Positions 1-64,000 of a stretch of DNA of 64,000 nucleotides are shown here, in pieces. The stretch's first letter is position 1; every line of letters begins with the position of its first letter. Location of the stretch: the NCBI GenBank assembly GCA_902800395.1, contig CADCEC010000009.1, positions 10,488 to 74,487 on the forward strand, given 5' to 3'. The notes below the pieces were generated by a model. It was not told the origin of the DNA. It saw only the letters and a program-made list of their open reading frames with translations, and did no database searches. Source of the stretch: an uncultured Bacteroidota bacterium (GTDB taxonomy: Bacteria; Bacteroidota; Bacteroidia; Bacteroidales; P3). The translations under genes were made by a program, and so were the position numbers.

Positions 1-390
1 GCAGAGGAGGGAGCATCATTGTCTTCCGGTAGCCTGCGACTCTATGCGCTACCCTATGGCTGTGTCGATTTATACAACTACGACCCCTTGAACAAACGAG
101 CCGCCGTGGGAATTATGGTAACCACAGAGTACCGCCGTCAGGGATACGCCCTCGCCATGCTGAAAGCATTGGAGATGCAGTTTTCGGACGTACACGGGAG
201 TACGCCCCTACAACAATTCTACGCCGACATCGCCGTCACCAACACCGCTTCGCTGGCCCTCTTCAAGAAAGCCGGCTACACGGAATGCGGCCATTTCAAG
301 GACTGGCTCCTTGTCAAAGATAAATATGTCGATTCGATAAGAATGCAGAAAATATGGAGCGCCGGCTTCCAGCCAGCAGAAAAATTATGA
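1..390 (+). CDS. GNAT family N-acetyltransferase, 3' part (5' end outside the window)
   Basis: The frame is open from nt 1. It carries the GNAT-like motif VGIMVTTEYRRQGYALAML. The stop at 388-390 overlaps the next ATG (ATGA). Confidence 0.7.
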   Translation, partial: AEEGASLSSGSLRLYALPYGCVDLYNYDPLNKRAAVGIMVTTEYRRQGYALAMLKALEMQFSDVHGSTPLQQFYADIAVTNTASLALFKKAGYTECGHFKDWLLVKDKYVDSIRMQKIWSAGFQPAEKL

Positions 391-1322
391 AAAAAAGAAC
401 AAAAATCATACTGGCTGTAATAGTAACTATAGTGGCTATAGTTGCTATAATCTCTATCCTTCTCCTCACCGCCAAAACCACGAACGCCGAGCCCCACCGC
501 ATCTTCCTTCCCGAGGGCACCTCCCAGGAAGCCCTCGTCGACACCCTCCATGCACAAGGCATCCTCGAGGAAGGTCTAAACACAAAGATTTTCAACTTTC
601 AATTCTCAATTCTCAATTCCAAAGTGCGTCCGGGGTCTTATATCATCGACCCCCACATGAGCGAGCTCACCCTCGTCCGCCGACTCCGCAACGGCCAGCA
701 GAGTCCCATACGCCTCACCATCGGCAAGTTCCGCACACCGGAGCAGCTCAACAACTATCTCAATGGCAAACTCATGCACAACGACTTCAACATCCCGCTC
801 GACAGTTTCCACCTCATCCGTCCCAACACCTACGAGTTCTACTGGACCATTACCCCCGAACAGTTTATGAAGAAAATGGAGAAAGAGTATGAACGGAAAA
901 AAGTCGATAAAGAAACCATTATATTAGCATCCATCGTCGAGGAGGAGACCAACCACAACCCCGAGAAGCCGCTGATTGCCAGCGTTTACCTCAACCGCTT
1001 GAAGCGCAACATTCCCTTGCAGGCCGATCCCACGGTGAAGTATGCCGTCGGCGACTTCACCCTTCAGCGCATCCTGAACCGTCACCTCGCTGTGGAGTCG
1101 TCCTTCAACACCTATCTCCACACCGGCCTGCCGCCGGCACCCATCTGTCTCCCATCCGACGCTTCTGTCGATGCCGTCCTCAACGCCCCTGAGACAGACT
1201 ATCTGTTCTTCTGTGCCAGCGACCAGATGGACGGCACCCACCGCTTCGCCACCACCCTCGCCGAGCACAACCGCAACGCCGCCGCTTTCCACCGTGCCCT
1301 CAATGCCCGCGGCATCAAATAA
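387..1322 (+). CDS. mltG: Endolytic murein transglycosylase MltG (YceG-like)
   Basis: N-terminal TM anchor MKKRTKIILAVIVTIVAIV. YceG motifs LQADPTVKY, NTYLHTGLPPAPIC and DYLFFCA. I prefer the ATG at 387 over the ATG at 354, which lies inside the upstream gene. Confidence 0.85.
   Translation: MKKRTKIILAVIVTIVAIVAIISILLLTAKTTNAEPHRIFLPEGTSQEALVDTLHAQGILEEGLNTKIFNFQFSILNSKVRPGSYIIDPHMSELTLVRRLRNGQQSPIRLTIGKFRTPEQLNNYLNGKLMHNDFNIPLDSFHLIRPNTYEFYWTITPEQFMKKMEKEYERKKVDKETIILASIVEEETNHNPEKPLIASVYLNRLKRNIPLQADPTVKYAVGDFTLQRILNRHLAVESSFNTYLHTGLPPAPICLPSDASVDAVLNAPETDYLFFCASDQMDGTHRFATTLAEHNRNAAAFHRALNARGIK
594..620. repeat. (AATTCTC)n mini tandem repeat, in frame in mltG (NFQFSILNS)
   Basis: aactttcaattctcaattctcaattcc. 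It is the reverse complement of the repeat at 5081. Confidence 0.8.
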
Positions 1323-1352
1323 TCAGCTCCGAACTGTTAAAAAAACCTAAAT

Positions 1353-1384
1353 CTGCATTCTCTGATGCAGCGTTTTTGCCTTTT
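1353..1384 (+). terminator. Weak hairpin plus T-tract after mltG
   Basis: CTGCAT-tctctg-ATGCAG followed by cgTTTTTgccTTTTg. Confidence 0.35.
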
Positions 1385-1409
1385 GTCCGTCTATATGGGT
1401 AAAAAAACG

Positions 1410-1417
1410 TATATTTG
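1410..1417 (+). promoter_or_regulatory. Bacteroidota -7 promoter box TATATTTG
   Basis: Matches TAnnTTTG, 36 nt upstream of the ATG at 1453. Confidence 0.5.
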
Positions 1418-1452
1418 CACTTTATTATAAACAGGAAAAAAAATATAAAATA

Positions 1453-4056
1453 ATGATAAACAAACGATTCTCACTCGCCATTCTCTTCCTTCTTTGTGGA
1501 AGCATGGCATTCGGCCAGCCTTCATTCGGCCCTAGCGACCCCAGCGACCCAATCGACTGCGGCGAATACCAGTGGCCTCTTGTGCAGTCGCCCTGTCCCG
1601 AGGTGCAGATCAAGCAGAAGCACGACCACACCCCCAAGCCCCAATACCGTCACTACGGCTGGGACACCGTCATCGACTGCAACACCCGTGACGGTATCGT
1701 CCTCTCCTGCACTCCCTACATCCCTGTGCAGTACTTCAATGGCCAATACACCGTCGATGAGATTCCTTACAACCCGCCTGACACCACCTTCTATCTTCAT
1801 TACAACGCGGCCATTGATGCCAATAACCCATACAAAGTAAAAATGCCCATTTCCACCGACGATGACTTTGCTGCATCCTCGACAAACATTCCATATCCAT
1901 TCTATTTCTTTGGTATCCGAAAAAACTATTTCCGTATTGGAGCCAATGGACTGGTCACTTTTACCACCAACTTCGGTTCTGGCACCTCCTGTCCATGGAG
2001 CTATAGCGCCGCTCTTCCTTGGACACCTACCACCACTCAAACTCCTAGCGACGGAGCCACCAGTGCTAATTTCAACCGAATGCATGATGCCATCTATGGT
2101 GTCTATGAGGACACTTATCCCAGCCCCTCCACCCACGGTTCGGCCGGCGACCCGAATTGGGGCATCTACTACGGAGTGCTTGACGAGTATCCTTGCCGAA
2201 AAATCATTTGCTCATGGAATGATGTGCCTCAGTTCAGCTGTACTACCCTACGCTGCACTTACCAAATCGTCTGCTACGAAGGTTCCAACATCATCGAGGT
2301 ACATGTCAAACAGCGTCAAGTTTGTTCCTCCTGGAACGGTGGCCACGGCATCATCGGCATCCAGAATGCCACAGGTTTACCTCAGGTGAATCCCAACGAT
2401 AACAATCCCAACCCTGATTATAACCTCCCCAACGCCAGCGTCATCACTGGTTCTCCCGCTGCTTTCTATCCTGTGGGATACAATACTTTCGAAACCTCTG
2501 TCAACAATGTCGCCTTCCGTTTCACTCCCCAAGGCAACACCTTTATGCGCTCCCAGTGGTACCGTATCTTCGATGACGGACGCGACTCCGTTGTCCTTCA
2601 GGAATACGACCCCATCAACAACCCTACTGCCGTCAACGACACCAACGGCTATGTCATCCCCATGGATCCCGACAACACCTCCTGTCCCACCCTTACCAAA
2701 GCCTACGTCAAGCCTTCCATCCCCTCCAAATATGTCTACTCCCTCCGTTTCAAGAACGCCAACGGCGACTGGTACCGTCTCTACGACACCATCTTCATCG
2801 GTATCGATACCCTCAACAACCTCTCCCTCATCAAGAACGAAACCGAGGGCGACCCGCATGTCTACACCATCTGTCAAGGAAACACTGCCATGATGAGTCT
2901 CCAAATGACCGACATCCAGGACACCCAGTTCGTGGAATGGCACATCTACCGCGAGCGCAACGGCGAGCAAGTGGAGATGGATAATCCCCGCTCTCTGCTT
3001 CGCTTCGGTGCCATGTCCACCATCGACACCATCAAGACACTCCCCATCACCCTCAACACCTCTATGCTGCCCTCTTCCGGCACACGCAACCAGATTGACA
3101 ACATTTATATCCGTTCCATTGTCGAGTTCACCAGCGGATGCCACAACAACGACCTCCTGCTCTTAAGCATCTATCCCAACTTCGACACCACTTTCTATGA
3201 TGGCATCTGTCAAAACGACACCTACACTTGGAACCCCACCGATACCTACGGACACTCCTACACCCATACCTACACCGAGCCTACCGACCCCGCCACCACT
3301 TTTGAGACGCTCACCTCCGTCCCTGGATGCGACAGTACCGTCCGACTCTCACTAGCGGTCTCCGACGTCTCCCACACCATCGACCATATCGAAGACTGCA
3401 AACCCATCGTCTGGCTTAACGGACAGACCTACTCCCAAACCAATACCGCCACCTCCGCCTCCGACACCGTCGTCCTTAAGAACCGCTACCAGTGCGACTC
3501 CGTCGTGCAGCTCGACTTCACCCTCTATCCCCTCACGGCCCAGTTGCGCTCCAACGTCGACCACTTCACCTTCGACAATCTCGACGCCGTGCTCACCGAC
3601 ATCTCCATCAACGGCAACAGCCGTGTGTGGAAACTTCCCGCCATGGCAGACCAAACCACTCCCACCGCATACTACTCCATCCCCGTGGAGATGGACGGCG
3701 CGGAGATTCTCCTCATCGAAAGTAGTGAATACGGCTGCGTCGACACCGCCAGCATCTACATCCCTCTCAACAAAGAGAACTTCTGGATACCCAATATCTT
3801 CACTCCCGACAATCCCAACGGCAACAACCGTTTCGGTTCCATCAGTACCAAGACACTGAACCAGGAGATGCTCATCTACAACCGCCGCGGCGAGCTTGTC
3901 TTCCGCTGCGAAGGTCCCGACTGCACCTGGGACGGTCGCGACCTCAACGGTAAACCCTGTGTCCAGGACGCCTACGTATACATTATCCGCTACGCCAACG
4001 AATTCGAGCCCCATAACACCAAAGTGGCCAAAGGCACCGTAACACTCCTGAGGTAA
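1453..4056 (+). CDS. Large secreted protein with a T9SS type-B (gliding-motility-associated) C-terminal sorting domain
   Basis: Signal peptide MINKRFSLAILFLLCGSMAFGQ. C-terminus IPNIFTPDNPNGNNRF...LIYNRRGELVF...WDGRDLNGKP...YVYIIRY...GTVTLLR. Confidence 0.8.
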   Translation: MINKRFSLAILFLLCGSMAFGQPSFGPSDPSDPIDCGEYQWPLVQSPCPEVQIKQKHDHTPKPQYRHYGWDTVIDCNTRDGIVLSCTPYIPVQYFNGQYTVDEIPYNPPDTTFYLHYNAAIDANNPYKVKMPISTDDDFAASSTNIPYPFYFFGIRKNYFRIGANGLVTFTTNFGSGTSCPWSYSAALPWTPTTTQTPSDGATSANFNRMHDAIYGVYEDTYPSPSTHGSAGDPNWGIYYGVLDEYPCRKIICSWNDVPQFSCTTLRCTYQIVCYEGSNIIEVHVKQRQVCSSWNGGHGIIGIQNATGLPQVNPNDNNPNPDYNLPNASVITGSPAAFYPVGYNTFETSVNNVAFRFTPQGNTFMRSQWYRIFDDGRDSVVLQEYDPINNPTAVNDTNGYVIPMDPDNTSCPTLTKAYVKPSIPSKYVYSLRFKNANGDWYRLYDTIFIGIDTLNNLSLIKNETEGDPHVYTICQGNTAMMSLQMTDIQDTQFVEWHIYRERNGEQVEMDNPRSLLRFGAMSTIDTIKTLPITLNTSMLPSSGTRNQIDNIYIRSIVEFTSGCHNNDLLLLSIYPNFDTTFYDGICQNDTYTWNPTDTYGHSYTHTYTEPTDPATTFETLTSVPGCDSTVRLSLAVSDVSHTIDHIEDCKPIVWLNGQTYSQTNTATSASDTVVLKNRYQCDSVVQLDFTLYPLTAQLRSNVDHFTFDNLDAVLTDISINGNSRVWKLPAMADQTTPTAYYSIPVEMDGAEILLIESSEYGCVDTASIYIPLNKENFWIPNIFTPDNPNGNNRFGSISTKTLNQEMLIYNRRGELVFRCEGPDCTWDGRDLNGKPCVQDAYVYIIRYANEFEPHNTKVAKGTVTLLR

Positions 4057-4082
4057 GAACCAAGAAATAAGAGGTAAGAAGT
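4050..4082. repeat. (TAAGAAC/TAAGAGG)n mini repeat filling the T9SS-gene/asd junction
   Basis: gaggtaagaaccaagaaataagaggtaagaagt. It includes the upstream stop and ends at the asd ATG. Confidence 0.8.
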
Positions 4083-5099
4083 ATGAAGATTGCTGTTGTT
4101 GGAGCCACCGGCCTTGTGGGCCGTGAGATGCTCACCGTGCTCTCTGAGAGAGGATTTGGAAAAGAAGAGATTATTGTCGCCGCCTCGCCGAAATCCATCG
4201 GCAAGAAGATAGACTTTGCCGGACGCCAGCTCTTCGTCGTCTCCGTCGACGACGCCATTGCCGCACGTCCCAACTACGCCATCTTCTCCGCCGGTGCGGC
4301 AGCCTCGCGCCAATATGCGCCACTCTTCGCCGCTGCCGGCACTACCGTCATCGACAACTCCTCGGCCTGGCGCAAAGACCCCACCATCCCTCTAGTGGTA
4401 CCCGAGATTAACATCGACACCGCAACTAACGCATTAACGCAATCAAGCAATAACGCTATCATCATCGCCAACCCCAACTGCAGTACCATCCAGATGGTCC
4501 TCGCCATCTCCGCCCTGCAACGCGAATATGGCATCCGCCGCATCGTCGTCTCCACCTACCAAAGCATCACGGGCACCGGCATCAAAGCTGTCCGCCAACT
4601 CGAGGCTGAAGAGCGAGGAGAGACTCCCGCAGAGATGGCCTACCCCTACCCCATCCACCGCAACCTCTTCCCCCATGGCGGCGACTGGCTCGACAGCGGC
4701 TACACCACCGAGGAGCAGAAGCTCGTCGACGAGACTCGCAAGATTTTCGGCGACCCCACCATCGCTGTCTCTGCCACCGTGGCACGCGTCCCCGTAGTAG
4801 GAGGCCACAGCGAGTCGGTGAATGTGGAGCTGAAAAAGGAATACGACCTCGACGACGTACGCCGCCTCATCGGAAACACCCCCGGTGTAGTGCTCTACGA
4901 CGACCCCTCTAACAACATCTATCCCATGCCCATCACCTCGCATCACCGCGACGAGGTCTTCGTAGGTCGCCTCCGCCGCGACCCCTCTCAGCCCTGCACC
5001 CTCAACCTCTGGGTCGTGGCCGACAACATCCGCAAGGGTGCTGCCACCAACGCCATCCAGATTATGCAAGAACTTATCAAATTGAAAATTGAGAATTGA
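4083..5099 (+). CDS. asd: Aspartate-semialdehyde dehydrogenase
   Basis: MKIAVVGATGLVGREM NAD-binding fold and the active-site region IANPNCSTIQMV. Length is typical, apart from a repeat-derived insert at 4425-4456. Confidence 0.9.
   Translation: MKIAVVGATGLVGREMLTVLSERGFGKEEIIVAASPKSIGKKIDFAGRQLFVVSVDDAIAARPNYAIFSAGAAASRQYAPLFAAAGTTVIDNSSAWRKDPTIPLVVPEINIDTATNALTQSSNNAIIIANPNCSTIQMVLAISALQREYGIRRIVVSTYQSITGTGIKAVRQLEAEERGETPAEMAYPYPIHRNLFPHGGDWLDSGYTTEEQKLVDETRKIFGDPTIAVSATVARVPVVGGHSESVNVELKKEYDLDDVRRLIGNTPGVVLYDDPSNNIYPMPITSHHRDEVFVGRLRRDPSQPCTLNLWVVADNIRKGAATNAIQIMQELIKLKIEN
4425..4456. repeat. (TAACGCAT)-type 8-nt repeat, in frame in asd (TNALTQSSNNA)
   Basis: actaacgc attaacgc aatcaagc aataacgc. 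Confidence 0.8.
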
Positions 5100-5104
5100 G
5101 AATT
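5081..5104. repeat. (ATTGAGA)n repeat spanning the asd stop and ending at the next ATG
   Basis: attgaaaattgagaattgagaatt. A TGA recurs every 7 nt. Confidence 0.85.
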
Positions 5105-5668
5105 ATGAAATCCTATCACACCCTCCTTTCCTCTTTACTCCTTTCCCTCCTACTTCTCTCTGCCTGTAACGGCAGCGACAGCAATAGCGCCTCTACCTCC
5201 AACAAAATTGGCACTACAGAGACCAAAGAGGCCCCCGTTGGTGCCATTAATGAGGAGCGTACCTTCGCCAACAATGTCTGGAACTCGCAGAGTCCTGAGA
5301 TTTTCGTGATAGACATCACCGACTCCAACGCCTATTACAGCATAGAATTCACCGTAGCCATTGACACCGCCGTCTATCGCTACGAGACCGTGCCTTTCTA
5401 CACCGACATTTTCACCCCCGACGGTGCCCACCGCCACCTCACGCCCGAATTTCCCACCAAGCAGTATGGCCGATGGAAAGGCGAGATGCGTGACGGCTAC
5501 CGTATCATCAGCAAAAAACTATATGAGTACTTCCCCTTTAGCAAAGGTGGCAAACAGCGCATCGAGGTGCGTCAAGCCACCTCGCAGTTCGACCTCGAAG
5601 GCATCCACTCCTTCACCCTCAGCATCAAAAAAGCCGACCTCGATTTCGAAAAAATGAGAAACTCTTGA
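5105..5668 (+). CDS. Lipoprotein, possibly GldH-like
   Basis: Lipobox LLLLSAC. Size and pattern (W..., Y...ETVPFYTDIF.PDG) resemble GldH lipoproteins. This is weak, by-eye similarity only. Confidence 0.4.
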   Translation: MKSYHTLLSSLLLSLLLLSACNGSDSNSASTSNKIGTTETKEAPVGAINEERTFANNVWNSQSPEIFVIDITDSNAYYSIEFTVAIDTAVYRYETVPFYTDIFTPDGAHRHLTPEFPTKQYGRWKGEMRDGYRIISKKLYEYFPFSKGGKQRIEVRQATSQFDLEGIHSFTLSIKKADLDFEKMRNS

Positions 5669-7458
5669 TTGATAGCAGCATAAACCCCAACATCGACCGC
5701 ATCGCCTTGCGGCTGAAGACCATCCCCGAAAACCCAGGTGTCTACCAGCACCTTGACGCTTCGGGGAAAGTCATCTATGTGGGTAAAGCTCGCAATCTCC
5801 AGCGCCGTGTCGCCTCCTACTTCTCGCACTACGACGACAAGAGCCCTAAAATCAAGATGCTCGTGCGCCACATCTACGACACCCGTGTCACCGTCGTCGC
5901 CACCGAAGTTGACGCCCTGCTCCTCGAAAACTCCCTCATCAAACAATACCAGCCCCGCTACAACTCCATGCTCAAGGACGACAAGTCCTACCCCTACCTC
6001 TGCATCACTGACGAATCCTACCCCCGACTCCTCTATACCCGCCGCCACAATATCAAAGGCCAATATTTTGGCCCCTATCCCAATGGGCGCATTCTCCGCG
6101 AACTGCAGGACATCATCCGCCAACTCTTCCAATACCGCACATGTGATACCATGGGGAAAAGACCCTGCATGAAGCATCAGATTGGCCTCTGTGGAGCCCC
6201 CTGCGCCGGAAAGCAGTCGCGCGAAGACTATCTATCCACCATCGAGAATATCCGCCGCATCCTCAAAGGCGACTTCGGCGACATCGTCTCGGGTCTCAAA
6301 GAGCGCATGCTCGCCCTTGCCGCCGACCTCCGCTTCGAGGAGGCCGAGGCCGTCAAGCGGAAGATACACCTGCTGGAAGAATACCAGAGCCGTTCCACCG
6401 TGGTGGATGCCAACGTGAAAGATGTCGATGTAGTCTCCATCCTCAGCGACGAAAGATACGCCTATGTCAATTTCATGCGTATTAAAAACGGAGCCATCAT
6501 CTACAGTTTCTGCAACGAAATAAAGAAACAGCTCGACGAAAACGATGCTGAGATTCTCGCCACCGTGATACCCACTCTCCACCAGCAGACGGAGAGTACC
6601 GCCCGCGAGGTGATACTCCCTTTCCGCATCGACGACATCCCCGAAGAATACCTCAGCCAAAACACCGACCCCAAAGGCGATAGAAGAAAACTCCTCGAAC
6701 TCTCCCTTCGTAACGTAGAGAGCTATCAGAAACAATGCCGCCACCAGCGCGCCCTCACCGACGGCGAGACCGCCCCCAAAGCACTCAAGTTGCTGGAAAG
6801 TCTGCAAAAAACCTTGGGGTTGAAGAGTCTGCCCATCAACATCGACTGCTTCGACAACAGTCACATCCAAGGTGCCTACCCCGTGGCGGGAATGATACGC
6901 TTCACCTCTGGCAAACCCAACCGCAACGAATACCGCAAATTCAACATCAAAGGAGAGGGCAACGACGACTACGCCTCTATGGCCGAAGTCATTGAAAGGC
7001 AATATTCCAAGAACGCCCCACCCGATTTACTCATCGTCGATGGCGGCGAAGGACAGATGGAGATGGCTCGCAGCGTGCTACACGACAAACTGAACCTCGA
7101 TATTCCCATTGCCGGCCTCGCCAAAAACGACCGCCACCGCACCAACGAACTCCTCTATGGCTTTCCGCCTGCTGTCGTCCAGCTCAAACCCACCGACCCA
7201 CTCTTTCACTTCCTTGAGCAGATACAGAATGAGGTCCACCGCTTTGCCATCACTTTCCACCGCGACAAACGTTCCAAGGGAACCTTCCGCACCTCTCTCA
7301 CCGACATCCCAGGCATCGGCGAGAAAACCGCCCGCGACCTGCTCCTCCGCTTCGGCTCTGTCAAACAGATACAGATACAAACTCTCGCCGACCTCTCCGA
7401 CGCCATAGGTCCCGCAAAAGCCACAATAGTATACAATCATTTACATACATCAAAATGA
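5665..7458 (+). CDS. uvrC: Excinuclease ABC subunit C
   Basis: GIY-YIG motif GVYQHLDASGKVIYVGKARNLQRRVASYF and a C-terminal (HhH)2 region IPGIGEKTARDLL. It appears to start at TTG, overlapping the upstream stop. Confidence 0.9.
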   Translation: MIDSSINPNIDRIALRLKTIPENPGVYQHLDASGKVIYVGKARNLQRRVASYFSHYDDKSPKIKMLVRHIYDTRVTVVATEVDALLLENSLIKQYQPRYNSMLKDDKSYPYLCITDESYPRLLYTRRHNIKGQYFGPYPNGRILRELQDIIRQLFQYRTCDTMGKRPCMKHQIGLCGAPCAGKQSREDYLSTIENIRRILKGDFGDIVSGLKERMLALAADLRFEEAEAVKRKIHLLEEYQSRSTVVDANVKDVDVVSILSDERYAYVNFMRIKNGAIIYSFCNEIKKQLDENDAEILATVIPTLHQQTESTAREVILPFRIDDIPEEYLSQNTDPKGDRRKLLELSLRNVESYQKQCRHQRALTDGETAPKALKLLESLQKTLGLKSLPINIDCFDNSHIQGAYPVAGMIRFTSGKPNRNEYRKFNIKGEGNDDYASMAEVIERQYSKNAPPDLLIVDGGEGQMEMARSVLHDKLNLDIPIAGLAKNDRHRTNELLYGFPPAVVQLKPTDPLFHFLEQIQNEVHRFAITFHRDKRSKGTFRTSLTDIPGIGEKTARDLLLRFGSVKQIQIQTLADLSDAIGPAKATIVYNHLHTSK

Positions 7459-8003
7459 AAAAGAATATTTTTCTTGCAGTCACTTCTCTTCTGTTCCTGA
7501 CCGCTTGCGCCAACCAAGGACATAATACCGACAACGACGGTACCGTCGAATTTCGCTCACCTAAAGGCGACATCGTGGCCATCCGTACCATCAAAGGTTC
7601 CGACACCACATGGGCTTTCAACAATGCCCTCGGCGAATCCCTCATCCCCGGCACTGACTCCCTCTGGGTCATTGCTGACACCACCAACGGTCAGCCCAAA
7701 GAAGTCATCTTCTTCCACAAAGGGCAACAGACCATGCTCTCATTCTGGGACAACATGGAACGTATGGCAGAAGGCGACCTTGTGGATGGGCTCCGTCACG
7801 GCCGCTGGACGGGCTATGAACGCAATACCGGCAGGAAACAGTCAGAGACCGACTACAGCCTCGGACTGGAAAACGGTTCCTACACCGTCTACAACTACAA
7901 CGGTACTCCACGCATCGTCGGACAGTACGTCGACGGAAAAGAGACTGGCGAATGGTCGTTCTACGACCAGGATGGCAACCTCGCCGGCACCAAACAATAC
8001 TAA
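7455..8003 (+). CDS. Lipoprotein with MORN-variant (YwqK-type) repeats
   Basis: Lipobox FLTAC. Repeats GLRHGRWTGYE, NGSYTVYNYNG and GKETGEWSFYDQDGN. ATGA overlap with uvrC. Confidence 0.7.
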   Translation: MKKNIFLAVTSLLFLTACANQGHNTDNDGTVEFRSPKGDIVAIRTIKGSDTTWAFNNALGESLIPGTDSLWVIADTTNGQPKEVIFFHKGQQTMLSFWDNMERMAEGDLVDGLRHGRWTGYERNTGRKQSETDYSLGLENGSYTVYNYNGTPRIVGQYVDGKETGEWSFYDQDGNLAGTKQY

Positions 8004-8026
8004 CTCATTAACGCATTAACGCATTG
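8001..8026. repeat. (TAACGCAT)n 8-nt repeat between the MORN lipoprotein gene and the CCA enzyme gene
   Basis: taactcat taacgcat taacgcat tg. The first TAA is the upstream stop codon, and the TTG start follows directly. Confidence 0.85.
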
Positions 8027-9526
8027 ATCACCGATCTCTATCCTGAACTCGGCCACATCATCGGCACGGAAGCCGACCGCATGGGTATCGACGCCTATTT
8101 CGTGGGCGGCGTTGTGCGCGACCATTTCCTCCAGCGCCCCTGCACCGATATCGACATCGTCTGCGTAAACAGAGCGGAAAGTGGAAAGTGGCACCCCGAA
8201 GGGGAACTGAACACCATGGAAAAGAAAAACAATGTAGTGAAGAAAGTGGAAAGCGGAGAAGTAAGCATCGGTATCGAACTGGCCCATGCCGCTGCTAAAG
8301 CCCTTGGCGGCAGCAAAGTCTCCGTCTTCAAAAACTTCGGCACCGCCTCCTTCCGTCATAACGACCTCGAGCTCGAATTCGTAGGAGCACGAAAAGAAAG
8401 CTACTCCCACAACTCCCGCAAGCCCATCGTAGAGAACGGCACCCTAGAGGATGACCAGCGGCGACGTGACTTCACCGTCAACGCGCTGGCAGTGTGTCTA
8501 AATGAGGAGCACTTCGGCGAACTCATGGACCCTTTCGGCGGCATCCAGGACCTCAACGCCGGTATCCTTCGCACACCCCTCGACCCCGACATCACCTTCA
8601 GCGACGACCCACTTCGCATGATGCGTGCCATCCGCTTCGCCTCGCAGCTGGGATTCCGCATCGCCGACGACACCTTCGAGGCTATCACCCGCAACGCCAA
8701 ACGTATCGAGATAGTCTCCATGGAACGAATCGCCGTGGAGCTCAACAAAATCATGCTCTCCCCCACTCCTTCCCTCGGCCTCAAACTCATGCAGAAATGT
8801 GGCCTCATGCAGCTTATCCTCCCCGAAATCTCCGCCCTCGCCGGAGTAGAAACCGTTGACGGACGAGGCCACAAAGACATCTTCTATCACACCATGCAAG
8901 TGCTTGACAACGTAGCCGCCTTTAGCGGCAACGTGTGGCTCCGTTGGGCCGCCCTACTGCACGATGTCGGCAAGCCTGGCGTGAAGCGCTACGACCCCAA
9001 GCAGGGCTGGACATTCCATGGCCACGAGGCCCGCGGTGCCCACATGGTGAAGCGTATCTTCAAGCGCCTGCGCCTGCCGTTGGGCGAAGAGATGCGCTAC
9101 GTCGAGAAACTCGTCATGCTCCACATGCGCCCCATCATCCTCGCCGAGGATGTCGTCACCGACAGCGCCGTGCGCCGCCTCCTCTTCGAGGCTGGCGACG
9201 ACATCGACGACCTCATGCTACTCTGCAACGCCGACATCACCACCCGCAACGAAGAGAAGCAGCGTCGCCATCGCGCCAACTTCGAGTTGGTGAAGCGCAA
9301 ACTCGTCGAACTCGAAGAGCGCGACCGCATCCGCAACTTCCAGCCTCCCGTCTCAGGACAGGACATCATGGACACTTTCGGCATCGGCCCTTGCCGCGAA
9401 ATAGGCACCATCAAGGACGCCATCAAGGACGCCATCCTCGATGGCCAAATCCCCAACGACCGTGCCGCTGCCTGGCAAATGATGCTCGACATCGCCGCCA
9501 CACTAGGTCTAAAAACCAAAGAATGA
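8024..9526 (+). CDS. CCA tRNA nucleotidyltransferase / poly(A) polymerase family protein with HD domain
   Basis: YFVGGVVRD...DIDIV nucleotidyltransferase head, RRDFTVNALA, and HD region LLHDVGKP. The only plausible start is TTG at 8024, because a TAA lies at 8009 in the same frame. Confidence 0.85.
   Translation: MITDLYPELGHIIGTEADRMGIDAYFVGGVVRDHFLQRPCTDIDIVCVNRAESGKWHPEGELNTMEKKNNVVKKVESGEVSIGIELAHAAAKALGGSKVSVFKNFGTASFRHNDLELEFVGARKESYSHNSRKPIVENGTLEDDQRRRDFTVNALAVCLNEEHFGELMDPFGGIQDLNAGILRTPLDPDITFSDDPLRMMRAIRFASQLGFRIADDTFEAITRNAKRIEIVSMERIAVELNKIMLSPTPSLGLKLMQKCGLMQLILPEISALAGVETVDGRGHKDIFYHTMQVLDNVAAFSGNVWLRWAALLHDVGKPGVKRYDPKQGWTFHGHEARGAHMVKRIFKRLRLPLGEEMRYVEKLVMLHMRPIILAEDVVTDSAVRRLLFEAGDDIDDLMLLCNADITTRNEEKQRRHRANFELVKRKLVELEERDRIRNFQPPVSGQDIMDTFGIGPCREIGTIKDAIKDAILDGQIPNDRAAAWQMMLDIAATLGLKTKE
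8174..8262 (+). repeat. Composite insert in the CCA enzyme gene, bounded by two (GGAAAGT)n copies
   Basis: gcggaaagtggaaagtgg (8174-8191) and gtgaagaaagtggaaagcggagaagt (8237-8262) flank 45 nt that contain a ccccgaagggg hairpin. Confidence 0.7.
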
Positions 9527-9557
9527 AAAAACTTTTGGCCATATCAATATTATTTCG

Positions 9558-9565
9558 TAATTTTG
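9558..9565 (+). promoter_or_regulatory. -7 promoter box TAATTTTG (crt-hbd)
   Basis: TAnnTTTG upstream of the ATG at 9618. Confidence 0.5.
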
Positions 9566-9570
9566 CAGTC

Positions 9571-9612
9571 TCAACTCAATCAATAAAGCATTCAAACAAT
9601 CAAGCAATAAAC
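9571..9612. repeat. Degenerate CAATCAAGCAATAA-type repeat upstream of crt
   Basis: tcaactcaatcaataaagcattcaaacaatcaagcaataaac. It shares aatcaagcaataa with the asd insert. Confidence 0.6.
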
Positions 9613-9617
9613 AGACT

Positions 9618-10394
9618 ATGTACGAACACCTGAAAATAGAAGAGCACGGCAACATCGCCATTTTAACCATCTCTGCGCCGAAGAGCCTCAATGCGCTCAA
9701 CACCACCATCCTCAACGAGATAGACGAGTATCTCGACGAATTCGAGGGTGGCAACTACCGCTGCCTCATCATCACCGGCGACGGCGAGAAGAGCTTCGTG
9801 GCAGGTGCCGACATCAGCGAGATGGCCACCCTCGGTCCACAGCAAGGAGAGACCTTCGGCCATAAAGGCGCCGAGGTGTTCCGCCGCATCGAGACCCTCC
9901 CCTGCCCCGTCATCGCTGCCGTCAACGGCTTCGCCCTCGGCGGCGGCTGCGAGCTCGCCATGGCCTGCGATATCCGCCTCTGCTCCGACAACGCCCGTTT
10001 CGGACAACCCGAAGTAGGCCTCGGCATCATCCCCGGCTTCAGCGGCACCGTGCGTCTGGCACGCCTCGTGGGCATGGGTATGGCCAAGCAACTCATCTAC
10101 ACCGGCAAGCCCATCAAGGCCGACGAAGCCCTCCGCATCGGCCTCGTCAATGAAGTGCTTCCCCAAGCCGAGTTGATGAACCGCGCCCTCGAACTGGCCG
10201 GCCAGATTGCCGCCAACGCCCCTCTGGCTGTCAGTGCCGCCAAACTCTGCATCAACACCGAGTTCGACATGGAAGCCGAGGATGCCATCGCCTTCGAAAA
10301 CCGAGCCTTCGGCCTCTGCTTCAACACCGAGGACCAGAAGAACGGCATGAAAGCCTTCCTCGAGAAAGGTAAATGTGAATTCCAAGGAAAGTAA
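9618..10394 (+). CDS. crt: Enoyl-CoA hydratase (crotonase family)
   Basis: Crotonase fold motifs FVAGADI and [21 protein letters not shown]. Adjacent to hbd. Confidence 0.85.
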
Positions 10395-10422
10395 TCGTTT
10401 AACAATTAAAATAATAATCATC

Positions 10423-11259
10423 ATGAAAATCTGTGTTATTGGAACCGGCACCATGGCCAAAGGTATTGTCAAAGCCTTCGCCGCCCAGATGCCCGTCGTC
10501 ATGAAAAGCCGCACTCAGGCCAGCCTCGACAAGGCCATGGCCTCCATCGCCAAAGGCTACGGTAAACTCGTTGAGAAAGGCAAGATGACCCAGGATCAGG
10601 TCGACGCCCTCCTCAAGAACATTGCCACCACCACCGACTACGCCACCTTCGCCGATGCCGACCTCGTCATCGAGGCTGCCGTCGAGGAAATGCAGCTTAA
10701 GAAGGATGTCTTCACCGAGCTCGACGGTATCTGCAAGCCCGAGACCATCTTCGCCACCAACAGCAGCTCGCTGAGTATCACCGAGATTGCTGCCTGCACC
10801 AAGCGTCCCGCCCAGTTCATCGGCATGCACTTCTTCAACCCCGCCGACCGCATGGCTCTCGTCGAAGTCATCCGCGGCCAGCTCACCAGCGACGCCGTCT
10901 GCAAGTGCGTCGTCGACTTGGCCACCCAGATTGGCAAACAGCCCGTCGAGGTGAAGGAAGCTCCCGGCTTCGTGGTGAACCGCATCCTCATCCCCATGAT
11001 TAACGAGGCTGTAGGCATTCTCGCCGACGGTATCGCCACCGCCGAAGACATCGATAAGTGCATGATGCTCGGCGCCAACCATCCCATGGGTCCTCTGGCC
11101 TTGGCCGACCTCATCGGCAACGATGTCAACCTGGCCATCATGGAGGTGCTCTACAAAGAGTTTGGCGATCCCAAGTATCGTCCTCACCCCCTGCTCCGCA
11201 AGATGGTCCGTGCCGGCCTCCTCGGCCGCAAGACCGGCGAAGGATTCTACAAATACTAA
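10423..11259 (+). CDS. hbd: 3-hydroxybutyryl-CoA dehydrogenase
   Basis: [15 protein letters not shown] Rossmann motif and the [15 protein letters not shown] signature. I prefer the ATG at 10423 to the longer track ORF. Confidence 0.85.
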
Positions 11260-11286
11260 TAGACAAACTGTCAAGTATCTATAACA

Positions 11287-11316
11287 GAGGGGTCAAGGTG
11301 TACACCTTGACCCCTC
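11287..11316. terminator. Perfect 30-nt palindrome between convergent hbd and miaA
   Basis: GAGGGGTCAAGGTG-TA-CACCTTGACCCCTC. Confidence 0.6.
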
Positions 11317-11357
11317 CTTCATATCTCTTATTCCAAAAAGAGGAAACAAAGAGGGGG

Positions 11358-11388
11358 GTAAGAGGGGAGTAAGAGTTGAGTAAGAGTT
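11358..11388. repeat. (GTAAGAG)n-like repeat in the hbd/miaA convergent spacer
   Basis: gtaagaggggagtaagagttgagtaagagtt. Confidence 0.65.
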
Positions 11389-11456
11389 ATAGACTACTAA
11401 GTACTATAAATCAACTTCTTACAGATGTAAGAAAAACGGGAGTTTTCGAGGGAAAA

Positions 11457-12287
11457 TCAAAAATGATAACGGCGGCACCACGTCATTTGCTTACGTGCAT
11501 AGTGCCAGGTATTTAGCTTTATTTCCGCCACGGCATCGGCTAGATTGCGGGTGCCGTCAAGGACAGGGAACAGTTCCCGATAACCGACGGTGCGAAGGGT
11601 GGAAAGTTCGCGATATGGGAGGAGCGTTTGCACCTCGTCGAGGAGGCCATCGGCCACCATCCTTTCGACACGAAGGTCGATGCGATGACGGAGTTCGTCG
11701 TGAGGTATCTGGATGACACGTACCTCGATATCGAAGGGACGCTCGACGGGTTTGTTTTCTGCAATCACCTGACTATAAGGGCGACCGGTCATATAGCACA
11801 CTTCCAGGGCGCGCTGGAGTCGCACAGGGTTTCGGAGGTCGACCCGACGGTAGTAGTCGGGGTCAAGCATCTGAAGCTGAGCACGTTTCTCTTCGAGGGG
11901 CATCTGCTGGAGGCGCGCACGAAGCTCGGGCGTGGGGTCGGGCATGGAGGTAACTCCCTGACGCAGAGCGTCGACATAAAGGCCGCTGCCCCCAACGGCA
12001 ATTACGGTGTCTTGTCCTTTGGCGAAGATCCGATTGACAACCGCCATAGCGTCGCGCTCGTAGTCAGAAATATTATAGGGCTCTGTGACAGAGCGACAAG
12101 CGATGAAATGGTGCGTAGCGGCAGTAAGTTCCTCGTCGGAAGGTCGTGCCACCCCAATTCGCATCTCGCGATAGAACTGGCGGGAATCGCAAGAGAGAAT
12201 CTCCGTCCCCATTTCACGGGCCAGCCGGATTGCCTCGGCGGTCTTGCCGGAGGCAGTGGGGCCTGTGATGATCAGGAGTTTTTTCAT
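11457..12287 (-). CDS. miaA: tRNA dimethylallyltransferase
   Basis: P-loop ITGPTASGKT, SCDSRQFYREM.IGVARP, and NTWHYARKQMTW. Confidence 0.9.
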   Translation of the reverse strand: MKKLLIITGPTASGKTAEAIRLAREMGTEILSCDSRQFYREMRIGVARPSDEELTAATHHFIACRSVTEPYNISDYERDAMAVVNRIFAKGQDTVIAVGGSGLYVDALRQGVTSMPDPTPELRARLQQMPLEEKRAQLQMLDPDYYRRVDLRNPVRLQRALEVCYMTGRPYSQVIAENKPVERPFDIEVRVIQIPHDELRHRIDLRVERMVADGLLDEVQTLLPYRELSTLRTVGYRELFPVLDGTRNLADAVAEIKLNTWHYARKQMTWCRRYHF

Positions 12288-13552
12288 TGTTTATTCTTCA
12301 GCACCAAGTCGAACTGGTCCCAGAATTCGGGGAAGGATTTGTCGACCACCTCGGGATTCTCGATGACAATGTCGGGATAACGGAGCTTAAGGGGCGCAAA
12401 AGCCATCGCGATACGATGGTCGTTGTAGGTCTGAACGGGTTCCATGGGACGGAGGTCGGAAGGGATGATGACCATCTCCTCGTCCGTACAGTTGACTTTG
12501 CATCCCATGCGACGGAGTTCGGTGGAGATAGCCTGCATGCGGTCACTCTCCTTGAGGGCTATATTGCTGACTCCCTTGAGGGTAGCTTTGACCTTGGCCG
12601 CTGCGGCGGCCACCGCGAAGGTGGGCACAAGGTCGGGGCAGTCGATACAGTTGAACTGTATGCTTCTGGGGCAGTCGCCACCGCCTTGGAGGGTGATGGA
12701 GCGTCCGGTGGAACGATAGGGAGAACGCACCTCGGTGGAGGTGACACCGAGGAGGCGGAAGAAAGTGTCGGTGGCGCTGTCGCCCTGGCAGGAGTCGAGT
12801 TGCAGACCCAGGAGGCGGATGCGGAGGTCGGGGCGCAGAAGGGCCATGGTGTAAAAATAGGAAGCCGACGACCAGTCGCGCTCAATGGCCACAGCCGCGG
12901 ACTTGGGCCTGGAAGTCATGTGCTGCACATAGTAGGTGCGTCCGTTGGAGGAACGTCGCACCTCGATGCCAGCCTGACGGAGAATCTCGCAGGTCATCTC
13001 GATATAGGGGCGCGACGTGGGACGCTGTGTCATGGTGAGTGAGATGCCATCAGGCATGCGGGGAGCTATGAGCAGCAACGAGCTGACAAACTGACTGCTG
13101 AGGAGCGGGTCGACAGAGACGGTGCGGCGTGTGGGTACACCTCCTTGTATCTGAACAGGGAGGAAGCCCTCTTTTTCAGTGCAATCCACTCGCAGGCCCA
13201 TCTGGCGGAGTGCCTCAATGAGCGGAGCCATAGGACGCTGGCAGAGACGGTCGTCGCCAGTGAGGATATGATAGCCGGGAGTGATGGCCAACAACGGCAT
13301 AAGGAAGCGGGCTACGGAACCGGCGTTATTGCAGTAGTAAACATGGGAAGAACTGTCACTTTCTATCTGCGTAAGCAAACGGCGGAGCAGTCGGGTGTCG
13401 CCGGAGGTGGAGGGTTTGGTGATGCGGAAGCCTCCTCCACGGGAGTGATTGTCGGACTGTCCCATTCCATGCAGGAGATGGTTAATCATCAGCCATCGAT
13501 TGCTCATGCTTTTGGAGGCGGGCAGGGAGATACGTATGTCGTTAGTCTTCAT
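12284..13552 (-). CDS. aroA: 3-phosphoshikimate 1-carboxyvinyltransferase (EPSP synthase)
   Basis: LPASKSMSNRWL motif, DHRIAMAFA, and typical length from the ATG at 13552. The longer track ORF start at 13681 lies inside the upstream gene. Confidence 0.85.
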   Translation of the reverse strand: MKTNDIRISLPASKSMSNRWLMINHLLHGMGQSDNHSRGGGFRITKPSTSGDTRLLRRLLTQIESDSSSHVYYCNNAGSVARFLMPLLAITPGYHILTGDDRLCQRPMAPLIEALRQMGLRVDCTEKEGFLPVQIQGGVPTRRTVSVDPLLSSQFVSSLLLIAPRMPDGISLTMTQRPTSRPYIEMTCEILRQAGIEVRRSSNGRTYYVQHMTSRPKSAAVAIERDWSSASYFYTMALLRPDLRIRLLGLQLDSCQGDSATDTFFRLLGVTSTEVRSPYRSTGRSITLQGGGDCPRSIQFNCIDCPDLVPTFAVAAAAAKVKATLKGVSNIALKESDRMQAISTELRRMGCKVNCTDEEMVIIPSDLRPMEPVQTYNDHRIAMAFAPLKLRYPDIVIENPEVVDKSFPEFWDQFDLVLKNKQ

Positions 13553-14756
13553 TGATATTATATTCCTTGAGTTTGCGATAGAGAGTGCGCTCGGAGATGT
13601 GGAGGTCGGCAGCAGCCTGCTTGCGGTTGCCCTGATTGTGCTCGAGGGCGCGGATAATGGCGCGACGCTCTCGGTCCTCAAGTCTCAGGGACTCCTCTTC
13701 GATAATTTCGGGGGTCATGAACTCCTCATCGTTTTGAGCGGATAGTGGGTAGTGGGTAGTAGGTAGTGGATAGTTTGAGTTATTGTTGGCGTTGTTGGTT
13801 GTGAGCTGTGAGACCATATGGCGGAGTTCGTTGATTTCGCCACGCATCTCGTTAATCATCTGTCCCATGGAGAGGGCTTTGAGGAGCAACTCTCGGTCGG
13901 TAATCTGGCTTGCGGCCACCGGAGCAGGACTCTCGGGAACAAGAGCGGGCATGCGCTCGGCAGGGATGTAGGCCAGATAGTTCTGCAGGATGTCGGGAGT
14001 GATGCTGCGGGCGGTCTCGACGACGGCAATCTGCTCGGTGATATTCTTGAGTTCGCGCACGTTTCCATACCAGGGATAATTCATCAGCATGGTACGGGCA
14101 TCCTCGGTGAGGACGATGGGCGGCATGTGGTATTTCTCGGCCACATCGGAGGAGAACTTGCGGAACAGCAGCGGGATGTCCTCCTTGCGCTCACGCAGAG
14201 GTGGGATATAGATGGAGAGTTGGTTGAGACGGTAGTAGAGGTCTTCGCGGAAGCGTCCTTCACGCACGGCTCGGACGATATCTACATTGGTAGCGGCGAC
14301 GACACGCACGTCTATCTTCTGCGGCGTGGAGGAGCCTACAGGAATTATCTCGCCGTTCTCGAGGACGCGTAGGAGCTTGACCTGCATAGCAAGAGGCAAC
14401 TCGCCAATCTCGTCGAGGAAGATGGTGCCGCCATCGGCCTCCTCAAAGTAGCCCTTGCGGGAGCGGTCGGCACCGGTGAAGGCACCCTTGACGTGACCGA
14501 AGAGCTCACTCTCGATGGTGCCCTCGGGGATGGCACCACAGTTAACGGAGATAAGGCCACGACCCTGTCGGACATGCTTGCGAGTGCTGTTCTCATGGAT
14601 GATGCGTGAGAAGACGTCCTTGCCCACGCCGCTCTCGCCGGTGATGAGGATGGAGAGGTCGGTGGGTGCCACCTGGATGGCCTTGTTGAGAGCCATGAGG
14701 AGTTTGGGATCGTTGCCGATGATGTCGTATCGTTGTTTGAGGGTTTGGATGTCCAT
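13542..14756 (-). CDS. Sigma-54-dependent transcriptional activator (AAA+ and Fis-type HTH, no receiver domain)
   Basis: Walker A GESGVGKD, GAFTGA loop, ESELFGH, and a C-terminal HTH (NQGNRKQAAADLHISERTLYRKL). Confidence 0.85.
   Translation of the reverse strand: MDIQTLKQRYDIIGNDPKLLMALNKAIQVAPTDLSILITGESGVGKDVFSRIIHENSTRKHVRQGRGLISVNCGAIPEGTIESELFGHVKGAFTGADRSRKGYFEEADGGTIFLDEIGELPLAMQVKLLRVLENGEIIPVGSSTPQKIDVRVVAATNVDIVRAVREGRFREDLYYRLNQLSIYIPPLRERKEDIPLLFRKFSSDVAEKYHMPPIVLTEDARTMLMNYPWYGNVRELKNITEQIAVVETARSITPDILQNYLAYIPAERMPALVPESPAPVAASQITDRELLLKALSMGQMINEMRGEINELRHMVSQLTTNNANNNSNYPLPTTHYPLSAQNDEEFMTPEIIEEESLRLEDRERRAIIRALEHNQGNRKQAAADLHISERTLYRKLKEYNINED
13740..13774. repeat. (GTGGGTA/GTAGGTA)n heptamer repeat, in frame in the sigma-54 activator linker (NYPLPTTHYPLS)
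   Basis: ggatagtgggtagtgggtagtaggtagtggatagt. TAG recurs every 7 nt on the plus strand, and the sense strand is stop-free. Confidence 0.8.
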
Positions 14757-14762
14757 TTTTTT

Positions 14763-16760
14763 CTAATTGATTACTCGGTGAAGGGCCAAGCCGATTTGGC
14801 GACGGAGGTCGACAAGGTGTTTCTTTTCGGCGAGGAGTTGGTCGATATCCTCGTTACTCTTGACCTCGCGGAAGCGACGGGCGTTGTCGGCGATGCGGTT
14901 GTCGACACATTTCATCTTGAAGGTCAGAAGGGTTTCAGTGAGGTCCTCCTGCAGATGGTCCTCGAGAGAGGGAACGAAGACCTGCTTCTGGCGCCAGGTG
15001 TCGCTGATGCGGTAGGTGTCGAGCATCAGGGAGATGGCGAAAGAGCGAAGGGCGTCGTCATCGTCGGTGATAAAACGTGAGGCATCGGGCTCTTCGCCAC
15101 GGGCGAGGGTGTCGCAATAGTAAAGATAGATACGCTGACATAGAGGATCGGAGAAAGAGAGGTCGTCGGCCTGGAGGTCGTTGACGACCAGTTCGGCAAG
15201 GGAGTAGGCGGCAAGTTGAGAGCCACCGTCGTCGGAAGGAACCTGAAGTTCGATGGAATTATGACCGTAATTGAGGAGGAGTTGGATGAGGTGGCGCTCG
15301 GAAGGGTCGATTGGAAGGTCGGAGGTCGGAGGTCGGAGGTCAGAGGTCGGAGTACTCTGAGTATTCGGAGTGCTCTGAGTACTCTGATCATTCTGATTAC
15401 TCTGATTATTCTGAGAGATTTGATTCAGGCGGTTCTGGTTGATGGCCTTGGAGAGTTCCGAGGCGAGGGCCTCTTCGGAAACGTCGAGGAGGTGGGCACA
15501 CTGGGCGATGTACTCTGTGCGTTCGATGAGGTCGGGCACCAGGGCGATGGTTGCCACGGTGTCCTTGACGAGCTCAGCCTTGCGGATGGGGTCGTTCTTG
15601 ACACCGTCGAGAAGCACACGGGTCTTGAAGATAAGGAAGTTGTCCTCATGGGTAGCGAGATACTCCTGCAGGGCTGTGGAGCCGTATTTCTGAGCGTAAC
15701 TGTCGGGGTCCTCGCCGTCGGGGAAGAGGACACAGCGGACGTGCATTCCCTCGGCAAAAAGGAGGTTGACGGCACGGAGAGCCGCCTTGATGCCGGCGGA
15801 GTCGCCGTCGTAAAGAACGGTGACGTTAGGGGTATAGCGCTTGATAAGGCGTATCTGTTCGGTAGTGAGGGAAGTGCCACAGGAGGCCACTGTGTTCTCC
15901 ACGCCCGACTGGTGCATGGAGATGACATCGACGTTGCCTTCGACGAGGTAGCACTTGTCGGCCTTGGAGATGGCGGAACGCGCCTGGAAGAGGCCGTAGA
16001 GGATGCGCGACTTGTTGTAGATATCAGAGTCGGGGGAGTTGACATATTTGGCAGCCTGCTTCTCGGAACTGAGGACACGGCCGGAGAAGCCGAGGACACG
16101 GCCCGAGATGCTATAGATAGGGAACATCACACGTCCACGGAAGCGGTCGTAGGCTCGTTTCTTATCTCCTGTCTCCTTGTCTCCTGACTCCTTGAAAATA
16201 GTCAGGCCTGTTTTTTCGAGGACGATGTCGCTGTAGCCGTTCTTTCGGGCGTGGTCGGTGAAGTTGGTCCACTCGTCGAGGCAGTAGCCGAGGCCGAAGC
16301 GCTTGATTATCTCATCGCTGAGGCCGCGGCCATGGAAATAGCTGAGGCCCACGGCACGCCCCATCTCATCGTTGTAGAGGAGGTCGGCGAAATACTGCTG
16401 GGCGAATTCGGAGAGGTGGAAGAGGGCATCGCGCTCGTTCTGTCGTTCTTTCTGTTCCTCGGTCTGTTCCTCCTCCTGGATCTCGATATTGTATTTCCGT
16501 GCCAGCCAGCGGAGGGCTTCGGGATAGGTGAAGTGTTCGTGTTTCTTAAGGAAGGAGACCACGTCGCCAGCCTCGCCGCAGCCGAAGCATTTGAAGATGC
16601 CTTTGGAGGGGGAGACATAGAAGGAGGGCGTCTTCTCGTTGTGGAAGGGGCAACAGCCTATGTGGTTGGCTCCGCGCTTCTTGAGCGAAACAAAGTCACC
16701 TATCACCTCCTCGATGCGGGCGGCGTCCATGATCCGTTGTATGGTCTCTTGGTCTATCAT
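14763..16760 (-). CDS. dnaG: DNA primase
   Basis: Zinc ribbon CCPFHNEKTPSF...CFGCG and TOPRIM region YLVEGNVDVISM...LYDGDSAG. I prefer the ATG at 16760 because the track start at 16775 overlaps the -7 promoter box. Confidence 0.9.
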   Translation of the reverse strand: MIDQETIQRIMDAARIEEVIGDFVSLKKRGANHIGCCPFHNEKTPSFYVSPSKGIFKCFGCGEAGDVVSFLKKHEHFTYPEALRWLARKYNIEIQEEEQTEEQKERQNERDALFHLSEFAQQYFADLLYNDEMGRAVGLSYFHGRGLSDEIIKRFGLGYCLDEWTNFTDHARKNGYSDIVLEKTGLTIFKESGDKETGDKKRAYDRFRGRVMFPIYSISGRVLGFSGRVLSSEKQAAKYVNSPDSDIYNKSRILYGLFQARSAISKADKCYLVEGNVDVISMHQSGVENTVASCGTSLTTEQIRLIKRYTPNVTVLYDGDSAGIKAALRAVNLLFAEGMHVRCVLFPDGEDPDSYAQKYGSTALQEYLATHEDNFLIFKTRVLLDGVKNDPIRKAELVKDTVATIALVPDLIERTEYIAQCAHLLDVSEEALASELSKAINQNRLNQISQNNQSNQNDQSTQSTPNTQSTPTSDLRPPTSDLPIDPSERHLIQLLLNYGHNSIELQVPSDDGGSQLAAYSLAELVVNDLQADDLSFSDPLCQRIYLYYCDTLARGEEPDASRFITDDDDALRSFAISLMLDTYRISDTWRQKQVFVPSLEDHLQEDLTETLLTFKMKCVDNRIADNARRFREVKSNEDIDQLLAEKKHLVDLRRQIGLALHRVIN
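15313..15430. repeat. (GGAGGTC)5 followed by about eight 9-nt (ACTCTGAGT/ATTCTGATT) units, in frame in the dnaG linker
   Basis: ggaaggtcggaggtcggaggtcggaggtcagaggtcgg, then agtactctgagtattcggagtgctctgagtactctgatcattctgattactctgattattctgagagatttgattcagg. Confidence 0.85.
16163..16193. repeat. (TCTCCTG)n-like repeat, in frame in dnaG (SGDKETGDKK)
   Basis: tatctcctgtctccttgtctcctgactcctt. Confidence 0.6.
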
Positions 16761-16772
16761 CGAAACAAATTG

Positions 16773-16780
16773 CAAAAATA
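16773..16780 (-). promoter_or_regulatory. -7 promoter box TATTTTTG (dnaG)
   Basis: The reverse complement of CAAAAATA matches TAnnTTTG, upstream of the ATG at 16760. Confidence 0.45.
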
Positions 16781-16828
16781 CGATTTTTTTTTCACATGAA
16801 TGCGGACAATTATTTTTTTTAGGAAAAG

Positions 16829-16863
16829 GAAGAAGCCTTCCCCGATACGGGGAAGGCTTCTTC
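16829..16863 (-). terminator. 16-bp GC-rich hairpin downstream of the T9SS cargo gene
   Basis: GAAGAAGCCTTCCCCG-ata-CGGGGAAGGCTTCTTC, with T/A tracts on both sides. Confidence 0.7.
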
Positions 16864-16880
16864 TATTGGTATTCAAGAAT

Positions 16881-19800
16881 TTACTTGATAACTTCAACGG
16901 CGCCGTTATGCTCGATATTGCCATTATAGCCCTGAGCGGAGAAGCGGTAGAAGTAGGTTCCGGCGGGAAGGCCGGCGGGATCCCAGAAGTCCGCATCGGA
17001 GGAGATGTTCTCCTTGTGGTAGACACGGGTGCCCCACTTGTTGTAGATATCAAGGCTGTTGACAGGATAGCCCATGCCGTCGAGGAGGTTCAGGATAACG
17101 AAACGGTCGTTGATACCGTCGCCGTTGGGAGTGACGACATTGGGGAACTGGAGGAAGTCGTTGACCACGAGCACAGAGTTGGCAGCAGTGTCGGAGCAGT
17201 AAATCATATTGCCCGAGGGCGCCAAGTTATCGGTGCGGGCGATGAGACGCACGCCATAGGTGCCCGACACTTCGCCTTCGTTGGCGTACTGCGAGAAGTT
17301 GAAGGTGGCATCATGTCCCGTCAGGGTCTCGACAGAGAGCGGATTGTCGCGGTTGTACTGCACTTCCCAGAAGTAGTTGGTGGTGCGCACGTCGGGCGTG
17401 GTGTTGTTGCGGAAATGTACCACGGGGTTAAGCACCGAGGGATAGACAGGCTCCCACGAGAATGCCGCCTGAGGAGTGGGATAGACCACGACGCCTGCAT
17501 CAGAGACAATGGAGTCGACACATCCGTCGTCAGAATAGGCATAATATTTCAGTGTGTAGACACCCTCGGAATAGGTATGTGTGGGACTTTCGAGTTCGGA
17601 AGTCACACCGTCGCCGAAGACCCAAAGGTACTTGGTGGCATCGGTGGATTTGTTGTCGAAGGTGAGCGTCAAGGGATCACAACCCTCGAAGGTGAAGGGG
17701 ATGGGAGCAAAGTTGGGGAGCGGCTGGGTGCGGAGTGATACATTGATGGTGTCGCGGGTTTCGCAAACCAGCTGAGCCTGGGTGTTCGTCACATTGACGA
17801 CATAACGGACATCTCCACCGGGTTCATATTTGGTCTCAATGGCGGGGGTGTTCTGACCAAAGGGTTCCCAGACATAGGAGTAGTTCTGCATAGCAGTGTG
17901 GCGGTCGGTGGCGTCGAGGACAGCCTGGTTGACACCACAGAGGGCGAAGTCTTCACCCAAATTGGGCTGCGGCGTCCAGTAGGTGGTGATTTGGGTGGCG
18001 GTATCCCATATGCAACCGAAGTCGTCGTACACGAACACATCGATGGGGAAGACACCGGCGGTATCGGGCGAGAGGATGTAGGAGATGGTGGGAGTGGCTT
18101 TGTTGACCATGAGGCCACGATAGTGACCGAGGTCGTAGTCGTGGTACTGCGGAGCGGGATTAGGACGCCAGATAAGGGAGTCGATACCGACGTTATATTT
18201 GCAGTCGTCATCCATGGCGACGTTACAAATATCCATGGCCCAATTGAAAATCCAGCCGTTATCAATACCCCAGGTATCGTAGACACGCACTTTCCATTCG
18301 CCATTCAGGGGACAACCCACAAGTTCATTAAACGTAGTATACGGCAGATAATAGTCTTCCTTGTCGAGGTGATTACTAGGTTTGCGGGTAGTTCCACTTA
18401 ATACAGACGGTACCTGTCCAGCATAGGTTCCCCAAGAATGGCTTACACCCATCGGGTCGATGTAATCGGAAGGCATCGGATTGAATGGAGGAGCATCGGA
18501 TGTTGGGAGCGTATTGAGGCCGGGATGGTTATCGCAAATATAGAAGTCACCAGCAGGACGCGGATTGGACGCATTCCAGACAGTGCCAGCATTGCTGCCG
18601 TCAATAAGAGTATAGTGAGCATCGCGGCTCCAGCAATAGTCCATACCCACACCATAAGGGTTCTCCCAAGGGTTACCACAACGATTTTCCATGCCATCCT
18701 CGGTGGGCCATCCCAGATAGGTTCCACTACCATGCCCACCACCACCTTGACCGGGCTGATAGGGATATTCTCCTTGGGTATCCTCTTCGGGACGAGCGGG
18801 AAGGCCTTGAGGAGAACAACTAGAGGGGTTACCGAATTTTATGAGAGCCTCCTGTCCTGTGGGGCAGACAAGGGTGATATAGATGTCGCCCATAAAGGAA
18901 TGCTCCATATTGATACAAATGGAACAGATATCCTTGGCGGAGTTCACTCGACGGCTGTTGGGGAACTCGGTGAAGGTAACGGGAGCTTCGAAATAGTCGC
19001 CCTGCGGACAGCCGCATCCATCGGGAATAAACACAACTGCCTCGTAGGTCTTCGACACCGCCTGGTCGGTCTCAATCTCGCGCAGTGTCAGGGTGGCGTT
19101 CTCGCCTGAATAACCCATATTGACCATCAGCGAATCGCGGTTGCAGATATCCGCCAGGGTAAAAATAGTCTTGATGGGGTTGGCTGAGGTGCGGACCTTG
19201 ATGGAGGTCAACAAGCCTGTGCCACAGCCGTAGGAGTCCTTGATGTCAAGCACCATGTCGAAACAGCCGGTTTTCTGATAACCAGTGTACGAATCCTGAT
19301 CGTCGGGAATGGTTTGGGTTCTTCCAATGCCAGTGATGGAATCGTTTTCGTTGGCCATATCCCATACGAAATAACTGGTGGCATCGCTGGGATTGTAGTA
19401 GCCGTACCGGTGGGTGTACTCACCATGGCCATTGAAAATCACGCCATCGCCGATGCAGAGGTGGGCTCCCAAGAAGCGAATAGTATCGATAGAGGTATAG
19501 CCTTGCGAGTGGTCTTCATCATCGATCCAATTCGTGTCGGGCTGTTCCACTTCACGCACGTAAGCAGAGTCGTAGATAACACCATTGCGGACACGATAAT
19601 ACTTATCCTCGATAACTGGAGTCACTTTTTCACAGGGCTTTCTACACAATAAACCCAGAGCAAAACCTTTACCTATGCCGTTTCTGTTCTCATAGCAGGG
19701 CAGGCTGGTACGCTCGGAGCGGGAGAGGTCGTCGGTGACAAAACGAATGGTAACCGCACCAGAGGTATTGGAGGGCGAAACAAAGATTAAATCACCTTCA

Positions 19801-20171
19801 CGAACTCCACCATACTCATTGTTAAACTTCTTCAGCAGAGGCGAAGCAGTGCTGGGGCCATCATAAATATACAAGGTGTCGAGACAATGGATAGAAAGCT
19901 CATTCACCGAGATGCATAGATGGGTATCGGCACCCGTACAAGCACTTTGAACAGTCAGATAATAATCCACGCCACGTGCGGGAGAGCCTGCGTCTGGTGC
20001 TCCGGCTCCCTGCGAATCGTCGTCGCGGATGGTTACTGTGCCTCCAAGATCTTCCATGGAGATGGTGGTGCCGTTGGTCGTGTTATCCAAGCGGATCAAG
20101 TCCTCCTGCGCACGGAGCGGCGACAGCAACGCAAATACGGCCAAAATCGGAAGAGCAACGAACTTTTTCAT
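16881..20171 (-). CDS. Large secreted protein with a proprotein-convertase P-like domain, a PKD domain and a T9SS type-B C-terminal sorting domain
   Basis: Signal peptide MKKFVALPILAVFALLSPLRAQ. P-domain-like HSFMGDIYITLVCPTGQ. PKD-like YLWVFGDGVTS..PTHTY. C-terminus FPNVVTPNGDGINDRF...IYNKWGTRVY. Confidence 0.8.
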   Translation of the reverse strand: MKKFVALPILAVFALLSPLRAQEDLIRLDNTTNGTTISMEDLGGTVTIRDDDSQGAGAPDAGSPARGVDYYLTVQSACTGADTHLCISVNELSIHCLDTLYIYDGPSTASPLLKKFNNEYGGVREGDLIFVSPSNTSGAVTIRFVTDDLSRSERTSLPCYENRNGIGKGFALGLLCRKPCEKVTPVIEDKYYRVRNGVIYDSAYVREVEQPDTNWIDDEDHSQGYTSIDTIRFLGAHLCIGDGVIFNGHGEYTHRYGYYNPSDATSYFVWDMANENDSITGIGRTQTIPDDQDSYTGYQKTGCFDMVLDIKDSYGCGTGLLTSIKVRTSANPIKTIFTLADICNRDSLMVNMGYSGENATLTLREIETDQAVSKTYEAVVFIPDGCGCPQGDYFEAPVTFTEFPNSRRVNSAKDICSICINMEHSFMGDIYITLVCPTGQEALIKFGNPSSCSPQGLPARPEEDTQGEYPYQPGQGGGGHGSGTYLGWPTEDGMENRCGNPWENPYGVGMDYCWSRDAHYTLIDGSNAGTVWNASNPRPAGDFYICDNHPGLNTLPTSDAPPFNPMPSDYIDPMGVSHSWGTYAGQVPSVLSGTTRKPSNHLDKEDYYLPYTTFNELVGCPLNGEWKVRVYDTWGIDNGWIFNWAMDICNVAMDDDCKYNVGIDSLIWRPNPAPQYHDYDLGHYRGLMVNKATPTISYILSPDTAGVFPIDVFVYDDFGCIWDTATQITTYWTPQPNLGEDFALCGVNQAVLDATDRHTAMQNYSYVWEPFGQNTPAIETKYEPGGDVRYVVNVTNTQAQLVCETRDTINVSLRTQPLPNFAPIPFTFEGCDPLTLTFDNKSTDATKYLWVFGDGVTSELESPTHTYSEGVYTLKYYAYSDDGCVDSIVSDAGVVVYPTPQAAFSWEPVYPSVLNPVVHFRNNTTPDVRTTNYFWEVQYNRDNPLSVETLTGHDATFNFSQYANEGEVSGTYGVRLIARTDNLAPSGNMIYCSDTAANSVLVVNDFLQFPNVVTPNGDGINDRFVILNLLDGMGYPVNSLDIYNKWGTRVYHKENISSDADFWDPAGLPAGTYFYRFSAQGYNGNIEHNGAVEVIK

Positions 20172-20209
20172 AGTACAATCATTTTAATGTTCATACAAAC
20201 GCAGAAATC

Positions 20210-20665
20210 TTATTTTGCCCATTTTTTTAAAACCTCGTCGGCAATAACACTCATCTCATACGTCGAGCGGAGAACAAGGTAAGGATGTGCCGAGCCAGGG
20301 GTTCTGAAACAGACCCTCTCCTCGACTGAGTGATTGCGACCCTGAAAAACGGCGAAGTTGTAGGCATAGTAGCTCAGCGTGTTCAAATCGACAACGAAAT
20401 TCTCGGGCAGAGTCTCACCCGTGGCGAGAGAGCGCACCTCGGAGATGTTATAGACAGCCAATCCAGTGGGAATGGTGTCGCTCTCGATGAAAGCGGCAGT
20501 GGCATAAGTACAACGCCATTCGAATTTGTCAGGTGCGATGTTTCGATGATTATTCAACTTTTCCATATTCCCCTTGAAAAAGGGCAACATGATAGCCTCG
20601 CAATCTTGTGCATACGCCCCAAAGGCGGCCATGAAGAGAGCGGTAAAAACGACCAATTTTTTCAT
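20210..20665 (-). CDS. Hypothetical secreted protein
   Basis: Signal peptide MKKLVVFTALFMAAFGAYAQ and coding-like codon bias. I recognise no family. Confidence 0.5.
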   Translation of the reverse strand: MKKLVVFTALFMAAFGAYAQDCEAIMLPFFKGNMEKLNNHRNIAPDKFEWRCTYATAAFIESDTIPTGLAVYNISEVRSLATGETLPENFVVDLNTLSYYAYNFAVFQGRNHSVEERVCFRTPGSAHPYLVLRSTYEMSVIADEVLKKWAK

Positions 20666-20754
20666 ATCAATTCCTTTCTTTTTGATTCAACAATTTTTTT
20701 CCCTTCACTATATAGACGGCGAGGTGCCGTTTTTGGGTCAAAATTTAACAATTA

Positions 20755-21354
20755 TTAAGCTTTTTTAACATTTCGGCTGCGCAAATGATTGATGAGAGCC
20801 ATCAGAAAACCGAGGCAGAGGAAGCCTCCGGCGGGGAGAATCATCAGTAGCATGCCATCGGCGCCGCCGATGAGGCTGATGCCAAAGAAGCAACCCGTGC
20901 CGAGGAGTTCGCGCACCATACCCAGAAGCGTCAACGCCCAGGTGAAGCCGAGACCCATGAAGAGGCCGTCGAGAGCGGAATGTCCGACACTATTCTTCGA
21001 GGCAAAGGCTTCGGCACGGCCGAGGACGATGCAGTTCACCACGATGAGGGGGATGAAGAGGCCGAGGGTCTCGTACATATCGGGCATAAAGGCCTGCATA
21101 ACCATCTGGACGATGGTGACGAAGGTGGCGATGATGACGATGAAGGCCGGAATACGCACCTTGTCGGGGATGACGCTCTTAAGGAGCGAGATGACGATAT
21201 TAGACATCAGGAGCACAAAGGTCGTGGCAAGACCCATCATCATGCCGTTGATGGCCGAGGTGGTGGTGGCCAGCGTGGGGCACATGCCGAGGATGAGCAC
21301 CCATGTGGGGTTCTCTTTGATAAGACCGTTCTTGATTATATCTTTTGCTTTCAT
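20755..21354 (-). CDS. rnfE: Rnf electron-transport complex subunit E
   Basis: LGMCPTLATTTSAINGMMMGLATT, IPAFIVIIATFVT, and FIPLIVVNCIVLGRAEAFASK. These match RnfE/RsxE, not RnfA. Confidence 0.9.
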   Translation of the reverse strand: MKAKDIIKNGLIKENPTWVLILGMCPTLATTTSAINGMMMGLATTFVLLMSNIVISLLKSVIPDKVRIPAFIVIIATFVTIVQMVMQAFMPDMYETLGLFIPLIVVNCIVLGRAEAFASKNSVGHSALDGLFMGLGFTWALTLLGMVRELLGTGCFFGISLIGGADGMLLMILPAGGFLCLGFLMALINHLRSRNVKKA

Positions 21355-21363
21355 AAGGCGATG

Positions 21364-21975
21364 TTATTTATTGAGGACTGACTGCAGATTGGTGTAAGCT
21401 TTGTTGACACTGCGGAGGAAGGCTCGCGAAGTAATGGTTGAGCCGGTGATGGCGTCGACATCACCACCGTCTTTCTTGACGGTGAGGGGTCTGGCATGCT
21501 CGACAGAGACGATGTCGCCCTTGCCGCCTTTCACGAACCAATCGCCAGCCTTGGCGCCGAGACCCGGGGTCTCGTTGCTCTCGAGAATGCTGTAGCCATA
21601 GACGTTGCCGTCCTTGTCGAAGCCGACCATCACCTTGAGCGGACCACCAAAGCCATTGGGGTCGGAAGTCTCAACCGCCGCTCCGGCGTATTCGCCATCG
21701 GCAGTATAGGCTATATGACACACAACACTTTCACCGTTGACATCCACGGCAGTGTCTTTCAACGTTTCATATTTGATGGATTCCGTCACCTGCCCGTTCT
21801 CATCGACCTGCTGTAGCACATCGGCGATAGCTTTCTTCACCTTGTTTTCCTTGGCAACCTGGATGGGCTCCTCGGTGACGGCATTCATCAGCGCCAGGGC
21901 CGCGGCAGCCACCAGGGCAATCGCCGTCAGCGAGAGGAGCATATTGACTAATGTAGATTGAGCTTTCTTTGCCAT
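21364..21975 (-). CDS. rnfG: Rnf complex subunit G (FMN-binding)
   Basis: N-terminal TM helix, ETPGLG, and the FMN attachment motif AITGSTITSRAF. Confidence 0.85.
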   Translation of the reverse strand: MAKKAQSTLVNMLLSLTAIALVAAAALALMNAVTEEPIQVAKENKVKKAIADVLQQVDENGQVTESIKYETLKDTAVDVNGESVVCHIAYTADGEYAGAAVETSDPNGFGGPLKVMVGFDKDGNVYGYSILESNETPGLGAKAGDWFVKGGKGDIVSVEHARPLTVKKDGGDVDAITGSTITSRAFLRSVNKAYTNLQSVLNK

Positions 21976-21978
21976 AAT

Positions 21979-22016
21979 GTTGATACGTTTATACGTTGAT
22001 ATGTTAATAAGTTAAC
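21979..22016. repeat. ATACGTTGAT-type repeat filling the rnfD/rnfG spacer
   Basis: gttgatacgtttatacgttgatatgttaataagttaac. Confidence 0.65.
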
Positions 22017-23016
22017 AGGCAAAACGTTGGGGTTTGCACCAGCGGTTGATGAGCGGAGTGACGCTGTTCATCAGCAGGATGGCGAAGCTGACGCCTTCGG
22101 GATAGGCACCCCAGGTGCGGATGATGACCGTCAGCAGGCCACAACCCACGCCGAAGATAAGTTGTCCGCTCTTGGCCATAGGCGAGGTAACCATATCGGT
22201 GGCCATGAAACAGGCGCCGAGCATGATGCCACCGGTAAGGATGGTGGTCAAGGGGTCGATATAGCCTACAAGCTGATTGACGCCGTCGACGGCCTCCACA
22301 TGTATGGGATTCACCAGCCAGAGGATGCAGCTAAAGATGGCTGCGGTACCGATGAAGGCCACGGGGATGTGCCAGGAGATGACTTTCTTCCACAGCAGGA
22401 AGGCGGTGCCGAGGAGGATAGCCAGAGCCGACACCTCTCCGAAGGAGCCTCCAATGCCACCGAGGAACATATCCCAGACTTCGGGTAAATTGTCCAAAGC
22501 TTCTGCACCACGCTCCTTGAGCATGCCCAGGGGCGTGGGGCCTGTCACGGTGTCGAGACCGAAGAACTGGACTTTCGAAATGTCGGGCCAGGTGGTCATC
22601 TGCACGGGGAAGGAGATGAGCAGGAAGACACGACCCACCAAGGCGGGATTGAAGGGGTTCTTGCCGAGGCCGCCGAAAGCCATCTTGCCGACACCGATAG
22701 CCACGAGGGCACCGATAACAACAATCCACATCATGCTGGCCGTGGCCGGCACATTGAAAGCCAGCAGGAGACCAGTGACGATAGCCGAGCCGTCGCACAC
22801 GGTGCTGGGCACTTTCAGTATATACTTCTCAATCAGCCACTGGAAGAGCATGCAGCTCAACACCGAGATGACGCTGATGAGCAACGCACTGATTCCAAAG
22901 TAGGCAATAGCCACCAGCAAGGCCGGTATCAAGGCCATGTTGACGCGCCACATGATTTTCTTGGTCGACTCGTCGCTATGCACATGGGGCGAGCCCGATA
23001 TATTTAATAGATTCAT
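22012..23016 (-). CDS. rnfD: Rnf complex subunit D
   Basis: Polytopic membrane protein with SGSPH, GLGKNPFNPALVGR, and FMATDMVTSP. Confidence 0.9.
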   Translation of the reverse strand: MNLLNISGSPHVHSDESTKKIMWRVNMALIPALLVAIAYFGISALLISVISVLSCMLFQWLIEKYILKVPSTVCDGSAIVTGLLLAFNVPATASMMWIVVIGALVAIGVGKMAFGGLGKNPFNPALVGRVFLLISFPVQMTTWPDISKVQFFGLDTVTGPTPLGMLKERGAEALDNLPEVWDMFLGGIGGSFGEVSALAILLGTAFLLWKKVISWHIPVAFIGTAAIFSCILWLVNPIHVEAVDGVNQLVGYIDPLTTILTGGIMLGACFMATDMVTSPMAKSGQLIFGVGCGLLTVIIRTWGAYPEGVSFAILLMNSVTPLINRWCKPQRFAC

Positions 23017-23037
23017 ATTATAATAATATTTTCAGGG

Positions 23038-24366
23038 TTATTTTTTTGCGGCCATCATGGCGCGGACTTTGTTCTTGCCGAGGCGTATTTCGTCAGTAAG
23101 AGGCTTGTTGGCCGGACAGCTAAAGAAGCAGCAGCCGCACTCGATGCAGTCGAGGATGTTGTGCTCCTTGGCCTCCTCGATGCGGTTATTCTTCACCAAC
23201 ACCGAGAACATGTAGGGCTCGAGTCCCATGGGACAGGCGTGCATGCACTTGCCGCAGCGGATGCAAGCCGTCTCGGGGTTGCGGCGCGCCTCATTCTCAT
23301 CCATGACGAGGACGCTGGAGTTACCCTTCACGGTGGGGGCATCAAGGTTCACCACGGCTTTGCCCATCATGGTACCACCGCTAATCACCTTACCTGTGGT
23401 GGCAGGCAACACGCCGATGGTGTGCTTGATGATGTCGTTATAGGTGGTACCGATGCGAACCAGACAGTTGTGCTGCGAAGGCAACTTCTTGCCCGTCACA
23501 GTGAGGATATTCTCGATGAGAGGTTTGTTCTTCTGAATGGCCTCGTAGACCGCGAAGGCGGTGCCGAGGTTGGAAACCACGCAGCCCACGTCGATAGGCA
23601 ACTTACCGCTGGGCACTTTGCGGCCGGTGACGGCGTTAATAAGCTGCTTCTCGGCGCCCTGCGGGTATTTCACTTTTAGGGGCTCGACGACGATGCCTTC
23701 GAACTGCTTAGCCATATCCTGCATCTTGGCGATGGCCTGGGGCTTGTTGCTCTCGATGCCGATATAGGCGTTGGGAACACCCAAGGCCTTGCGCAGGATG
23801 CTCACACCGATGCACACCTCTTCGGCATGCTCCATCATGACGCGATAGTCGGAGGTGAGGTAAGGCTCACACTCGGCGGCGTTGATGATGAGGTATTCGG
23901 CCTTCTTGCCTTCCGGCACATTATATTTGATATGGGCGGGGAAGGTGGCACCACCGAGTCCCACGATGCCCATCTCTTTCAGCTTGTCGACAATCTGTTT
24001 CGGCTCCAGCGTGCATTCACGCTTGATGTCAGGTGTGCGGTCGATGGTTTCCATCCACTCGTCGCCTTCGACGTTGATATAAACAGCAGGCTTGGCTAGG
24101 CCGAACGCGTCCTTGCAGGGTTCCACTTTTAGCACCGTGCCGCTCACGGGCGAATGGACATTGGCGCACATGAAGGCCTGGGCTTCACCAATAAGCTGAC
24201 CCACCTTAACCTTGTCGCCCTTCTGCACAATCGGGGTGGCGGGAGCACCGAGGTGCTGGTTCATCAGCACCACCATCTGCGCCGGTACCGGCATCACCTC
24301 GATGGCGGCATCGTTGGATATCTTGTTTTCTTCGGGGTGGACACCACCCATTTTGAAAGTCTTCAT
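23038..24366 (-). CDS. rnfC: Rnf complex subunit C
   Basis: GLGGATFP NADH/FMN site, AECEPYLT, and two 4Fe-4S motifs (CIRCGKCMHACP, CIECGCCFFSCP). Confidence 0.9.
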   Translation of the reverse strand: MKTFKMGGVHPEENKISNDAAIEVMPVPAQMVVLMNQHLGAPATPIVQKGDKVKVGQLIGEAQAFMCANVHSPVSGTVLKVEPCKDAFGLAKPAVYINVEGDEWMETIDRTPDIKRECTLEPKQIVDKLKEMGIVGLGGATFPAHIKYNVPEGKKAEYLIINAAECEPYLTSDYRVMMEHAEEVCIGVSILRKALGVPNAYIGIESNKPQAIAKMQDMAKQFEGIVVEPLKVKYPQGAEKQLINAVTGRKVPSGKLPIDVGCVVSNLGTAFAVYEAIQKNKPLIENILTVTGKKLPSQHNCLVRIGTTYNDIIKHTIGVLPATTGKVISGGTMMGKAVVNLDAPTVKGNSSVLVMDENEARRNPETACIRCGKCMHACPMGLEPYMFSVLVKNNRIEEAKEHNILDCIECGCCFFSCPANKPLTDEIRLGKNKVRAMMAAKK

Positions 24367-24374
24367 TTCTTGTC

Positions 24375-24409
24375 TAATTTGGAATTAGAAATTAGGAATT
24401 AGGAATTGG
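24375..24409. repeat. (TTAGGAA/TTAGAAA)n heptamer repeat across the rnfB stop and up to the rnfC start region
   Basis: taatttggaattagaaattaggaattaggaattgg. Confidence 0.85.
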
Positions 24410-25301
24410 ACTGAGCGGCAGGAGCCTCGGTAGCGGGGGCGGGAGCCTCGGCGGGCTTCGGAGCTTCAGGCTTCTTGGCGGGAGCCGGGAAGTTAACGTC
24501 AGTGATAGCATGCACGGGGCACTCGGTGACGCATTTGCGGCAGGCCTTGCACTTCGTGAAGTCGATATAGGCCAGGTTGTCGGTCACCGTGATAGCCTCG
24601 AAGGGACAAACCTTGGCACACTTGCCACAGCCGATACAGGCGTTCTTGCAGGTCTTCATAGCCACAGCGCCCTTCTCCTTGTTGATGCAGCGCACAAAGA
24701 CGCGGCGACCCTTATTGCCCTTGTTGCGCAGCTCGATGACACGGCGAGGACAAGCTTTGGCGCAGGCGCCGCAGGCGGTGCATTTGTCTTCGTCGACTAC
24801 GGGAGTGCCTGTCTCGGCATCCATGTGGATGGCGTCGAACTGGCAAGCGGCCACACAGTCGCCGCAGCCCAAGCAGCCGAAGGGGCAGCCGTTCTCACCA
24901 GTGTAAACCGTTGCCGCAAAAGCGCAGCTGCGGAGGCCGTCATAGTTGGAGCGACGGTTCTCGCCACAGTTGGCGGGATGGCAGCGCACCACAGCCACCT
25001 GGGGTTCGCCCTGCTCGACGGCGCAGCCGAGGAGTTCGGCAATCTTGGCCGCCACAGCATCACCACCGGGGGCACAACGCAGACCCTCGAGGCTATGCTG
25101 AGCCACACAGGCCTCGGCAAAAGCACGGCAGCCGGCCTTACCACAACCGCCGCAGTTCGCGCCGGGTAGCACCTCGGCGACCTCATCAATCAGTGGGTCT
25201 TCCACCACCTTGAACTTTTGGGCTACAAAATAGAGCACCACGGCGAAGAAAGCGCCTATCGCGCCTAACACAATCACCGCTATCAAGATTTGTTGAGTCA
25301 T
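24399..25301 (-). CDS. rnfB: Rnf complex subunit B (polyferredoxin)
   Basis: N-terminal TM helix, LPGANCGGCG, and several CxxCxxCxxxCP motifs. Ala/Pro-rich C-terminal tail. Confidence 0.9.
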   Translation of the reverse strand: MTQQILIAVIVLGAIGAFFAVVLYFVAQKFKVVEDPLIDEVAEVLPGANCGGCGKAGCRAFAEACVAQHSLEGLRCAPGGDAVAAKIAELLGCAVEQGEPQVAVVRCHPANCGENRRSNYDGLRSCAFAATVYTGENGCPFGCLGCGDCVAACQFDAIHMDAETGTPVVDEDKCTACGACAKACPRRVIELRNKGNKGRRVFVRCINKEKGAVAMKTCKNACIGCGKCAKVCPFEAITVTDNLAYIDFTKCKACRKCVTECPVHAITDVNFPAPAKKPEAPKPAEAPAPATEAPAAQSNS

Positions 25302-25366
25302 GTTATTATTTTGTGTTTTAGGTTTCTACTACGTTTTTACAAATAAAATATTCCAATAAGCGATTG

Positions 25367-25374
25367 CAAAAGTA
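25367..25374 (-). promoter_or_regulatory. -7 promoter box TACTTTTG (rnf operon)
   Basis: Reverse complement of CAAAAGTA, 66 nt upstream of the rnfB ATG. Confidence 0.5.
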
Positions 25375-25500
25375 CGCAAAATATATGGAACGGCAAAATT
25401 TTTTTTTCCACATACCCTGTTCAAGACATTTTTCAGGGAGCTTTTTTGAGACTTTTTTATCTTTTTTGAAAAAAAATTTGGTCAGTTCATTTTTTTTGTG

Positions 25501-25508
25501 TAATTTTG
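25501..25508 (+). promoter_or_regulatory. -7 promoter box TAATTTTG (usp)
   Basis: TAnnTTTG, 28 nt upstream of the ATG at 25536. Confidence 0.5.
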
Positions 25509-25535
25509 TACCCTCAAACAACAATGCATTGTGTT

Positions 25536-26357
25536 ATGAACAAAGTAGTAGTAGGCTTTGATTTTTCCTCGGGTTCGGCCTATGCCGTCGACCTGGCTAT
25601 CGACATCGCCAACCGCTGGCAAAACGACATCCGGCTGGTTTATGTGAAAGAAAAAAAGGAAGACGAGGCTCCCATCCGGGCCGAAATTGAGCGTCGCAAC
25701 GCCGGCGTGGCACACCTGCTCAAAGGCATCAAACTGGAATACGTTTTGCGTCAGGGCAATCCGTCTGAAGAACTGGCCAAACAAGCCGAGGAGGATGAGG
25801 CCAGCCTCCTCATCGTCGGCACCCATGGTATGGGCGGCCTCAAGAAAGGCATTCTGGGACGCAACACCTACCGCACCGTCGAGCTCTCGCCTGTGCCCGT
25901 GCTGCTTATTCGCGAAGACTTCAACTTCAACAAGGCCCTCGAAACCATCGTTGTGCCTCTCGACAGCAGTGACGACACCCGTCAGAAAGCCGCACAGGCT
26001 GCCACCTTCGCCAAAAGTTTCGGCTCCACCATCCACCTCCTCGGGCTCTACACCTCTTCGGCCCCCAGCGTGCGCCAAGTGGTGAAGAACTACGTCGGCA
26101 TGGTGCAGCGCTACCTCAGCAAGAACAACATCGAATTCGTCACCGAATACATCGATGTCAAGGGCAATGTCACCACCGACACCATCGAGTATGCCAACAA
26201 AGTGAATGCCGACATGATAGCCATCATGACCGAACAGGAGAGCTCTCTTTCCTCGCTCATCATGGGCACCTTCGCCCAGCAGATGCTCTCGCAGTCGACC
26301 ATTCCCGTGCTTACCGTGCGTCCTCGCAAGGTGCTTGCCGATACGGCCAACTACTAA
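25536..26357 (+). CDS. Universal stress protein (tandem UspA domains)
   Basis: LLIVGTHGMGGLKK...SPVPVLLI and a second Usp half. I prefer the ATG at 25536, downstream of the -7 box at 25501. Confidence 0.8.
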   Translation: MNKVVVGFDFSSGSAYAVDLAIDIANRWQNDIRLVYVKEKKEDEAPIRAEIERRNAGVAHLLKGIKLEYVLRQGNPSEELAKQAEEDEASLLIVGTHGMGGLKKGILGRNTYRTVELSPVPVLLIREDFNFNKALETIVVPLDSSDDTRQKAAQAATFAKSFGSTIHLLGLYTSSAPSVRQVVKNYVGMVQRYLSKNNIEFVTEYIDVKGNVTTDTIEYANKVNADMIAIMTEQESSLSSLIMGTFAQQMLSQSTIPVLTVRPRKVLADTANY

Positions 26358-26395
26358 TTCCGAAATTAAGAATTAGTAATTAAGAATTAAGAATC
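26355..26395. repeat. (TTAAGAA)n heptamer repeat from the usp stop to the SPOR gene ATG
   Basis: taattccgaaattaagaattagtaattaagaattaagaatc. Confidence 0.85.
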
Positions 26396-26845
26396 ATGAA
26401 GACACTTCGTGCTGCAATATTTTTAATTTTTAATTTTTCATTCTTTATAGCCCCTGTTTTCTCTCAAGGCAGCCGTTTCTCCGTTACCGGCGACGTGGCT
26501 GTCAACGCCATGGTGGAGCGACATGTGGAATTCAACAACAGGGTAAAGACCATCCCGGGATTCCGCGTACAGATAGCCTCTTTCTCGGGAGCCAACTCGA
26601 AGAACAGCGCTTTCAGCCTGCGCGACCGCTTCGTCATCGACTACCCTGCCGTACAGGCATATATCGTCTTCGATGAGCCCAACTTCAAGGTAAAAGTCGG
26701 TGACTTCCGCACCCGCCTCGAGGCTTATGCTTTCCTACAGCAAATCAAAGAGGTATACAAAGGCTACATCATCAAAGACAATATCAATCCCGAACCGCCC
26801 ACAGTCGAGGACTACGCTCCGGACGATTTAGAAGAGGAATTCTAG
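26396..26845 (+). CDS. SPOR domain-containing protein
   Basis: Signal/anchor sequence, then GFRVQIASFSG...FKVKVGDFRTRLEAYAF, which is typical of SPOR. Confidence 0.7.
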   Translation: MKTLRAAIFLIFNFSFFIAPVFSQGSRFSVTGDVAVNAMVERHVEFNNRVKTIPGFRVQIASFSGANSKNSAFSLRDRFVIDYPAVQAYIVFDEPNFKVKVGDFRTRLEAYAFLQQIKEVYKGYIIKDNINPEPPTVEDYAPDDLEEEF

Positions 26846-27933
26846 ACAAACAAAGCTGCGGCCATGCCGTCGGCATGAAGTAAACCCTCGGGGGTAGGAA
26901 CAAAACAGTTGTCTTTCAAGACAATCCAGTCCAAATCAACATAAGGTTGCATCCCACAATGCAGCCTTTCTTTATACTTTTTAGGCACCTGTGCAAGTGC
27001 CAGGCCACGGGTGGTACGGAGGGCTGTCATTAGAAGTTCGTTGTAAGCATCGGCCTCAGTGAGGATCTCCTGCTCGAAGGTGCCGTCGGGCTTGTTCCAA
27101 CGTCGCTTTTCGACATGGGCGACCGAAGTGGAGCCACCGTCGAAGAGAGAAAAGCTGTGTGCACCAGGACCCAGGCCGAGGTAGGGGGTGCGGTCCCAGT
27201 AGCGACTATTGTGCTTCGACTCAAAGCCGGGACGGGCGTAGTTGCTGACCTCGTACTGTCGGAATCCGGCCTTCAGAAGTTGTTGACGCAGAGCATGGTA
27301 TTGTTGTATCACTTCCTCCTCGTCAGGCAGCACTACCCTACCCTGCTCCACCTGTACGGCCAGTGCGGTGCCAGGTTCCACGGTGAGGGCATAGGCGGAG
27401 ACATGGGAAACCAATTGAAAATTGAAAGCTGAAAATTGAAAAGTTTCTGGCAGACCATAGATAAAGTCGACGCTGAGATTGCTAAATCCTAAAGCATGAG
27501 CATTCTCCACAGCAGCAAGGGCCTGGTTTGCGGTATGGCGGCGACCGATGAGGCGAAGCATCGCGTCGTCAAGACTCTGGATGCCGATACTCAGACGGTC
27601 TACAAAACCCAAGTCACTGAGTCCCTGCAGGTAACCAACAGTCAAGTCTTCAGGATTTGCTTCGAGGGTCACCTCTTCGACCTGCGAGAGGTCGAAGCAC
27701 TCATGCAACGCCTTGACAATGCGCTCCAGCTCGCCAAGAGGCAGAATCGACGGGGTACCACCTCCGAAGTAGATAGTGCGAATAGGATGATTTTGCTCGT
27801 GACAACGCAGACGAATCTCCTCGATAAGGGCGTCGACGTAGCTTTCCACTTTCCACTTTCCACTTTCCACCTTGGAAAAGAAAGCACAGTAGGTACACTT
27901 GCGATGACAGAAAGGAACGTGAATGTAGATCAC
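26842..27933 (-). CDS. hemW: Radical SAM heme chaperone HemW (HemN-like)
   Basis: IYIHVPFCHRKCTYCAF radical SAM motif, FGGGTPS, and a HemN C-terminal domain. GTG start. Contains two repeat-derived inserts. Confidence 0.85.
   Translation of the reverse strand: MIYIHVPFCHRKCTYCAFFSKVESGKWKVESYVDALIEEIRLRCHEQNHPIRTIYFGGGTPSILPLGELERIVKALHECFDLSQVEEVTLEANPEDLTVGYLQGLSDLGFVDRLSIGIQSLDDAMLRLIGRRHTANQALAAVENAHALGFSNLSVDFIYGLPETFQFSAFNFQLVSHVSAYALTVEPGTALAVQVEQGRVVLPDEEEVIQQYHALRQQLLKAGFRQYEVSNYARPGFESKHNSRYWDRTPYLGLGPGAHSFSLFDGGSTSVAHVEKRRWNKPDGTFEQEILTEADAYNELLMTALRTTRGLALAQVPKKYKERLHCGMQPYVDLDWIVLKDNCFVPTPEGLLHADGMAAALFV
27411..27442. repeat. (ATTGAAA)n heptamer repeat, in frame in hemW (FQFSAFNFQL)
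   Basis: caattgaaaattgaaagctgaaaattgaaaag. Confidence 0.8.
27842..27871 (-). repeat. (GGAAAGT)4 repeat, in frame in hemW (VESGKWKVES)
   Basis: The plus strand reads ctttccactttccactttccactttccacc. Confidence 0.9.
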
Positions 27934-27972
27934 CTCTTAGCTCTTAGTTCTTAGTTCTTAGTTCTCTAAGAG
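27934..27972. repeat. (CTTAGTT)n, the reverse complement of (TAAGAAC)n, from the hemW start to the meaB C-terminus
   Basis: ctcttagctcttagttcttagttcttagttctctaagag. Confidence 0.85.
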
Positions 27973-29046
27973 TTGGTCTGCAGCCGCATAAGGGCTAATC
28001 TTGTTTTCAAGGATATCCCTGCTGAGAGCCTCGATGCGCTCCTCGATACCGGGCGTACCGTAAAAGCGTTCGCGGAGACCATTCTCGATGGCTTCGGTCA
28101 TAATGCGGAGGTTCTGCTGCTGACGTTTCTGATAGAAATAACCGTTGCCTTTGGTGAAGGTGACATAGTCCATCACCGAATTCCACAGTTCCTCCACTCC
28201 CTCCTTGGTGTAGGCCGAACAGAGCGTCACCTTGACCGTCCAGCCGCTCTCCGGCATCGGGAAGAGGTGCAGCGCGTTACGGAACTGACCGGCAGAGAGT
28301 TCGGAGCGTTGCTTGTCGAGTTCGCACTTGTTGATGGCTATCATATCGGCCATCTCCATGATGCCGCGCTTGATGCCCTGGAGTTCGTCGCCGGTATTGG
28401 CCAACTGGAGCAAGAGGAAGAAATCGACCATCGAGTGTGCCGCCACCTCGCTCTGTCCAACGCCCACTGTTTCAACGATAACCACATCGAAACCCGCGGC
28501 TTCGCACAGGGTAATAATCTCGCGCGTCTTGCGAGCAACACCTCCCAGCGAACCCGCCGAAGGGCTGGGCCGGATGAAGGCATTAGGGTCGACAGAAAGC
28601 TCCTCCATGCGCGTCTTGTCTCCAAGGATGGAGCCTTTGGATCGCTCGCTGCTGGGGTCGATGGCGAGGACGGCCACCTTGTGGTTGTGGGCGGTAAGCA
28701 TCTTGCCGAGAGCCTCGATGAGGGTACTCTTACCGGCACCAGGGACACCCGTGATGCCAAGGCGGACGCTCTTGCCACTGTAGGGCAGACAGCGTTCGAT
28801 GACCTCCTGGGCTTTCTTCTGGTGTTCAAAACGAGAGCTCTCCACTAGCGTGATGGCACGACTGAGAAGGGTGCGGTCGCCATGACGGATGCCACTCACA
28901 AGTTCCTCAACAGTAGGATCCTGGCGCTTGCGGGCGCGCATGCGATCGATATAAGAGTTGCTCACCTGCTCAGGCTGTTGGATGCCCGGAGCCACGCTGA
29001 GTGCCGTGTCATATTCGAAATTGCTATAAAGATGCTTGTCGTCCAT
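27958..29046 (-). CDS. meaB: Methylmalonyl-CoA mutase-associated GTPase MeaB/ArgK
   Basis: GVPGAGKST, DPSS..SKGSILGDKTRM, ETVGVGQSE, and INKCE. Confidence 0.9.
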   Translation of the reverse strand: MDDKHLYSNFEYDTALSVAPGIQQPEQVSNSYIDRMRARKRQDPTVEELVSGIRHGDRTLLSRAITLVESSRFEHQKKAQEVIERCLPYSGKSVRLGITGVPGAGKSTLIEALGKMLTAHNHKVAVLAIDPSSERSKGSILGDKTRMEELSVDPNAFIRPSPSAGSLGGVARKTREIITLCEAAGFDVVIVETVGVGQSEVAAHSMVDFFLLLQLANTGDELQGIKRGIMEMADMIAINKCELDKQRSELSAGQFRNALHLFPMPESGWTVKVTLCSAYTKEGVEELWNSVMDYVTFTKGNGYFYQKRQQQNLRIMTEAIENGLRERFYGTPGIEERIEALSRDILENKISPYAAADQLLEN

Positions 29047-29095
29047 AGTAAAAAATATAACGAAAAATAAACGGGGTTATTGCGGCAGGGATACA

Positions 29096-29118
29096 AAAAA
29101 AACATCCACCCGTGGATG
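29096..29118 (-). terminator. Rho-independent terminator after tRNA-Met
   Basis: On the minus strand, CATCCACGGGTGGATG is followed by TTTTTTT. Confidence 0.75.
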
Positions 29119-29127
29119 AATGTTTCT

Positions 29128-29204
29128 TGGTAGCGGGAATCAGACTTGAACTGATGACCTCCGGGTTATGAATCCAGCGCTCTAACCAGCTGAGCTATCC
29201 CGCC
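29128..29204 (-). tRNA. tRNA-Met (anticodon CAU), encoded CCA end
   Basis: The reverse complement reads GGCGGGATAGCTCAGCTGGTTAGAGCGCTGGATTCATAACCCGGAGGTCATCAGTTCAAGTCTGATTCCCGCTACCA. It folds as a cloverleaf with a TTCATAA anticodon loop. A lysidine-modified tRNA-Ile2 identity cannot be excluded from sequence alone. Confidence 0.9.
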
Positions 29205-29238
29205 ATCTCTGGACAAATTCTCGTCTCAAAAGCGGGTG

Positions 29239-29246
29239 CAAAAGTA
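29239..29246 (-). promoter_or_regulatory. -7 promoter box TACTTTTG (tRNA-Met)
   Basis: Reverse complement of CAAAAGTA, about 35 nt upstream of the mature tRNA 5' end. Confidence 0.5.
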
Positions 29247-29331
29247 CTAACATTTTCCGAAACCACCAAATTATTTTACAAAATAATTCGCAAAACAATA
29301 ATTATCAGCAAGAAACATTTTTAGCAAAGTA

Positions 29332-30399
29332 TCATCCGCGAAGCACAATACCAGACAAAGAACCTCCGACGGAGTCGAATTTTGCCCCTGTGACGGAAGC
29401 CAACGTGTTCACCTTTCCCGTGAGTCGCAAATATCCCAACAAGGCAAAAATAAGCGCTTCCTTGTAGTTGACAATCAGCGCATCAGGGACAGTAATCTCA
29501 ACGTCAGGACAGTATTTCCCAATTATCTCGAGCAGATAGGTGTTCCATGCACCGCCGCCGGTAACAAGCAGACTCTTTATCTGCTGACACTCCACCACAC
29601 GGGCTATCTGTATGGCAATGTGTGAGGTAACGGTAGCCAACGCATCGCGGGCTTTCGACAATGAAGGAACAAAACCCGTGAACTCTTTCACCAATGGCCA
29701 GAACTGGCTGAGAAACCACTCCTTTCCTAGCGATTTCGGTCCCGGAAGTGTATAATAATCAAGCGCATCGAGATTATGCAACAGACAGGTGTGAACCTCT
29801 CCATTGCGAGCATTGGCACCTTGGTCATCGTAAGGATAGCCCAGCATGGCGGCCAGTCGGTTCAGAGCTATATTGCAGGGACTAACATCGTATGCAACAC
29901 GCGCTCCATCAGTTCGATAGGAGATATTGGCGATACCGCCGAGATTAAGGCAAGCATCGTACTCACCAAACAATAATTCGTCGCCTATCGGCACCAGCGG
30001 TGCCCCTTGACCACCGAGAGCCACATCGAGGGTGCGGAAGTTGGAGACCACCGGCAATCCCGTCTCGGCAGCAATGGCATCACCGTCTCCAATCTGGGTG
30101 GTAAGACCGCGTTGCGGCTGATGAAAAATGGTATGTCCATGCGAAGCAATCGCCTCGGGGCACTCCTTACCCTGTAAAAAGGCGTTTATTTTCTGACCAA
30201 AAAGATGTCCCAACTCCACATTTGCAAGAGCATATTCGTAGGCAGAGGCATTCTCGAGCGTCGACAGCCGCTGTCGCCATTCCCCAGAGTAAGGCATCGT
30301 TTCAGCTGCCAAAATCTTATAACCATGCTCATCAATGTCACACAATGCCAAATCGATTCCGTCGAGCGACGTACCCGACATCAAGCCCAATATCTTCAT
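29332..30399 (-). CDS. anmK: Anhydro-N-acetylmuramic acid kinase
   Basis: MKILGLMSGTSLDGIDLAL, NIGGIANIS, and typical length. Confidence 0.9.
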   Translation of the reverse strand: MKILGLMSGTSLDGIDLALCDIDEHGYKILAAETMPYSGEWRQRLSTLENASAYEYALANVELGHLFGQKINAFLQGKECPEAIASHGHTIFHQPQRGLTTQIGDGDAIAAETGLPVVSNFRTLDVALGGQGAPLVPIGDELLFGEYDACLNLGGIANISYRTDGARVAYDVSPCNIALNRLAAMLGYPYDDQGANARNGEVHTCLLHNLDALDYYTLPGPKSLGKEWFLSQFWPLVKEFTGFVPSLSKARDALATVTSHIAIQIARVVECQQIKSLLVTGGGAWNTYLLEIIGKYCPDVEITVPDALIVNYKEALIFALLGYLRLTGKVNTLASVTGAKFDSVGGSLSGIVLRG

Positions 30400-30431
30400 A
30401 TTACTGCCGTTTTTTTCAAAAATATCGAGTG

Positions 30432-30439
30432 CAAAAGTA
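30432..30439 (-). promoter_or_regulatory. -7 promoter box TACTTTTG (anmK)
   Basis: Reverse complement of CAAAAGTA, upstream of the ATG at 30399. Confidence 0.5.
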
Positions 30440-30513
30440 CGAAAAAATATCCTAATAATCAGCCTTTAAAAAAGATTTTTTTTATTTAAAGACTCTATTT
30501 CGAAAAAAATGTG

Positions 30514-30521
30514 TAACTTTG
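30514..30521 (+). promoter_or_regulatory. -7 promoter box TAACTTTG (ridA, acyl-CoA dehydrogenase, etfBA operon)
   Basis: TAnnTTTG, 35 nt upstream of the ATG at 30556. Confidence 0.5.
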
Positions 30522-30555
30522 CACCCTCAGAAAATTAATAAAAAACAACAATAAC

Positions 30556-30930
30556 ATGAAGAAAATCATCAACACACCCAACGCCCCCGCGGCTATCGGA
30601 CCCTACAGCCAGGCTGTGCAGGCCGGCAACACCCTCTACATTTCGGGTCAGATTCCCATTAACCCCGCCACCAAGACTGTCCCTGAGGGCATTACCGCCC
30701 AGACCGAGCAGGTGATGCAGAACATCAAGGCCATCCTCGACGAGGCCGGCTACACCTTCCAGGATGTGGTGAAGAGCACCTGCCTGCTGGCCGACATGGA
30801 GTATTTCAAACCCATGAACGAGGTCTACGCCAAGTACTACAACACCGACTGCCCCGCCCGCGCCGCCTTCGCCGTGAAGGGCCTGCCCATGGGCGTGCTC
30901 GTCGAGATTGAAACCATTGCTGTGAAATAA
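30556..30930 (+). CDS. ridA: RidA family protein (YjgF/L-PSP)
   Basis: APAAIGPYSQAV...YISGQIP and PARAAF.V..LP.GVLVEIE. Confidence 0.9.
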   Translation: MKKIINTPNAPAAIGPYSQAVQAGNTLYISGQIPINPATKTVPEGITAQTEQVMQNIKAILDEAGYTFQDVVKSTCLLADMEYFKPMNEVYAKYYNTDCPARAAFAVKGLPMGVLVEIETIAVK

Positions 30931-30943
30931 TAAACGATACAAT

Positions 30944-32083
30944 ATGGATTTTAGCTTCACCAAACAAGAAGAACTCTTCCTGCAGATGATTCGCGAGTTT
31001 GCAGAGAAGGAAGTCAAGCCCCTCGCCGCCGAAGTCGACGAGGAGGAGCGTTTCCCCATGGAGACCGTCCAGAAGATGGCCAAGATAGGCCTGATGGGTA
31101 TTCCCATCCCCACCCAGTATGGCGGCGCCGGCGGCACCAACATCATGTACGGCATGGCCGTCGAGGAACTCAGCCGCGTCTGCGCCACCACGGGCGTCAT
31201 CCTCTCCGCCCACACCTCCCTCTGCTGCGCCCCCATCTTGGAGGCCGGCACCGAGGAACAGAAGATGAAATACCTGCCCAAGCTCGCCAGCGGCGAGTGG
31301 ATTGGGGCCTTCGGCCTCACCGAGCCCAATGCTGGTACCGATGCCGCCGGTCAGCAGACCATCGCCGTCGAGGACGGTGACTACTGGGTGCTCAACGGCA
31401 GCAAGATTTTCATCACCAACGGCAGCTACGCCAACGTGTTCATCATCATCGCCATGACCGACAAGAGCCTCGGCACCAAGGGCATCAGCGCCTTCATCGT
31501 CGAGAAGACCGACCCGGGCTTCAGCATCGGCAAGAAGGAGAAGAAGATGGGTATCCGCGGCAGCGCCACCACCGAGCTTATCTTCGAGGACTGCCGCATC
31601 CCGAAGGACCGTCAGCTGGGTCAGCTGGGCAAAGGTTTCGGCCTCGCCATGAAGACCCTCGATGGTGGCCGTATCGGTATCGCCTGCCAGGCCCTCGGCA
31701 TCGCCCAGGGTGCTATGGACGAGACCGTCAAGTACACCAAGGAGCGTAAGCAGTTCGGCCGCAGCATCAGCCAGTTCCAGAACACGCAGTTCCAGATGGC
31801 CGACCTTGAGACCAAAGTCCAGGCCGCCCGTCTGCTCTGCCGCTCGGCCCACTACAAGAAAGACCACGGCATCCCCTACTCTGCCGATGCCGCTATGGCC
31901 AAGCTCTTCAGCGCCGAGACCGCTATGGAGGTGACCACCAAGGCCGTCCAGTTCCACGGCGGCTATGGCTACACCCGCGAGTACCCCGTCGAGCGCATGA
32001 TGCGCGACGCCAAAATCACCGAGATTTACGAAGGCACCAGCGAAGTGCAGCGCATGGTCATCGCTGGCAAATTATTCAAATAA
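30944..32083 (+). CDS. Acyl-CoA dehydrogenase (butyryl-CoA dehydrogenase-like)
   Basis: GLTEPNAGTDA, QFGRSISQFQNTQF, and the catalytic end YEGTSEVQR. Directly followed by etfB and etfA. Confidence 0.9.
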   Translation: MDFSFTKQEELFLQMIREFAEKEVKPLAAEVDEEERFPMETVQKMAKIGLMGIPIPTQYGGAGGTNIMYGMAVEELSRVCATTGVILSAHTSLCCAPILEAGTEEQKMKYLPKLASGEWIGAFGLTEPNAGTDAAGQQTIAVEDGDYWVLNGSKIFITNGSYANVFIIIAMTDKSLGTKGISAFIVEKTDPGFSIGKKEKKMGIRGSATTELIFEDCRIPKDRQLGQLGKGFGLAMKTLDGGRIGIACQALGIAQGAMDETVKYTKERKQFGRSISQFQNTQFQMADLETKVQAARLLCRSAHYKKDHGIPYSADAAMAKLFSAETAMEVTTKAVQFHGGYGYTREYPVERMMRDAKITEIYEGTSEVQRMVIAGKLFK

Positions 32084-32098
32084 TAGAAAGTTAAGACA

Positions 32099-32884
32099 AT
32101 GAACATTGTAGTTTGCATAAAGCAAGTGCCGGACACCACCGAGGTGAAAATCAATCCCGTGACCGGTACGCTCATCCGCGAGGGCGTTCCCTCGATTATG
32201 AACCCCGATGACAAGGGCGGCCTTGAGTACGCCCTGCAGCTGAAGGACAAGTACGGTGCCCACGTCACCGTCATCACCATGGGTCTGCCCCAGGCCGAGG
32301 CCATCCTCCGCGAGGCCCTCGCCATGGGTGTCGACCGCGCCATCCTGCTGACCGACCGCAAGCTCGGCGGCGCCGATACGCTGGCCACCAGCAGCGCCCT
32401 CGCCGGCGCCCTGCGCACCATGGATGTCGACCTCATCATCACCGGCCGCCAGGCCATCGACGGTGACACCGCCCAGGTGGGTCCCCAGATTGCCGAGCAC
32501 CTCGACCTGCCGCAGGTCTCCTACATGGAGGACCTCCAGTACAACGAGGCTACCAAGACCTTCACCATCAAGAAACAGCTCGAGGACGGCTACCAGATTC
32601 TCGAGATGCAGGCTCCCTGCGTCGTCACCGCCCTGGCCTCCAGCGTGCAGCCCCGCTACATGACCGTGAGCGGCATCGTCACCGCCTTCGACAAGGAAGT
32701 CGAGGTGTGGGGCGCCGACCGCATCAACGTGCCCGAGGAGCATATCGGCAAGGCCGGCTCGCCCACGAGCGTCTTCAAGTCGTTCCCCAAGCAGCTCAAG
32801 CCCGCCGGCCAGACCTTCGAAGTCAGCCCCGAAGAGGCCGTGGAACTCATCGTCAATAAACTGAAAGAGAAACACATTATTTGA
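32099..32884 (+). CDS. etfB: Electron transfer flavoprotein subunit beta
   Basis: MNIVVCIKQVPD, NPDDKGGLEYAL, and ITGRQAIDGDTAQVGP. Confidence 0.9.
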   Translation: MNIVVCIKQVPDTTEVKINPVTGTLIREGVPSIMNPDDKGGLEYALQLKDKYGAHVTVITMGLPQAEAILREALAMGVDRAILLTDRKLGGADTLATSSALAGALRTMDVDLIITGRQAIDGDTAQVGPQIAEHLDLPQVSYMEDLQYNEATKTFTIKKQLEDGYQILEMQAPCVVTALASSVQPRYMTVSGIVTAFDKEVEVWGADRINVPEEHIGKAGSPTSVFKSFPKQLKPAGQTFEVSPEEAVELIVNKLKEKHII

Positions 32885-32889
32885 TAGCC

Positions 32890-33900
32890 ATGAACTTAGC
32901 AGAATATAAAGACGTATACGTGTTTGCCGAGCAGCGCAACGGCAAACTGCAGAATGTGGCTCTTGAGCTCCTCGGCAAGGCCCGCGAGCTCGCCGACGCC
33001 AACAACGAGAAGGTCGTCGCCATGCTCCTCGGCAAGGACATCAAACCCCTCGCCCAGACCCTCATCGAGCACGGTGCCGACAAAGTGATGGTGGTCGACC
33101 ACGACCTGCTGAAGGACTACATGACCGAGCCCTACACCGAGGCCATCACCGCCATCATCGAGAGCGAGAAGCCCAGCATCATGCTCATCGGCGCCACCAC
33201 CATCGGCCGCGACCTCGGCCCCCGCGTCAGCGCCCGCAACCGCACCGGCCTCACCGCCGATGCCACCAAGCTGGAAATCAGCGATGACGAGGCCCACGAG
33301 TTCCGCATGACCCGTCCCGCCTTCGGCGGCAACCTCATGGCCACCATCCTCTGCAAGAACAACCGCCCGCAGATGTCCACCGTCCGCCCCGGCGTCATGC
33401 AGAAGATGGCCGCCGACAAAGGCCGCAAAGGCGAGGTCGTCGACTACAAGGTCAACTTCGATGAGAAGAAGATTGCCCGCGTGAAGCTCGTCAAGACCGT
33501 CAAGGAAGAGAAGACCGTCACCGACATCAGCGAGGCCAAGATCCTCGTCAGCGGTGGCCGCGGTGTCGGCACCAAGGACGGCTTCGCCAAGCTCGAGGCC
33601 CTGGCCAAAGAGCTCGGCGGCGAGGTCTCCAGCAGCCGCGCCATGGTCGACGCCGGCGTCATGGATGCCAGCCGTCAGGTGGGTCAGACCGGCAAGACCG
33701 TGCGTCCTGCCCTCTATATGGCCTGCGGCATCAGCGGTGCCATCCAGCACCTCGCCGGCATGGAGGAGAGCGAACTCATCGTCGCCATCAACAAGGACAA
33801 GTTCGCCCCCATCTTCCAGGTGGCCGACCTCGGCATCGTCGGCGACCTCCACAAGATCGTCCCCATGCTCACCGAGCGCCTGAAGACCATGCAGAAATAA
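32890..33900 (+). CDS. etfA: Electron transfer flavoprotein subunit alpha
   Basis: [39 protein letters not shown] at 32890. Confidence 0.9.
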
Positions 33901-33921
33901 TAATTACAGCATGCTACAATT

Positions 33922-33950
33922 AGCGGCCCACAGTACCTCTGTGGGCCGCT
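33922..33950 (+). terminator. 12-bp hairpin after etfA
   Basis: AGCGGCCCACAG-tacct-CTGTGGGCCGCT, 22 nt after the stop. Confidence 0.6.
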
Positions 33951-33958
33951 AAATATAA

Positions 33959-34246
33959 ATGCACATGGAATTTATCACTTATATGAAACGTATAGCTGTC
34001 GTGGACAACGGTGAGGAGATTGGGGAAGTGACGTTCCCCGAACGAGATGGCGTGTATGTCATCAACCACACCTATGTGGACGACCGCTACCGCGGACAGG
34101 GTATCGCAGCAGAACTGGTACGGCGGGCGGTGGAAGAAATCGAAAGTCGCGGTGGTCGCGTGGAGGCGACATGCTCATACGCGCTGCTGTGGCTGGCAAG
34201 AAACCGCGGATGCGAAATTACCAGCCCTTTAAGCTGCCCAATTTGA
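33959..34246 (+). CDS. Small GNAT acetyltransferase (YjdJ-like)
   Basis: About 90 aa, with [20 protein letters not shown]...ATCSY. The start is ambiguous among 33959, 33965 and 33983. Confidence 0.65.
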
Positions 34247-34250
34247 TTTT

Positions 34251-34283
34251 TCAGAATACTCAGATTAATCAGAATACCCAGAA
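34251..34283. repeat. (ACTCAGAAT)-type 9-nt repeat upstream of the C-S lyase gene
   Basis: tcagaatactcagattaatcagaatacccagaa. Confidence 0.75.
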
Positions 34284-34288
34284 AAAAA

Positions 34289-35491
34289 ATGCAATACGAC
34301 TTTAACGAGATTATCGAGCGGCAGGGGACCGACTGCTTCAAATGGGACGCGCTAAAGGCGATGTATGGGCGCGAGGATGTGACGCCCATGTGGGTGGCGG
34401 ATATGGATTTCCGCTCGCCGAACTTCGTGATGGAGGCCATCCAACGTCGTTGCGAACACGAGGTGCTGGGCTACACCATGCCCTCCGAAGGCTACTGGCA
34501 AGCTGTCACATCATGGCTCAAAAAACATTATAACATACAGACCACCAAAGAAAACCTGCACTTCATCCCCGGCATCGTGGCGGGAATCAGTTACGCGCTG
34601 CTCTGCCTGACACAGCCTGGCGACAAGGTGCTGGTGACCACACCTGTCTACCCTCCCTTCCTTAACCTGCCAAAGGAGAGCGGAAGGACGCTGGTGTGCT
34701 CACCGTTGAAGATAGTGATGCCAGCAGGAAGCCAGCGCTCCAGATTCGAGATAGACTTCGACGATTTCGAACGCAAGATTGAGGGCTGCAAGCTCTTCAT
34801 CATGAGCAATCCTCACAATCCCGCCGGTACGGTGTGGGGAACGGATGTGCTACGCCGCATCGCTGACATCTGTGAACGACACAACGTTATCGTTATCAGC
34901 GACGAAATCCATGCCGACCTCACATTGCCGAACGATGCCGGCAAGATGCCGGCGCTCCATGTGAGCTACAGCACCGTGAACGATGCCGCCGCACGCCATA
35001 GCATCACCTTCATGGCTCCCAGCAAGACCTTCAATATCGCCGGCCTCGGCAGTTCCGTGTGTTTTATCGGTGATGAAACCCTAAGGAAACATTTCTTTGG
35101 CTGGCTCGACGCCCTGGGCGTGGCGGGCGGCAACATCTTCGCCTTCACCGCCGCCGAAGCCGCCTTCTCGCAAGGTGAGGACTGGCTCAACCAGATGCTG
35201 CATTACCTAAACGAGAACGTGAAGATTCTCGAGCAGTTCCTCACGGAGCGTATGCCCAAGGTGAAAGCCGTCCTTCCCGAAGCCTCCTACCTCGCCTGGC
35301 TTGACTTCAGCGACTACGGCCTCACGCATGAGCAGCTGAAAGACCGTCTCCTCAACGAAGCCAAAGTAGCCCTCAACGACGGCACAACATTCGGAGGCAA
35401 AGACTATGAATACTGCTTCCGCCTCAACCTCGGCTGTCCAAAGTCGATGCTCCTCGACGCCCTGGAGCGCATAGCAACGGCTATCAGATAA
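34289..35491 (+). CDS. MalY/PatB-type PLP-dependent C-S lyase (aminotransferase class I/II)
   Basis: KWDALKAMYGREDVTPMWVADMDF, NPHNPAG, and PSKTFNIAGL (PLP lysine). Confidence 0.85.
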   Translation: MQYDFNEIIERQGTDCFKWDALKAMYGREDVTPMWVADMDFRSPNFVMEAIQRRCEHEVLGYTMPSEGYWQAVTSWLKKHYNIQTTKENLHFIPGIVAGISYALLCLTQPGDKVLVTTPVYPPFLNLPKESGRTLVCSPLKIVMPAGSQRSRFEIDFDDFERKIEGCKLFIMSNPHNPAGTVWGTDVLRRIADICERHNVIVISDEIHADLTLPNDAGKMPALHVSYSTVNDAAARHSITFMAPSKTFNIAGLGSSVCFIGDETLRKHFFGWLDALGVAGGNIFAFTAAEAAFSQGEDWLNQMLHYLNENVKILEQFLTERMPKVKAVLPEASYLAWLDFSDYGLTHEQLKDRLLNEAKVALNDGTTFGGKDYEYCFRLNLGCPKSMLLDALERIATAIR

Positions 35492-36452
35492 AAAACAGGC
35501 AGACGCCCACAACGCTGATGACGGCGCCGAGAATCTCGCGGAGGGTCACCTTTTGATGGAAGAGCCATGCCGCGGGAGCGATGATGAGGATGGGCGTGAG
35601 GGCGAAGAGGGTCTGCGCAATGCCCGTGGAGGTATACTGCGTGGCCAGCAGCGAAGCACTGACGCCGACAAAAGGACCGAAGACGGTGGCACCCAGCAAA
35701 CACCACATGGCCTTGCGGTCGTGGGCAGCATGACTCAGTTTCTGCTTCCAGTCTTTATTGAAAATCACCAGCAGCACAAAGAATCCCACCAACCCTATCG
35801 AAGCCCGTATCATGGTGGCCGAGAAGGGAACGGAGAACTGCAGCGGGACCGGCAGCAACGCCCCGTCGGGCACCGTCGACGGGTCGATACCTACCGCCGA
35901 CAAAGCTTTACCGTAATACTCCAAACCCATCTTGCTCAGCACCAGGCCGAACCCCTGGCAGATGCCCGCCATTGCAGCAAAGAAAACTCCTTTTGCAGGA
36001 AGTCCCAACTTAACAGAATTGTCTTTCTTCGAAAGTATCGACAGGGCTATTCCCGTCAGTGTCACCACCATACCCACGATGGCTAGCCAACTCATCTTCT
36101 CACCCAACAGCAAAAAACCCGTGATGGCCGCCGTAGGTGCCGAAAGCGTCATGAAGAGCTGTCCAAAACGTGAGCCAATATAGATATATCCTTGCATCAG
36201 GCAGTAGTCGCCGATGACATACCCCACCACTCCCGAGAACGTCAGCCACAACCAAGTCTGTCCGTCGGCAAAACGCGGCCAAGGTTCTCCCATCAGCAGC
36301 CACAGCGTCACCGCCAGTAGCATCAGCGACATCGTCATGCGCAGCGTGTTCAGCGGCAGAGAGCCCATGCGCTTCGATGCAACCTCGGCGAACAAAGCCG
36401 TCGCTGTCCACGACACCGCCACTCCCAATGCAATAGTCTCACCGATAAACAT
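35484..36452 (-). CDS. DMT (EamA) family transporter
   Basis: Ten-TM-like hydrophobic profile and duplicated EamA halves. Confidence 0.75.
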   Translation of the reverse strand: MFIGETIALGVAVSWTATALFAEVASKRMGSLPLNTLRMTMSLMLLAVTLWLLMGEPWPRFADGQTWLWLTFSGVVGYVIGDYCLMQGYIYIGSRFGQLFMTLSAPTAAITGFLLLGEKMSWLAIVGMVVTLTGIALSILSKKDNSVKLGLPAKGVFFAAMAGICQGFGLVLSKMGLEYYGKALSAVGIDPSTVPDGALLPVPLQFSVPFSATMIRASIGLVGFFVLLVIFNKDWKQKLSHAAHDRKAMWCLLGATVFGPFVGVSASLLATQYTSTGIAQTLFALTPILIIAPAAWLFHQKVTLREILGAVISVVGVCLFFI

Positions 36453-36461
36453 AACAACAGA

Positions 36462-36905
36462 TTAAAACCAGCCTGTCTGGACCAACAAATTAGCGGTAAC
36501 AACATAGCGGAAGGCCTTGCCGACGAACATGACCGCCAGCGTCTTCCACGGATTGGTGCGCATCAATCCCAGCGCGATGGAGATGAGGTCGCCCACCAGC
36601 GGCGCCCACGAGAGCAAGGCCGCCCAGACGCCATATTTATTCACACGGACGTGCACCTTCATCAGTTTCTCGCGGTTGACCTTGAAATACTTCTCCAGCC
36701 ACTCCCACTTGCAGAGCCATCCCATAAGGAAACTAATCATACCACCAGCGGTATTGCCTATCGAAGCCACCAGAATGATGATGAATAAAGGATATGCCTG
36801 CATCTTCATGGCACCCGCCACCAGAAACTCCGACGAGAACGGTATGATGGTGGCAGACAACATGCACCCCAGGAAAAGTCCGAAAAGTCCTAAACTTGCA
36901 AGCAT
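36462..36905 (-). CDS. YqaA/DedA-related (VTT domain) membrane protein
   Basis: IIPFSSEFLVAGAM and SWAPLVGDLISIALG. Confidence 0.7.
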   Translation of the reverse strand: MLASLGLFGLFLGCMLSATIIPFSSEFLVAGAMKMQAYPLFIIILVASIGNTAGGMISFLMGWLCKWEWLEKYFKVNREKLMKVHVRVNKYGVWAALLSWAPLVGDLISIALGLMRTNPWKTLAVMFVGKAFRYVVTANLLVQTGWF

Positions 36906-36983
36906 TCTGCCCTCTTAACGGACACTGACAGAATTTATTGTACCAATACAATAAAAAAAGCACCGTCACGTTATTTGTTCCGT

Positions 36984-38090
36984 ATGAACATACGAAAATC
37001 CACTCCTGACGACATCCACCTCATCCTGAACATGTACGACCACTCGCGTAGCGTAATGCGGGCCGACGGCAACATGACCCAGTGGGTGGGTTACCCTCTG
37101 CGCGAGGACGTGGAAGAGGATATTAAGAGAGGGGTATCATATATAGTGGAAAGTGGAAAGTGGAAAGTGGAAAGTACAGGTACCTTCGCTTTAGTGCCTG
37201 GAGAGGAACCCACCTACAACTATATCGACCATGGGCGCTGGATTGACGAGCAGACCCCCTACTCTACCCTGCACCGCATGGCGGCTCTATCCGGCACCCA
37301 CGGCATCGCCGACATCGCCTTCCGCTATGTCAAAGAGCAAGCCTCCCACCTGCGTGTAGACACCCACCATGACAACCGTCCCATGCGTCATATCCTCGAG
37401 AAGGAAGGCTTCGTCTACTGCGGCATCATCTACATGCCCGACGGTGCCCCGCGCGACGCCTATGAGTGGTGGCGCTACGACTGCGTGCCCGCCGACCTCA
37501 AGGAATATGTGGAGACCGTCATCCTCCCACAGCACGAGCACTACGATGCCGCCCACCGACCCGACCATATCCGTCGCGTGATTGCCCGAAGCATGATGCT
37601 TCAGCCGTCGGCTGTCACCTATATTGCCGCCGCCATGCATGATATTGGCATCTGCGAAGGACGTGAAGTGCACCACCTGGCCTCGGGCCGCATCATCCGC
37701 GCCGACCAACACCTGCGCCGTTGGTTCAACGAAGAGGAAATAGAACTTATCGCCCAGGCCGCTGAAGACCATCGCGCTTCCGCCACCACCAAGCCGCGCT
37801 CCCTACTGGGATGCATCCTCTCCGAGGCCGACCGCGACATCGAGCCCGAAACCATCGTGCGCCGCACCGTGGAGTACGGCTTCAGCCACTACCCCACTCT
37901 CGACCGCGAAGGACATTGGCAGCGCACCCTCGAACACCTACATGAGAAATACGCCGAAGGCGGCTACCTGAAGCTCTGGATGGACGACAGCCCCAATGCC
38001 GCCCCACTGGCCGACCTCCGCGAACTCATTCACAACGAGAGACGCCTGCGTTCCCTCTTCGACAACCTCTTCGACACAATAAGTCATTAA
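36984..38090 (+). CDS. Fusion protein with an N-terminal GNAT acetyltransferase and a C-terminal HD-domain phosphohydrolase
   Basis: GNAT half (HRMAALSGTHGIA...DNRPMRHILEKEGF). HD half (AAMHDIGI, AEDHRAS, SEADRD). Carries one (GGAAAGT)n insert. Confidence 0.7.
   Translation: MNIRKSTPDDIHLILNMYDHSRSVMRADGNMTQWVGYPLREDVEEDIKRGVSYIVESGKWKVESTGTFALVPGEEPTYNYIDHGRWIDEQTPYSTLHRMAALSGTHGIADIAFRYVKEQASHLRVDTHHDNRPMRHILEKEGFVYCGIIYMPDGAPRDAYEWWRYDCVPADLKEYVETVILPQHEHYDAAHRPDHIRRVIARSMMLQPSAVTYIAAAMHDIGICEGREVHHLASGRIIRADQHLRRWFNEEEIELIAQAAEDHRASATTKPRSLLGCILSEADRDIEPETIVRRTVEYGFSHYPTLDREGHWQRTLEHLHEKYAEGGYLKLWMDDSPNAAPLADLRELIHNERRLRSLFDNLFDTISH
37146..37175 (+). repeat. (GGAAAGT)4 repeat, in frame in the GNAT-HD gene (VESGKWKVES)
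   Basis: gtggaaagtggaaagtggaaagtggaaagt. Confidence 0.9.
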
Positions 38091-38102
38091 ATAATCATAA
38101 TC

Positions 38103-38453
38103 ATGAGAAAAGCCCTATTACTCTTTTTCCTCGCCATCGGCTGCAGCGCTTACGCCCAACAGAAGGCCGTTGACGACTACGGCAACGCCGTGCGCCGCCT
38201 CACCTTCGACCGCGAGAACGTCAGCGTAGTCTATGCCGCCGGTGACTCTATCGCCCACCTGCATACTATGAATGTGACGCGCCAGAGCACCAGCGACACA
38301 ACCGTGGGCATCATCACCGTCGAACCCATCGAGGCCGACAGCGAGACCCTCATCTTCGACCTCAACGGCCGAAAAATTGACGTCATCCAACAGCCGGGCA
38401 TCTACATCGAAAAACGCGGAACGCGCATCCGCAAAATCGTCAAAATCAAGTAA
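38103..38453 (+). CDS. Small secreted protein, possibly with a T9SS type-A C-terminal tail
   Basis: Signal peptide ending CSAYAQ. The C-terminus LIFDLNGRKIDV..QPGIYIEKRG..IRKIVKIK resembles Por-type sorting tails. This call is weak. Confidence 0.4.
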   Translation: MRKALLLFFLAIGCSAYAQQKAVDDYGNAVRRLTFDRENVSVVYAAGDSIAHLHTMNVTRQSTSDTTVGIITVEPIEADSETLIFDLNGRKIDVIQQPGIYIEKRGTRIRKIVKIK

Positions 38454-38474
38454 AACTGCAAAGAGGCATCGAAT

Positions 38475-39848
38475 ATGAAAAAAATAATATTTGTTGTTTT
38501 GGTCCTTGCCATGGGTCTGACCGCCAACGCCAAGGTAGTGCATGTCTACTACGCTGACGGCGTGGAGGAGATTTATTCCAGTTCGCAACTGGGTGCCATC
38601 GATTTCAGACCTGACGGAACCGTCTTCATCACCGCCTACGACGGCAGCCGCCTCTCCCACCGCGAAGGCATCATGTTCCAGCGTGTCACCGTCGACGACA
38701 ATGAGGTTGTCACCGGTACCTATAACGAGAACCTGCAGCTCCCTTATGTTGGAGGTCTATCCATCTTCTCTCGCGACGTCACCCGGTTCAATTTTCTTTA
38801 TCCCTCCCACGACCCGCAGGGAAATCCCATCACCCTCAGTGGTTCCATCATCGTACCGCAGAACATCATGAACGGACGGAAAAATTCGCGCGGCATCGTG
38901 CTCACGCAGCGCTTCACCACCATCCATCGCGACGAGATTCCCACTCGAGGCTACGCCCCCACCTCCGCAGGTGTGCTTGCCAATCCGTTAAAGCCCAATT
39001 ATATCTCCATCGAGGTCGACTTCTATGGCTTCGGCTGTTCCGAGCGTTTCCCACAGGCCTTCTGTAGCGGCATCGCCAACGGGCAGGCCTCACTTGACGC
39101 ACTCATCGCCGGCCGTCGTATCCTCGAAAGCATGGGCATCAAATGCGGAGACCTTCTCTTCAACGTGGGCTACAGCAGCGGCGGCTACGATGCCATCGCC
39201 ACCCTCCGCGCGGCACAGATGCTCAATGGTTATGAAGACATCCATTTCGATAAGACCTTCGCCGGCGGCGGTCCTTACGACCTCGCCGAGCTCTACCGCG
39301 AATATGTGACACTCGACACCTTGGTATACAATGTCGGATTGCCGATAATTCTGTCCAGCCTCATTGAAAACGGATATCTAGACTACACCTATGAAGAACT
39401 CTTCACCCCTATCATTACCGACCACATCGACGACTGGATACTCTCCAAGAACTATACCACCGACCAAATCAAAGACTCCATCGGACGCAATCACACCACC
39501 AGCGATTTTTTGCAGCCTGCCTATCTCAACCTCTCCTCTCCCGAAAGCATGCTCCTGCAGACACAATTGGCTCAACTCTCCCTCAACGACACCAGCTGGG
39601 CTTCCGACCCCTCGGAACGCATCTATCTGTTCCACTCACAGTATGACGAGTATATTCCGTTCAGTATAGCCCAGCGGCTCGTGGATTTCCTGCTGGCCAA
39701 CGGCTATGTGCAAGGCAGCCAACTCAGTGATGCCAGCCTCCAGGTGGCCACTTCCTATACCCACCAAGGACATATCCTCAGTTCCATCGACTTCTTCCTG
39801 CACGTGGCTCCCTGTATCAAAAACTGGAGCCTGCTGCACAGCAACTAA
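38475..39848 (+). CDS. Secreted alpha/beta hydrolase (lipase/esterase-like)
   Basis: Signal peptide and the nucleophile elbow GYSSGG. Putative acid and His residues lie downstream. Confidence 0.55.
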   Translation: MKKIIFVVLVLAMGLTANAKVVHVYYADGVEEIYSSSQLGAIDFRPDGTVFITAYDGSRLSHREGIMFQRVTVDDNEVVTGTYNENLQLPYVGGLSIFSRDVTRFNFLYPSHDPQGNPITLSGSIIVPQNIMNGRKNSRGIVLTQRFTTIHRDEIPTRGYAPTSAGVLANPLKPNYISIEVDFYGFGCSERFPQAFCSGIANGQASLDALIAGRRILESMGIKCGDLLFNVGYSSGGYDAIATLRAAQMLNGYEDIHFDKTFAGGGPYDLAELYREYVTLDTLVYNVGLPIILSSLIENGYLDYTYEELFTPIITDHIDDWILSKNYTTDQIKDSIGRNHTTSDFLQPAYLNLSSPESMLLQTQLAQLSLNDTSWASDPSERIYLFHSQYDEYIPFSIAQRLVDFLLANGYVQGSQLSDASLQVATSYTHQGHILSSIDFFLHVAPCIKNWSLLHSN

Positions 39849-39860
39849 AATCTCTCCGAC

Positions 39861-40421
39861 CTATTCCACCCCTTCAAGGCTCATCAACGAGTGAACGGGG
39901 GCGATGTCCTCGAGAATCTTGCGTCCGCCCAAGACTGGCAGTTCCACCAGGAAGATAAACTCTTTAATGCGTATCCTCTTGCCGTCGATAACCTGCTGCT
40001 GCAATGAATCGACGATACCCTTCACCGTGCCACCCGTGGCCAGCAAGTCGTCGAAAAGGGTAATGTCGATATATTCACTGCTGCAGCACGCCGCGAAATC
40101 ACTACGCCTATAGAACAACTCGTCACTGCCATACTCTTTCATGATTTCCACCTTTACCAGGTCTCCCTCGGCATGCGGCAGTTTACCCTTCTTACGGAAA
40201 GGAACGATGTTCTTCACGTGGTCGCTCACCGATAGTAACGGTGCGGCGAAGAGGAAACCTCGGGCCTCGACGGTGGCCACATTGGGAGCCGTCGTCAGTC
40301 GGTCGATTTCCCTGACTGCCTGTTGGAAAGCCTCCTTATCCTGCAAGAAAGGCAGCACATCAATGAAATCGATTCCCGGTTTTGGGAAGCCCAAATAGTG
40401 TTTAATGACGTTTTCGAACAT
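39861..40421 (-). CDS. apt: Adenine phosphoribosyltransferase-like
   Basis: FPKPGIDFIDVLPFL, EARGFLFAAPL, and the PRPP motif LFDDLLATGGT. Confidence 0.8.
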   Translation of the reverse strand: MFENVIKHYLGFPKPGIDFIDVLPFLQDKEAFQQAVREIDRLTTAPNVATVEARGFLFAAPLLSVSDHVKNIVPFRKKGKLPHAEGDLVKVEIMKEYGSDELFYRRSDFAACCSSEYIDITLFDDLLATGGTVKGIVDSLQQQVIDGKRIRIKEFIFLVELPVLGGRKILEDIAPVHSLMSLEGVE

Positions 40422-40451
40422 AACTCTTAATTCTTAACTCTTAATTCTTTA
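40421..40451. repeat. (TAACTCT/TAATTCT)n heptamer repeat between the apt start and the atoE stop
   Basis: taactcttaattcttaactcttaattcttta. Confidence 0.85.
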
Positions 40452-41795
40452 CAAAGCCCAAATCACCAATCCGCCACAGATAATCACTCCCGTAATCAGC
40501 AGGTCCACCAAGCAGTAGCCCATGATGTCACGCGCCGAGAGCTTGGCAATGGCCAGTGCCGGCAGTGCCCAGAAGGGCTGGATGAGGTTGGTCCAGGCGT
40601 CGCCCCAGGCGATAGCCGTGCCCGTGAGTCCGTCGGCGACGCCGAGGGCCGCTCCCGCAGGCAGCATGATGGGGGCCTGAATGGCCCAATGGCCGCCACC
40701 CGACGGAACGAACATATTCAGCAGTGCAGCAAAGAGGAATGTCAGCAGCGGATAGGTCACCGGGGTGCTGATATTCACGCAGAAGTCGGCGATGACATTG
40801 CCCATGCTCACACCGCTGGCACCCACGCCTGTGATAATGCCCATGATACCGGCATAGAGCGGGAACTGCAGGATGATGCCCGCAGCGCCCGTGGTAGCCT
40901 TGCCGAAAGCTCGCACATAAGCCATCGGTGTGCCATGCAGCATCAGTCCCAACGAGAGGAATATCATGATGACGGTGCCCAAGTCGAGGCTACCGCCACG
41001 GAAGCCAAGCTTCGCAACCACATACGCCGCCAGTAGCAGCGCTATCATCCAAGAGAGGATGGGGCTGTTCTCAAGCCGCTGCGCAGGGGTTGGATTTTTA
41101 AGGTCCTTAGTGTCCTTAATATCCTTAGTGTCTTCTTCCAGCAGCACCGGATCCACCGTCACTGCCCCCTTCTTGGGGTGCATCAGGGTGTTGGCTACGG
41201 TGATAGCCACGATGACCAGCAGCACCATCACAAGGTTGTGCACGTCGAAGATGGTCTGCGACACCGGCACCGTGAGATTCATGGCGCCGCCCGTCACCTT
41301 GCCAATCTCACCCTCCGTGGCCATAGTCAGCGGGATGGAACCCGACACTCCGGCATGCCACACCACAAAGCCGCTGTAGGCCGAAGCGATGAGCAGTCGG
41401 TAGTCAACCCCTGCCAGCTGTCGCGCGATAGCCTTGGCGAAGACCACGCCGATGATAAGTCCAAAGCCCCAGTTCAACCAACAGGCCAACGCCGAAACCA
41501 CTGTCACCAAGGCTATTGCTGCCGCCGGTGTCTTGGGTATGCGCGCCAACGCGTCGATACCCCTCTTGATGGCGGGAGCCGCCGCCAGCGCACTGCCGCA
41601 CACCAGCACCAATGCCATCTGCATGGCGAAAGCCAGCAGGTTCCACACTCCCCCTCCCCAGTGCTCCACCACCTCGATGGGGGTCTGATGGCAGACAGGC
41701 ATCACCACCACCGCCGCCACGAAAGTCAGCAGGATGGCAAAGATAAACGGCTCAGGGAGCCACCGTTGTACCAAACGAACACAGATTTTTATCAT
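40449..41795 (-). CDS. atoE: Short-chain fatty acid transporter (AtoE family)
   Basis: The N-terminus VRLVQRWLPEPFIFAILLT and a polytopic profile are typical of the AtoE/TIGR00366 family. Confidence 0.8.
   Translation of the reverse strand: MIKICVRLVQRWLPEPFIFAILLTFVAAVVVMPVCHQTPIEVVEHWGGGVWNLLAFAMQMALVLVCGSALAAAPAIKRGIDALARIPKTPAAAIALVTVVSALACWLNWGFGLIIGVVFAKAIARQLAGVDYRLLIASAYSGFVVWHAGVSGSIPLTMATEGEIGKVTGGAMNLTVPVSQTIFDVHNLVMVLLVIVAITVANTLMHPKKGAVTVDPVLLEEDTKDIKDTKDLKNPTPAQRLENSPILSWMIALLLAAYVVAKLGFRGGSLDLGTVIMIFLSLGLMLHGTPMAYVRAFGKATTGAAGIILQFPLYAGIMGIITGVGASGVSMGNVIADFCVNISTPVTYPLLTFLFAALLNMFVPSGGGHWAIQAPIMLPAGAALGVADGLTGTAIAWGDAWTNLIQPFWALPALAIAKLSARDIMGYCLVDLLITGVIICGGLVIWAL
41098..41132. 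repeat. (CCTTAGTGT/CCTTAATAT) 9-nt repeat, in frame in atoE (DTKDIKDTKDLK)
   Basis: ttaaggtccttagtgtccttaatatccttagtgtc. Confidence 0.75.
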
Positions 41796-42880
41796 AAGCC
41801 CATCACTATTCGTATCTTGTTAGGAATATCCACATTCTCCTGAATACCGGAGAAGACGTGGGCGCCGGGACCATAGGAAAAGACGGGCACCATGCAGCCC
41901 GTATGGCTACCCCAGAGGAATTTCACCTCGTTCTCGCCCTTCTCGATATCGCCGCTGGGCAGCGTCACACCGCCGGTCTCGTGGTCGGCGGTAACCACCA
42001 CCAAAGTGTGGCCGTCGCGCTCCGCGAATTCAAGCACAGCATCGAGTACCCTCTCGAAATCTGCCATCTCGGCACGCAGGTAGGCCGTGTCGTTGTTATG
42101 GCAGGCCCAATCAATCTGCGACCCTTCAATCATCAGGGCGAAGCCCTTGGAGTTTCGGTTGAGTATATCAAGGGCCTTGCGAGTAGCCACCTCCAACATA
42201 TTGCCGCGTGAAGGAGCCGTCAGCGGGTCGCCCTCATAGAGCAAAGCCACCAAGCGGTCGCCACGGAACTTACGCATCTCGTCCAAAGTATTCACCACGG
42301 TGTAGCCGCGCTTTGACAGTGTGTCGAGGGGATCGAGACCGTCCTTTCGGTTTGAGGTCTCAAAATACTTTCCACCACCACCAATCATCACACTATGCTG
42401 GCATTGAGCCATCTGCAGACTCAGCGTATCGAACATCTTGCGATAAGGCACATGGCCGTAGGTAGAAGCAGGAGTGGCATCCAACACGCTGGAAGTCACC
42501 ACGAAACCTGTACTCTTTCCCTGGGCAACAGCGTCGTCGAAGATGGTATTGTAGCGTTCCGAGTCGGGTCCCCAGTTCACATGCTTGTTATCGACCTTAT
42601 GACCTGTGGTCAAAGCCGTTCCGCCGGCAGCGGAGTCGGTGCGGTACTTATTGCGGGAGTAGGTACGTGAAAAGCCGCTGAAAGGGAATAGCAGGAAAGC
42701 GGAATTTCTGTCGCGCTGCGCCACTACGGAAGTGTAGACTTGCGGCACCCCCATGCCATCGCCAATAACCAGGATGACATTCTTCGGTTTCTCCATCTTC
42801 AGAGTCGATGAACTGGAACACCCCGTCAGCAACAGTGGAGCCGCCAACAGCACAGAAAGAAGTATCTTCTTGATATTCAT
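41792..42880 (-). CDS. Alkaline phosphatase family lipoprotein
   Basis: Lipobox LLTGCSS. GDGMG, the active-site motif TDSAAGGTALTTG, and ADHETGG. I prefer the ATG at 42880, which fits the -7 box at 42916. Confidence 0.85.
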   Translation of the reverse strand: MNIKKILLSVLLAAPLLLTGCSSSSTLKMEKPKNVILVIGDGMGVPQVYTSVVAQRDRNSAFLLFPFSGFSRTYSRNKYRTDSAAGGTALTTGHKVDNKHVNWGPDSERYNTIFDDAVAQGKSTGFVVTSSVLDATPASTYGHVPYRKMFDTLSLQMAQCQHSVMIGGGGKYFETSNRKDGLDPLDTLSKRGYTVVNTLDEMRKFRGDRLVALLYEGDPLTAPSRGNMLEVATRKALDILNRNSKGFALMIEGSQIDWACHNNDTAYLRAEMADFERVLDAVLEFAERDGHTLVVVTADHETGGVTLPSGDIEKGENEVKFLWGSHTGCMVPVFSYGPGAHVFSGIQENVDIPNKIRIVMGL

Positions 42881-42915
42881 AAAGAACAAGCTTATTATGT
42901 CATAAATCAAAATTG

Positions 42916-42923
42916 CAAATATA
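42916..42923 (-). promoter_or_regulatory. -7 promoter box TATATTTG (alkaline phosphatase, atoE)
   Basis: Reverse complement of CAAATATA, upstream of the ATG at 42880. Confidence 0.45.
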
Positions 42924-42986
42924 CGAAAAAAAAAACGGTTTCTTTACAAGAACCGATACTTCGCACCAAATCAGTCATTTAAACCT

Positions 42987-43039
42987 CTGTTTAACCATTG
43001 TTTAACCATTGTTCTACCATTTTAATGGTTGAACAATAG
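42987..43039. repeat. Three direct TGTTTAACCAT-type 11-mers plus one inverted copy (hairpin 43008-43037)
   Basis: ctgtttaaccattgtttaaccattgttctaccattttaatggttgaacaatag. It may also act as the terminator for the 43076 gene. Confidence 0.7.
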
Positions 43040-43075
43040 TAGAAGAAACTGAAAATAAAGGTATTAATGATTTAC

Positions 43076-43624
43076 TTATTGTCCAGGATCCTGTAACGGA
43101 GTAGCGATGATATAGATGCCGATTTCGATACGAAATTCTTGGTCGAAGATGTCGCGCCGAATAATACGGTAGTGTGGGTCGTAGGCAGCTTTAAAGGCGG
43201 AACTATGAGTCATAACGAACTTGGAGTCAGGCGTGGGGAGGCCTTCCGTGCTTCGGAGGAGGGCGGAAACAAGTTTGTCGAGCGGGATGACGCCGCGCTT
43301 GACGAGGAGAAGGTTGACACGGACGAAGTTGCTGTCGCACAGCGTATATTCATAGAGGGGGAAGGGACCGTCGTTGATATCGCGGATGTCCTCTGGATAG
43401 GTGTCTTTCATCTCGGCGACCTCCTTGGAAATGTAGCGCACGGCGGCGAGAGAGTCGGTGAGCAGATGTCCGGGACCGTAGAGGTCTTGGAATACAAGTT
43501 TGTAGAGGTCTTGCGACTCGGCTGCGGGATAGCGCTCAGCATATTTTATCAAGGCCTCGTTACAAGGGATTTGTGCTGTTGCAATCATGGGCAGCAGTGC
43601 TATCAAAAGGAGATGCTTTTTCAT
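43076..43624 (-). CDS. Hypothetical secreted protein, translationally coupled to tatC
   Basis: Signal peptide MKKHLLLIALLPMIATAQ. Its start overlaps the tatC stop (ATGA). No family recognised. Confidence 0.55.
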   Translation of the reverse strand: MKKHLLLIALLPMIATAQIPCNEALIKYAERYPAAESQDLYKLVFQDLYGPGHLLTDSLAAVRYISKEVAEMKDTYPEDIRDINDGPFPLYEYTLCDSNFVRVNLLLVKRGVIPLDKLVSALLRSTEGLPTPDSKFVMTHSSAFKAAYDPHYRIIRRDIFDQEFRIEIGIYIIATPLQDPGQ

Positions 43625-44313
43625 TTTTCTACCTTTTTGACAATCAATATGCTGAGTTCCCAAAGGAGGTAAATCGGGATGGAGACGAGGGTGAGGGTGA
43701 AGGGGTCACCTGTGGGAGTGATAATGGCACCGACAATAAGGATAACGACGATGACGTGGCGACGGTATTTCCGCATGAAGGCGCTCTTGAGAATACCGAA
43801 TTTTCCTAACAACCAACAAAGTACAGGAAGTTCAAAGACGGCGCCCATCACCAGTGTCATAGTGACCAGCAACCCTATGTAGGAGGAAAGAGAAATTTGG
43901 TTAGGGACTTCCGGGGAAACCTGATAGGTACCGAGAAACTGGACAGTGAAAGGAAAGATAATGAAATAGTTGAGCAACACTCCTGCTAGGAAGAGTAGGT
44001 ATCCCCCACCGGCAGCGCGGATGGCCATGCGGCGTTCAAGTTCATAAAGTCCCGGAGCAACAAAGGCGAAGAGCTGGTAGATGAGATAGGGCGAGACGAC
44101 AATGATACCCATCCATAGGGCCACGCGCATGTGGGTAAAGAACTGCTGCGTGATTTCGATATTGATAAGCGAGATATTGTCGCCCTTGGGGGCGAGGATA
44201 ATGGCGAAGAGGGGCTCCTTGAAGCAGAAACAGGTCACCGCAGCGATAAGCGCGGCGACCAGCATGCGCCACAGCCGTGAGCGCAACTCGTCGAGATGCT
44301 CCCAGAAGGTCAT
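43621..44313 (-). CDS. tatC: Twin-arginine translocase subunit TatC
   Basis: MTFWEHLDELRSRL and a six-TM profile. Confidence 0.9.
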   Translation of the reverse strand: MTFWEHLDELRSRLWRMLVAALIAAVTCFCFKEPLFAIILAPKGDNISLINIEITQQFFTHMRVALWMGIIVVSPYLIYQLFAFVAPGLYELERRMAIRAAGGGYLLFLAGVLLNYFIIFPFTVQFLGTYQVSPEVPNQISLSSYIGLLVTMTLVMGAVFELPVLCWLLGKFGILKSAFMRKYRRHVIVVILIVGAIITPTGDPFTLTLVSIPIYLLWELSILIVKKVEK

Positions 44314-44317
44314 ACAA

Positions 44318-44400
44318 GTGGAAAACGGAAAGTGGAAAGTGGAAAGTTATTTGGCGTCAGCATCGTTTTCCACTTTACTCTTTCCACTTTCATCTTCCAC
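44318..44400. repeat. Inverted pair of (GGAAAGT)n blocks bracketing the tatA stop codon
   Basis: gtggaaaacggaaagtggaaagtggaaagt (44318-44347) versus ttttccactttactctttccactttcatcttccac (44366-44400). Confidence 0.85.
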
Positions 44401-44541
44401 ACCGTTCATTCCGTCCTTGAAGCTCTTGACGCCTTTGCCCACGCCGTGCATGAGTTCAGGGATTTTCTTGCCGCCGAAGAGCAGCAGGACGACAAGGACG
44501 ATGACGATAATTTCCCAGGTTCCTAACATTAACAGTTTCAT
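44347..44541 (-). CDS. tatA: Twin-arginine translocase subunit TatA/E
   Basis: TM helix followed by [19 protein letters not shown]. The C-terminal tail is repeat-derived. Confidence 0.9.
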
Positions 44542-45953
44542 ACCATTGAGTCTTTTAGTTGTTCGACGTAATCTTCAATCATGTGCAGCTTGGTGGGGAT
44601 GTCGATATGCTGCGGACAGTGCGTCACGCATTTCTTGCACTCGATGCAACGGTCAGCCTGACGGAGGCGCTCGATTTCGTTGTACGAGGTGAGGAATGCG
44701 CGACGGGCGCGACGGAATTCACGCTGCTCGACGGTACCCTCGGTCAACACCAGATCCTCGTTGAGGCACTTGTTGTAGTGTGCAAAGATGCCAGGGATGT
44801 TGATATCCATGGGACAGATGAGCTCGTTGGGGCCACAGTCTTCGAGGCAGTAGTTACAGCCGGTGCAGGGGATAGCGGGATGGTGTGCAAACTCGTCGGC
44901 CACACGCTCAAGGAGCGCCAGTTCGTCGTCGGCGAGGGGCTCGATAGGTGCGTGAGTACGCACGTTGTCCTCCAGGTGCTCCATGCGGTTCATGCCGCTG
45001 AGAGAAGTCAAAACGCGGGGATACATGCCGATATAGCGGAACGACCAGGAAGCGAGGCTGCGTTCGGGCTCACGCTCCTTGAGGAGACGTGCCATGTGGT
45101 CATTGAGCATACCCAGACGTCCACCCAAAAGAGGCTCCATGATAACAGCCGGTATCTCTTTGGCATCAAGTACATTGTAGAGATATTCCGCATTAACATT
45201 CTCTGGTTCTATCTCGTGGGCATAGTGCCAGTCGACATAATTCATCTGTATTTGCGCGAAATCCCAATGGTACTTGTCGTGCATAGCGACGACCTTGTCG
45301 AACTCCGACTGCTCGCCGTGGAACGACCATCCGAGGTTGCGGATACGTCCAGATTCTCGCTCCTTGAGGAGGAAATCGAGAACACCATTGTTGAGGAAAC
45401 GTTTCTCAAAGTCGCTCTCGCCGGTTTCCTCATCCACACCGCCGAAGGAGTGGAGCAAATAATAGTCAATGTGGTCGACCTGCAGATACTCGAACGACTT
45501 GTGGTACATCTCAATGCTAGCCTCATAGGAAGCATCCTTGAAGTTTGACATCTTGGTAGCCACGAGCCATTTGTCGCGCGGATGGCGACTGAGGGCGATG
45601 CCAGTAGCGGTCTCCGATTTGCCACGAAGATAAACCGGAGCGGTGTCGAAGTAGTTGACACCGTGTTCGATGGCATAGTCGACCATCTGGTTAATGGCTT
45701 CCTGGTCGAGGTCGGCATCGGGATTGTCGCGCAGCGAGACACCGCCCTCGACAGGGAGGCGCATCATGCCGAAGCCTAGGAGGGAAACCTTTTGGCCGTG
45801 GGCATCGGTGCGGTAGGTCATCTTGTCGGTGGGCACAGGGCCTACGGCATAGCCTTCGGCTTTGGCAGCCTGTGGATTGTCACAGCCAGCTGCAACAGCG
45901 GCACCGGCGACGACAGCACCAGAGAGACCTTTGAGGAATTGTCTTCTGTCCAT
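44538..45953 (-). CDS. Tat-signal aldo/keto reductase with a C-terminal 4Fe-4S domain
   Basis: [23 protein letters not shown] twin-arginine signal, an AKR core, and Cys clusters [11 protein letters not shown] and [12 protein letters not shown]. Its stop overlaps the tatA start. Confidence 0.8.
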
Positions 45954-45960
45954 TACTATG

Positions 45961-45987
45961 GGTTTAATGGGCTTAATGGGTGATTTA
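45961..45987. repeat. (TTAATGGGN) 9-nt repeat just upstream of the AKR start
   Basis: ggtttaatgggcttaatgggtgattta. A single similar unit (ggatttaatgggc) lies at 48371. Confidence 0.6.
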
Positions 45988-45995
45988 TCTCTTGT

Positions 45996-46015
45996 GGACG
46001 CGGCATGCCGCGTCC
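45996..46015 (-). terminator. GC-rich palindrome downstream of yitT
   Basis: GGACGCGGCATGCCGCGTCC, 6 nt past the yitT stop and upstream of the AKR-tat operon. Confidence 0.55.
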
Positions 46016-46021
46016 CTACAG

Positions 46022-46981
46022 TTATCGCTTGTCGACGATTTCCTTGCGGGCCTTGTGCTTGCGGCCGGAGTGCCAGAAGCCGTAGACCTCGCTGACATTG
46101 CCAGCGGTGGAGAAGGCCTCAATCTTCTCTTCCTTCATCCATGACAGTATCTTGCTGAACTCGTCCTTACTGAGCAGCACCTCGAGCTCGATGGACTTCT
46201 CGCCGCTATAGCCACCGGTAACCTCGTAAAGGGTGCAGCCACGATGGAGCTCATCAATGATATATTTGCGGATGCGCTCGTAATCTTTCGAAACAATGCA
46301 GAGTTTCTTGTGGTTGTTGAGGGTGGCGGTGAAGTAGTCGACCACGAGACCGTTAATCCAAGTACCGATGAGGCCGATAACCACCATACGGAAGTCATTG
46401 ATGAAGAAGGCCGTGCAGCAGATAACGGCGCCGGCAATGGAGACGGAGGCACCGATGTCGAAGTGGAGGAACTTGTTGACAATCTTGGCCAGGATGTCGA
46501 GACCACCAGTGGAAGCGTTGATGCTGAACATCAGGGCCTGGGCGGCGCTGAGCAGCAGCACAAAGCAGCAGAGGTCGAGCCAGGGGTCGCCCATGACGGA
46601 GGGCGAGTGGGTGGTCATGTTCTCAACGGCGATGTTGCTCCAAGGATAAACGGCATCCCAGAAGTCGGTCAAGGGACCAAGGATGAGGGCGGTGTAGACC
46701 GTCTTAAATCCGAACTCACGGTCAATGAGGATGAAAGCCATGATCAACAGGAAGATGTTGATGCAGGTAATCCAGGTGCCCAAGTTGCCACCGAAGATGT
46801 TGGAGAGCACGATGGAGAGACCGGAGATGGTGCCGATGATAAGCTTGGAGGGCACAAGAAAGTAGTAGACAGCAGCGGCAGTAACCATCATGCCGAGGGT
46901 CATGATGACCAGTTCTTTCCAGAACTTGAAGGTTTTCACGTAGGCGACAGCCTCGTTGATTTTTTCAGAGAATTTACTCAT
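46022..46981 (-). CDS. YitT family membrane protein (DUF2179)
   Basis: Polytopic N-terminal part and a C-terminal TLYEVTGGYSG domain. Confidence 0.8.
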   Translation of the reverse strand: MSKFSEKINEAVAYVKTFKFWKELVIMTLGMMVTAAAVYYFLVPSKLIIGTISGLSIVLSNIFGGNLGTWITCINIFLLIMAFILIDREFGFKTVYTALILGPLTDFWDAVYPWSNIAVENMTTHSPSVMGDPWLDLCCFVLLLSAAQALMFSINASTGGLDILAKIVNKFLHFDIGASVSIAGAVICCTAFFINDFRMVVIGLIGTWINGLVVDYFTATLNNHKKLCIVSKDYERIRKYIIDELHRGCTLYEVTGGYSGEKSIELEVLLSKDEFSKILSWMKEEKIEAFSTAGNVSEVYGFWHSGRKHKARKEIVDKR

Positions 46982-46995
46982 TGCTAGTGTATTTT

Positions 46996-47025
46996 TAACT
47001 ATTATCGATTATCTGTTAACTAATT
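46996..47025. repeat. TATCTATTAACTAT-type repeat (degenerate) between the polyferredoxin stop and the yitT start
   Basis: taactattatcgattatctgttaactaatt. Confidence 0.7.
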
Positions 47026-48370
47026 AAATCACAGCATGTATTTCGCGGCCTTCGACGTAGATGGCCTTGGTGGGCGTCGCGGGACAGTAGTATTCACACT
47101 TGCCGCAGCCGATGCACTTGTTTTCATGGACGGCGGGGATGCCGTCGACCATCTGGATGGCTTGAGCGGGGCAATGACGCTCGCAGAGGCCACAACCGAT
47201 GCAGTTGTCCTTGAGGACCACGGCATAGCCGATGCTGATGGTGGTCTTCTCGTCCTTGCTCACAGGCTGAATAGCGCCCGAGGGACAGAGCTCGCTGCAG
47301 CGAGTGCAGGCAAGTCGGCAGAAACCCTGATCGAAAGCCATAACGGGCTGCAGGAATCCGTCGAGGCCGGTGGAAGGACGCAACACATGCTCGGGACATT
47401 TTCCAACACAAAGCTGGCAGGCGGTGCAGCGGCTCAAAAAGTTCTTAAGGCTGATGGCGCCAGCAGGTTTCAGAGGGGTTTGGCGCTCGGGGATGGCCTT
47501 GTTTTCAACGAGAGCCATGCCTGCGGCGGCTTTCTCCTCCTGGGCATGGAGGACAGAGGCAGTGCCTACAGCAGCTGTGACGGCAAGGAATTTGCGACGG
47601 GAGGGATCAACAGTGCTAGATTCTCTAGAATTTCTAGAAATTGTTATTGCACCTTGTTTGCAGTGTCCGAGACAGTTGAAACACATCACACAGCGGCTGC
47701 CGTCGACCGTCTTGTCCTCAAGATTGATGCAGTTGGCTTTGCAGCGCTTCTCGCACTTGCGACAGCCGACGCACTTCTCGCGGTCAATGCGGATACCAAA
47801 GAGTGAGTGCTTGCTGAAGAGGCTCAGCAGGGAACCTACGGGACAGAGGGTGTTGCACCAAAGGCGACCGTACATGAAACTCATCACGCCAACGCAACAG
47901 AGTGTAGCGATGGCCACCCAGTGTACCAGACCACTGCCGTGGATATTAGCCACCATACGGGCGTAGGCACTGTAGGGGGCCACCAAGGAGGCTATTCCGT
48001 TCAGTCCAAAGAACATCAGTATAACAAAGAGTGCCAACACGATATAGCGCAGCCAGTTCTGTGGCTTACGGTAACGGTAGGGACGCTTCTTGCCAAAAAT
48101 AATTTTGTGGAACCAGCTGAATATGTCCTGAAAGATACCCATGGGGCATACCACAGAGCAGTAGAGTCGGCCAATGAGGGATGTTACCAGCAAGATGGCC
48201 ACCACGACCACCACATTGAGCGCAAGGATGGCCGGCAACAATTGCACTTTAGGCATCCATCCCAACCAGTGTCGCAACACAGCGCCGTCGGTAAAATCGA
48301 ATATCAGTGCCGTAATGCCGAAAAGCATCAGCGCGGCCAGAACGATTCGGATAACTTTTAAACTTTTCAT
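47024..48370 (-). CDS. Membrane polyferredoxin: NapH/MauN-like half fused to a NapG/MauM-like half
   Basis: TM helices with CSVVCPMG and CNTLCPVG, plus two 4Fe-4S motifs. Then the internal sequence SRRKFLAVTAAVGTASVLHA. Then four more CxxCxxCxxxCP motifs. Confidence 0.75.
   Translation of the reverse strand: MKSLKVIRIVLAALMLFGITALIFDFTDGAVLRHWLGWMPKVQLLPAILALNVVVVVAILLVTSLIGRLYCSVVCPMGIFQDIFSWFHKIIFGKKRPYRYRKPQNWLRYIVLALFVILMFFGLNGIASLVAPYSAYARMVANIHGSGLVHWVAIATLCCVGVMSFMYGRLWCNTLCPVGSLLSLFSKHSLFGIRIDREKCVGCRKCEKRCKANCINLEDKTVDGSRCVMCFNCLGHCKQGAITISRNSRESSTVDPSRRKFLAVTAAVGTASVLHAQEEKAAAGMALVENKAIPERQTPLKPAGAISLKNFLSRCTACQLCVGKCPEHVLRPSTGLDGFLQPVMAFDQGFCRLACTRCSELCPSGAIQPVSKDEKTTISIGYAVVLKDNCIGCGLCERHCPAQAIQMVDGIPAVHENKCIGCGKCEYYCPATPTKAIYVEGREIHAVI
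47615..47642. repeat. (TCTAGAAWT)-type repeat, in frame in the polyferredoxin (ISRNSRES)
   Basis: gctagattctctagaatttctagaaatt. It lies directly upstream (in the protein) of the internal RRKFL motif. Confidence 0.65.
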
Positions 48371-48382
48371 GGATTTAATGGG

Positions 48383-49189
48383 CTATTTGTTTTTCAGCAT
48401 AGCGTAAACGGCGAGGCCGGCGACAGATTTGATGCCGGTTTTGCGGGTGATGCTTTTACGATGGGTATTAACAGTATTAACCGCGATATTGAGGCGGGCG
48501 GCAATTTCCTTGCTGCTGAGGCCCTGGGCCACCAGCTCGAGGACATCCATCTCGCGTTCGCTGAGGTTGTAATCCTCCTGCGGCTGAAGCAGCAGCTCCT
48601 CAATCATGGCATGCTTCTCGAGATCGCGGCTGAGCTGCAGGATGTCGAAAACCAGCTCCATCATTTCCTCGGTGAGGCGTTCGCCCGGCAGGTACTTGTA
48701 GATAATCTGGGTGAGGTCGCTAAGTTTGTCGCGGATGTTGTCGTGACTTTTGAGATAGTGCTCGTTAACAGTCGGGGTTCCCTCCAGCATCTGAGTGAGG
48801 TTCTTCTCTTCGCGGCGTACATGCTCGCGCACCTCACGGCAGTAGTCAGCATAGTATTTGCGGAGAATCTCGCCGCTATGGCCAGCGTTCTCGGTGATAT
48901 GGTCGAGGTGGTGCTGTAGGTGCGGAAGGCGCTCCTCAAGGTAGTAGCGGTGCGAGGCACGGAGGTGCTCGGCCACAAGGCGGTTGTCGATGCGCGACGA
49001 CTCCTCGTCGTCTGGACGATAGTCGTCAAAAGTGTAGATATTGCATACCGTAAGGAAGAAATGGTCGTCGACATTATTGTCGCGGCAGACCTCTTTGACG
49101 GTCTTTTCGCCAAATCCCAGAGGAATGCCAAACCTAGGCAGCATAAGGATTAAGTCGTAGTTCGACGCAATCATGTCTGCCATCTTCAT
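48383..49189 (-). CDS. LuxR-type HTH transcriptional regulator with a His/Glu-rich helical N-terminal domain
   Basis: C-terminal LSEREMDVLELVAQGLSSKEIAARLNIAVNTVNTHR. I prefer the ATG at 49189 because the track start at 49216 is 5 nt from the -7 box. Confidence 0.75.
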   Translation of the reverse strand: MKMADMIASNYDLILMLPRFGIPLGFGEKTVKEVCRDNNVDDHFFLTVCNIYTFDDYRPDDEESSRIDNRLVAEHLRASHRYYLEERLPHLQHHLDHITENAGHSGEILRKYYADYCREVREHVRREEKNLTQMLEGTPTVNEHYLKSHDNIRDKLSDLTQIIYKYLPGERLTEEMMELVFDILQLSRDLEKHAMIEELLLQPQEDYNLSEREMDVLELVAQGLSSKEIAARLNIAVNTVNTHRKSITRKTGIKSVAGLAVYAMLKNK

Positions 49190-49220
49190 ACGGCCAGTAA
49201 ACAGGGTCCGATTCATGCGG

Positions 49221-49228
49221 CAAAAGTA
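49221..49228 (-). promoter_or_regulatory. -7 promoter box TACTTTTG (LuxR regulator)
   Basis: Reverse complement of CAAAAGTA. Divergent from the GH3 promoter. Confidence 0.45.
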
Positions 49229-49258
49229 CGAAAAAAAAACGATATAATATATTTTTTG

Positions 49259-49266
49259 TATATTTG
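49259..49266 (+). promoter_or_regulatory. -7 promoter box TATATTTG (GH3)
   Basis: TAnnTTTG ends only 4 nt before the ATG at 49271. Confidence 0.4.
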
Positions 49267-49270
49267 CATT

Positions 49271-51337
49271 ATGAACAACAGGTTACGGACATTCGTCTTT
49301 TGTGCACTATCATTGTGTTCCACAATAGGTTGGACACAACAATATCCTTGGCAAGATACCACCCAGAGCCTCGACGAGCGCGTGGAATGGCTTATCAACA
49401 ACCTGACCCTCGACGAAAAACTCTCGTTGATGGTGCACCAAAATCCCGCCATCGAGCGTGTGGGGCTGCCAGCCTACAGCTGGTGGAACGAGGCACTGCA
49501 TGGCGTGGGCCGCGCCGGCGAGGCCACCGTCTACCCCATGCCCATCGCCTTGGCCGCCACCTTCGACCCGGGAGTAGCACGTATGGTCTTTCGCAACATC
49601 GGCGTCGAAGCTCGCCATAAATACCACATAGCACAAGACACTGGCTACTATGGCGATTACGCCGGTTTGACGTTCTTTACACCCAATATCAATATCTTCC
49701 GCGACCCACGCTGGGGCCGCGGCATGGAGACCTACGGCGAGGACCCCTACCTCACCGCCATGATGGGAGTGAAGTGCGTCAGCGGCCTCCAGTCGGCCGG
49801 TGCCGCCGCCTGTCTCAAGCACTTCGCCGTGCACAGTGGTCCAGAAGGTACACGGCATGAGTTCGACAGCCGCGTCAGCGAACGCGACCTGCGCACCACC
49901 TACCTCCCTGCCTTCGAGTATATCATCAATCATACCGACGTAAAACAGGTGATGTGTGGATATAACAGGCTCAACGGCGAGCCCTGCTGCACCAACCGCT
50001 ACCTCTTCGATATCTTGCGTAACGAATGGCAATACGACGGTATCCTCGTCACCGACTGCTGGGCCCTCAACGATGCCTACGAGACCGATACCGTCATCCC
50101 GCGCCACCGCACCCATGCCACAGCCGCCGAAGCCTATGGCGACGCCTTCGACCGCGAGGTGGACCTCGAATGCGGTAGCGGACTCCCCGCTCTGCGCGAG
50201 GCCGTAGAACAGGGGCGGCTCTCCGAGAGAAAGATAGACGAACATCTGTGTCGTCTGCTGCACACACGACTATGGGTCACCTCCGAGCGAGGAAAAGATT
50301 ATGAATGGCTTTACGGCGCCTTCCCCTGGGAAGTGGCCGCCCAAAGCATGGTGCTGCTGAAAAACAACGGCGTGCTGCCTCTGAAAGAGGATGAGTTCCT
50401 CCGCCTCGAAGGCCCCAACGCCTACGACAGCCTCATGCCGCTGGGCAACTACAACGGCACCCCTAAACATACCGTCACCATCGGCGAGGCACTAGGAAAA
50501 TATCAGCTCCTCAGCGCCGGCGACGGCAAGACGTTGGTCTACTGCGGCGGCCTCAACCCCCAACTTGAGGGAGAGGAACTGCCTGTGGAGAAGGAAGGTT
50601 TTTATAAAGGCGACCGCACCCGCATCGAGTTGCCACAGGAGCAAGTGGACGAAATCAAGGCCTTCAAAAAGCAGGGCTACCGCATCGTCCTGGTACTCTG
50701 CACCGGCTCGGCCATCGCCTTGGAGAACGTCATCGACGACTGCGATGCCGTCCTCGTGGCCTGGTACGGAGGACAGGATATGGGCACTGCCGTGAAGATG
50801 CTGCTCTTCGGAGAAGTGGACGACTTCGGGCACCTGCCCGTCACCTTCTACCGCAGCACCGACCAGTTGCCCGACTTCAGCGACTACAGCATGCAGGGCC
50901 GCACCTACCGCTACCCCGCCAGCGAACCACTCTTCCCCTTCGGCTACGGACTGAGCTACAGTTTCTACCAACTCTACGAGACCCAGGTCAGCGAGGCCGA
51001 CTTCACCGTCGAGGGCATCATCAGCCAGTGCAACACTGACGTACCTGACGCCACCACCCACCGCACCGTCATCCAGGTCTACCTTAAGAACGAGAACGAC
51101 CCCGACGCACCCCACAAACAACTTATCGGTCTCTGTCCCATCACCTTCGTCAGAGGCAATCCAACACGCAAACCCTTCCGCATCGAGCTCGACCCCTTCT
51201 GGTTCCGCCAGTACAACCCCGAGACCGGCCTAATGGAAGAGCCCCGTGACGGCACCAAGTTCACCCTCCAGGTGGGCTTCTCCTCCGACGACCGCGACCT
51301 TTTCGATTATCCTTTCACCTATCACAACAGAAAATAA
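49271..51337 (+). CDS. Glycoside hydrolase family 3 (beta-glucosidase/beta-xylosidase-like)
   Basis: Signal peptide. WWNEALHG, RDPRWGRG.ETYGEDP, KHFAVHSGPE, and VTDCWA (nucleophile Asp region). Confidence 0.85.
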   Translation: MNNRLRTFVFCALSLCSTIGWTQQYPWQDTTQSLDERVEWLINNLTLDEKLSLMVHQNPAIERVGLPAYSWWNEALHGVGRAGEATVYPMPIALAATFDPGVARMVFRNIGVEARHKYHIAQDTGYYGDYAGLTFFTPNINIFRDPRWGRGMETYGEDPYLTAMMGVKCVSGLQSAGAAACLKHFAVHSGPEGTRHEFDSRVSERDLRTTYLPAFEYIINHTDVKQVMCGYNRLNGEPCCTNRYLFDILRNEWQYDGILVTDCWALNDAYETDTVIPRHRTHATAAEAYGDAFDREVDLECGSGLPALREAVEQGRLSERKIDEHLCRLLHTRLWVTSERGKDYEWLYGAFPWEVAAQSMVLLKNNGVLPLKEDEFLRLEGPNAYDSLMPLGNYNGTPKHTVTIGEALGKYQLLSAGDGKTLVYCGGLNPQLEGEELPVEKEGFYKGDRTRIELPQEQVDEIKAFKKQGYRIVLVLCTGSAIALENVIDDCDAVLVAWYGGQDMGTAVKMLLFGEVDDFGHLPVTFYRSTDQLPDFSDYSMQGRTYRYPASEPLFPFGYGLSYSFYQLYETQVSEADFTVEGIISQCNTDVPDATTHRTVIQVYLKNENDPDAPHKQLIGLCPITFVRGNPTRKPFRIELDPFWFRQYNPETGLMEEPRDGTKFTLQVGFSSDDRDLFDYPFTYHNRK

Positions 51338-51357
51338 TCACGCCAAGATAGTCTGCC

Positions 51358-52578
51358 ATGAAACGAATCCTCTCTTTTGCTTTGATTTTGCTGCCACTTA
51401 CTGTCGTAGGACAAAGACTCTCCGAAGAGCAAAGCAAGCATCGCATAGAACAGCTACAGCATCTCATGCAGCATTACCAGCCTCATTTAGCATGCGATTT
51501 TGAGTATTATCCCGACTGCGGCTTTGTCGTCTTCACCGACAGCACCGACTGGCAGGGTATTGTGGCTCTCGACGGCACAATACTGTTGCCTGCTAAATAT
51601 ATTGTCTATAGGCAGATTATCGAAGAACACCCCTCGCCTTATTTTCTAGTCCTAAGCGAAGACAAGATGGGCATCATAGACAAGGAAATGCGGTGGGTGC
51701 TGCCTATGGAATGTGACTACGACGGATCCTGCTTGAGGGGGTGTTACATGCCTAATATGCATCACTGGCTTGAGGAAGGACATTCATGTTTGGCGAAATT
51801 CAAGCCTGAAAAGTCGCATGCTGAAGGGAGTCCCAAAACGACTACGCCAAAGACTCCGCGACTGGCGATAAACGGTCCATATGAGAGCCTCGACACACTT
51901 TTCGATGGCCTTTTCCTCTTCTATACCGACAACCCCGGCGACCGGGGCGACTATATCTTCGGCTATGTGGACATCTATGGAAACACCACCGCCACCCCTA
52001 CTCAGTTGGCCACAATGGAGAAGTGGATGAGTGGTGTGATTGACTATGATGTGAAACCTATACAAATTACCAGTATTGTCCCCTGTAAAGAAGCAGAGAA
52101 CGATTATGCCACTGTTCTCTCCTGTCTGAGCGACACGCATTCGGTGGGCTATTTGCTGGTTCCAAACGGGGATTCTATATCGATGGCAAGATTCAACCGT
52201 TGTGTCTCGGAGGACTTATGGGGAAAGGCGGTAGGTATCAGTCACAAGAGATTCGACGCTGGCTTGTCCGATGTTCGGCAGGCGGAGATGCTTCTGGCCG
52301 AACTCATGAAAGACGACGTACTTCCCCGCTTTGGACGGCGCCGTCGCTACATTGGCAACACAAGTAACTATACGAAATATAAACGTGTTTATGGATTCTA
52401 CTACAACGAGGATGGCGAGCGGTGTGTCTATATCGAGATGAATCTTAGAGAATTCCATGATTACCGTATAGGATTCAGGCAGATGTGGGACGCCTGCGAC
52501 GCGGTGGCGTATATCAACCTCAACCTCGAGTCCCGCAAGGTGATAAGGGCTTACGGTAGCTCATGTCAATCGTATTAA
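51358..52578 (+). CDS. WG-repeat (KWG) containing secreted protein
   Basis: Signal peptide. Repeated segments of the type WQGIVALDGTILLPAKY and MGIIDKEMRWVLPMECDY. Confidence 0.55.
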   Translation: MKRILSFALILLPLTVVGQRLSEEQSKHRIEQLQHLMQHYQPHLACDFEYYPDCGFVVFTDSTDWQGIVALDGTILLPAKYIVYRQIIEEHPSPYFLVLSEDKMGIIDKEMRWVLPMECDYDGSCLRGCYMPNMHHWLEEGHSCLAKFKPEKSHAEGSPKTTTPKTPRLAINGPYESLDTLFDGLFLFYTDNPGDRGDYIFGYVDIYGNTTATPTQLATMEKWMSGVIDYDVKPIQITSIVPCKEAENDYATVLSCLSDTHSVGYLLVPNGDSISMARFNRCVSEDLWGKAVGISHKRFDAGLSDVRQAEMLLAELMKDDVLPRFGRRRRYIGNTSNYTKYKRVYGFYYNEDGERCVYIEMNLREFHDYRIGFRQMWDACDAVAYINLNLESRKVIRAYGSSCQSY

Positions 52579-52588
52579 ATTTACAACC

Positions 52589-53875
52589 ATGAAGAAAATA
52601 TTTTTAACTTTTACTTTTATTTCCACCTTTGCCTTCTGCCACGCTCAGCACGACAGCATTGCCGAAAGCGACACGGCCATTCTGCAGCGTATCGACGAGT
52701 GGCAGGATTTGAAGTTCGGATTTATGATGCATTGGGGCATCTACGCCCAATGGGGCGTGGTGGAGAGCTGGAGTATCTGCAACGAGTCGTGGATTACTCG
52801 TGAGATGCTGGATGAGAACGGTCGTCCCATCAAGGGCACCAAGGGGGAGGATTTCTACAAATACAAGCAGGCTTACCAAGCGCTGAACAAAACCTTCAAC
52901 CCCAAGCATTTCGCCCCCAAGCAGTGGGCGACAGCGGCCAAAGGCGCCGGCATGAAATACGTCGTCTTCACCACCAAGCATCATGACGGTTTCTGCATGT
53001 TCGACACACGCTATACCGACTACAGCAGCATGGGGTCTGAATGCCCGGCACAGACCGACTTCACACGCGGCGTGGTCGACGCTTTCCTCTCCCAGGGCTT
53101 CTGGACGGGTCTCTACTTCTCCAAACCCGACTGGCACAACGACGACTATTGGGCCCACGAATGGGCCACACCCGACCGCAACGTGAACTACTCCATCGCC
53201 GACCACCCCGACCGCTGGCAACGCTACAAAGACTTCACCTACAACCAAATCCACGAGCTAACACACAACTACGGCAAGATAGACATCCTCTGGCTCGACG
53301 GCGGCTGGGTGCGCCCCGAGTGGAGCGTCAACGACGAGACACGTCCTTGGCTCGGATGCAGCGGTCAGGTGCAGGATGTTGATATGGAGCGCATCGCCAC
53401 GATGGCCCGCGAACAAAACCCGCAGATGATCATCGTCGACCGCAGCGTCGGCGGCCGCTACGAGAACTACCGCACCCCCGAGAAGCAGGTGCCCGACACC
53501 CTCCTCCCCTACCCCTGGGAGACCTGCATGACCATGGGCGACAGCTGGAGCTACGTGCCCAACGACAACTACAAAAGCGTCAAGACCCTCATCCACATGC
53601 TCTGCGATGTGGTAGCCAAGGGCGGCAACCTGCTGCTCAACGTGGGTCCCGACGCCGACGGCAACCTGCCCGTCGAAGCGCTCCAACGCATGGAGGAAAT
53701 AGGCAAATGGTTGGATAAGAACGGCTACTCCATCTACGGCACCCGCCCGCTCTTCCCCTACTGTAAGGGCAACGTCCGCTACACGCAGAGCAAAGACGGC
53801 AAGCATCAGTATGCAATTACGCTGACAGAGGAAGCCCCCTACGCCACGGTTAAGGAACTAAGAACTAAGAACTAA
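52589..53875 (+). CDS. Alpha-L-fucosidase (GH29)
   Basis: FGFMMHWG, KHHDGFCMFDT, and WLDGGW. The last 7 codons are read from a (TAAGAAC)n repeat. Confidence 0.85.
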   Translation: MKKIFLTFTFISTFAFCHAQHDSIAESDTAILQRIDEWQDLKFGFMMHWGIYAQWGVVESWSICNESWITREMLDENGRPIKGTKGEDFYKYKQAYQALNKTFNPKHFAPKQWATAAKGAGMKYVVFTTKHHDGFCMFDTRYTDYSSMGSECPAQTDFTRGVVDAFLSQGFWTGLYFSKPDWHNDDYWAHEWATPDRNVNYSIADHPDRWQRYKDFTYNQIHELTHNYGKIDILWLDGGWVRPEWSVNDETRPWLGCSGQVQDVDMERIATMAREQNPQMIIVDRSVGGRYENYRTPEKQVPDTLLPYPWETCMTMGDSWSYVPNDNYKSVKTLIHMLCDVVAKGGNLLLNVGPDADGNLPVEALQRMEEIGKWLDKNGYSIYGTRPLFPYCKGNVRYTQSKDGKHQYAITLTEEAPYATVKELRTKN

Positions 53876-53893
53876 GAAGTAAGAACTAAGAAT
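53851..53893. repeat. (TAAGAAC)6 heptamer repeat from the GH29 C-terminus to the GAF gene ATG
   Basis: taaggaactaagaactaagaactaagaagtaagaactaagaat. Confidence 0.9.
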
Positions 53894-54364
53894 ATGACGA
53901 AAGAAGATAAATATGCCGCCCTGCTGCCGCAGGTGAAAGCCCTCTGCGAGGGAGAAGAGGATATCATCGCCAAGATGGCCAACGTCAGCGCCCTGCTGCA
54001 CCAGGAATTTGCCTTCTGGTGGACTGGATTTTACCGCGTCGTGGGCAACGAGCTGCTACTTGGGCCTTTTCAAGGTCCCATTGCCTGCGTGCATATCGCC
54101 TATGGGCGAGGCGTCTGCGGCACAGCGTGGAAAGAGCATCGCACCGTGGTGGTGCCCGACGTGGAGGAATTTCCCGGACATATCGCCTGCAGCAGCGAGA
54201 GTCGCAGCGAGATTGTAGTGCCCGTGTTTAAAGTGGAAAGTGGAAAGCGGAAAGTGGAAAACAAGGAGGTCATTGCCGTCCTGGACATCGATAGCCGCGA
54301 ACTAGCCACTTTCGACGACATCGACGCCCGATGGCTCGAGCAAATCGTCAAACACATCCCCTGA
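53894..54364 (+). CDS. GAF domain protein (free methionine-R-sulfoxide reductase-like)
   Basis: WTGFYRV...LLGPFQGPIAC..I.YGRGVCG and SEIVVP...VLDIDS. Carries one (GGAAAGT)n insert. Confidence 0.8.
   Translation: MTKEDKYAALLPQVKALCEGEEDIIAKMANVSALLHQEFAFWWTGFYRVVGNELLLGPFQGPIACVHIAYGRGVCGTAWKEHRTVVVPDVEEFPGHIACSSESRSEIVVPVFKVESGKRKVENKEVIAVLDIDSRELATFDDIDARWLEQIVKHIP
54230..54262 (+). repeat. (GGAAAGT)4 repeat, in frame in the GAF gene (KVESGKRKVEN)
   Basis: aaagtggaaagtggaaagcggaaagtggaaaac. Confidence 0.9.
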
Positions 54365-54373
54365 CCTCTCACC

Positions 54374-55063
54374 CTACTCAAAACGGTATCCCACCAACAA
54401 TGAAACCTTATAGGGATAGACGTATGTTCCCGGCGTCTCAAGATTGAGGATATCCGTAATGCCCATACGGGCATCCAGTTGCAACTGCCACTTGTTTTCG
54501 AATTCATAGCCCACCGCCAGCGCGACACCGGCATGGATGTCGCTCAATGCGAAACGGACCTTGCCGGTAACGGGGTCGGTATATACCTGCCGCCGATAGA
54601 GATTGATACCCTCGTCGACATACGAATAAAAAACGAAATGGCAGAAGGGAGCCACCGAGAAGAAAAGGTTCCCCGAAGAGATCGGAACACGATAGATTAC
54701 AGGCAACGAGAAGTCTGTTCCCATCGTGAGCATGTAACTGCGGTGAGTGGAAAAACTAAGGGTGGTGCAGTCCATCCCCAAACGACCGTTGAGCTGCACA
54801 CTCCACCGGCGGGTGATGTGGTACTCGAAGAAAGCCCCTATGTCGACACCCACACCGGGGGTGGCGCTAAGAAGAGAGTCCATAATAAGGGTGTCGCGCA
54901 GCAAGGGATCCACACGCATGACAAAAGACGAGATATTGCCTCCTCCTTGAAGCCCCCAGCTGATAGTCTGCCGATGGTCGTCATCGTCGCCCCACACCTC
55001 CGTCTGCGCATAGACCGAATTGAAAAAAGAAATTATCGCGACAAGAACAAATACCCTCTTCAT
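54374..55063 (-). CDS. Outer-membrane beta-barrel (porin family) protein
   Basis: Signal peptide ending VYAQ, alternating beta-strand pattern, and aromatic C-terminus ...VGYRFE. Confidence 0.65.
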   Translation of the reverse strand: MKRVFVLVAIISFFNSVYAQTEVWGDDDDHRQTISWGLQGGGNISSFVMRVDPLLRDTLIMDSLLSATPGVGVDIGAFFEYHITRRWSVQLNGRLGMDCTTLSFSTHRSYMLTMGTDFSLPVIYRVPISSGNLFFSVAPFCHFVFYSYVDEGINLYRRQVYTDPVTGKVRFALSDIHAGVALAVGYEFENKWQLQLDARMGITDILNLETPGTYVYPYKVSLLVGYRFE

Positions 55064-55097
55064 AACTATTATCTATTAACTATCATCTATTAACTAC
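55064..55097. repeat. (TATCTATTAACTAT)n 14-nt repeat filling the DUF5686-gene/OMP-gene spacer
   Basis: aactattatctattaactatcatctattaactac. Confidence 0.85.
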
Positions 55098-55098
55098 T

Positions 55099-57738
55099 TT
55101 ATAGCTGGAACTTCAGGTCGATACGAATAAACCAACGCTCGTCGGTAGGAAGACCCTCGAGATAACTTAAGCGACGCACATAGTCGACTCGAAGGAACTT
55201 GAGGATATTCTCAATACCGATGCTATACTCCATATAAGGCGTGGTGCCAAAAGCTTTGGTGTCCGGGGGAAATTGGTAGAGTCCCACGGGATCATTCATC
55301 GGGTTGTTTTTAGGGCTCAATCCTCCATAGAGGATATTGAATCCTACCACTTCCCGCAAACGAAGTCTGTTGATGAGCGGTATTCGGTTGAGTATCCATC
55401 CTTTCAAATGGTAGGTAGCATAGAAGGCTACCCATTGGTCCATAATGAACTCCATGGGTTTCATGGTGTTGAAGGCCGACGAGGAAAGGAAGAGTCCTGT
55501 ATTGCCGCTGGGGATGTAGAGCCGCGGATAGGGAACACGGTTCCAAACCACTCCGGAGACCAGCTTGGCGTCGATATGCCCGAAAGAGGAGAGCCAGAAT
55601 CGCTTCTCCGCCGAGAAATCGGTACGGTGGAACAATGTGGCACCGTCAAACATGGCTACCGTGTGACTCAGATTAATGGTGGGGGCGTCACGTCGCAACG
55701 ACGACTGCTTCTCGCGTCTACGCGTACCCGAGACGAAATTGGGCGTAAAACTCAGACTGCCAGTCCATTCGGCTTCCGTGAAGAAATCAACATCCCGCAG
55801 CGTGCCGTCAGGCTGATACTGAAGGTACTGCAGCAATCCCGCAGGCTCATATCGCCGCGCTGCCACCCAGGTGTCGAAGCGCAGATGGCTGCGCCATTCC
55901 TTACGCAACCTCAGCACTGCTTGCGTCACATATTGCACTTTCTTCGGACTCTCCGTCGACGACAGGATGTTGTCGCGGTCGAAGTTGTCGTAGGCCTGGC
56001 CGGGAGTTTCCAACTCATAACCCGCCATCAGACTCAGACTGCTGTAAGGTCCTTCATGCGAATGACGTTCCTTGTCATCGAAAGTATACGTATAAGTGGA
56101 ACTGAATTTGGGACGCTGGTCACGGAAGCCGTAGGCCAAATAACCCTCCCAGAAATGGCGCGGACTGAGTTTTGCTTTCGTCATACCGCCCACGCGCACT
56201 CGCCAGCCTTCTTCATGGTTGTGACTGAGGAAGTTGTATACAGGTCCAAAGTCAAAACGGCTCTCCTTGCGCTCTTTCCTGGTGGAGATGTAGCCGCTGA
56301 CAAGCACTTCGCCGGTGCGCTTGATGAACTGAAACTCTGGCAGGCGCTCCAGCTCCACCCACATGCTGTCGAGCACCGTCTCCTTGGCGCTGAGTTTCAC
56401 AGGACGCACGGCGTTGAACTCGCTCTTGTAGCGCGTCATCTTATCCTTCGGCAGCGACGCCTCGTGCTCAAAAGCCGAAAAGAGACTGTCGGGCAGCATT
56501 TCCGCCGTATCACTCAGGTCGTAGTTCGTGTATACTCGCATCTGGTGTACATAGAGCTCCTGGATGTGCTTCGAGATATACATCCGACCGTAGGTATCAC
56601 ATCTATAGGGAAGATAACGTCTCGTCACACTGTCCTTGTGGAATGTCTGCACAATGGTTAGGTCGCGTACAAAGTTCAGGTTCACCTTGGGCGACACCGC
56701 CAGCACATACTTCGCCACAGCGAAAGAGCTGTCTGCATCTAGCGCCACATACATCCTCCCCGTGAAACCATAGCTCTGCTCGTTGGCCGGCACGAAACTG
56801 AGCTCCACACATTTCTGTCCGTCGACAAAAGTGGTGTCAGTAATATAGTATTTGTAGTAGGTAACAGCCATAAACGAGGAGAGTGGACTGACAAAATGAT
56901 TCAGCATCAATTCGATGTCTCCGTCATAGATATCTACGGGCATAAACATCGCCTCAATGTTGGCATCCAACCCCTCATCGCTGAGCACCTCATCGAGGCC
57001 CTCCATGCGTTTTCCCGTCAACAGGCGGCGGCGCTGACTGGGTTTCTGCCTATAGCTCTCCTCGGCTAGATACTCTCGCATCGATACCACCAGTATAGGT
57101 GTGGCATCAAAGGGGGTCTCGTCGATATATTTCTCCAGAAAATCAAGTTTACGCCAAAACCAACTATTCTCGAAGTCGGGATCGAAATCGTCGAGCGACA
57201 TCGAGAGCCTCTCGTAAGCATCTCTTCGCCATTGCGGTGCACCGTCCAGACGGTTCTCCTCCTTGTGGGCTATCACCTTTTCCACAAGTTCCACAGCGGG
57301 ATTGTGCCTCCGCGAATACTTCCCACTACCCTTCTTCGCCGTCACCTCCACAGCCTTCAACGTCTGCCCCTTGGGTACCAGCTTCACCGTCGCTCGCTTC
57401 TTCGTCTTCCCACGCTGCAACTTCATCTTCTGCGGCTCATAGCCCATCATGCGGAAACTCACGGTGGTGTAACCCTGCTCGTTGCTGATGCTGAACTTGC
57501 CGTCCATATCTGTCTCCGTACCCACGGTGGTACCATCGAAGACTATCTGCACAAAGGGTATCGGTTCGTTCGTCTCTGCATCCACCACCTTGCCCTTCAG
57601 CGCCGTCGTCGCACTCTGCGCCTGAACACTTGAAAAATGAAAAATGAAAAATGAAAAAACAAGGAATGAAAGGATGCGAAAGGCAACTATTGTCCTTTCA
57701 CTCCCTTTCACTCCTTTTTCACTCCCTTTCACTCCCAT
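55099..57738 (-). CDS. Carboxypeptidase-regulatory-like domain plus DUF5686-like large outer-membrane protein
   Basis: LKGKVVDAETNEPIPFVQIVF.GT.VGTETDMDGKFSI followed by a long beta-rich region. The N-terminal ~36 codons are repeat-derived, so the start is uncertain (ATG 57738 or a GTG 27 nt downstream). Confidence 0.7.
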   Translation of the reverse strand: MGVKGSEKGVKGSERTIVAFRILSFLVFSFFIFHFSSVQAQSATTALKGKVVDAETNEPIPFVQIVFDGTTVGTETDMDGKFSISNEQGYTTVSFRMMGYEPQKMKLQRGKTKKRATVKLVPKGQTLKAVEVTAKKGSGKYSRRHNPAVELVEKVIAHKEENRLDGAPQWRRDAYERLSMSLDDFDPDFENSWFWRKLDFLEKYIDETPFDATPILVVSMREYLAEESYRQKPSQRRRLLTGKRMEGLDEVLSDEGLDANIEAMFMPVDIYDGDIELMLNHFVSPLSSFMAVTYYKYYITDTTFVDGQKCVELSFVPANEQSYGFTGRMYVALDADSSFAVAKYVLAVSPKVNLNFVRDLTIVQTFHKDSVTRRYLPYRCDTYGRMYISKHIQELYVHQMRVYTNYDLSDTAEMLPDSLFSAFEHEASLPKDKMTRYKSEFNAVRPVKLSAKETVLDSMWVELERLPEFQFIKRTGEVLVSGYISTRKERKESRFDFGPVYNFLSHNHEEGWRVRVGGMTKAKLSPRHFWEGYLAYGFRDQRPKFSSTYTYTFDDKERHSHEGPYSSLSLMAGYELETPGQAYDNFDRDNILSSTESPKKVQYVTQAVLRLRKEWRSHLRFDTWVAARRYEPAGLLQYLQYQPDGTLRDVDFFTEAEWTGSLSFTPNFVSGTRRREKQSSLRRDAPTINLSHTVAMFDGATLFHRTDFSAEKRFWLSSFGHIDAKLVSGVVWNRVPYPRLYIPSGNTGLFLSSSAFNTMKPMEFIMDQWVAFYATYHLKGWILNRIPLINRLRLREVVGFNILYGGLSPKNNPMNDPVGLYQFPPDTKAFGTTPYMEYSIGIENILKFLRVDYVRRLSYLEGLPTDERWFIRIDLKFQL
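57631..57736. repeat. (TGAAAAA)4, then an inverted pair of (GTGAAAGG)-type blocks, forming the first ~36 codons of the DUF5686-like gene
   Basis: tgaaaaatgaaaaatgaaaaatgaaaaaac; ggaatgaaaggatgcgaaagg; cctttcactccctttcactcctttttcactccctttcactccc. Confidence 0.85.
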
Positions 57739-57741
57739 AAA

Positions 57742-60700
57742 TTATTTAAATGCATTCTCACTCAGTCCATGTCCGCTCAGCGCAAGGTCTTTCATGTAGC
57801 CCGGCACCTCACGGCCGAGGTACTTGTCGACATACAACTTGGCAAGATACTGGCCCAGCATGAATCCGTGTCCACGCAAACCCGTCAAGAGGCCCACTTC
57901 GGGGTCGACGATGTAGCGCGGCTCGGTGTAGCGACCCGCCCAGCAGGCCAGGAAGCTGACATCCTTGAGGCTGGGCAGCCATTCGGCAAAGACCTGGCTG
58001 ACAATTTCGAGGAACTCTTTGCTGTTGTACTTGATGTTCTGACGCGTCTCGTAGGCGTCGGTGTCGGGGCTGGCGCAGCCGATAATCTGGCCAGTGTGCT
58101 CGAACTGCTGTCCGTAGACGGCGCTGAAGCCCTTGTAGTGGCGACGGTCGATAATCATATCCAGCGGGCCGCCGTTGGGTCCCATCATAGGCAGGCGGCG
58201 TGTGATGAAGGCCTGGTGCTTCACGGGATAGAGGCCGGTGTCGATGCCCAGCATATCGGTGAACTTCTCGGCACCCCAGCCCATGGCGTTGACGAAATGG
58301 CCGCAGGTGTACTCGACATACTTGCCCTCGTGATTGCGTACCAGTGCGACGACCTTGTCGCCCTTGCGCCAAACGCTGAGCAGCTCGGTGTCCTCGTAGT
58401 AGCGGCCACCGAGGCTCACGCCGATACCGCGGATATAATCGATGACGCGACCCGGCGTAGCCTGCCAGCAGTCGCGCGTAATCAACGCGTGGCTGTATGT
58501 GTCGCGCGTGTCGTCCCACAGCGGCGAAATCTCTTTCTTGAAATCCTTGCGGTCAATCATGTAGGCGTCGCTCCAAGCGCGGCTGGCATCGAGGGCTTTA
58601 TAGGTAGCCTCGTCATGCACTAGATTGACATAGTGCGTGGGCTTATAGTTGATATTGTGTACTTTCTGTATGCCTTTGAAGATTTCGTGGCTGTGCTGTG
58701 CGATGTCGGCGATATCGGGATTCGAGAATGCCGGACGGCCGCCGCCGATATTCCTCCACGAGGCACCGCGGCTCCAGTTCACCATCACGGGCTTCATACC
58801 TGCCTCGCTGAAGTAGCGGAACAGGCCACTGCCCGCAATACCGCCGCCAGCAATGAACACCTTCACCTCCTCCTTCTGTACGTCGTTGCCCTTCGGGAAG
58901 ACATACACCTCCTTACGGCCTTCAGTGTAGACATCACCGAGCGACACCTGGTTGCTCAGCGGCGCGCGTGGAGTGGCGTCGCCGGTGAGCTCTATGCCGT
59001 GGGCTTTCAGCACTCCGCGGGCGCGGGCAATGCAGCGCTTTCCGCGGCAGGGACCCATACCCATGCGGGTGATGTGCTTCAGCTCGTCGACAGAGATATA
59101 CTTGCGGTCGCCCACAACCTCCAGCATCTGCTCCTCGGTGATATCCTCGCAATGGCAGATGTAAGTAGGCTCTTTCTGAGCATTCTGAGTATTCTGAGTA
59201 TTTAGACCACTTGGATATTTCTCTTTCACAATAAATCCCTTCACATCGGTCATCTGGCCGTCGACTTGAGCGACGAAGACGCGTGCCACATTGGTCTTGT
59301 TGTCTTTCTTGAGCACCTTCTCCACCTTGCCCTCGCCAATCTTCTTTCCGTTGTTGTCCACCAACCACACCTCGGCACCGTCCTCCACCTCGTACTCGAT
59401 GGGCAAAAAACACCAGTTCTTCGCCATATCGTAGCCAAATATAGCCAGGCCGGGGCAGTGGTTCACGCAGGCCATACAGCCGATGCACTTGTTGTAGTCC
59501 ACCGTCGGCGTACTGCTGGTAGTGGGCTTGCTGATGGCACCCTGCGGACAGCTGAAAGTACAGGGATTGCAGGCGAAGCCGTAGAGGCAGTCCAGCTGCA
59601 CGAAAGGCTTCATCGCCATGCGCTCCGGAGTGGGCAGGTTCGGCTTCTCCAGCAGACGGATGGGGTGCTGCTGCGAGTCGATATACTGGCGCGAAATGTC
59701 GAGATACTCGTCGTAGTTGAAACGAATGGCGAGTTCCTGGGCAATCTCGTAGGCAGCCTGCTTGCCACGCAGCACAGCGCTGGTGCCCTCGCCAATCCTC
59801 ACCGCGTCACCCACACCGTAGACATGATGCCCAAAGAGTTCCTTACCCTTGGTCAGCAGCTGGTTGTCGGGCACCAAGCCGGTGCAGATATTGATGATGT
59901 CGATATCGTCTATCACCTGCTCGGTGCCGGGGATAGGCTTGAAGTTCTCGCACTTGGCAATGACGGCGCCCGTGATGCCGGTATACTTTTTATTAGGTAT
60001 CGCACGCACCAGCGTGTAGCCCGTCATGATGGGGATGCCGAGTCGGCGCACACGGTTGGCCTGCACCGGGAAGCCACCCTCGCGGGGCATAGCCTCGATG
60101 ATGGCCTTGATGGTGGCTCCGGCCTGCATGCCCTGATACGAGGTCAGGTAGCCGATATTGCCGGCACCCACCGTCAGCACCCGCTTACCCAACAGCGTAT
60201 GCTCCTGATTCATCATTTTCTGGAATACGGCGGCGGTGTAGACACCCGGCACATCGTCGTTCTCGAAAGCCGGCATGAATGGTACGGCACCCGTGGCCAC
60301 CACGAGGAACTGGGCATCCACGTAGGCCATCTCGCTGGTAATGATATTCTTTATCGCAATACGCGGACCCTCCAGCAGGTCCCACACCGTATTGTTCAGC
60401 AGTATGCCCTCCTGATTGTCACCGGCCAATGTCTTTGCAATATCGAAGCCACGCATGCCGCCGTATTTCTTCTCCTTCTCGAAGAAGAAGAACTGGTGTG
60501 TCTGCATGTTGAACTGGCCTCCGATACGGCCGTTGTTGTCGATGACAAGGTTGTCCACCCCGAAAGCATTCAGCTGCTCGCGGCAAGCCAATCCCGCAGG
60601 ACCGGCTCCGATGATGGCTACGGTGGTCTTATAGATAGTCAATGCACTTTCAGCCTGCGACTTGGCAGGAGCATCAAATGTAACACCCGGCAGGTCAGCC

Positions 60701-60987
60701 TCATGGGCGATGACACGTACCTCCTTGACATTGTCCACCGGCGTGATGCAGATTCTCCGCACCTTGCCGTCGACCAGCATCTCGCAGGCACCGCATTTGC
60801 CGATGCCGCACTCCAAACTGCGGTTGCGGCCCCGCAGCGAATGACTGTGTACCGGGAAACCGGCCTCATGCAGCGCTTTGGCGATGGTGTAGCCTTTGCG
60901 GCCTTTCACAGGTTTGCCTTCAAAGAGAAACTCGACCTCCTCACGCTGCGGGATGTCAAGGATGGGGTGATTTTGGATGCTGTACAT
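57742..60987 (-). CDS. Multidomain flavin/Fe-S oxidoreductase: 2Fe-2S domain, NAD(P)/FAD pyridine-nucleotide-disulfide oxidoreductase, 4Fe-4S ferredoxin-like, BFD-like 2Fe-2S, and DAO-type FAD dehydrogenase
   Basis: CGIGKCGACEMLVDG; VAIIGAGPAGLA and VGAGNIGY; CIGCMACVNHCP; ICHCEDIT...MGMGPCRGKRC; and IAGGGIAGSG at the start of the DAO-like half. Confidence 0.75.
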   Translation of the reverse strand: MYSIQNHPILDIPQREEVEFLFEGKPVKGRKGYTIAKALHEAGFPVHSHSLRGRNRSLECGIGKCGACEMLVDGKVRRICITPVDNVKEVRVIAHEADLPGVTFDAPAKSQAESALTIYKTTVAIIGAGPAGLACREQLNAFGVDNLVIDNNGRIGGQFNMQTHQFFFFEKEKKYGGMRGFDIAKTLAGDNQEGILLNNTVWDLLEGPRIAIKNIITSEMAYVDAQFLVVATGAVPFMPAFENDDVPGVYTAAVFQKMMNQEHTLLGKRVLTVGAGNIGYLTSYQGMQAGATIKAIIEAMPREGGFPVQANRVRRLGIPIMTGYTLVRAIPNKKYTGITGAVIAKCENFKPIPGTEQVIDDIDIINICTGLVPDNQLLTKGKELFGHHVYGVGDAVRIGEGTSAVLRGKQAAYEIAQELAIRFNYDEYLDISRQYIDSQQHPIRLLEKPNLPTPERMAMKPFVQLDCLYGFACNPCTFSCPQGAISKPTTSSTPTVDYNKCIGCMACVNHCPGLAIFGYDMAKNWCFLPIEYEVEDGAEVWLVDNNGKKIGEGKVEKVLKKDNKTNVARVFVAQVDGQMTDVKGFIVKEKYPSGLNTQNTQNAQKEPTYICHCEDITEEQMLEVVGDRKYISVDELKHITRMGMGPCRGKRCIARARGVLKAHGIELTGDATPRAPLSNQVSLGDVYTEGRKEVYVFPKGNDVQKEEVKVFIAGGGIAGSGLFRYFSEAGMKPVMVNWSRGASWRNIGGGRPAFSNPDIADIAQHSHEIFKGIQKVHNINYKPTHYVNLVHDEATYKALDASRAWSDAYMIDRKDFKKEISPLWDDTRDTYSHALITRDCWQATPGRVIDYIRGIGVSLGGRYYEDTELLSVWRKGDKVVALVRNHEGKYVEYTCGHFVNAMGWGAEKFTDMLGIDTGLYPVKHQAFITRRLPMMGPNGGPLDMIIDRRHYKGFSAVYGQQFEHTGQIIGCASPDTDAYETRQNIKYNSKEFLEIVSQVFAEWLPSLKDVSFLACWAGRYTEPRYIVDPEVGLLTGLRGHGFMLGQYLAKLYVDKYLGREVPGYMKDLALSGHGLSENAFK
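59174..59203. repeat. (ATTCTGAGT) 9-nt repeat, in frame in the 1081-aa oxidoreductase (NTQNTQNAQ)
   Basis: ttctgagcattctgagtattctgagtattt. Confidence 0.8.
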
Positions 60988-60993
60988 ATTTTT

Positions 60994-61072
60994 GTAATGT
61001 TTAACGTTTATCGGTTAAGGGTTAATGAGCGAAGTGATTGATTCTTAATTCCTAATTCTCAATTCTCGATTC
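60994..61072. repeat. Two adjacent repeat blocks in the oxidoreductase/ypfJ divergent region
   Basis: gtaatgtttaacgtttatcggttaagggttaatgag, then attcttaattcctaattctcaattctcgattc. Confidence 0.7.
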
Positions 61073-61154
61073 GCAAAGCCAACCACAAAAGTAATCATCT
61101 TTTTTGACAAATGCAAGAAAAAAATCAAAAAGTTGTCGGAATGTTTTTTTTTCG

Positions 61155-61162
61155 TATCTTTG
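61155..61162 (+). promoter_or_regulatory. -7 promoter box TATCTTTG (ypfJ)
   Basis: TAnnTTTG, 30 nt upstream of the ATG at 61192. Confidence 0.5.
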
Positions 61163-61191
61163 CATTTTAGAATTTTTTTAACCTTCATATT

Positions 61192-62049
61192 ATGAATCTC
61201 AAAGGTAGAAGACAGAGCACAAATGTAGACGACCGCCGCGGGAAGGGCGGAAAGATTGCCCTGGGCGGCGGTATCCTCGGCGTCATCGTCGCCGGATTAA
61301 TGGTCCTCCTCAACGGTGGCGACCTCGGCACCGCCGTCGAACAGGCAGTGAACAGTGCCCAAAACGGCACCTCGGAGAACTACACCCCTTCGGCCGAAGA
61401 GGAGCAGCTGGCGGTGTTTGCCAAACAGATTCTCGCCTCCACAGAGGATGTCTGGACGGCGGAGTTCAAGAAGATGGGACGCACCTACCGCGCCCCGAAA
61501 CTGGTGCTCTTCCACGGCAGCGTGCAGAGCGGCTGCGGCGGCGCCACCTCGGCAGCAGGCCCCTTCTACTGCTCGGCCGACGAGTGCGTGTACCTCGACC
61601 TCGATTTCTTCGCCAGCATGAAGAAAACCATCGGCGCCGACGGCGACTTCGCCTACGCCTACGTCATCGCCCACGAAGTGGGACACCATGTGCAACACCT
61701 CCTCGGCACCCTCGACGAGGCCCACAAGACCATGAGCCGCGCCTCCGAGAAGGAGAAGAATCAAATCAGCGTCCGCCTCGAGCTGCAGGCCGACTTCTAC
61801 GCCGGCGTGTGGGGCTATCACGAAAACCAGATGTTCGGCTCGCTGGAAGAGGGCGACATCGAGGAAGCCGTGAATGCCGCCGGCAAGATTGGCGACGACT
61901 ACCTGCAGAAGAAGGGACGCGGATACTCGGTGCCCGACAGCTTCACCCACGGCACCTCGGCACAGCGCACCAAATGGCTCAAAAAAGGCCTCCAGTCAGG
62001 CAATATAAAACTCGGCGATACTTTCTCCCCCAGCTATAACAGCCTGTAA
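61192..62049 (+). CDS. ypfJ: Neutral zinc metallopeptidase (YpfJ family)
   Basis: N-terminus GRRQSTNVDDRRG, a TM segment, and the HEVGHHVQ zinc motif. Confidence 0.85.
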   Translation: MNLKGRRQSTNVDDRRGKGGKIALGGGILGVIVAGLMVLLNGGDLGTAVEQAVNSAQNGTSENYTPSAEEEQLAVFAKQILASTEDVWTAEFKKMGRTYRAPKLVLFHGSVQSGCGGATSAAGPFYCSADECVYLDLDFFASMKKTIGADGDFAYAYVIAHEVGHHVQHLLGTLDEAHKTMSRASEKEKNQISVRLELQADFYAGVWGYHENQMFGSLEEGDIEEAVNAAGKIGDDYLQKKGRGYSVPDSFTHGTSAQRTKWLKKGLQSGNIKLGDTFSPSYNSL

Positions 62050-62068
62050 GCGGTTTACAATAAACAGC

Positions 62069-62108
62069 TAGCGGTTAGCCCCTGGATAATCCAGCCTGCT
62101 AACCGCTA
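62069..62108. terminator. Long hairpin between convergent ypfJ and the OMP gene
   Basis: TAGCGGTTAGC...GCTAACCGCTA with inner stem CTGGA/TCCAG, followed by TTTGTTATTTGTT. Confidence 0.6.
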
Positions 62109-62175
62109 TTTGTTATTTGTTCTGCCTGCTTGCAGACTTTGAGCTCCGCTGAATTAAATTAAATCCTGCGAAAAA

Positions 62176-62209
62176 CTGTTATCTATTAACTATTATCTAT
62201 TAACTATCA
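62176..62209. repeat. (TATCTATTAACTAT)n 14-nt repeat overlapping the OMP gene stop
   Basis: ctgttatctattaactattatctattaactatca. Confidence 0.85.
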
Positions 62210-63454
62210 TTCCCCCACCGGGTAGCGGTAGCGGGTACTATTGCTGCCAAAGTTGTAGATGTAACCCACGGTGATGCTGGGCAAACCGCCCCAATCGCCA
62301 TAGGCTTTCGGCAAGTCCTCTCCGGCCTCGGGCCGGATGCCGGCAATGGTGGGCGGGACCATCATGTATTTAGCGTCGAGATAGATGTCACTGTGATGGC
62401 CGAGGTAATAGCGGAACATGATGCCTATATCGGCCGTCATGTTGAAGGTGAGTTCATCGTAGCGCCAGATGAGTCCTGCACCGAGGTAAGGCAACACATT
62501 GAGGCGCACGCCACGGGTGAATCTGACAAGGTGTGTCAGGTTCACCATCACATCGGTATGGAAGTTGGAATAGGAATATTTCTCACCCGGACGGCTCTCA
62601 ACGGTGTCGTAGGGCTCGTGCGCCGTAAGTCCACTGAGTTCGAAGCGGATAGTCCATACATTGCTGTAGTTGCGGCCGAACTGAATCTCGGGAGTGACAC
62701 CATACATTCCCCATTCACCGAGATTACGAAACGAGAAGGAGGAGAAGTTGGCACCAATACCGAGACCCACCCACCAGTCTTCGGCAGTACTGCGCGAGGA
62801 GAACTCGGTCTTGCGGGTGAAGGGGTTGTCGGACCAACGATGAGTGACACCGAGGGTGATAGAGTGCATGTAGTTGTTATTGGCGCTACCGTCGAAATAC
62901 TGCGAGAGGAAGAACCACTTATACTCGAGGAAAGCGTCCCAAAGGGGTGCGATGCGGACGGGAAAATGAAGTCCCAACATAGCCTGGAAGTCGTCATCAG
63001 ACTTGTGGGTGACACCCGCTGCCGTCACCGACGGACGGATGACCATACCCACACCCAGCATGGGATAGACGGGGAAGGGCTTGAGAATGGTGCCGTTATA
63101 GACATGGAAGAAGGTGGCATTGACATCCCAGATGAATTCTGCGCTCCCCATGAAGTACATGGAGTTGTCGCTGCCCCCGTTCTGCCAATGGCTGGGCGTC
63201 ATCATCATGTCGAACCCGAAGCGGAACGCCAGCGGGCGCGTAATCCAACATCCCAAGTTAAGGGTGGCGGTGGGCACAGAGAACTGCCCCTCGCCAGAAT
63301 GCTGATAATAGACGCCACCGACTCCCAACGACAGGAACCACGGATCGTCTCCGGTCCTTTTGTAGCTCTGAGCCTGAACTTGGGAAGGCAAGAGGTAAGA
63401 ACCAAGAACTAAGAGGCTGACACATAATATTTTTTGCATTTTGGTCTGTTTCAT
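62207..63454 (-). CDS. Hypothetical outer-membrane beta-barrel protein
   Basis: Signal peptide ending QVQAQ and an aromatic/Gly-rich alternating pattern. No family recognised. Confidence 0.5.
   Translation of the reverse strand: MKQTKMQKILCVSLLVLGSYLLPSQVQAQSYKRTGDDPWFLSLGVGGVYYQHSGEGQFSVPTATLNLGCWITRPLAFRFGFDMMMTPSHWQNGGSDNSMYFMGSAEFIWDVNATFFHVYNGTILKPFPVYPMLGVGMVIRPSVTAAGVTHKSDDDFQAMLGLHFPVRIAPLWDAFLEYKWFFLSQYFDGSANNNYMHSITLGVTHRWSDNPFTRKTEFSSRSTAEDWWVGLGIGANFSSFSFRNLGEWGMYGVTPEIQFGRNYSNVWTIRFELSGLTAHEPYDTVESRPGEKYSYSNFHTDVMVNLTHLVRFTRGVRLNVLPYLGAGLIWRYDELTFNMTADIGIMFRYYLGHHSDIYLDAKYMMVPPTIAGIRPEAGEDLPKAYGDWGGLPSITVGYIYNFGSNSTRYRYPVGE
63391..63418. repeat. (TAAGAAC)-family copy read in antisense as the signal-peptide core (SLLVLGSYLLP)
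   Basis: agaggtaagaaccaagaactaagaggct. It shares gaggtaagaaccaagaa with the locus at 4050. Confidence 0.7.
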
Positions 63455-63475
63455 AATTCCAAATTAATTAATTAT

Positions 63476-63509
63476 TACTTCTTAGTTCTTACTTCTTAGT
63501 TCTTAGTTC
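63476..63509. repeat. (CTTAGTT)n repeat from the OMP gene leader into the tig stop codon
   Basis: tacttcttagttcttacttcttagttcttagttc. Confidence 0.85.
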
Positions 63510-64000
63510 ATTTTGGCGCGTTCGGCAAACTCCTTGGCGGAGACTTTCTCCACTTCAGGTTTCACCTGATCCTTGAAGAGCTTACTGAGGTTGTCGGCAA
63601 AGATACGGTCGGTGAGCTGGCCCACATTCTTGCGGTCGGCGGCGATGCTACGGGCGGCCTGTTCGAGGCGCTGCTCGGTCTGCTCCTTGGTCTCGCCTTT
63701 CACGGGCTGGTCGTTTTTGCGTAGGATGTCCTTGATATAGTCAACAATCTGGTTCTGGGTGGGGTTGACGGGGGCAATCTCCTCAAGCTTCTCCTCAATG
63801 AGTTCCCACTTCAGCGAGGGGACATATTTGTCGTTCCAATCGGCCTCAATGCTCTCGGGAGTCATATCTTTCTCACCACGGCTGGCAAACCAACGTTTCA
63901 GGAAAGCCTCAGGCAGCGGGGCGCTGAACCGGTCAAGGAGGGCCTTGCGGACCTGGTTGACGAAGAGGTAGTCGCTCTGCTCGTTGTTGGCTTTCTCAAT
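63503..64000 (-). CDS. tig: Trigger factor, C-terminal part (5' end outside the window)
   Basis: The frame stays open to nt 64000 (…LPEAFLKRWFASRGEKDMTPES…). This is the helical, acidic/basic C-terminal domain typical of trigger factor. Confidence 0.65.
   Translation of the reverse strand: MEKANNEQSDYLFVNQVRKALLDRFSAPLPEAFLKRWFASRGEKDMTPESIEADWNDKYVPSLKWELIEEKLEEIAPVNPTQNQIVDYIKDILRKNDQPVKGETKEQTEQRLEQAARSIAADRKNVGQLTDRIFADNLSKLFKDQVKPEVEKVSAKEFAERAKMN

Follow-up and report, generated by a model that had tools for sequence, protein, structure and literature searches.

The gene studied here raises the question of how a NapH-like membrane polyferredoxin and a NapG-like polyferredoxin came to share a single polypeptide, and of what the twin-arginine (Tat) signal lying between them does there. 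The original prediction, made from the letters of the window (the whole 64,000-nucleotide stretch of DNA analysed), was that two adjacent genes had been fused by loss of a stop at a mini-repeat spacer. Our analysis points to a different history and keeps much of the proposed architecture. With a probability of roughly 80%, we regard the gene as the Bacteroidales member of a known family of NapH-NapG polytopic polyferredoxins inserted by both Sec and Tat, with the biogenesis and the redox partner proposed below.

A two-part polyferredoxin

Both halves of the predicted protein are present and are backed by profile searches. The residues described as NapH-like (1-240) contain membrane helices, two CX3CP motifs and two 4Fe-4S-type motifs (Table 1), and NapH models match residues 47-250 with E about 1e-23 in an HMM search. 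The NapG-like half carries four 4Fe-4S motifs. Here, positions 4-206 of the NapG model NF007012 correspond to residues 251-440, so that the NapG model starts at the Tat-signal region. All bit scores are nonetheless far below the curated cut-offs: 84 vs 234 and 213 for NapH (NF007013, TIGR02163), and 57 vs 269 and 45 vs 179 for NapG (NF007012, TIGR00397). By this measure the polyferredoxin falls outside NapH and NapG proper.

The cluster-binding positions are strictly conserved. Both CX3CP motifs are invariant in close relatives and in a 40-sequence alignment (C71, C75 and P76 in the case of the first), and the same alignment shows no change in any of the eight Cys of the NapH-half 4Fe-4S motifs or in any Cys of the four NapG-half motifs. 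A PDB search with the NapH-like half gave nothing at E <= 0.001 beyond one ferredoxin-motif match (residues 193-243), and the PDB matches of the C-terminal half are generic ferredoxins or polyferredoxins only (MvhB, FwdF, RnfB). The AF2 model of the protein is of moderate quality (pLDDT 72.8); used as a Foldseek query, it retrieved nothing better than the PDB sequence matches, with TM-scores below 0.2.

Table 1. Features of the polyferredoxin gene and its neighbours (positions in the window)
Feature	Position	Strand	Remarks
tatC	43621..44313	-	no other TatC match found in this genome
tatA	44347..44541	-	start overlaps the reductase stop
Aldo/keto reductase with C-terminal 4Fe-4S domain	44538..45953	-	N-terminal Tat signal MDRRQFLKG, lipobox AAGC; proposed periplasmic partner
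YitT/DUF2179 membrane protein	46022..46981	-	between polyferredoxin and reductase
Fused NapH-like/NapG-like polyferredoxin	47024..48370	-	single ORF, 448 aa + stop
NapG-like domain, residues 278-448	47027..47539	-	predicted periplasmic
NapG-half CxxCxxCxxxCP-type motif, C419-P430	47081-47116	-	
NapG-half motif of the same type, C390-P401	47168-47203	-	
NapG-half motif of the same type, C351-P363	47282-47320	-	
NapG-half motif of the same type, C315-P326	47393-47428	-	
A276-Q277, candidate signal peptidase I site	47540..47545	-	Gln at +1
Residues from Q277 onward			QEEKAAAGMALVENK
Tat-like segment, S257-A276	47543-47602	-	SRRKFLAVTAAVGTASVLHA, then Q277
Fifth stretch (h-region or helix 5), F261-A276	47543..47590	-	Ala/Gly/Thr-rich, 16 aa, weakly hydrophobic, ends L-H-A
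Twin-arginine motif, S257-R-R-K-F-L262	47585..47602	-	
Variable linker, residues 242-256	47603..47647	-	mean column identity 0.37, lowest of all segments
In-frame 9-bp tandem repeat	47616..47639	.	2.7 copies, encodes SRNSRES
Two 4Fe-4S-type motifs, C200xxC203xxC206xxxC210 and C227xxC230xxC233xxxC237	47660..47773	-	predicted cytoplasmic
Second CX3CP motif, CNTLCP, C172-P177	47840..47857	-	
TM4, residues 148-166	47873..47929	-	hydrophobicity scan; AF2 model
TM3, residues 109-127	47990..48046	-	hydrophobicity scan; AF2 model
First CX3CP motif, CSVVCP, C71-P76	48143..48160	-	inside a K/R-rich loop, predicted cytoplasmic
TM2, residues 48-66	48173..48229	-	hydrophobicity scan; AF2 model
TM1, residues 6-24	48299..48355	-	hydrophobicity scan; AF2 helix 2-24
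Hemerythrin/RIC-like domain + LuxR-type HTH regulator	48383..49216	-	upstream, 12 nt from the polyferredoxin start

An old fusion with a variable joint

Had a napH-like and a napG-like gene been joined recently in this lineage by stop loss at the repeat spacer, the Tat signal would be a leftover. NapH and NapG are indeed widespread as separate proteins (PMC5449189), and the linker is the least conserved part of the polypeptide, with a variable repeat copy number. However, relatives of the gene argue strongly against such a recent event. Each of the 79 distinct Bacteroidales orthologues (43-80% identity) has the frame intact, with no internal stop and, in particular, no stop codon within or beside the repeat, which is where the original prediction had placed the loss. 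A search for split genes or stops in the 85 loci that we fetched and in an order-wide sample found no split version. None of the best 120 homologues is truncated (435-476 aa), and 146 of the best 150 cluster representatives at 50% identity are full length as well. Within the order, 142 of the 301 sampled genomes and 100 of the 200 genera, that is about half of the latter, carry the fused gene, which also spans many 50%-identity clusters. A stop lies inside just one of the 150 matches listed for this sample, and the two short open frames found in it are artefacts, one of a contig end (L087) and the other of a masked N-run (L088). A look through cluster members for a cultured carrier yielded none. 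In Bacteroides thetaiotaomicron the NapH model has a match below its cut-off, which may or may not be the fusion. Since the twin arginine is, in addition, under selection, we assign a recent fusion next to no probability, and this part of the original prediction has to be abandoned. Judged by these comparisons, the fusion is an ancient, conserved gene that does not owe its origin to the mini repeat. The prediction had itself named an old, widespread family with an unconserved RRKFL segment as a finding that would speak against it; the family did prove old and widespread, but the twin arginine is conserved, so only the first part of that description holds.

The mini repeat upstream of the Tat segment is real, though tiny. 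The closest relative (98% identity) has one extra 9-bp unit, and the distance between the last Cys motif of the NapH half and the RR pair varies from 9 to 42 aa across orthologues. Within the window the linker pattern matches only itself and was not found elsewhere, which rules out a dispersed repeat. The repeat amounts to no more than local length variation in a linker whose conservation is poor.

A selected signal between the halves

The original prediction saw a Tat-like segment between the two halves, and its position is exact to the nucleotide. In the 40-sequence alignment, where identity goes down to 47%, R259 is invariant, and R258 and F261 each reach a conservation of at least 90%. The RR pair is kept in 71 of the 79 distinct orthologues; among the remaining eight, four have a single R, one has RK and three were unscored by the pattern, and in orthologues without a clear RR the partner reductase still has one. 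At greater distances, RR, KR or RK together with an uncharged stretch is found between the domains in 131 of the 146 full-length cluster representatives drawn from the best 150. The distribution of the Tat machinery agrees with this picture. TatC is present in 141 of 142 fusion-positive genomes, and the fusion occurs in 1 of 44 TatC-negative genomes (Fisher p = 1.5e-12, related genomes being not independent); that sole copy sits on a 3.4-kb contig. Both the conservation of the motif and the near confinement of the gene to TatC-positive genomes support the view that the middle segment is a genuine Tat-type signal maintained by selection.

The tatAC genes lie, as noted originally, about 2.5 kb from the polyferredoxin gene, and on the same strand. 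A six-frame scan of the genome revealed two convincing Tat motifs only, those of the polyferredoxin and of the reductase. The genome is 2.4 Mb in size, and it seems to have retained Tat almost solely for these two proteins.

A different possibility is that the RR pair is unused and the fifth stretch uninserted, in which case all six 4Fe-4S clusters would be cytoplasmic on a membrane-anchored polyferredoxin. What speaks for it is the shortness (16 aa) and weak hydrophobicity of the stretch, the low AF2 confidence there and the absence of RR from a few orthologues. Nevertheless, we consider this arrangement very unlikely in view of the RR conservation, the co-occurrence of the gene with TatC and the alignment of the NapG model from its own signal region. 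Moreover, the conserved partner reductase is itself Tat-exported, and a homologous architecture is Tat-exported experimentally (PMC5449189).

Proposed insertion into the membrane

By analogy with that architecture, the second half probably crosses the membrane by means of its built-in twin-arginine signal. The hydrophobicity scan finds four strongly hydrophobic helices, an even number, ahead of the RR motif, and the N-terminus is predicted to be cytoplasmic because K2, K5 and R8 are located there. A Tat-dependent helix of this family should have low hydrophobicity, with a positive predicted delta-G of insertion. The best 19-aa window at the fifth stretch scores +10.5 vs -2.8 to +1.0 for TM1-4, which come out as far more hydrophobic, and a hand sum for its 16-aa core gives about +2.9, all of these figures being crude sums of a hydrophobicity scale and not values of the published delta-G predictor. 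The stretch is followed by Q-E-E-K, in which K280 is invariant in close relatives, with acids on both sides; the usual forms in orthologues are EQK, EKK and ANKK, with one or two Lys. Q-E-E-K fits the rule of "positive charges after the TMD" of Tooke et al. less well. Conservation of the h-region (0.56) does not differ from that of TM4 (0.53), hence it does not discriminate between an anchor and a signal. Nor does the AF2 model: because pLDDT is below 50 in the segment 251-285, it is uninformative on the placement of helix 5.

In the mechanism that we prefer, Sec would insert the four hydrophobic helices co-translationally, leaving the N-terminus, both CX3CP motifs and two 4Fe-4S sites in the cytoplasm. 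Next would come a flexible linker, whose length may be unconstrained and which could tolerate in-frame mini repeats. Sec would pass over the conserved S-R-R-K-F and the weakly hydrophobic 16-residue stretch. The NapG-like four-cluster domain would then fold and gain its clusters in the cytoplasm before TatAC, encoded in the same operon, recognises the segment and moves the domain to the periplasmic face. If the analogy with NapGH holds, the protein would act as a link between the quinone pool and a redox partner in the periplasm; we infer both this path of electrons and its direction. The original prediction also suggested a possible transmembrane electron conduit. This idea is hypothetical: the helices in the membrane show no motif for binding a cofactor, and one whole membrane would separate the two sets of clusters.

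Relation to described proteins

The closest precedent is the polyferredoxin PFD (Q1NSB0) of the delta proteobacterium MLMS-1, called a NapH-NapG fusion, for which reporter export was found to be Tat- and RR-dependent and insertion to use both Sec and Tat (Tooke et al. 2017, eLife 6:e26577, PMC5449189). The same paper discusses the origin of the MLMS-1 protein from adjacent genes, and Bacteroidetes are absent from the phyla that it names for polytopic polyferredoxins. BLASTP against residues 1-364 of MLMS-1 PFD, taken from the paper's supplement, indicates distant homology: the two proteins are collinear, with 23% identity (E = 2e-6) and aligned RR motifs. In both, the NapH-like part is multi-TM and contains cytoplasmic Fe-S motifs as well as two CX3CP motifs, and the C-terminal domain is NapG-like with four clusters. 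However, the protein described here is shorter, with RR at residue 258 as compared with TMD5 at 338-359 in MLMS-1, and has two cytoplasmic clusters where three are reported for MLMS-1. It also differs in having acids and one Lys after helix 5, a conserved peptidase-like A|Q site and a conserved neighbour, the Tat-lipoprotein aldo/keto reductase; in this clade tatAC share the operon as well.

Both domain types, in an order matching that of the napG and napH gene products and with the same predicted sidedness, are known from NapH/NapG of E. coli and Wolinella succinogenes and from MauN/MauM, except that there they form two polypeptides and here one. The NapH termini and clusters are cytoplasmic and NapG is Tat-exported (summarised in PMC5449189). 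Further differences from NapH/NapG are that no NapA was found in this genome, the non-nap neighbours and scores far under the NCBIfam cut-offs. The analogy with actinobacterial Rieske proteins drawn in the original prediction is the very one made in PMC5449189. Sco2149, M. tuberculosis QcrA and the haem-MoCo protein Sco3746 follow the same principle: the first helices are the task of Sec, and an internal RR, combined with a last helix of weak hydrophobicity, passes a folded cofactor domain to Tat (PMC5449189). These proteins and their cofactors are nevertheless unrelated to ours, and the number of helices is different.

A candidate peptidase site

At the end of the Tat-like segment, 74 of 79 orthologues, with identities down to 43%, retain the A-Q pair, and the residue at -3 is L, V, A, I or M. 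A signal-peptidase Q-rule has been described for Bacteroidetes (PMC5837995, PMC10653852), and L-H-A|Q agrees with it: a small residue at -1, an aliphatic or small one at -3 and Gln at +1, all after an h-region. This genome obeys the rule, since [AGS]-Q follows the h-region in 47% of its signal-peptide-like N-termini vs 11% of controls. Because the conserved A-Q matches the Q-rule, the polyferredoxin may be cut in two; a conserved A-Q after an internal signal appears to be new.

In such a scheme, signal peptidase I would cut between A276 and Q277 after Tat transport. The signal would stay behind as C-terminal helix 5 of the NapH-like part, and a soluble, pyroglutamate-capped NapG-like four-cluster protein would be released to the periplasm, 1:1 with its membrane partner. 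Cleavage of this kind is a refinement of the preferred explanation, and one that we put forward tentatively. Apart from the Q-rule in the genome's own signal peptides, it is favoured by the conservation of A-Q next to an h-region whose own conservation is just 0.56, and by the AF2 model, where helix 5 is unpacked against the bundle. There is also a precedent in Bradyrhizobium japonicum, where the cytochrome b/c1 precursor encoded by fbcH undergoes cleavage at a signal-like sequence in its interior. If A|Q is cut, the two cases would be alike in deriving two mature redox subunits from one gene through an internal signal-like sequence, although FbcH is Sec-type and carries haem, whereas the protein here is Tat-type with Fe-S clusters and its cleavage is hypothetical. 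On the other hand, Leu, though tolerated, is not a preferred residue at -3, and conservation of Q277 and K280 could belong to the invariant DGGLA segment that follows. The Q-rule paper does not cover Tat substrates (PMC5837995), and Tooke et al. see helix 5 as a permanent anchor, having needed an artificial peptidase site for reporter release (PMC5449189).

Neighbours and likely partner

The operon neighbours are an aldo/keto reductase lipoprotein with a 4Fe-4S domain (AKR-FeS), a YitT-family protein, a hemerythrin-LuxR regulator and tatAC, with no nap genes among them. The regulator adjoins the polyferredoxin gene in close relatives too, and the position of the YitT/DUF2179 gene is kept in relatives at 50-80% identity. 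NapA was sought in the genome, which is 94.6% complete, and gave no TIGR01706 match at E <= 1e-5. By contrast, an AKR-FeS homologue is found in 80 of the 85 fetched loci, adjoining the polyferredoxin gene or within about 2.5 kb of it, in either order, and all 69 distinct copies have RRxF(L/I/M/F) and the lipobox Cys. The redox partner is therefore most likely not a nitrate reductase but the adjacent, Tat-exported lipoprotein AKR-FeS. A literature search on reductase-polyferredoxin pairing found nothing relevant, and the near-constant pairing with this lipoprotein, here in a tatAC operon, appears to be new. Aldo/keto reductases are normally NAD(P)H-dependent, and their pairing with one-electron Fe-S centres counts against the preferred explanation.

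The boldest combination of these proposals is that the Bacteroidales fusion is a Tat-dependent polyprotein cut at A|Q into a pyroglutamate-capped NapG-like subunit and a NapH-like subunit retaining helix 5. Together with the lipoprotein AKR-FeS, these would form an undescribed periplasmic redox module, nearly the sole Tat client here. This full picture is speculative and, on balance, doubtful.

Biological meaning

An internal Tat signal in a fusion of NapH and NapG had already been reported, with experimental tests, in 2017, so our result mainly confirms that Bacteroidales of the rumen and the gut commonly share this known design. Nonetheless, several of its aspects could be of wider relevance. 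If the conserved A|Q after the internal Tat signal is cut, a single gene would be a natural source of both a membrane and a periplasmic subunit. That a Tat system in a 2.4-Mb genome has seemingly been retained almost only for two proteins could also matter. The near-obligate pairing of AKR-FeS with the polyferredoxin suggests that abundant anaerobes of gut and rumen carry out a redox reaction in the periplasm that is still uncharacterised, and it raises the question of how a class of enzymes that normally uses NAD(P)H functions outside the cytoplasm.

Fusion of NapH-like and NapG-like halves

The polyferredoxin is built as originally predicted: the fused NapH-like and NapG-like ORF, its Cys motifs and the coordinates of the Tat-like segment were all confirmed by sequence, Pfam and NCBIfam (see table). 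Pfam detects Fer4_5, the NapH-type domain, in two stretches, along with numerous ferredoxin-type matches, while NCBIfam models for NapH (residues 47-250, E about 1e-23) and NapG (NF007012, residues 251-440, from model position 4) match far below their curated cut-offs. The NapH-like half contains the CX3CP motifs CSVVCP and CNTLCP, two CxxCxxCxxxC motifs are located at C200-C210 and C227-C237, and the C-terminal half carries four motifs of the CxxCxxCxxxCP type. In this protein, which was suggested to form a possible transmembrane electron conduit, no intramembrane cofactor motif was seen. A simple hydrophobicity scan identified four strongly hydrophobic helices (residues 6-24, 48-66, 109-127 and 148-166) and a fifth stretch of much weaker hydrophobicity. 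The N-terminus has K2, K5 and R8, and the loop 67-108, which includes the first CX3CP, is K/R-rich. Since this Lys/Arg distribution is consistent with the NapH topology as summarised in PMC5449189, the NapH-like part would have its termini, its CX3CP motifs and the first two clusters on the cytoplasmic side. The idea of a topology with Fe-S clusters on both sides of the membrane is supported.

Features of the polyferredoxin and its operon
Feature	Coordinates	Strand	Description
Gene 1	48383-49216	-	Hemerythrin/RIC-like LuxR regulator, 12 nt upstream of polyferredoxin
Gene 2	47024-48370	-	Polyferredoxin, 448 aa
Tat-like segment	47543-47602	-	S257-A276 of polyferredoxin, SRRKFLAVTAAVGTASVLHA
Mini repeat	47616-47639		9-bp unit, 2.7 copies
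Gene 3		-	YitT/DUF2179 protein
Gene 4	44538-45953	-	Aldo/keto reductase-FeS
Gene 5		-	tatA
Gene 6		-	tatC
Gene 7	43076-43624	-	Small secreted protein, 182 aa

The central idea, an internal Tat signal in a NapH-NapG fusion, is right but not new, because the same design was tested in 2017 by Tooke et al. (PMC5449189) and the window protein aligns collinearly with theirs. In that study all genomes were screened for proteins in which an even number of helices precedes an RR motif and a single final helix. A 'polytopic polyferredoxin' family was found, exemplified by Q1NSB0 of the delta proteobacterium MLMS-1; it was called a NapH + NapG fusion, and its origin from adjacent genes was discussed. The membrane part of Q1NSB0 was shown to export MBP and AmiA, and this export depended on both Tat and the RR motif, the handover rule being a weakly hydrophobic last helix with positive charges after it. 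With the MLMS-1 sequence taken from the supplement of PMC5449189, the window protein is collinear with residues 82-349 (23% identity, E = 2e-6), and the CX3CP motifs, Cys clusters and RR motifs align. As a member of this family the window protein is distant and comparatively short, and its phylum is absent from those named in PMC5449189 for polytopic polyferredoxins.

The fusion is not recent, contrary to the original prediction that two adjacent genes were joined by loss of a stop codon. The best 120 homologues are all 435-476 aa long, with 96-100% query coverage and 67-98% identity, and aligning 19 of them showed no variation in the fusion, the S-R-R-K-F motif or A276-Q277. Scanning one genome per species gave 266 encoding loci; the 80 that were kept are all from Bacteroidales, mostly rumen and gut MAGs (43-80% identity), and all 79 distinct orthologues are free of internal stops. 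When the order was sampled evenly, the fusion was carried by 142 of 301 genomes and 100 of 200 genera, in open frames of ~500 aa with the match spanning the linker. Two seemingly short frames were rejected as split versions, one being a contig end and the other a masked N-run. A library of 50%-identity representatives yielded 1070 clusters with E <= 1e-30; among the best 150 of these representatives 146 are full length, and in 131 of the 146 an uncharged stretch preceded by RR, KR or RK lies between the halves.

The mini repeat predicted upstream of the Tat-like segment does exist, and the pattern was not found elsewhere in the window. The linker is the least conserved segment of the protein (mean column identity 0.37), differs in length and sequence among the 19 aligned homologues, ranges from 9 to 42 residues among orthologues and in several of them is made up of other short in-frame repeats. 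Rather than a scar of fusion, the mini repeat is therefore a length polymorphism that the tether tolerates. The closest relative (P0001, 98% identity) has one extra repeat unit, and throughout the clade short tandem repeats have a hot spot in this tether. Other in-frame low-complexity repeats precede the RR motif at loci L042, L017, L001, L012 and L013, e.g. KDFKDLKDSKDLKDSKDLKD, NTQNTRNNQNTQST and GTSGTSGNPGNSG.

Internal Tat signal

Both conservation and co-occurrence with TatC support the internal Tat signal as real. Among 40 aligned sequences with identities down to 47%, R259 never varies and conservation of R258 and F261 is at least 90%; RR is present in 71 of 79 orthologues. TatC was detected in 141 of the 142 fusion-carrying genomes of the order sample, whereas the fusion occurs in only one (G165, on a 3.4-kb contig) of the 44 genomes in which no TatC match was found; Fisher's exact test gives p = 1.5e-12, which overstates the support since related genomes are not independent. 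At four loci of about 45% identity (L060, L063, L071 and L074) the twin arginine is lost (LRAML, FRKTI) and the h-region and A-Q are kept; the neighbouring reductase retains RR and lipobox.

In 74 of 79 orthologues A-Q closes the h-region, and position -3 is L, V, A, I or M. It is thus possible, though on the doubtful side, that instead of acting as a permanent anchor the segment is cut at A276|Q277, which would leave a NapH-like subunit with five helices and a NapG-like one that is soluble. In Bacteroidetes, cleavage by signal peptidase I typically exposes a Gln that is then cyclised (PMC5837995, PMC10653852), and the window's genome follows this Q-rule: [AGS]-Q after the h-region occurs in 47% of signal-peptide-like N-termini versus 11% of controls. 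This rule and the conserved A-Q are what suggest cleavage. However, Tat substrates go unmentioned in PMC5837995, and Q277 and K280 may be conserved simply as part of the invariant DGGLA segment downstream. AF2 pLDDT below 50 at residues 251-285 and the column conservation fit an anchor and a cleaved signal alike.

Operon and proposed partner reductase

The polyferredoxin belongs to a tightly packed set of seven genes (49216 to 43076), the first six of which recur in the same order in relatives with different outer flanks. Taking all 85 loci together, the reductase is the lasting partner: a homologue adjoins the polyferredoxin or lies within about 2.5 kb on either side in 80 of 85, down to 43% identity. 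The window's copy has a 4Fe-4S domain at its C-terminus, and its canonical Tat signal (MDRRQFLKG) and lipobox (AAGC) are features of a predicted Tat-exported lipoprotein; all 69 distinct copies have canonical RRxF(L/I/M/F) and the lipobox Cys. By inspection, the usual D-Y-K-H residues are retained (FDTAPVY, ATK, LLHS). The usual cofactor of aldo/keto reductases is NAD(P)H, which the periplasm should lack.

The regulator combines a RIC/ScdA-like di-iron hemerythrin domain (residues 36-211, TIGR03652, E = 3e-6) with a LuxR-type HTH (residues 217-272), lacks a receiver domain and keeps its position in relatives; it could serve the operon as a sensor of O2, NO or iron. The small secreted protein, whose start overlaps the tatC stop, has a Sec-type signal ending ATA|Q and no NCBIfam match, and is absent after tatC in relatives L001-L004. 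A second, longer paralogue of the polyferredoxin (486 aa, about 50% identity) occurs at L053, L054 and L085 with no reductase, YitT or tat gene nearby; a regulator-like gene follows it immediately at L053 and L054. L054 and L017 come from the same MAG, so some genomes have two copies. Bacteroides thetaiotaomicron, one of our control genomes, may carry a relative as well, since TIGR02163 (NapH/MauN) matches it below cut-off; this species is cultured and genetically tractable.

In the window's own genome (2.4 Mb, 94.6% complete) TatC is matched once, by the tatC of this operon. When six frames were scanned for RR followed by an Ala/Gly/Ser/Thr-rich uncharged stretch, only two convincing Tat motifs emerged, those of the reductase and the polyferredoxin; a third candidate was rejected as a cytoplasmic loop of a transporter-like multi-helix membrane protein. 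Both signals are encoded in the operon that has the only tatC, and Tat seems to serve almost exclusively the reductase-polyferredoxin module. No NapA-like enzyme was found in this genome. Given this, the persistence of the reductase and the RR and lipobox of all its copies, we infer that the polyferredoxin would couple the membrane or cytoplasmic side to a periplasmic lipoprotein reductase. Bench work would be worthwhile on the pairing with the reductase, on the near-exclusive use of Tat and on the conserved A|Q site.

Follow-up and report, generated by a model that had tools for sequence, protein, structure and literature searches.

Short tandem heptamer arrays fill gene junctions and are read in frame within genes of a rumen Bacteroidales genome

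The analysed window, a stretch of 64 kb from an uncultured member of the Bacteroidales, contains a GH29 alpha-L-fucosidase gene (positions 52589-53875, + strand; Pfam PF01120, 8e-93) followed by a gene for a GAF-domain protein (53894-54364, +), which was delimited by orthologue alignment and gave no match in an exact-protein lookup. The junction of the two genes is filled by a (GAACTAA)x5.4 array at 53855-53892 (+; 93% matches according to TRF). As in long simple sequence repeats (LSSRs), its unit falls in the range of 5-11 nt and is repeated head to tail over a length greater than composition predicts. The GH29 stop codon TAA (53873-53875) lies inside the array, and a single nucleotide separates the end of the array from the next ATG at 53894. 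The array contains stops in all three frames of the + and the - strand alike. Short repeat arrays, this one included, number about 30 in this genome.

The same junction carries a stop/start overlap ATGA without an array in most relatives, where GAACTTAA is present within ...AAGGAACTTAAAGG... together with this overlap. A comparison of orthologous C-terminal tails, as proposed in an earlier note on this DNA, placed the end of the GH29 protein of the window (...VKELRTKN*) inside the array, whereas the proteins of array-free relatives end in ...VKELKGKARK, with a TGA overlapping the ATG. The (GAACTAA)n form was found in the window and in one related genome (L092), the window being one unit longer, and other metagenome-assembled genomes (MAGs) contain (GTAGTTAA)n or (GAAGTTAA)n arrays at the equivalent position. 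The comparison shows the array to be derivable from the local sequence, a 7- or 8-mer of which was amplified in tandem. A combined terminator and promoter scan detected nothing at 53855-53892. The RNA of positions 53846-53900 has a predicted folding energy of -0.4 kcal/mol, and as 197 of 200 shuffled sequences fold better it is considered to be unstructured; a GC-rich stem-loop with a U tract, typical of intrinsic terminators, is absent from it.

Further arrays occupy gene junctions throughout the window. On the + strand, a T9SS-domain gene ends at the first TAA of a (GTAAGAA)n array (4053-4088), and the ATG of asd (4083) falls within the end of the same array. The asd gene (4083-5099, confirmed by Pfam) itself reads about three units of an (AAATTGA)n array (5079-5104, +; KLKIEN*), directly after which the ATG of a gldH-like gene is located at 5105. 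An (TAACGCAT)n 8-mer array (8001-8025, +) starts at the stop of the ORF 7455-8003, and another 8-mer array (21979-22013, -) separates the start of RnfG (21975) from the stop of RnfD (22012). The RnfB gene (24399-25301, -; confirmed by Pfam) reads one unit of an (AATTAGG)n array (24376-24407, -; SNS*), with the RnfC start 9 nt beyond the array, and an (AATTAAG)n array (26364-26394, +) lies between the stop of a Usp gene (26357) and the ATG of a SPOR gene (26396). A GAACTAA-type array (27935-27965, -) contains the stop (27958) of the Pfam-confirmed MeaB gene (27958-29046, -), and is directly followed by the GTG start of a hemW-like gene (27933), and an (AGAGTTA/AGAATTA)n array (40421-40449, -) spans exactly the distance from the stop of an SCFA-transporter gene (40449) to the ATG of apt (40421). 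A 14-mer array composed of ATAGTTA and ATAGATG (55063-55096, -) is located between the stop of a DUF5686 gene (55099) and the ATG of an OMP gene (55063) and is identical in the relative L081; a second copy of this 14-mer family occupies a convergent gap (62174-62207), and an ATTCTCA-type array is present in a divergent intergenic region (61041-61076). Finally, a (GAACTAA/GAAGTAA)n array (63475-63509, -) carries in its first unit the probable stop (63503) of tig.

The earlier note had claimed that stop-containing heptamers at such gene ends close all reading frames on both strands and that five genes run into them and thereby acquire repeat-encoded tails. The underlying arithmetic is right: as 7 = 1 mod 3, a stop-bearing unit closes every frame within three units. 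Complete closure of both strands was confirmed for the GH29-GAF array, which is real, and for the arrays at 24376, 26364, 27935, 40421 and 55063. The claim requires correction for three further arrays: the 8-mer at 8001 closes three frames on the + strand but only two on the - strand, the array at 5079 closes three and none, respectively, and that at 4053 closes two on the + strand and none on the - strand. The codon strings quoted for the ends of the five genes are correct, and the arrays do supply their working stop codons. Pfam upheld the identities of GH29, asd, MeaB and RnfB, whereas 'tig', the ORF ending at 63503 on the - strand, has a weak TIGR00115 match (E=1e-4). The repeat-encoded tails comprise 1-6 residues, derived from about three units in GH29 and asd and from one unit in RnfB and MeaB, but tig stops within the first unit. 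In eight or nine further array-adjacent genes, the stop coincides with the first unit or immediately precedes it, so that most array-adjacent genes carry no repeat-encoded tail; the native stop is found within -3 to +5 nt of the array start in 23 of 62 arrays.

Arrays are also translated in frame within genes, of which at least 12 were found, including dnaG, asd, the hemW-like gene, tatA and the GAF gene. On the + strand, these arrays comprise (ATTCTCA)n in YceG (588-619; IFNFQFSILNS), an 8-mer array (TATNALTQSSNNA) in asd (4421-4456) that makes a loop about five residues longer than that of the PDB homologue, (GGAAAGT)2.3 in the head domain of a CCA-adding/poly(A) polymerase (8176-8191), (ATTTTTA)n encoding the h-region of the signal peptide of the SPOR protein (26419-26447), a perfect (AGTGGAA)x4.4 in an HD-domain protein (37145-37175; IVESGKWKVES) and (GGAAAGT)n in the GAF gene (54230-54260; KVESGKRKVEN). 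The last is a clean insertion of 27 nt with respect to relatives and has no obvious local seed, for which copying would fit better than slippage. On the - strand, (CCCACTA)n is located in the linker of a sigma-54 activator (13743-13774), (CCGACCT)n (TPTSDLRPPTSDL) in the DnaG linker (15316-15352), where it adjoins a 9-mer array at 15350-15415, and an array FKESGDKETGDK in the catalytic core of DnaG (16161-16194), specifying a 9-residue insertion relative to Aquifex DnaG. The array-encoded insertions in DnaG and Asd are apparent from PDB alignments. The hemW-like radical SAM gene contains (TTCAATT)n (27413-27442, -; TFQFSAFNFQL) as well as (TGGAAAG)n (27842-27870, -; KVESGKWKVES), the latter just past the CxxxCxxC motif.

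The position of a unit is related to its stop content. GGAAAGT, which lacks a stop on both strands, occurs six times; four copies are wholly in frame within genes and specify VESGKWK-type peptides each time, and the remaining two form a tatA-tatC hairpin with one arm encoding the tatA tail. GAACTAA arrays, with stops on both strands, are found at gene junctions, the sole exception being a degenerate partner copy (63390-63414, -) in frame in the signal-peptide coding region of an OMP gene, and GAGAATT/GAAAATT units occur within genes in their stop-free orientation only.

Several arrays form inverted pairs that are predicted to fold. The degenerate array at 63390-63414 pairs with that at 63475-63509 (-29.7 kcal/mol, z = -3.6), leaving a start codon at 63454 in the loop. 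The hairpin of inverted (GGAAAGT)n arrays at 44316-44396 (-; -32.5 kcal/mol, z = -5.3) encodes the tatA tail (ESGKSKVEN) in its first arm, has a loop containing GCTGACGC and the tatA stop, and fills with its second arm the spacer up to the tatC ATG (44313). At 57631-57736 (-; -45.6 kcal/mol, z = -7.0), a hairpin with one (GGGAGTGAAA)n and one (TTTTTCA)n arm encodes the n- and h-regions in the signal peptide of the DUF5686 protein and is conserved in L081. Across the MAGs, two loop positions of the GAF gene are insertion hot spots, and hairpins are in frame at site 1 in at least eight MAGs. The hairpin elements are 65-105 nt in length, with heptamer-periodic arms of about 30 nt.

Period-7 arrays are much more frequent than chance would produce: the strict detector identified 13 arrays at period 7 in the 64-kb window, none at periods 5, 6 and 8-15, and none in shuffled sequences. 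In a non-redundant set of 1.67 Mb, 181 arrays had period 7 versus 52 with period 8, 44 with period 11, 40 with period 9 and 16 with period 6. The units are mostly 7 nt in length, some having 8 or 11 nt, and a typical array comprises 4-5 copies or about 30 nt; between 2.5 and 4.5 copies, each half-copy bin contains 22-34 arrays, and the number falls to 7 at 5.0. The sequence of the units is diverse, since 148 arrays yielded 79 distinct units. Within ORFs, 85 of the 181 period-7 arrays are read through in frame, and the density of arrays is about 12 times higher outside ORFs than inside, with genes called as greedy longest ORFs with ATG starts, a procedure that absorbs stop-free arrays and whose ascertainment effect was estimated rather than measured. 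A search of the whole window with Rfam covariance models gave a tRNA-Met at 29128-29204 as the sole match and none at any array.

Arrays are gained or lost between close relatives. In L081, with 95% DNA identity, the arrays at 53855 and 54230 are missing and three other arrays are unchanged. A recombination mosaic was suspected for the two missing arrays, the GH29 fragment being only 84% identical, but the local DNA identity of 93-97% around both sites rules this out, and the presence/absence difference therefore stands.

These data are probably best explained by a lineage-specific population of short heptamer and octamer arrays in rumen Bacteroidales that is amplified, occasionally copied and sorted by selection. 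An array would originate when a local 7- or 8-mer is amplified in tandem, as at the GH29-GAF junction. The turnover of units at orthologous sites suggests that the units within an array are kept alike and that their sequence drifts between species, and matching elements in unrelated genes show occasional copying to other sites, either solo or as inverted pairs with a common loop. Purifying selection would then determine where each unit persists: units with a stop on the sense strand only at gene ends and in spacers, whereas stop-free ones whose encoded peptides are hydrophilic could persist in the reading frame of protein loops, tails and signal peptides as well. Free space in a compact operon is confined to the interval between a stop codon and the next start, which surviving arrays would therefore fill exactly. 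By arithmetic, an ORF that meets a stop-bearing array ends within three units, so that the all-frame stops appear to be a by-product and not a selected function. The junction arrays may serve at most as unstructured, purine- and A-rich spacers or leaders of the next gene in these Shine-Dalgarno-poor bacteria. The narrow length range of the arrays and the common hairpin loop hint at a dedicated mechanism beyond simple slippage.

It is possible, but rather doubtful, that the arrays derive, as components or traces, from a very small mobile hairpin element with a GCTG(A/C)CGC-type loop, spread by a putative enzyme or by templated repair, with the solo arrays representing half-elements. The strong folding of the inverted array pairs (z = -3.6 to -7.0) is in line with such an element, as are a common loop and common arms in unrelated genes of different genomes: an element at L114:2624 is 86% identical over 85 nt to the GAF-site element of L089/L091, the flanks being unrelated. 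Moreover, the loop motif was found between strong stems in 8 of 386 occurrences versus 0 of 1688 for eight control motifs, and these stem-flanked copies represent three gene contexts and both orientations. The characteristic ceiling of array length near 4.5 copies, about 32 nt, and the 27-nt insertion in the GAF gene without a local seed likewise favour mobility. However, a detectable inverted partner exists for only about 20 of 233 arrays, no target-site duplication was seen, and none of the genes of the window specifies a transposase, reverse transcriptase or HUH nuclease. The GH29-GAF array itself is derivable from local sequence, and elements with the same loop differ in their arms, which is unusual for ends recognised by a transposase. 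That rumen Bacteroidales harbour a class of ultra-small self-propagating DNA elements without prior description, in which tandem-heptamer arms of some 30 nt with a sequence rewritten from copy to copy enclose a conserved GCTG(A/C)CGC-type loop, is conceivable though not likely. If self-propagating, such elements would enter cistron junctions and, in frame, the loops, tails and signal peptides of housekeeping proteins, in both orientations; a solo array such as 53855-53892 would be a half-element or its local offspring, and some mechanism would have to preserve the periodicity and complementarity of the two arms as their sequence changes.

Less probable is the view that the junction arrays are selected RNA elements, that is, unstructured purine- and A-rich leaders or tandem sites for an RNA-binding protein like S1, Csp or CsrA, through which translation of the following gene would be set. 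The arrays end 0-9 nt upstream of the next start codon at 12 of the 13 array-bearing junctions of the window, 30 of 36 near-stop arrays have a purine-rich sense strand, the composition of the arrays resembles that of ordinary -20..-1 leaders (41% versus 39% A), and the lack of structure at 53846-53900 is compatible with a leader; a precedent is the proposal made for the TAACTGA repeats of Beggiatoaceae (PMC4679880). Nevertheless, the 79 different units speak against one sequence-specific binder, close relatives manage without the GH29-GAF array, and pyrimidine-rich arrays also adjoin start codons, for example that of tatC. In addition, the same units are found in frame within coding regions and cannot act as leaders there, and very short gaps in themselves force proximity to the start codon.

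Selection of the stop-bearing arrays as orientation- and frame-independent terminators that insulate cistrons and catch read-through or frameshifted ribosomes, as suggested by the earlier note, is very improbable. All sense frames are closed within 35 nt at 55% of the array junctions versus 26% of ordinary spacers, several arrays of the window close every frame on both strands, and near-stop arrays are poor in stop-free units, with closure above the null both for the two strands together (42% versus 25% overall) and for the antisense strand (61% versus 36%). In co-directional gaps, stop-free units are rarer (5%) than under the per-unit permutation null (20%). A composition-only null, which suggested strong depletion of stop-free intergenic units (2 of 80 versus 24%), was dropped, since units are not random and stop-free arrays are taken up by the longest-ORF calls. 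The effect was much smaller under the nulls used in its place (per-unit permutation, conditional and natural stop-spanning). The stop content is modestly above the permutation null, with the excess confined to the class of arrays that includes a stop in its definition: the stop content of arrays away from stop codons, and of those in divergent or convergent gaps, matches the null, and the antisense excess of the near-stop arrays weakens to 12 of 22 after collapsing unit families. Orientation independence gave way to the strong purine bias of the near-stop arrays, and stop-free arrays are common, among them six copies of GGAAAGT and, in four genomes, tatA-tatC junction arrays lacking sense-strand stops. 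The ancestral GH29-GAF arrangement is an ATGA overlap without any spacer, 163 of 893 co-directional gene pairs overlap, and in 54% of ordinary spacers at least one frame stays open over 60 nt. There are no approaching antisense ORFs that need stopping, the native stop precedes any reading of the repeat in most array-adjacent genes, and nearly half of the period-7 arrays are read in frame. A degree of selection may exist, or a preference for the motifs TTAA, CTAA or TTAG; a designed all-frame stop is weakly supported.

A phase-variable contingency locus, to which short tandem repeats in or near genes with a unit not a multiple of three bear a likeness, was rejected, as three arrays are identical at 95-99% flank identity in a relative with 95% identity and the array-carrying genes concerned are housekeeping genes (dnaG, asd, tatA), in which phase-variable frameshifting would be lethal.

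Several known repeat systems resemble the arrays in part. The cyanobacterial STRR sequences (short tandemly repeated repetitive heptamers), reportedly described by Mazel et al. in 1990, are said to be dispersed families of heptamer tandem arrays within one lineage, mainly intergenic and without an established function, with the units CCCCAGT, TTGGTCA and CAACAGT reported from heterocystous cyanobacteria. The present arrays likewise form several heptamer families dispersed in one lineage, but the phylum and the units differ: the host belongs to the Bacteroidales, and none of the three STRR units is among the top 60 units listed. The Rickettsia palindromic elements (RPE), reportedly described by Ogata et al. 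in 2000, are said to be in-frame hairpin repeats of 100-150 bp in conserved genes that are tolerated as surface peptides and have a conserved sequence without heptamer periodicity. Palindromic repeats in frame in coding genes are also seen here, at GAF site 1 and in the tatA tail; unlike RPE, by that description, these have variable heptamer arms of about 30 nt in elements of 65-105 nt and share only the loop motif. REP/BIME sequences are extragenic palindromes linked to RAYT transposases, and they share with the present elements the occurrence of many dispersed short hairpins at gene 3' ends and between cistrons. No IS200/IS605-like gene, as would be expected of a RAYT, was detected within the 64-kb window. 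REP stems are conserved and carry GTAG or CGTC tags (PMC3733652); the stems of the present elements vary, and no conserved stem with such a tag is evident.

A close parallel is provided by the TAACTGA heptamer direct repeats found in marine Beggiatoaceae, in some Cyanobacteria and in five Bacteroidetes (MacGregor 2015, PMC4679880). These form tandem series of 2-6 copies, most of them in intergenic DNA immediately ahead of start codons; some overlap the preceding gene's stop, and a few are inside ORFs in the stop-free orientation (PMC4679880). The forward repeats contain stops in all three frames, with an ORF-end overlap of at most 18 nt (PMC4679880), and the period-7 stop arithmetic has therefore already been published for these repeats. 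The present arrays are also tandem heptamers close upstream of start codons with a biased orientation (12 of 13 junctions; 30 of 36 purine-rich). In contrast to the single conserved TAACTGA unit, related heptamers of which are rarely repeated, they comprise at least 79 units, nearly half of the arrays are inside ORFs, including those of housekeeping enzymes, they form inverted pairs with a common loop, and their hosts are rumen Bacteroidales MAGs; no TAACTGA dimer was found in the window, even when two mismatches were allowed. As far as PMC4679880 recounts the survey by Mrazek et al. 2007 of repeats with 5-11 nt units, heptanucleotides were most abundant with a sporadic distribution among phyla, slippage of the polymerase, given a contact of about 7 nt, was the proposed cause, and units in multiples of three dominated within genes. 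Compared with the survey as recounted there, the present period-7 arrays differ in being in frame in genes, in their unit families recurring within and between genomes and in the copy ceiling near 4.5. A literature search on heptamer arrays in Bacteroidales or Prevotella and on in-frame palindromic elements in Bacteroidetes revealed no description of this system.

With respect to annotation, the tails encoded by repeats, the repeat peptides read in frame and the signal peptides built from repeats are real in these MAGs and not assembly errors to be trimmed, and stop-rich arrays are not to be taken for regulatory terminators. In evolutionary terms, it is unusual that about one gene in five of a 64-kb housekeeping region, dnaG, asd and tatA among them, contains a non-triplet repeat in frame, and the in-frame arrays represent a natural experiment on the peptides that proteins tolerate. 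The arrays also bear on the question of what sets the 7-nt register of slippage or copying. Should the hairpin form prove mobile, it would rank with the smallest of the known mobile elements and would provide a parallel to RPE in a dominant lineage of the gut and rumen.

The junction between the GH29 alpha-L-fucosidase gene and the downstream gene for a GAF-domain protein is filled by 5.4 copies of the heptamer GAACTAA (positions 53855-53892, 93% matches). The GH29 ORF (52589-53875, plus strand; Pfam, 8e-93) enters this array with the codon string gtt aag gaa cta aga act aag aac TAA, exactly as it had been read before, so that its stop codon is the third in-register TAA of the array, and the ATG of the GAF gene follows at position 53894, 1 nt past the array. 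As the earlier note had stated, the array stops all three frames on both strands. In most relatives the fucosidase gene ends with ...GTN AAG GAA CTT AAA GG. ... AAA TGA, and this TGA overlaps the GAF ATG. The (GAACTAA)n array is present in the window and in L092, a related locus from another metagenome-assembled genome (MAG), which differ by one unit; the loci L001, L010, L016, L019, L082, L089 and L096 contain (GTAGTTAA)n at this junction and L008 contains (GAAGTTAA)n. Each of the three junction units is one or two changes away from the local GAACTTAA, which indicates that a 7- or 8-mer at the very 3' end of the gene was amplified in place; the array is thus of local origin. The locus L081, 95% identical to the window in DNA and 93-97% identical around the junction and the in-gene array sites, has an ordinary 30-nt spacer at this junction and also lacks the in-gene GAF array; the arrays at 55063, 57631 and 57694 are unchanged in it. 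Its GH29 gene carries an extra 36 nt in frame at window position 53768, with no heptamer periodicity. The tatA-tatC units of four genomes differ (CTTTCCA, TTTCACC, ATTCTCA and ATTTTCA), are all pyrimidine-rich and in no case contain a sense-strand stop. The stop codon TGA of the aldo-keto reductase gene overlaps the tatA ATG (ATGA, 44538-44541), and thus tight stop/start overlaps and array-filled junctions coexist in one genome.

The number of repeats exceeds chance. A strict detector yielded 13 period-7 arrays in the window, none of periods 5, 6 and 8-15 and none in shuffled sequences, and TRF reported about 25 period-7 arrays and a few of periods 8-11. The window and 114 non-redundant related loci (1.67 Mb, the loci being segments of 1-20 kb sampled around one gene) comprised 181 period-7 arrays, a count inflated by orthologous arrays, along with 52 arrays of period 8, 44 of period 11, 40 of period 9 and 16 of period 6. 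The nearest relatives of the window are uncultured rumen Bacteroidales MAGs, and the arrays are patchily distributed from genome to genome. At core copy numbers of 2.5 to 4.5, each half-copy bin holds 22-34 arrays, falling to 7 beyond, whereas the copy number of period-6 arrays falls off geometrically.

Period-11 arrays, with units such as (AAGAGGGGAGT)n, (TGTTTAACCAT)n and, as an inverted pair, (TTTAACGTTCG)n, are located at 11349-11386 and 42988-43021 of the window and downstream of the FAD-oxidoreductase gene in L089, L010 and L091; they were mostly intergenic in an earlier 1.39-Mb count. About 90-140 nt past the stop of the FAD-oxidoreductase gene in L016, an (AAACCTT/AAACCCT)n array, the unit of which is similar to the plant telomere repeat, follows an intrinsic-terminator-like hairpin. 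Period-9 arrays inside genes (15350-15415, 41103-41132, 59174-59202 and 47616-47639) are hosted by the DnaG linker, an SCFA transporter, a FAD oxidoreductase and a 4Fe-4S protein and encode three-residue repeats, e.g. NTQ or DTK. The acyl-CoA dehydrogenase and etfB/etfA genes (30556-33900, plus strand; GC3 of 0.83-0.89 versus about 0.6-0.75 elsewhere) contain no arrays. A 406-aa ORF (51358-52578, plus strand; GC3 of 0.57 versus about 0.7 in its neighbours) had no Pfam match and no tblastn match in any of 160 related loci and may represent a recently acquired gene. The uvrC ORF (5668-7458, plus strand), read from its first ATG (5857), is without the N-terminal GIY-YIG part, and the 188 nt upstream of this ATG have no assignment, which might be explained by a different start codon, by a frameshift or by misassembly.

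In each genome, the arrays group into a few unit families. Those of the window include GGAAAGT with no stop on either strand (8176, 27842, 37145, 44316, 44367 and 54230), GAGAATT/GAAAATT with a stop on one strand (588, 5079, 27413 and 61041) and three families with stops on both strands, namely GAACTAA (27935, 53855, 63475 and a degenerate copy at 63390), AATTAAG-like units (24376, 26364 and 40421) and the 14-mer TAACTAT+CATCTAT (55063 and 62174). Many arrays of the window lie in frame within genes, their hosts being YceG, Asd, the CCA-adding enzyme, a sigma-54 activator, an HD protein, DnaG (linker and catalytic core), a hemW-like radical-SAM enzyme with two arrays, the TatA tail, the GAF protein and two signal peptides. 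In alignments with PDB entries, 9 residues are inserted in the core of DnaG and one loop of Asd is longer by about 5 residues, and the GGAAAGT array of the GAF gene is a clean 27-nt insertion that no close relative has. The unit families are sorted by coding compatibility: units with stops on both strands are located at junctions, with the sole exception of the degenerate GAACTAA copy at 63390, which is read in frame within a signal-peptide region. Genes contain units with a single-strand stop only in the stop-free orientation, and GGAAAGT only in the orientation coding for the hydrophilic VESGKWK. Parts of signal peptides are built from arrays at 57631-57738 (minus strand), 26396-26447 and 5105-5144 (both plus strand), where F/S/I-rich h-regions are encoded by (TTTTTCA)n and by (ATTTTTA)n and a K/G/E-rich n-region by (GGGAGTGAAA)n; at the DUF5686 start, the signal peptides of relatives are ordinary and shorter.

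Of 233 arrays of period 7 or 8, about 20 are paired with an inverted partner at a distance of 11-49 nt, most of them within genes and in frame, and strong folding is predicted for the window pairs at tatA/tatC (z -5.3), the DUF5686 start (z -7.0) and the OMP start codon (z -3.6). Two GAACTAA-type arrays at 63385-63515 (minus strand) form a hairpin, the 65-nt loop of which holds the start codon of an outer-membrane beta-barrel gene (63454), and this predicted structure could affect translation initiation. Hairpins with differing arm units occupy one loop position of the GAF protein in at least 8 MAGs; the insertion site lies in frame between FYRV and LGPFQG, about 140-230 nt past the GAF ATG, in L010, L014, L016, L019-L023, L025, L089, L091, L092, L096, L098, L105, L108 and L114, and several of these hairpins have a GCTG(A/C)CGC-type loop in common. 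Strong flanking stems accompany 8 of 386 occurrences of this loop motif and 0 of 1688 occurrences of eight control motifs, and the stem-flanked loop is found in three gene contexts and both orientations. In L114, an unrelated gene contains an element (2624-2711) that matches the GAF-site element of L089/L091 (10144-10228) with 86% identity over 85 nt between dissimilar flanks. The 24-nt loop ATGCTACGCAGGRCGGCGGCAGCC with similar AGTGTTN arms is shared by this L114 gene and the GAF gene in other MAGs; in L108 (329-416) the arms of this loop are AGTGGTC. Copying from site to site thus takes place besides local amplification, and the shared-loop hairpins are reminiscent of Rickettsia palindromic elements. 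A dedicated mobile-element mechanism, which is compatible with our main explanation, is conceivable but rather doubtful; no transposase or reverse transcriptase genes are encoded within the window.

Among prokaryotic repeats with units of 5-11 nt, heptanucleotide repeats had been found to be the most frequent, as summarised in a study of TAACTGA repeats from Beggiatoaceae, Cyanobacteria and five Bacteroidetes that already described the period-7 stop logic (PMC4679880). Those repeats are sited just upstream of start codons with limited overlap with ORF ends (PMC4679880), and they are absent from the window. The Bacteroidales arrays differ from them by their many unit families, by the location of nearly half of the arrays in frame in genes and by hairpin forms with a shared loop; our literature search found no paper on such an array system in Bacteroidales.

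The earlier note had regarded the arrays as frame- and orientation-independent translational terminators that leave short repeat-encoded tails on proteins. Such tails were confirmed along with the Pfam identities of Asd (4083-5099; KLKIEN*), RnfB (24399-25301, minus strand; SNS*) and MeaB (27958-29046, minus strand; EN*). The ending atg aac TAA of the proposed tig gene at 63503 (minus strand) is likewise present, but its identity is weak (TIGR00115 trigger-factor match, E=1e-4, for an ORF truncated by the window end). Eight or nine further genes with a terminal array (e.g. a T9SS gene at 4056, RnfD, the SCFA transporter, DUF5686 and a MORN protein) have no tail, because they terminate in the first unit or slightly ahead of it, by a few bases. 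In 23 of 62 cases over all loci, the array begins within -3 to +5 nt of the native stop, which is the peak of the distribution. The arrays at 24376 and 26364 close three of three frames on both strands, but the 8-mer array at 8001 closes only two frames of the minus strand.

The stop content of the arrays is mostly not above chance, as judged by permuting the letters within each unit and calling genes as greedy longest ORFs with ATG starts. Among all 181 arrays, 17% are stop-free on both strands (null 23%). Arrays without contact to a stop codon contain sense stops in 65% (null 55%) and antisense stops in 58% (null 57%), and those in divergent or convergent gaps have stops on both strands in 32% (null 29%). 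The excess was restricted to arrays abutting the upstream stop, where 86% have a sense stop (null 66%), an excess that is definitional, because an array overlapping a stop codon necessarily contains one and longest-ORF calls absorb stop-free arrays into the ORF. In the 31 of these arrays with a sense stop, antisense stops reach 61% (null 36%), dropping to 12 of 22 once identical unit families count once; a preference for TTAA, CTAA or TTAG can be a source. Orientation is not free either, since the sense strand is the purine-rich one in 30 of 36 near-stop arrays (p=7e-5). The junction array at 53855-53892 is essentially unstructured as RNA (-0.4 kcal/mol; better folds in 197 of 200 shuffles), and a leader or spacer role for such purine-rich, unstructured arrays appears unlikely. 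Selected terminators are less probable still: all frames are closed within 35 nt in 55% of array junctions versus 26% of ordinary spacers, but co-directional neighbours overlap in 163 of 893 cases, and more than half of the ordinary spacers (54%) leave at least one frame open over 60 nt, so that a general need for such insulation is not apparent in these genomes.

The explanation that we favour, and consider somewhat probable, is that the arrays are lineage-specific short tandem repeats, occasionally copied and filtered by selection against broken genes. A process with a 7- or 8-nt register would create and homogenise the arrays, which would now and then be copied to other sites, and selection against broken genes would allow stop-bearing units to last only between a stop and the next start. 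The arrays would fill this gap exactly because compact operons offer no other space, and an ORF entering a stop-bearing array would consequently terminate within three units. We infer that the array stops are a by-product of these processes.
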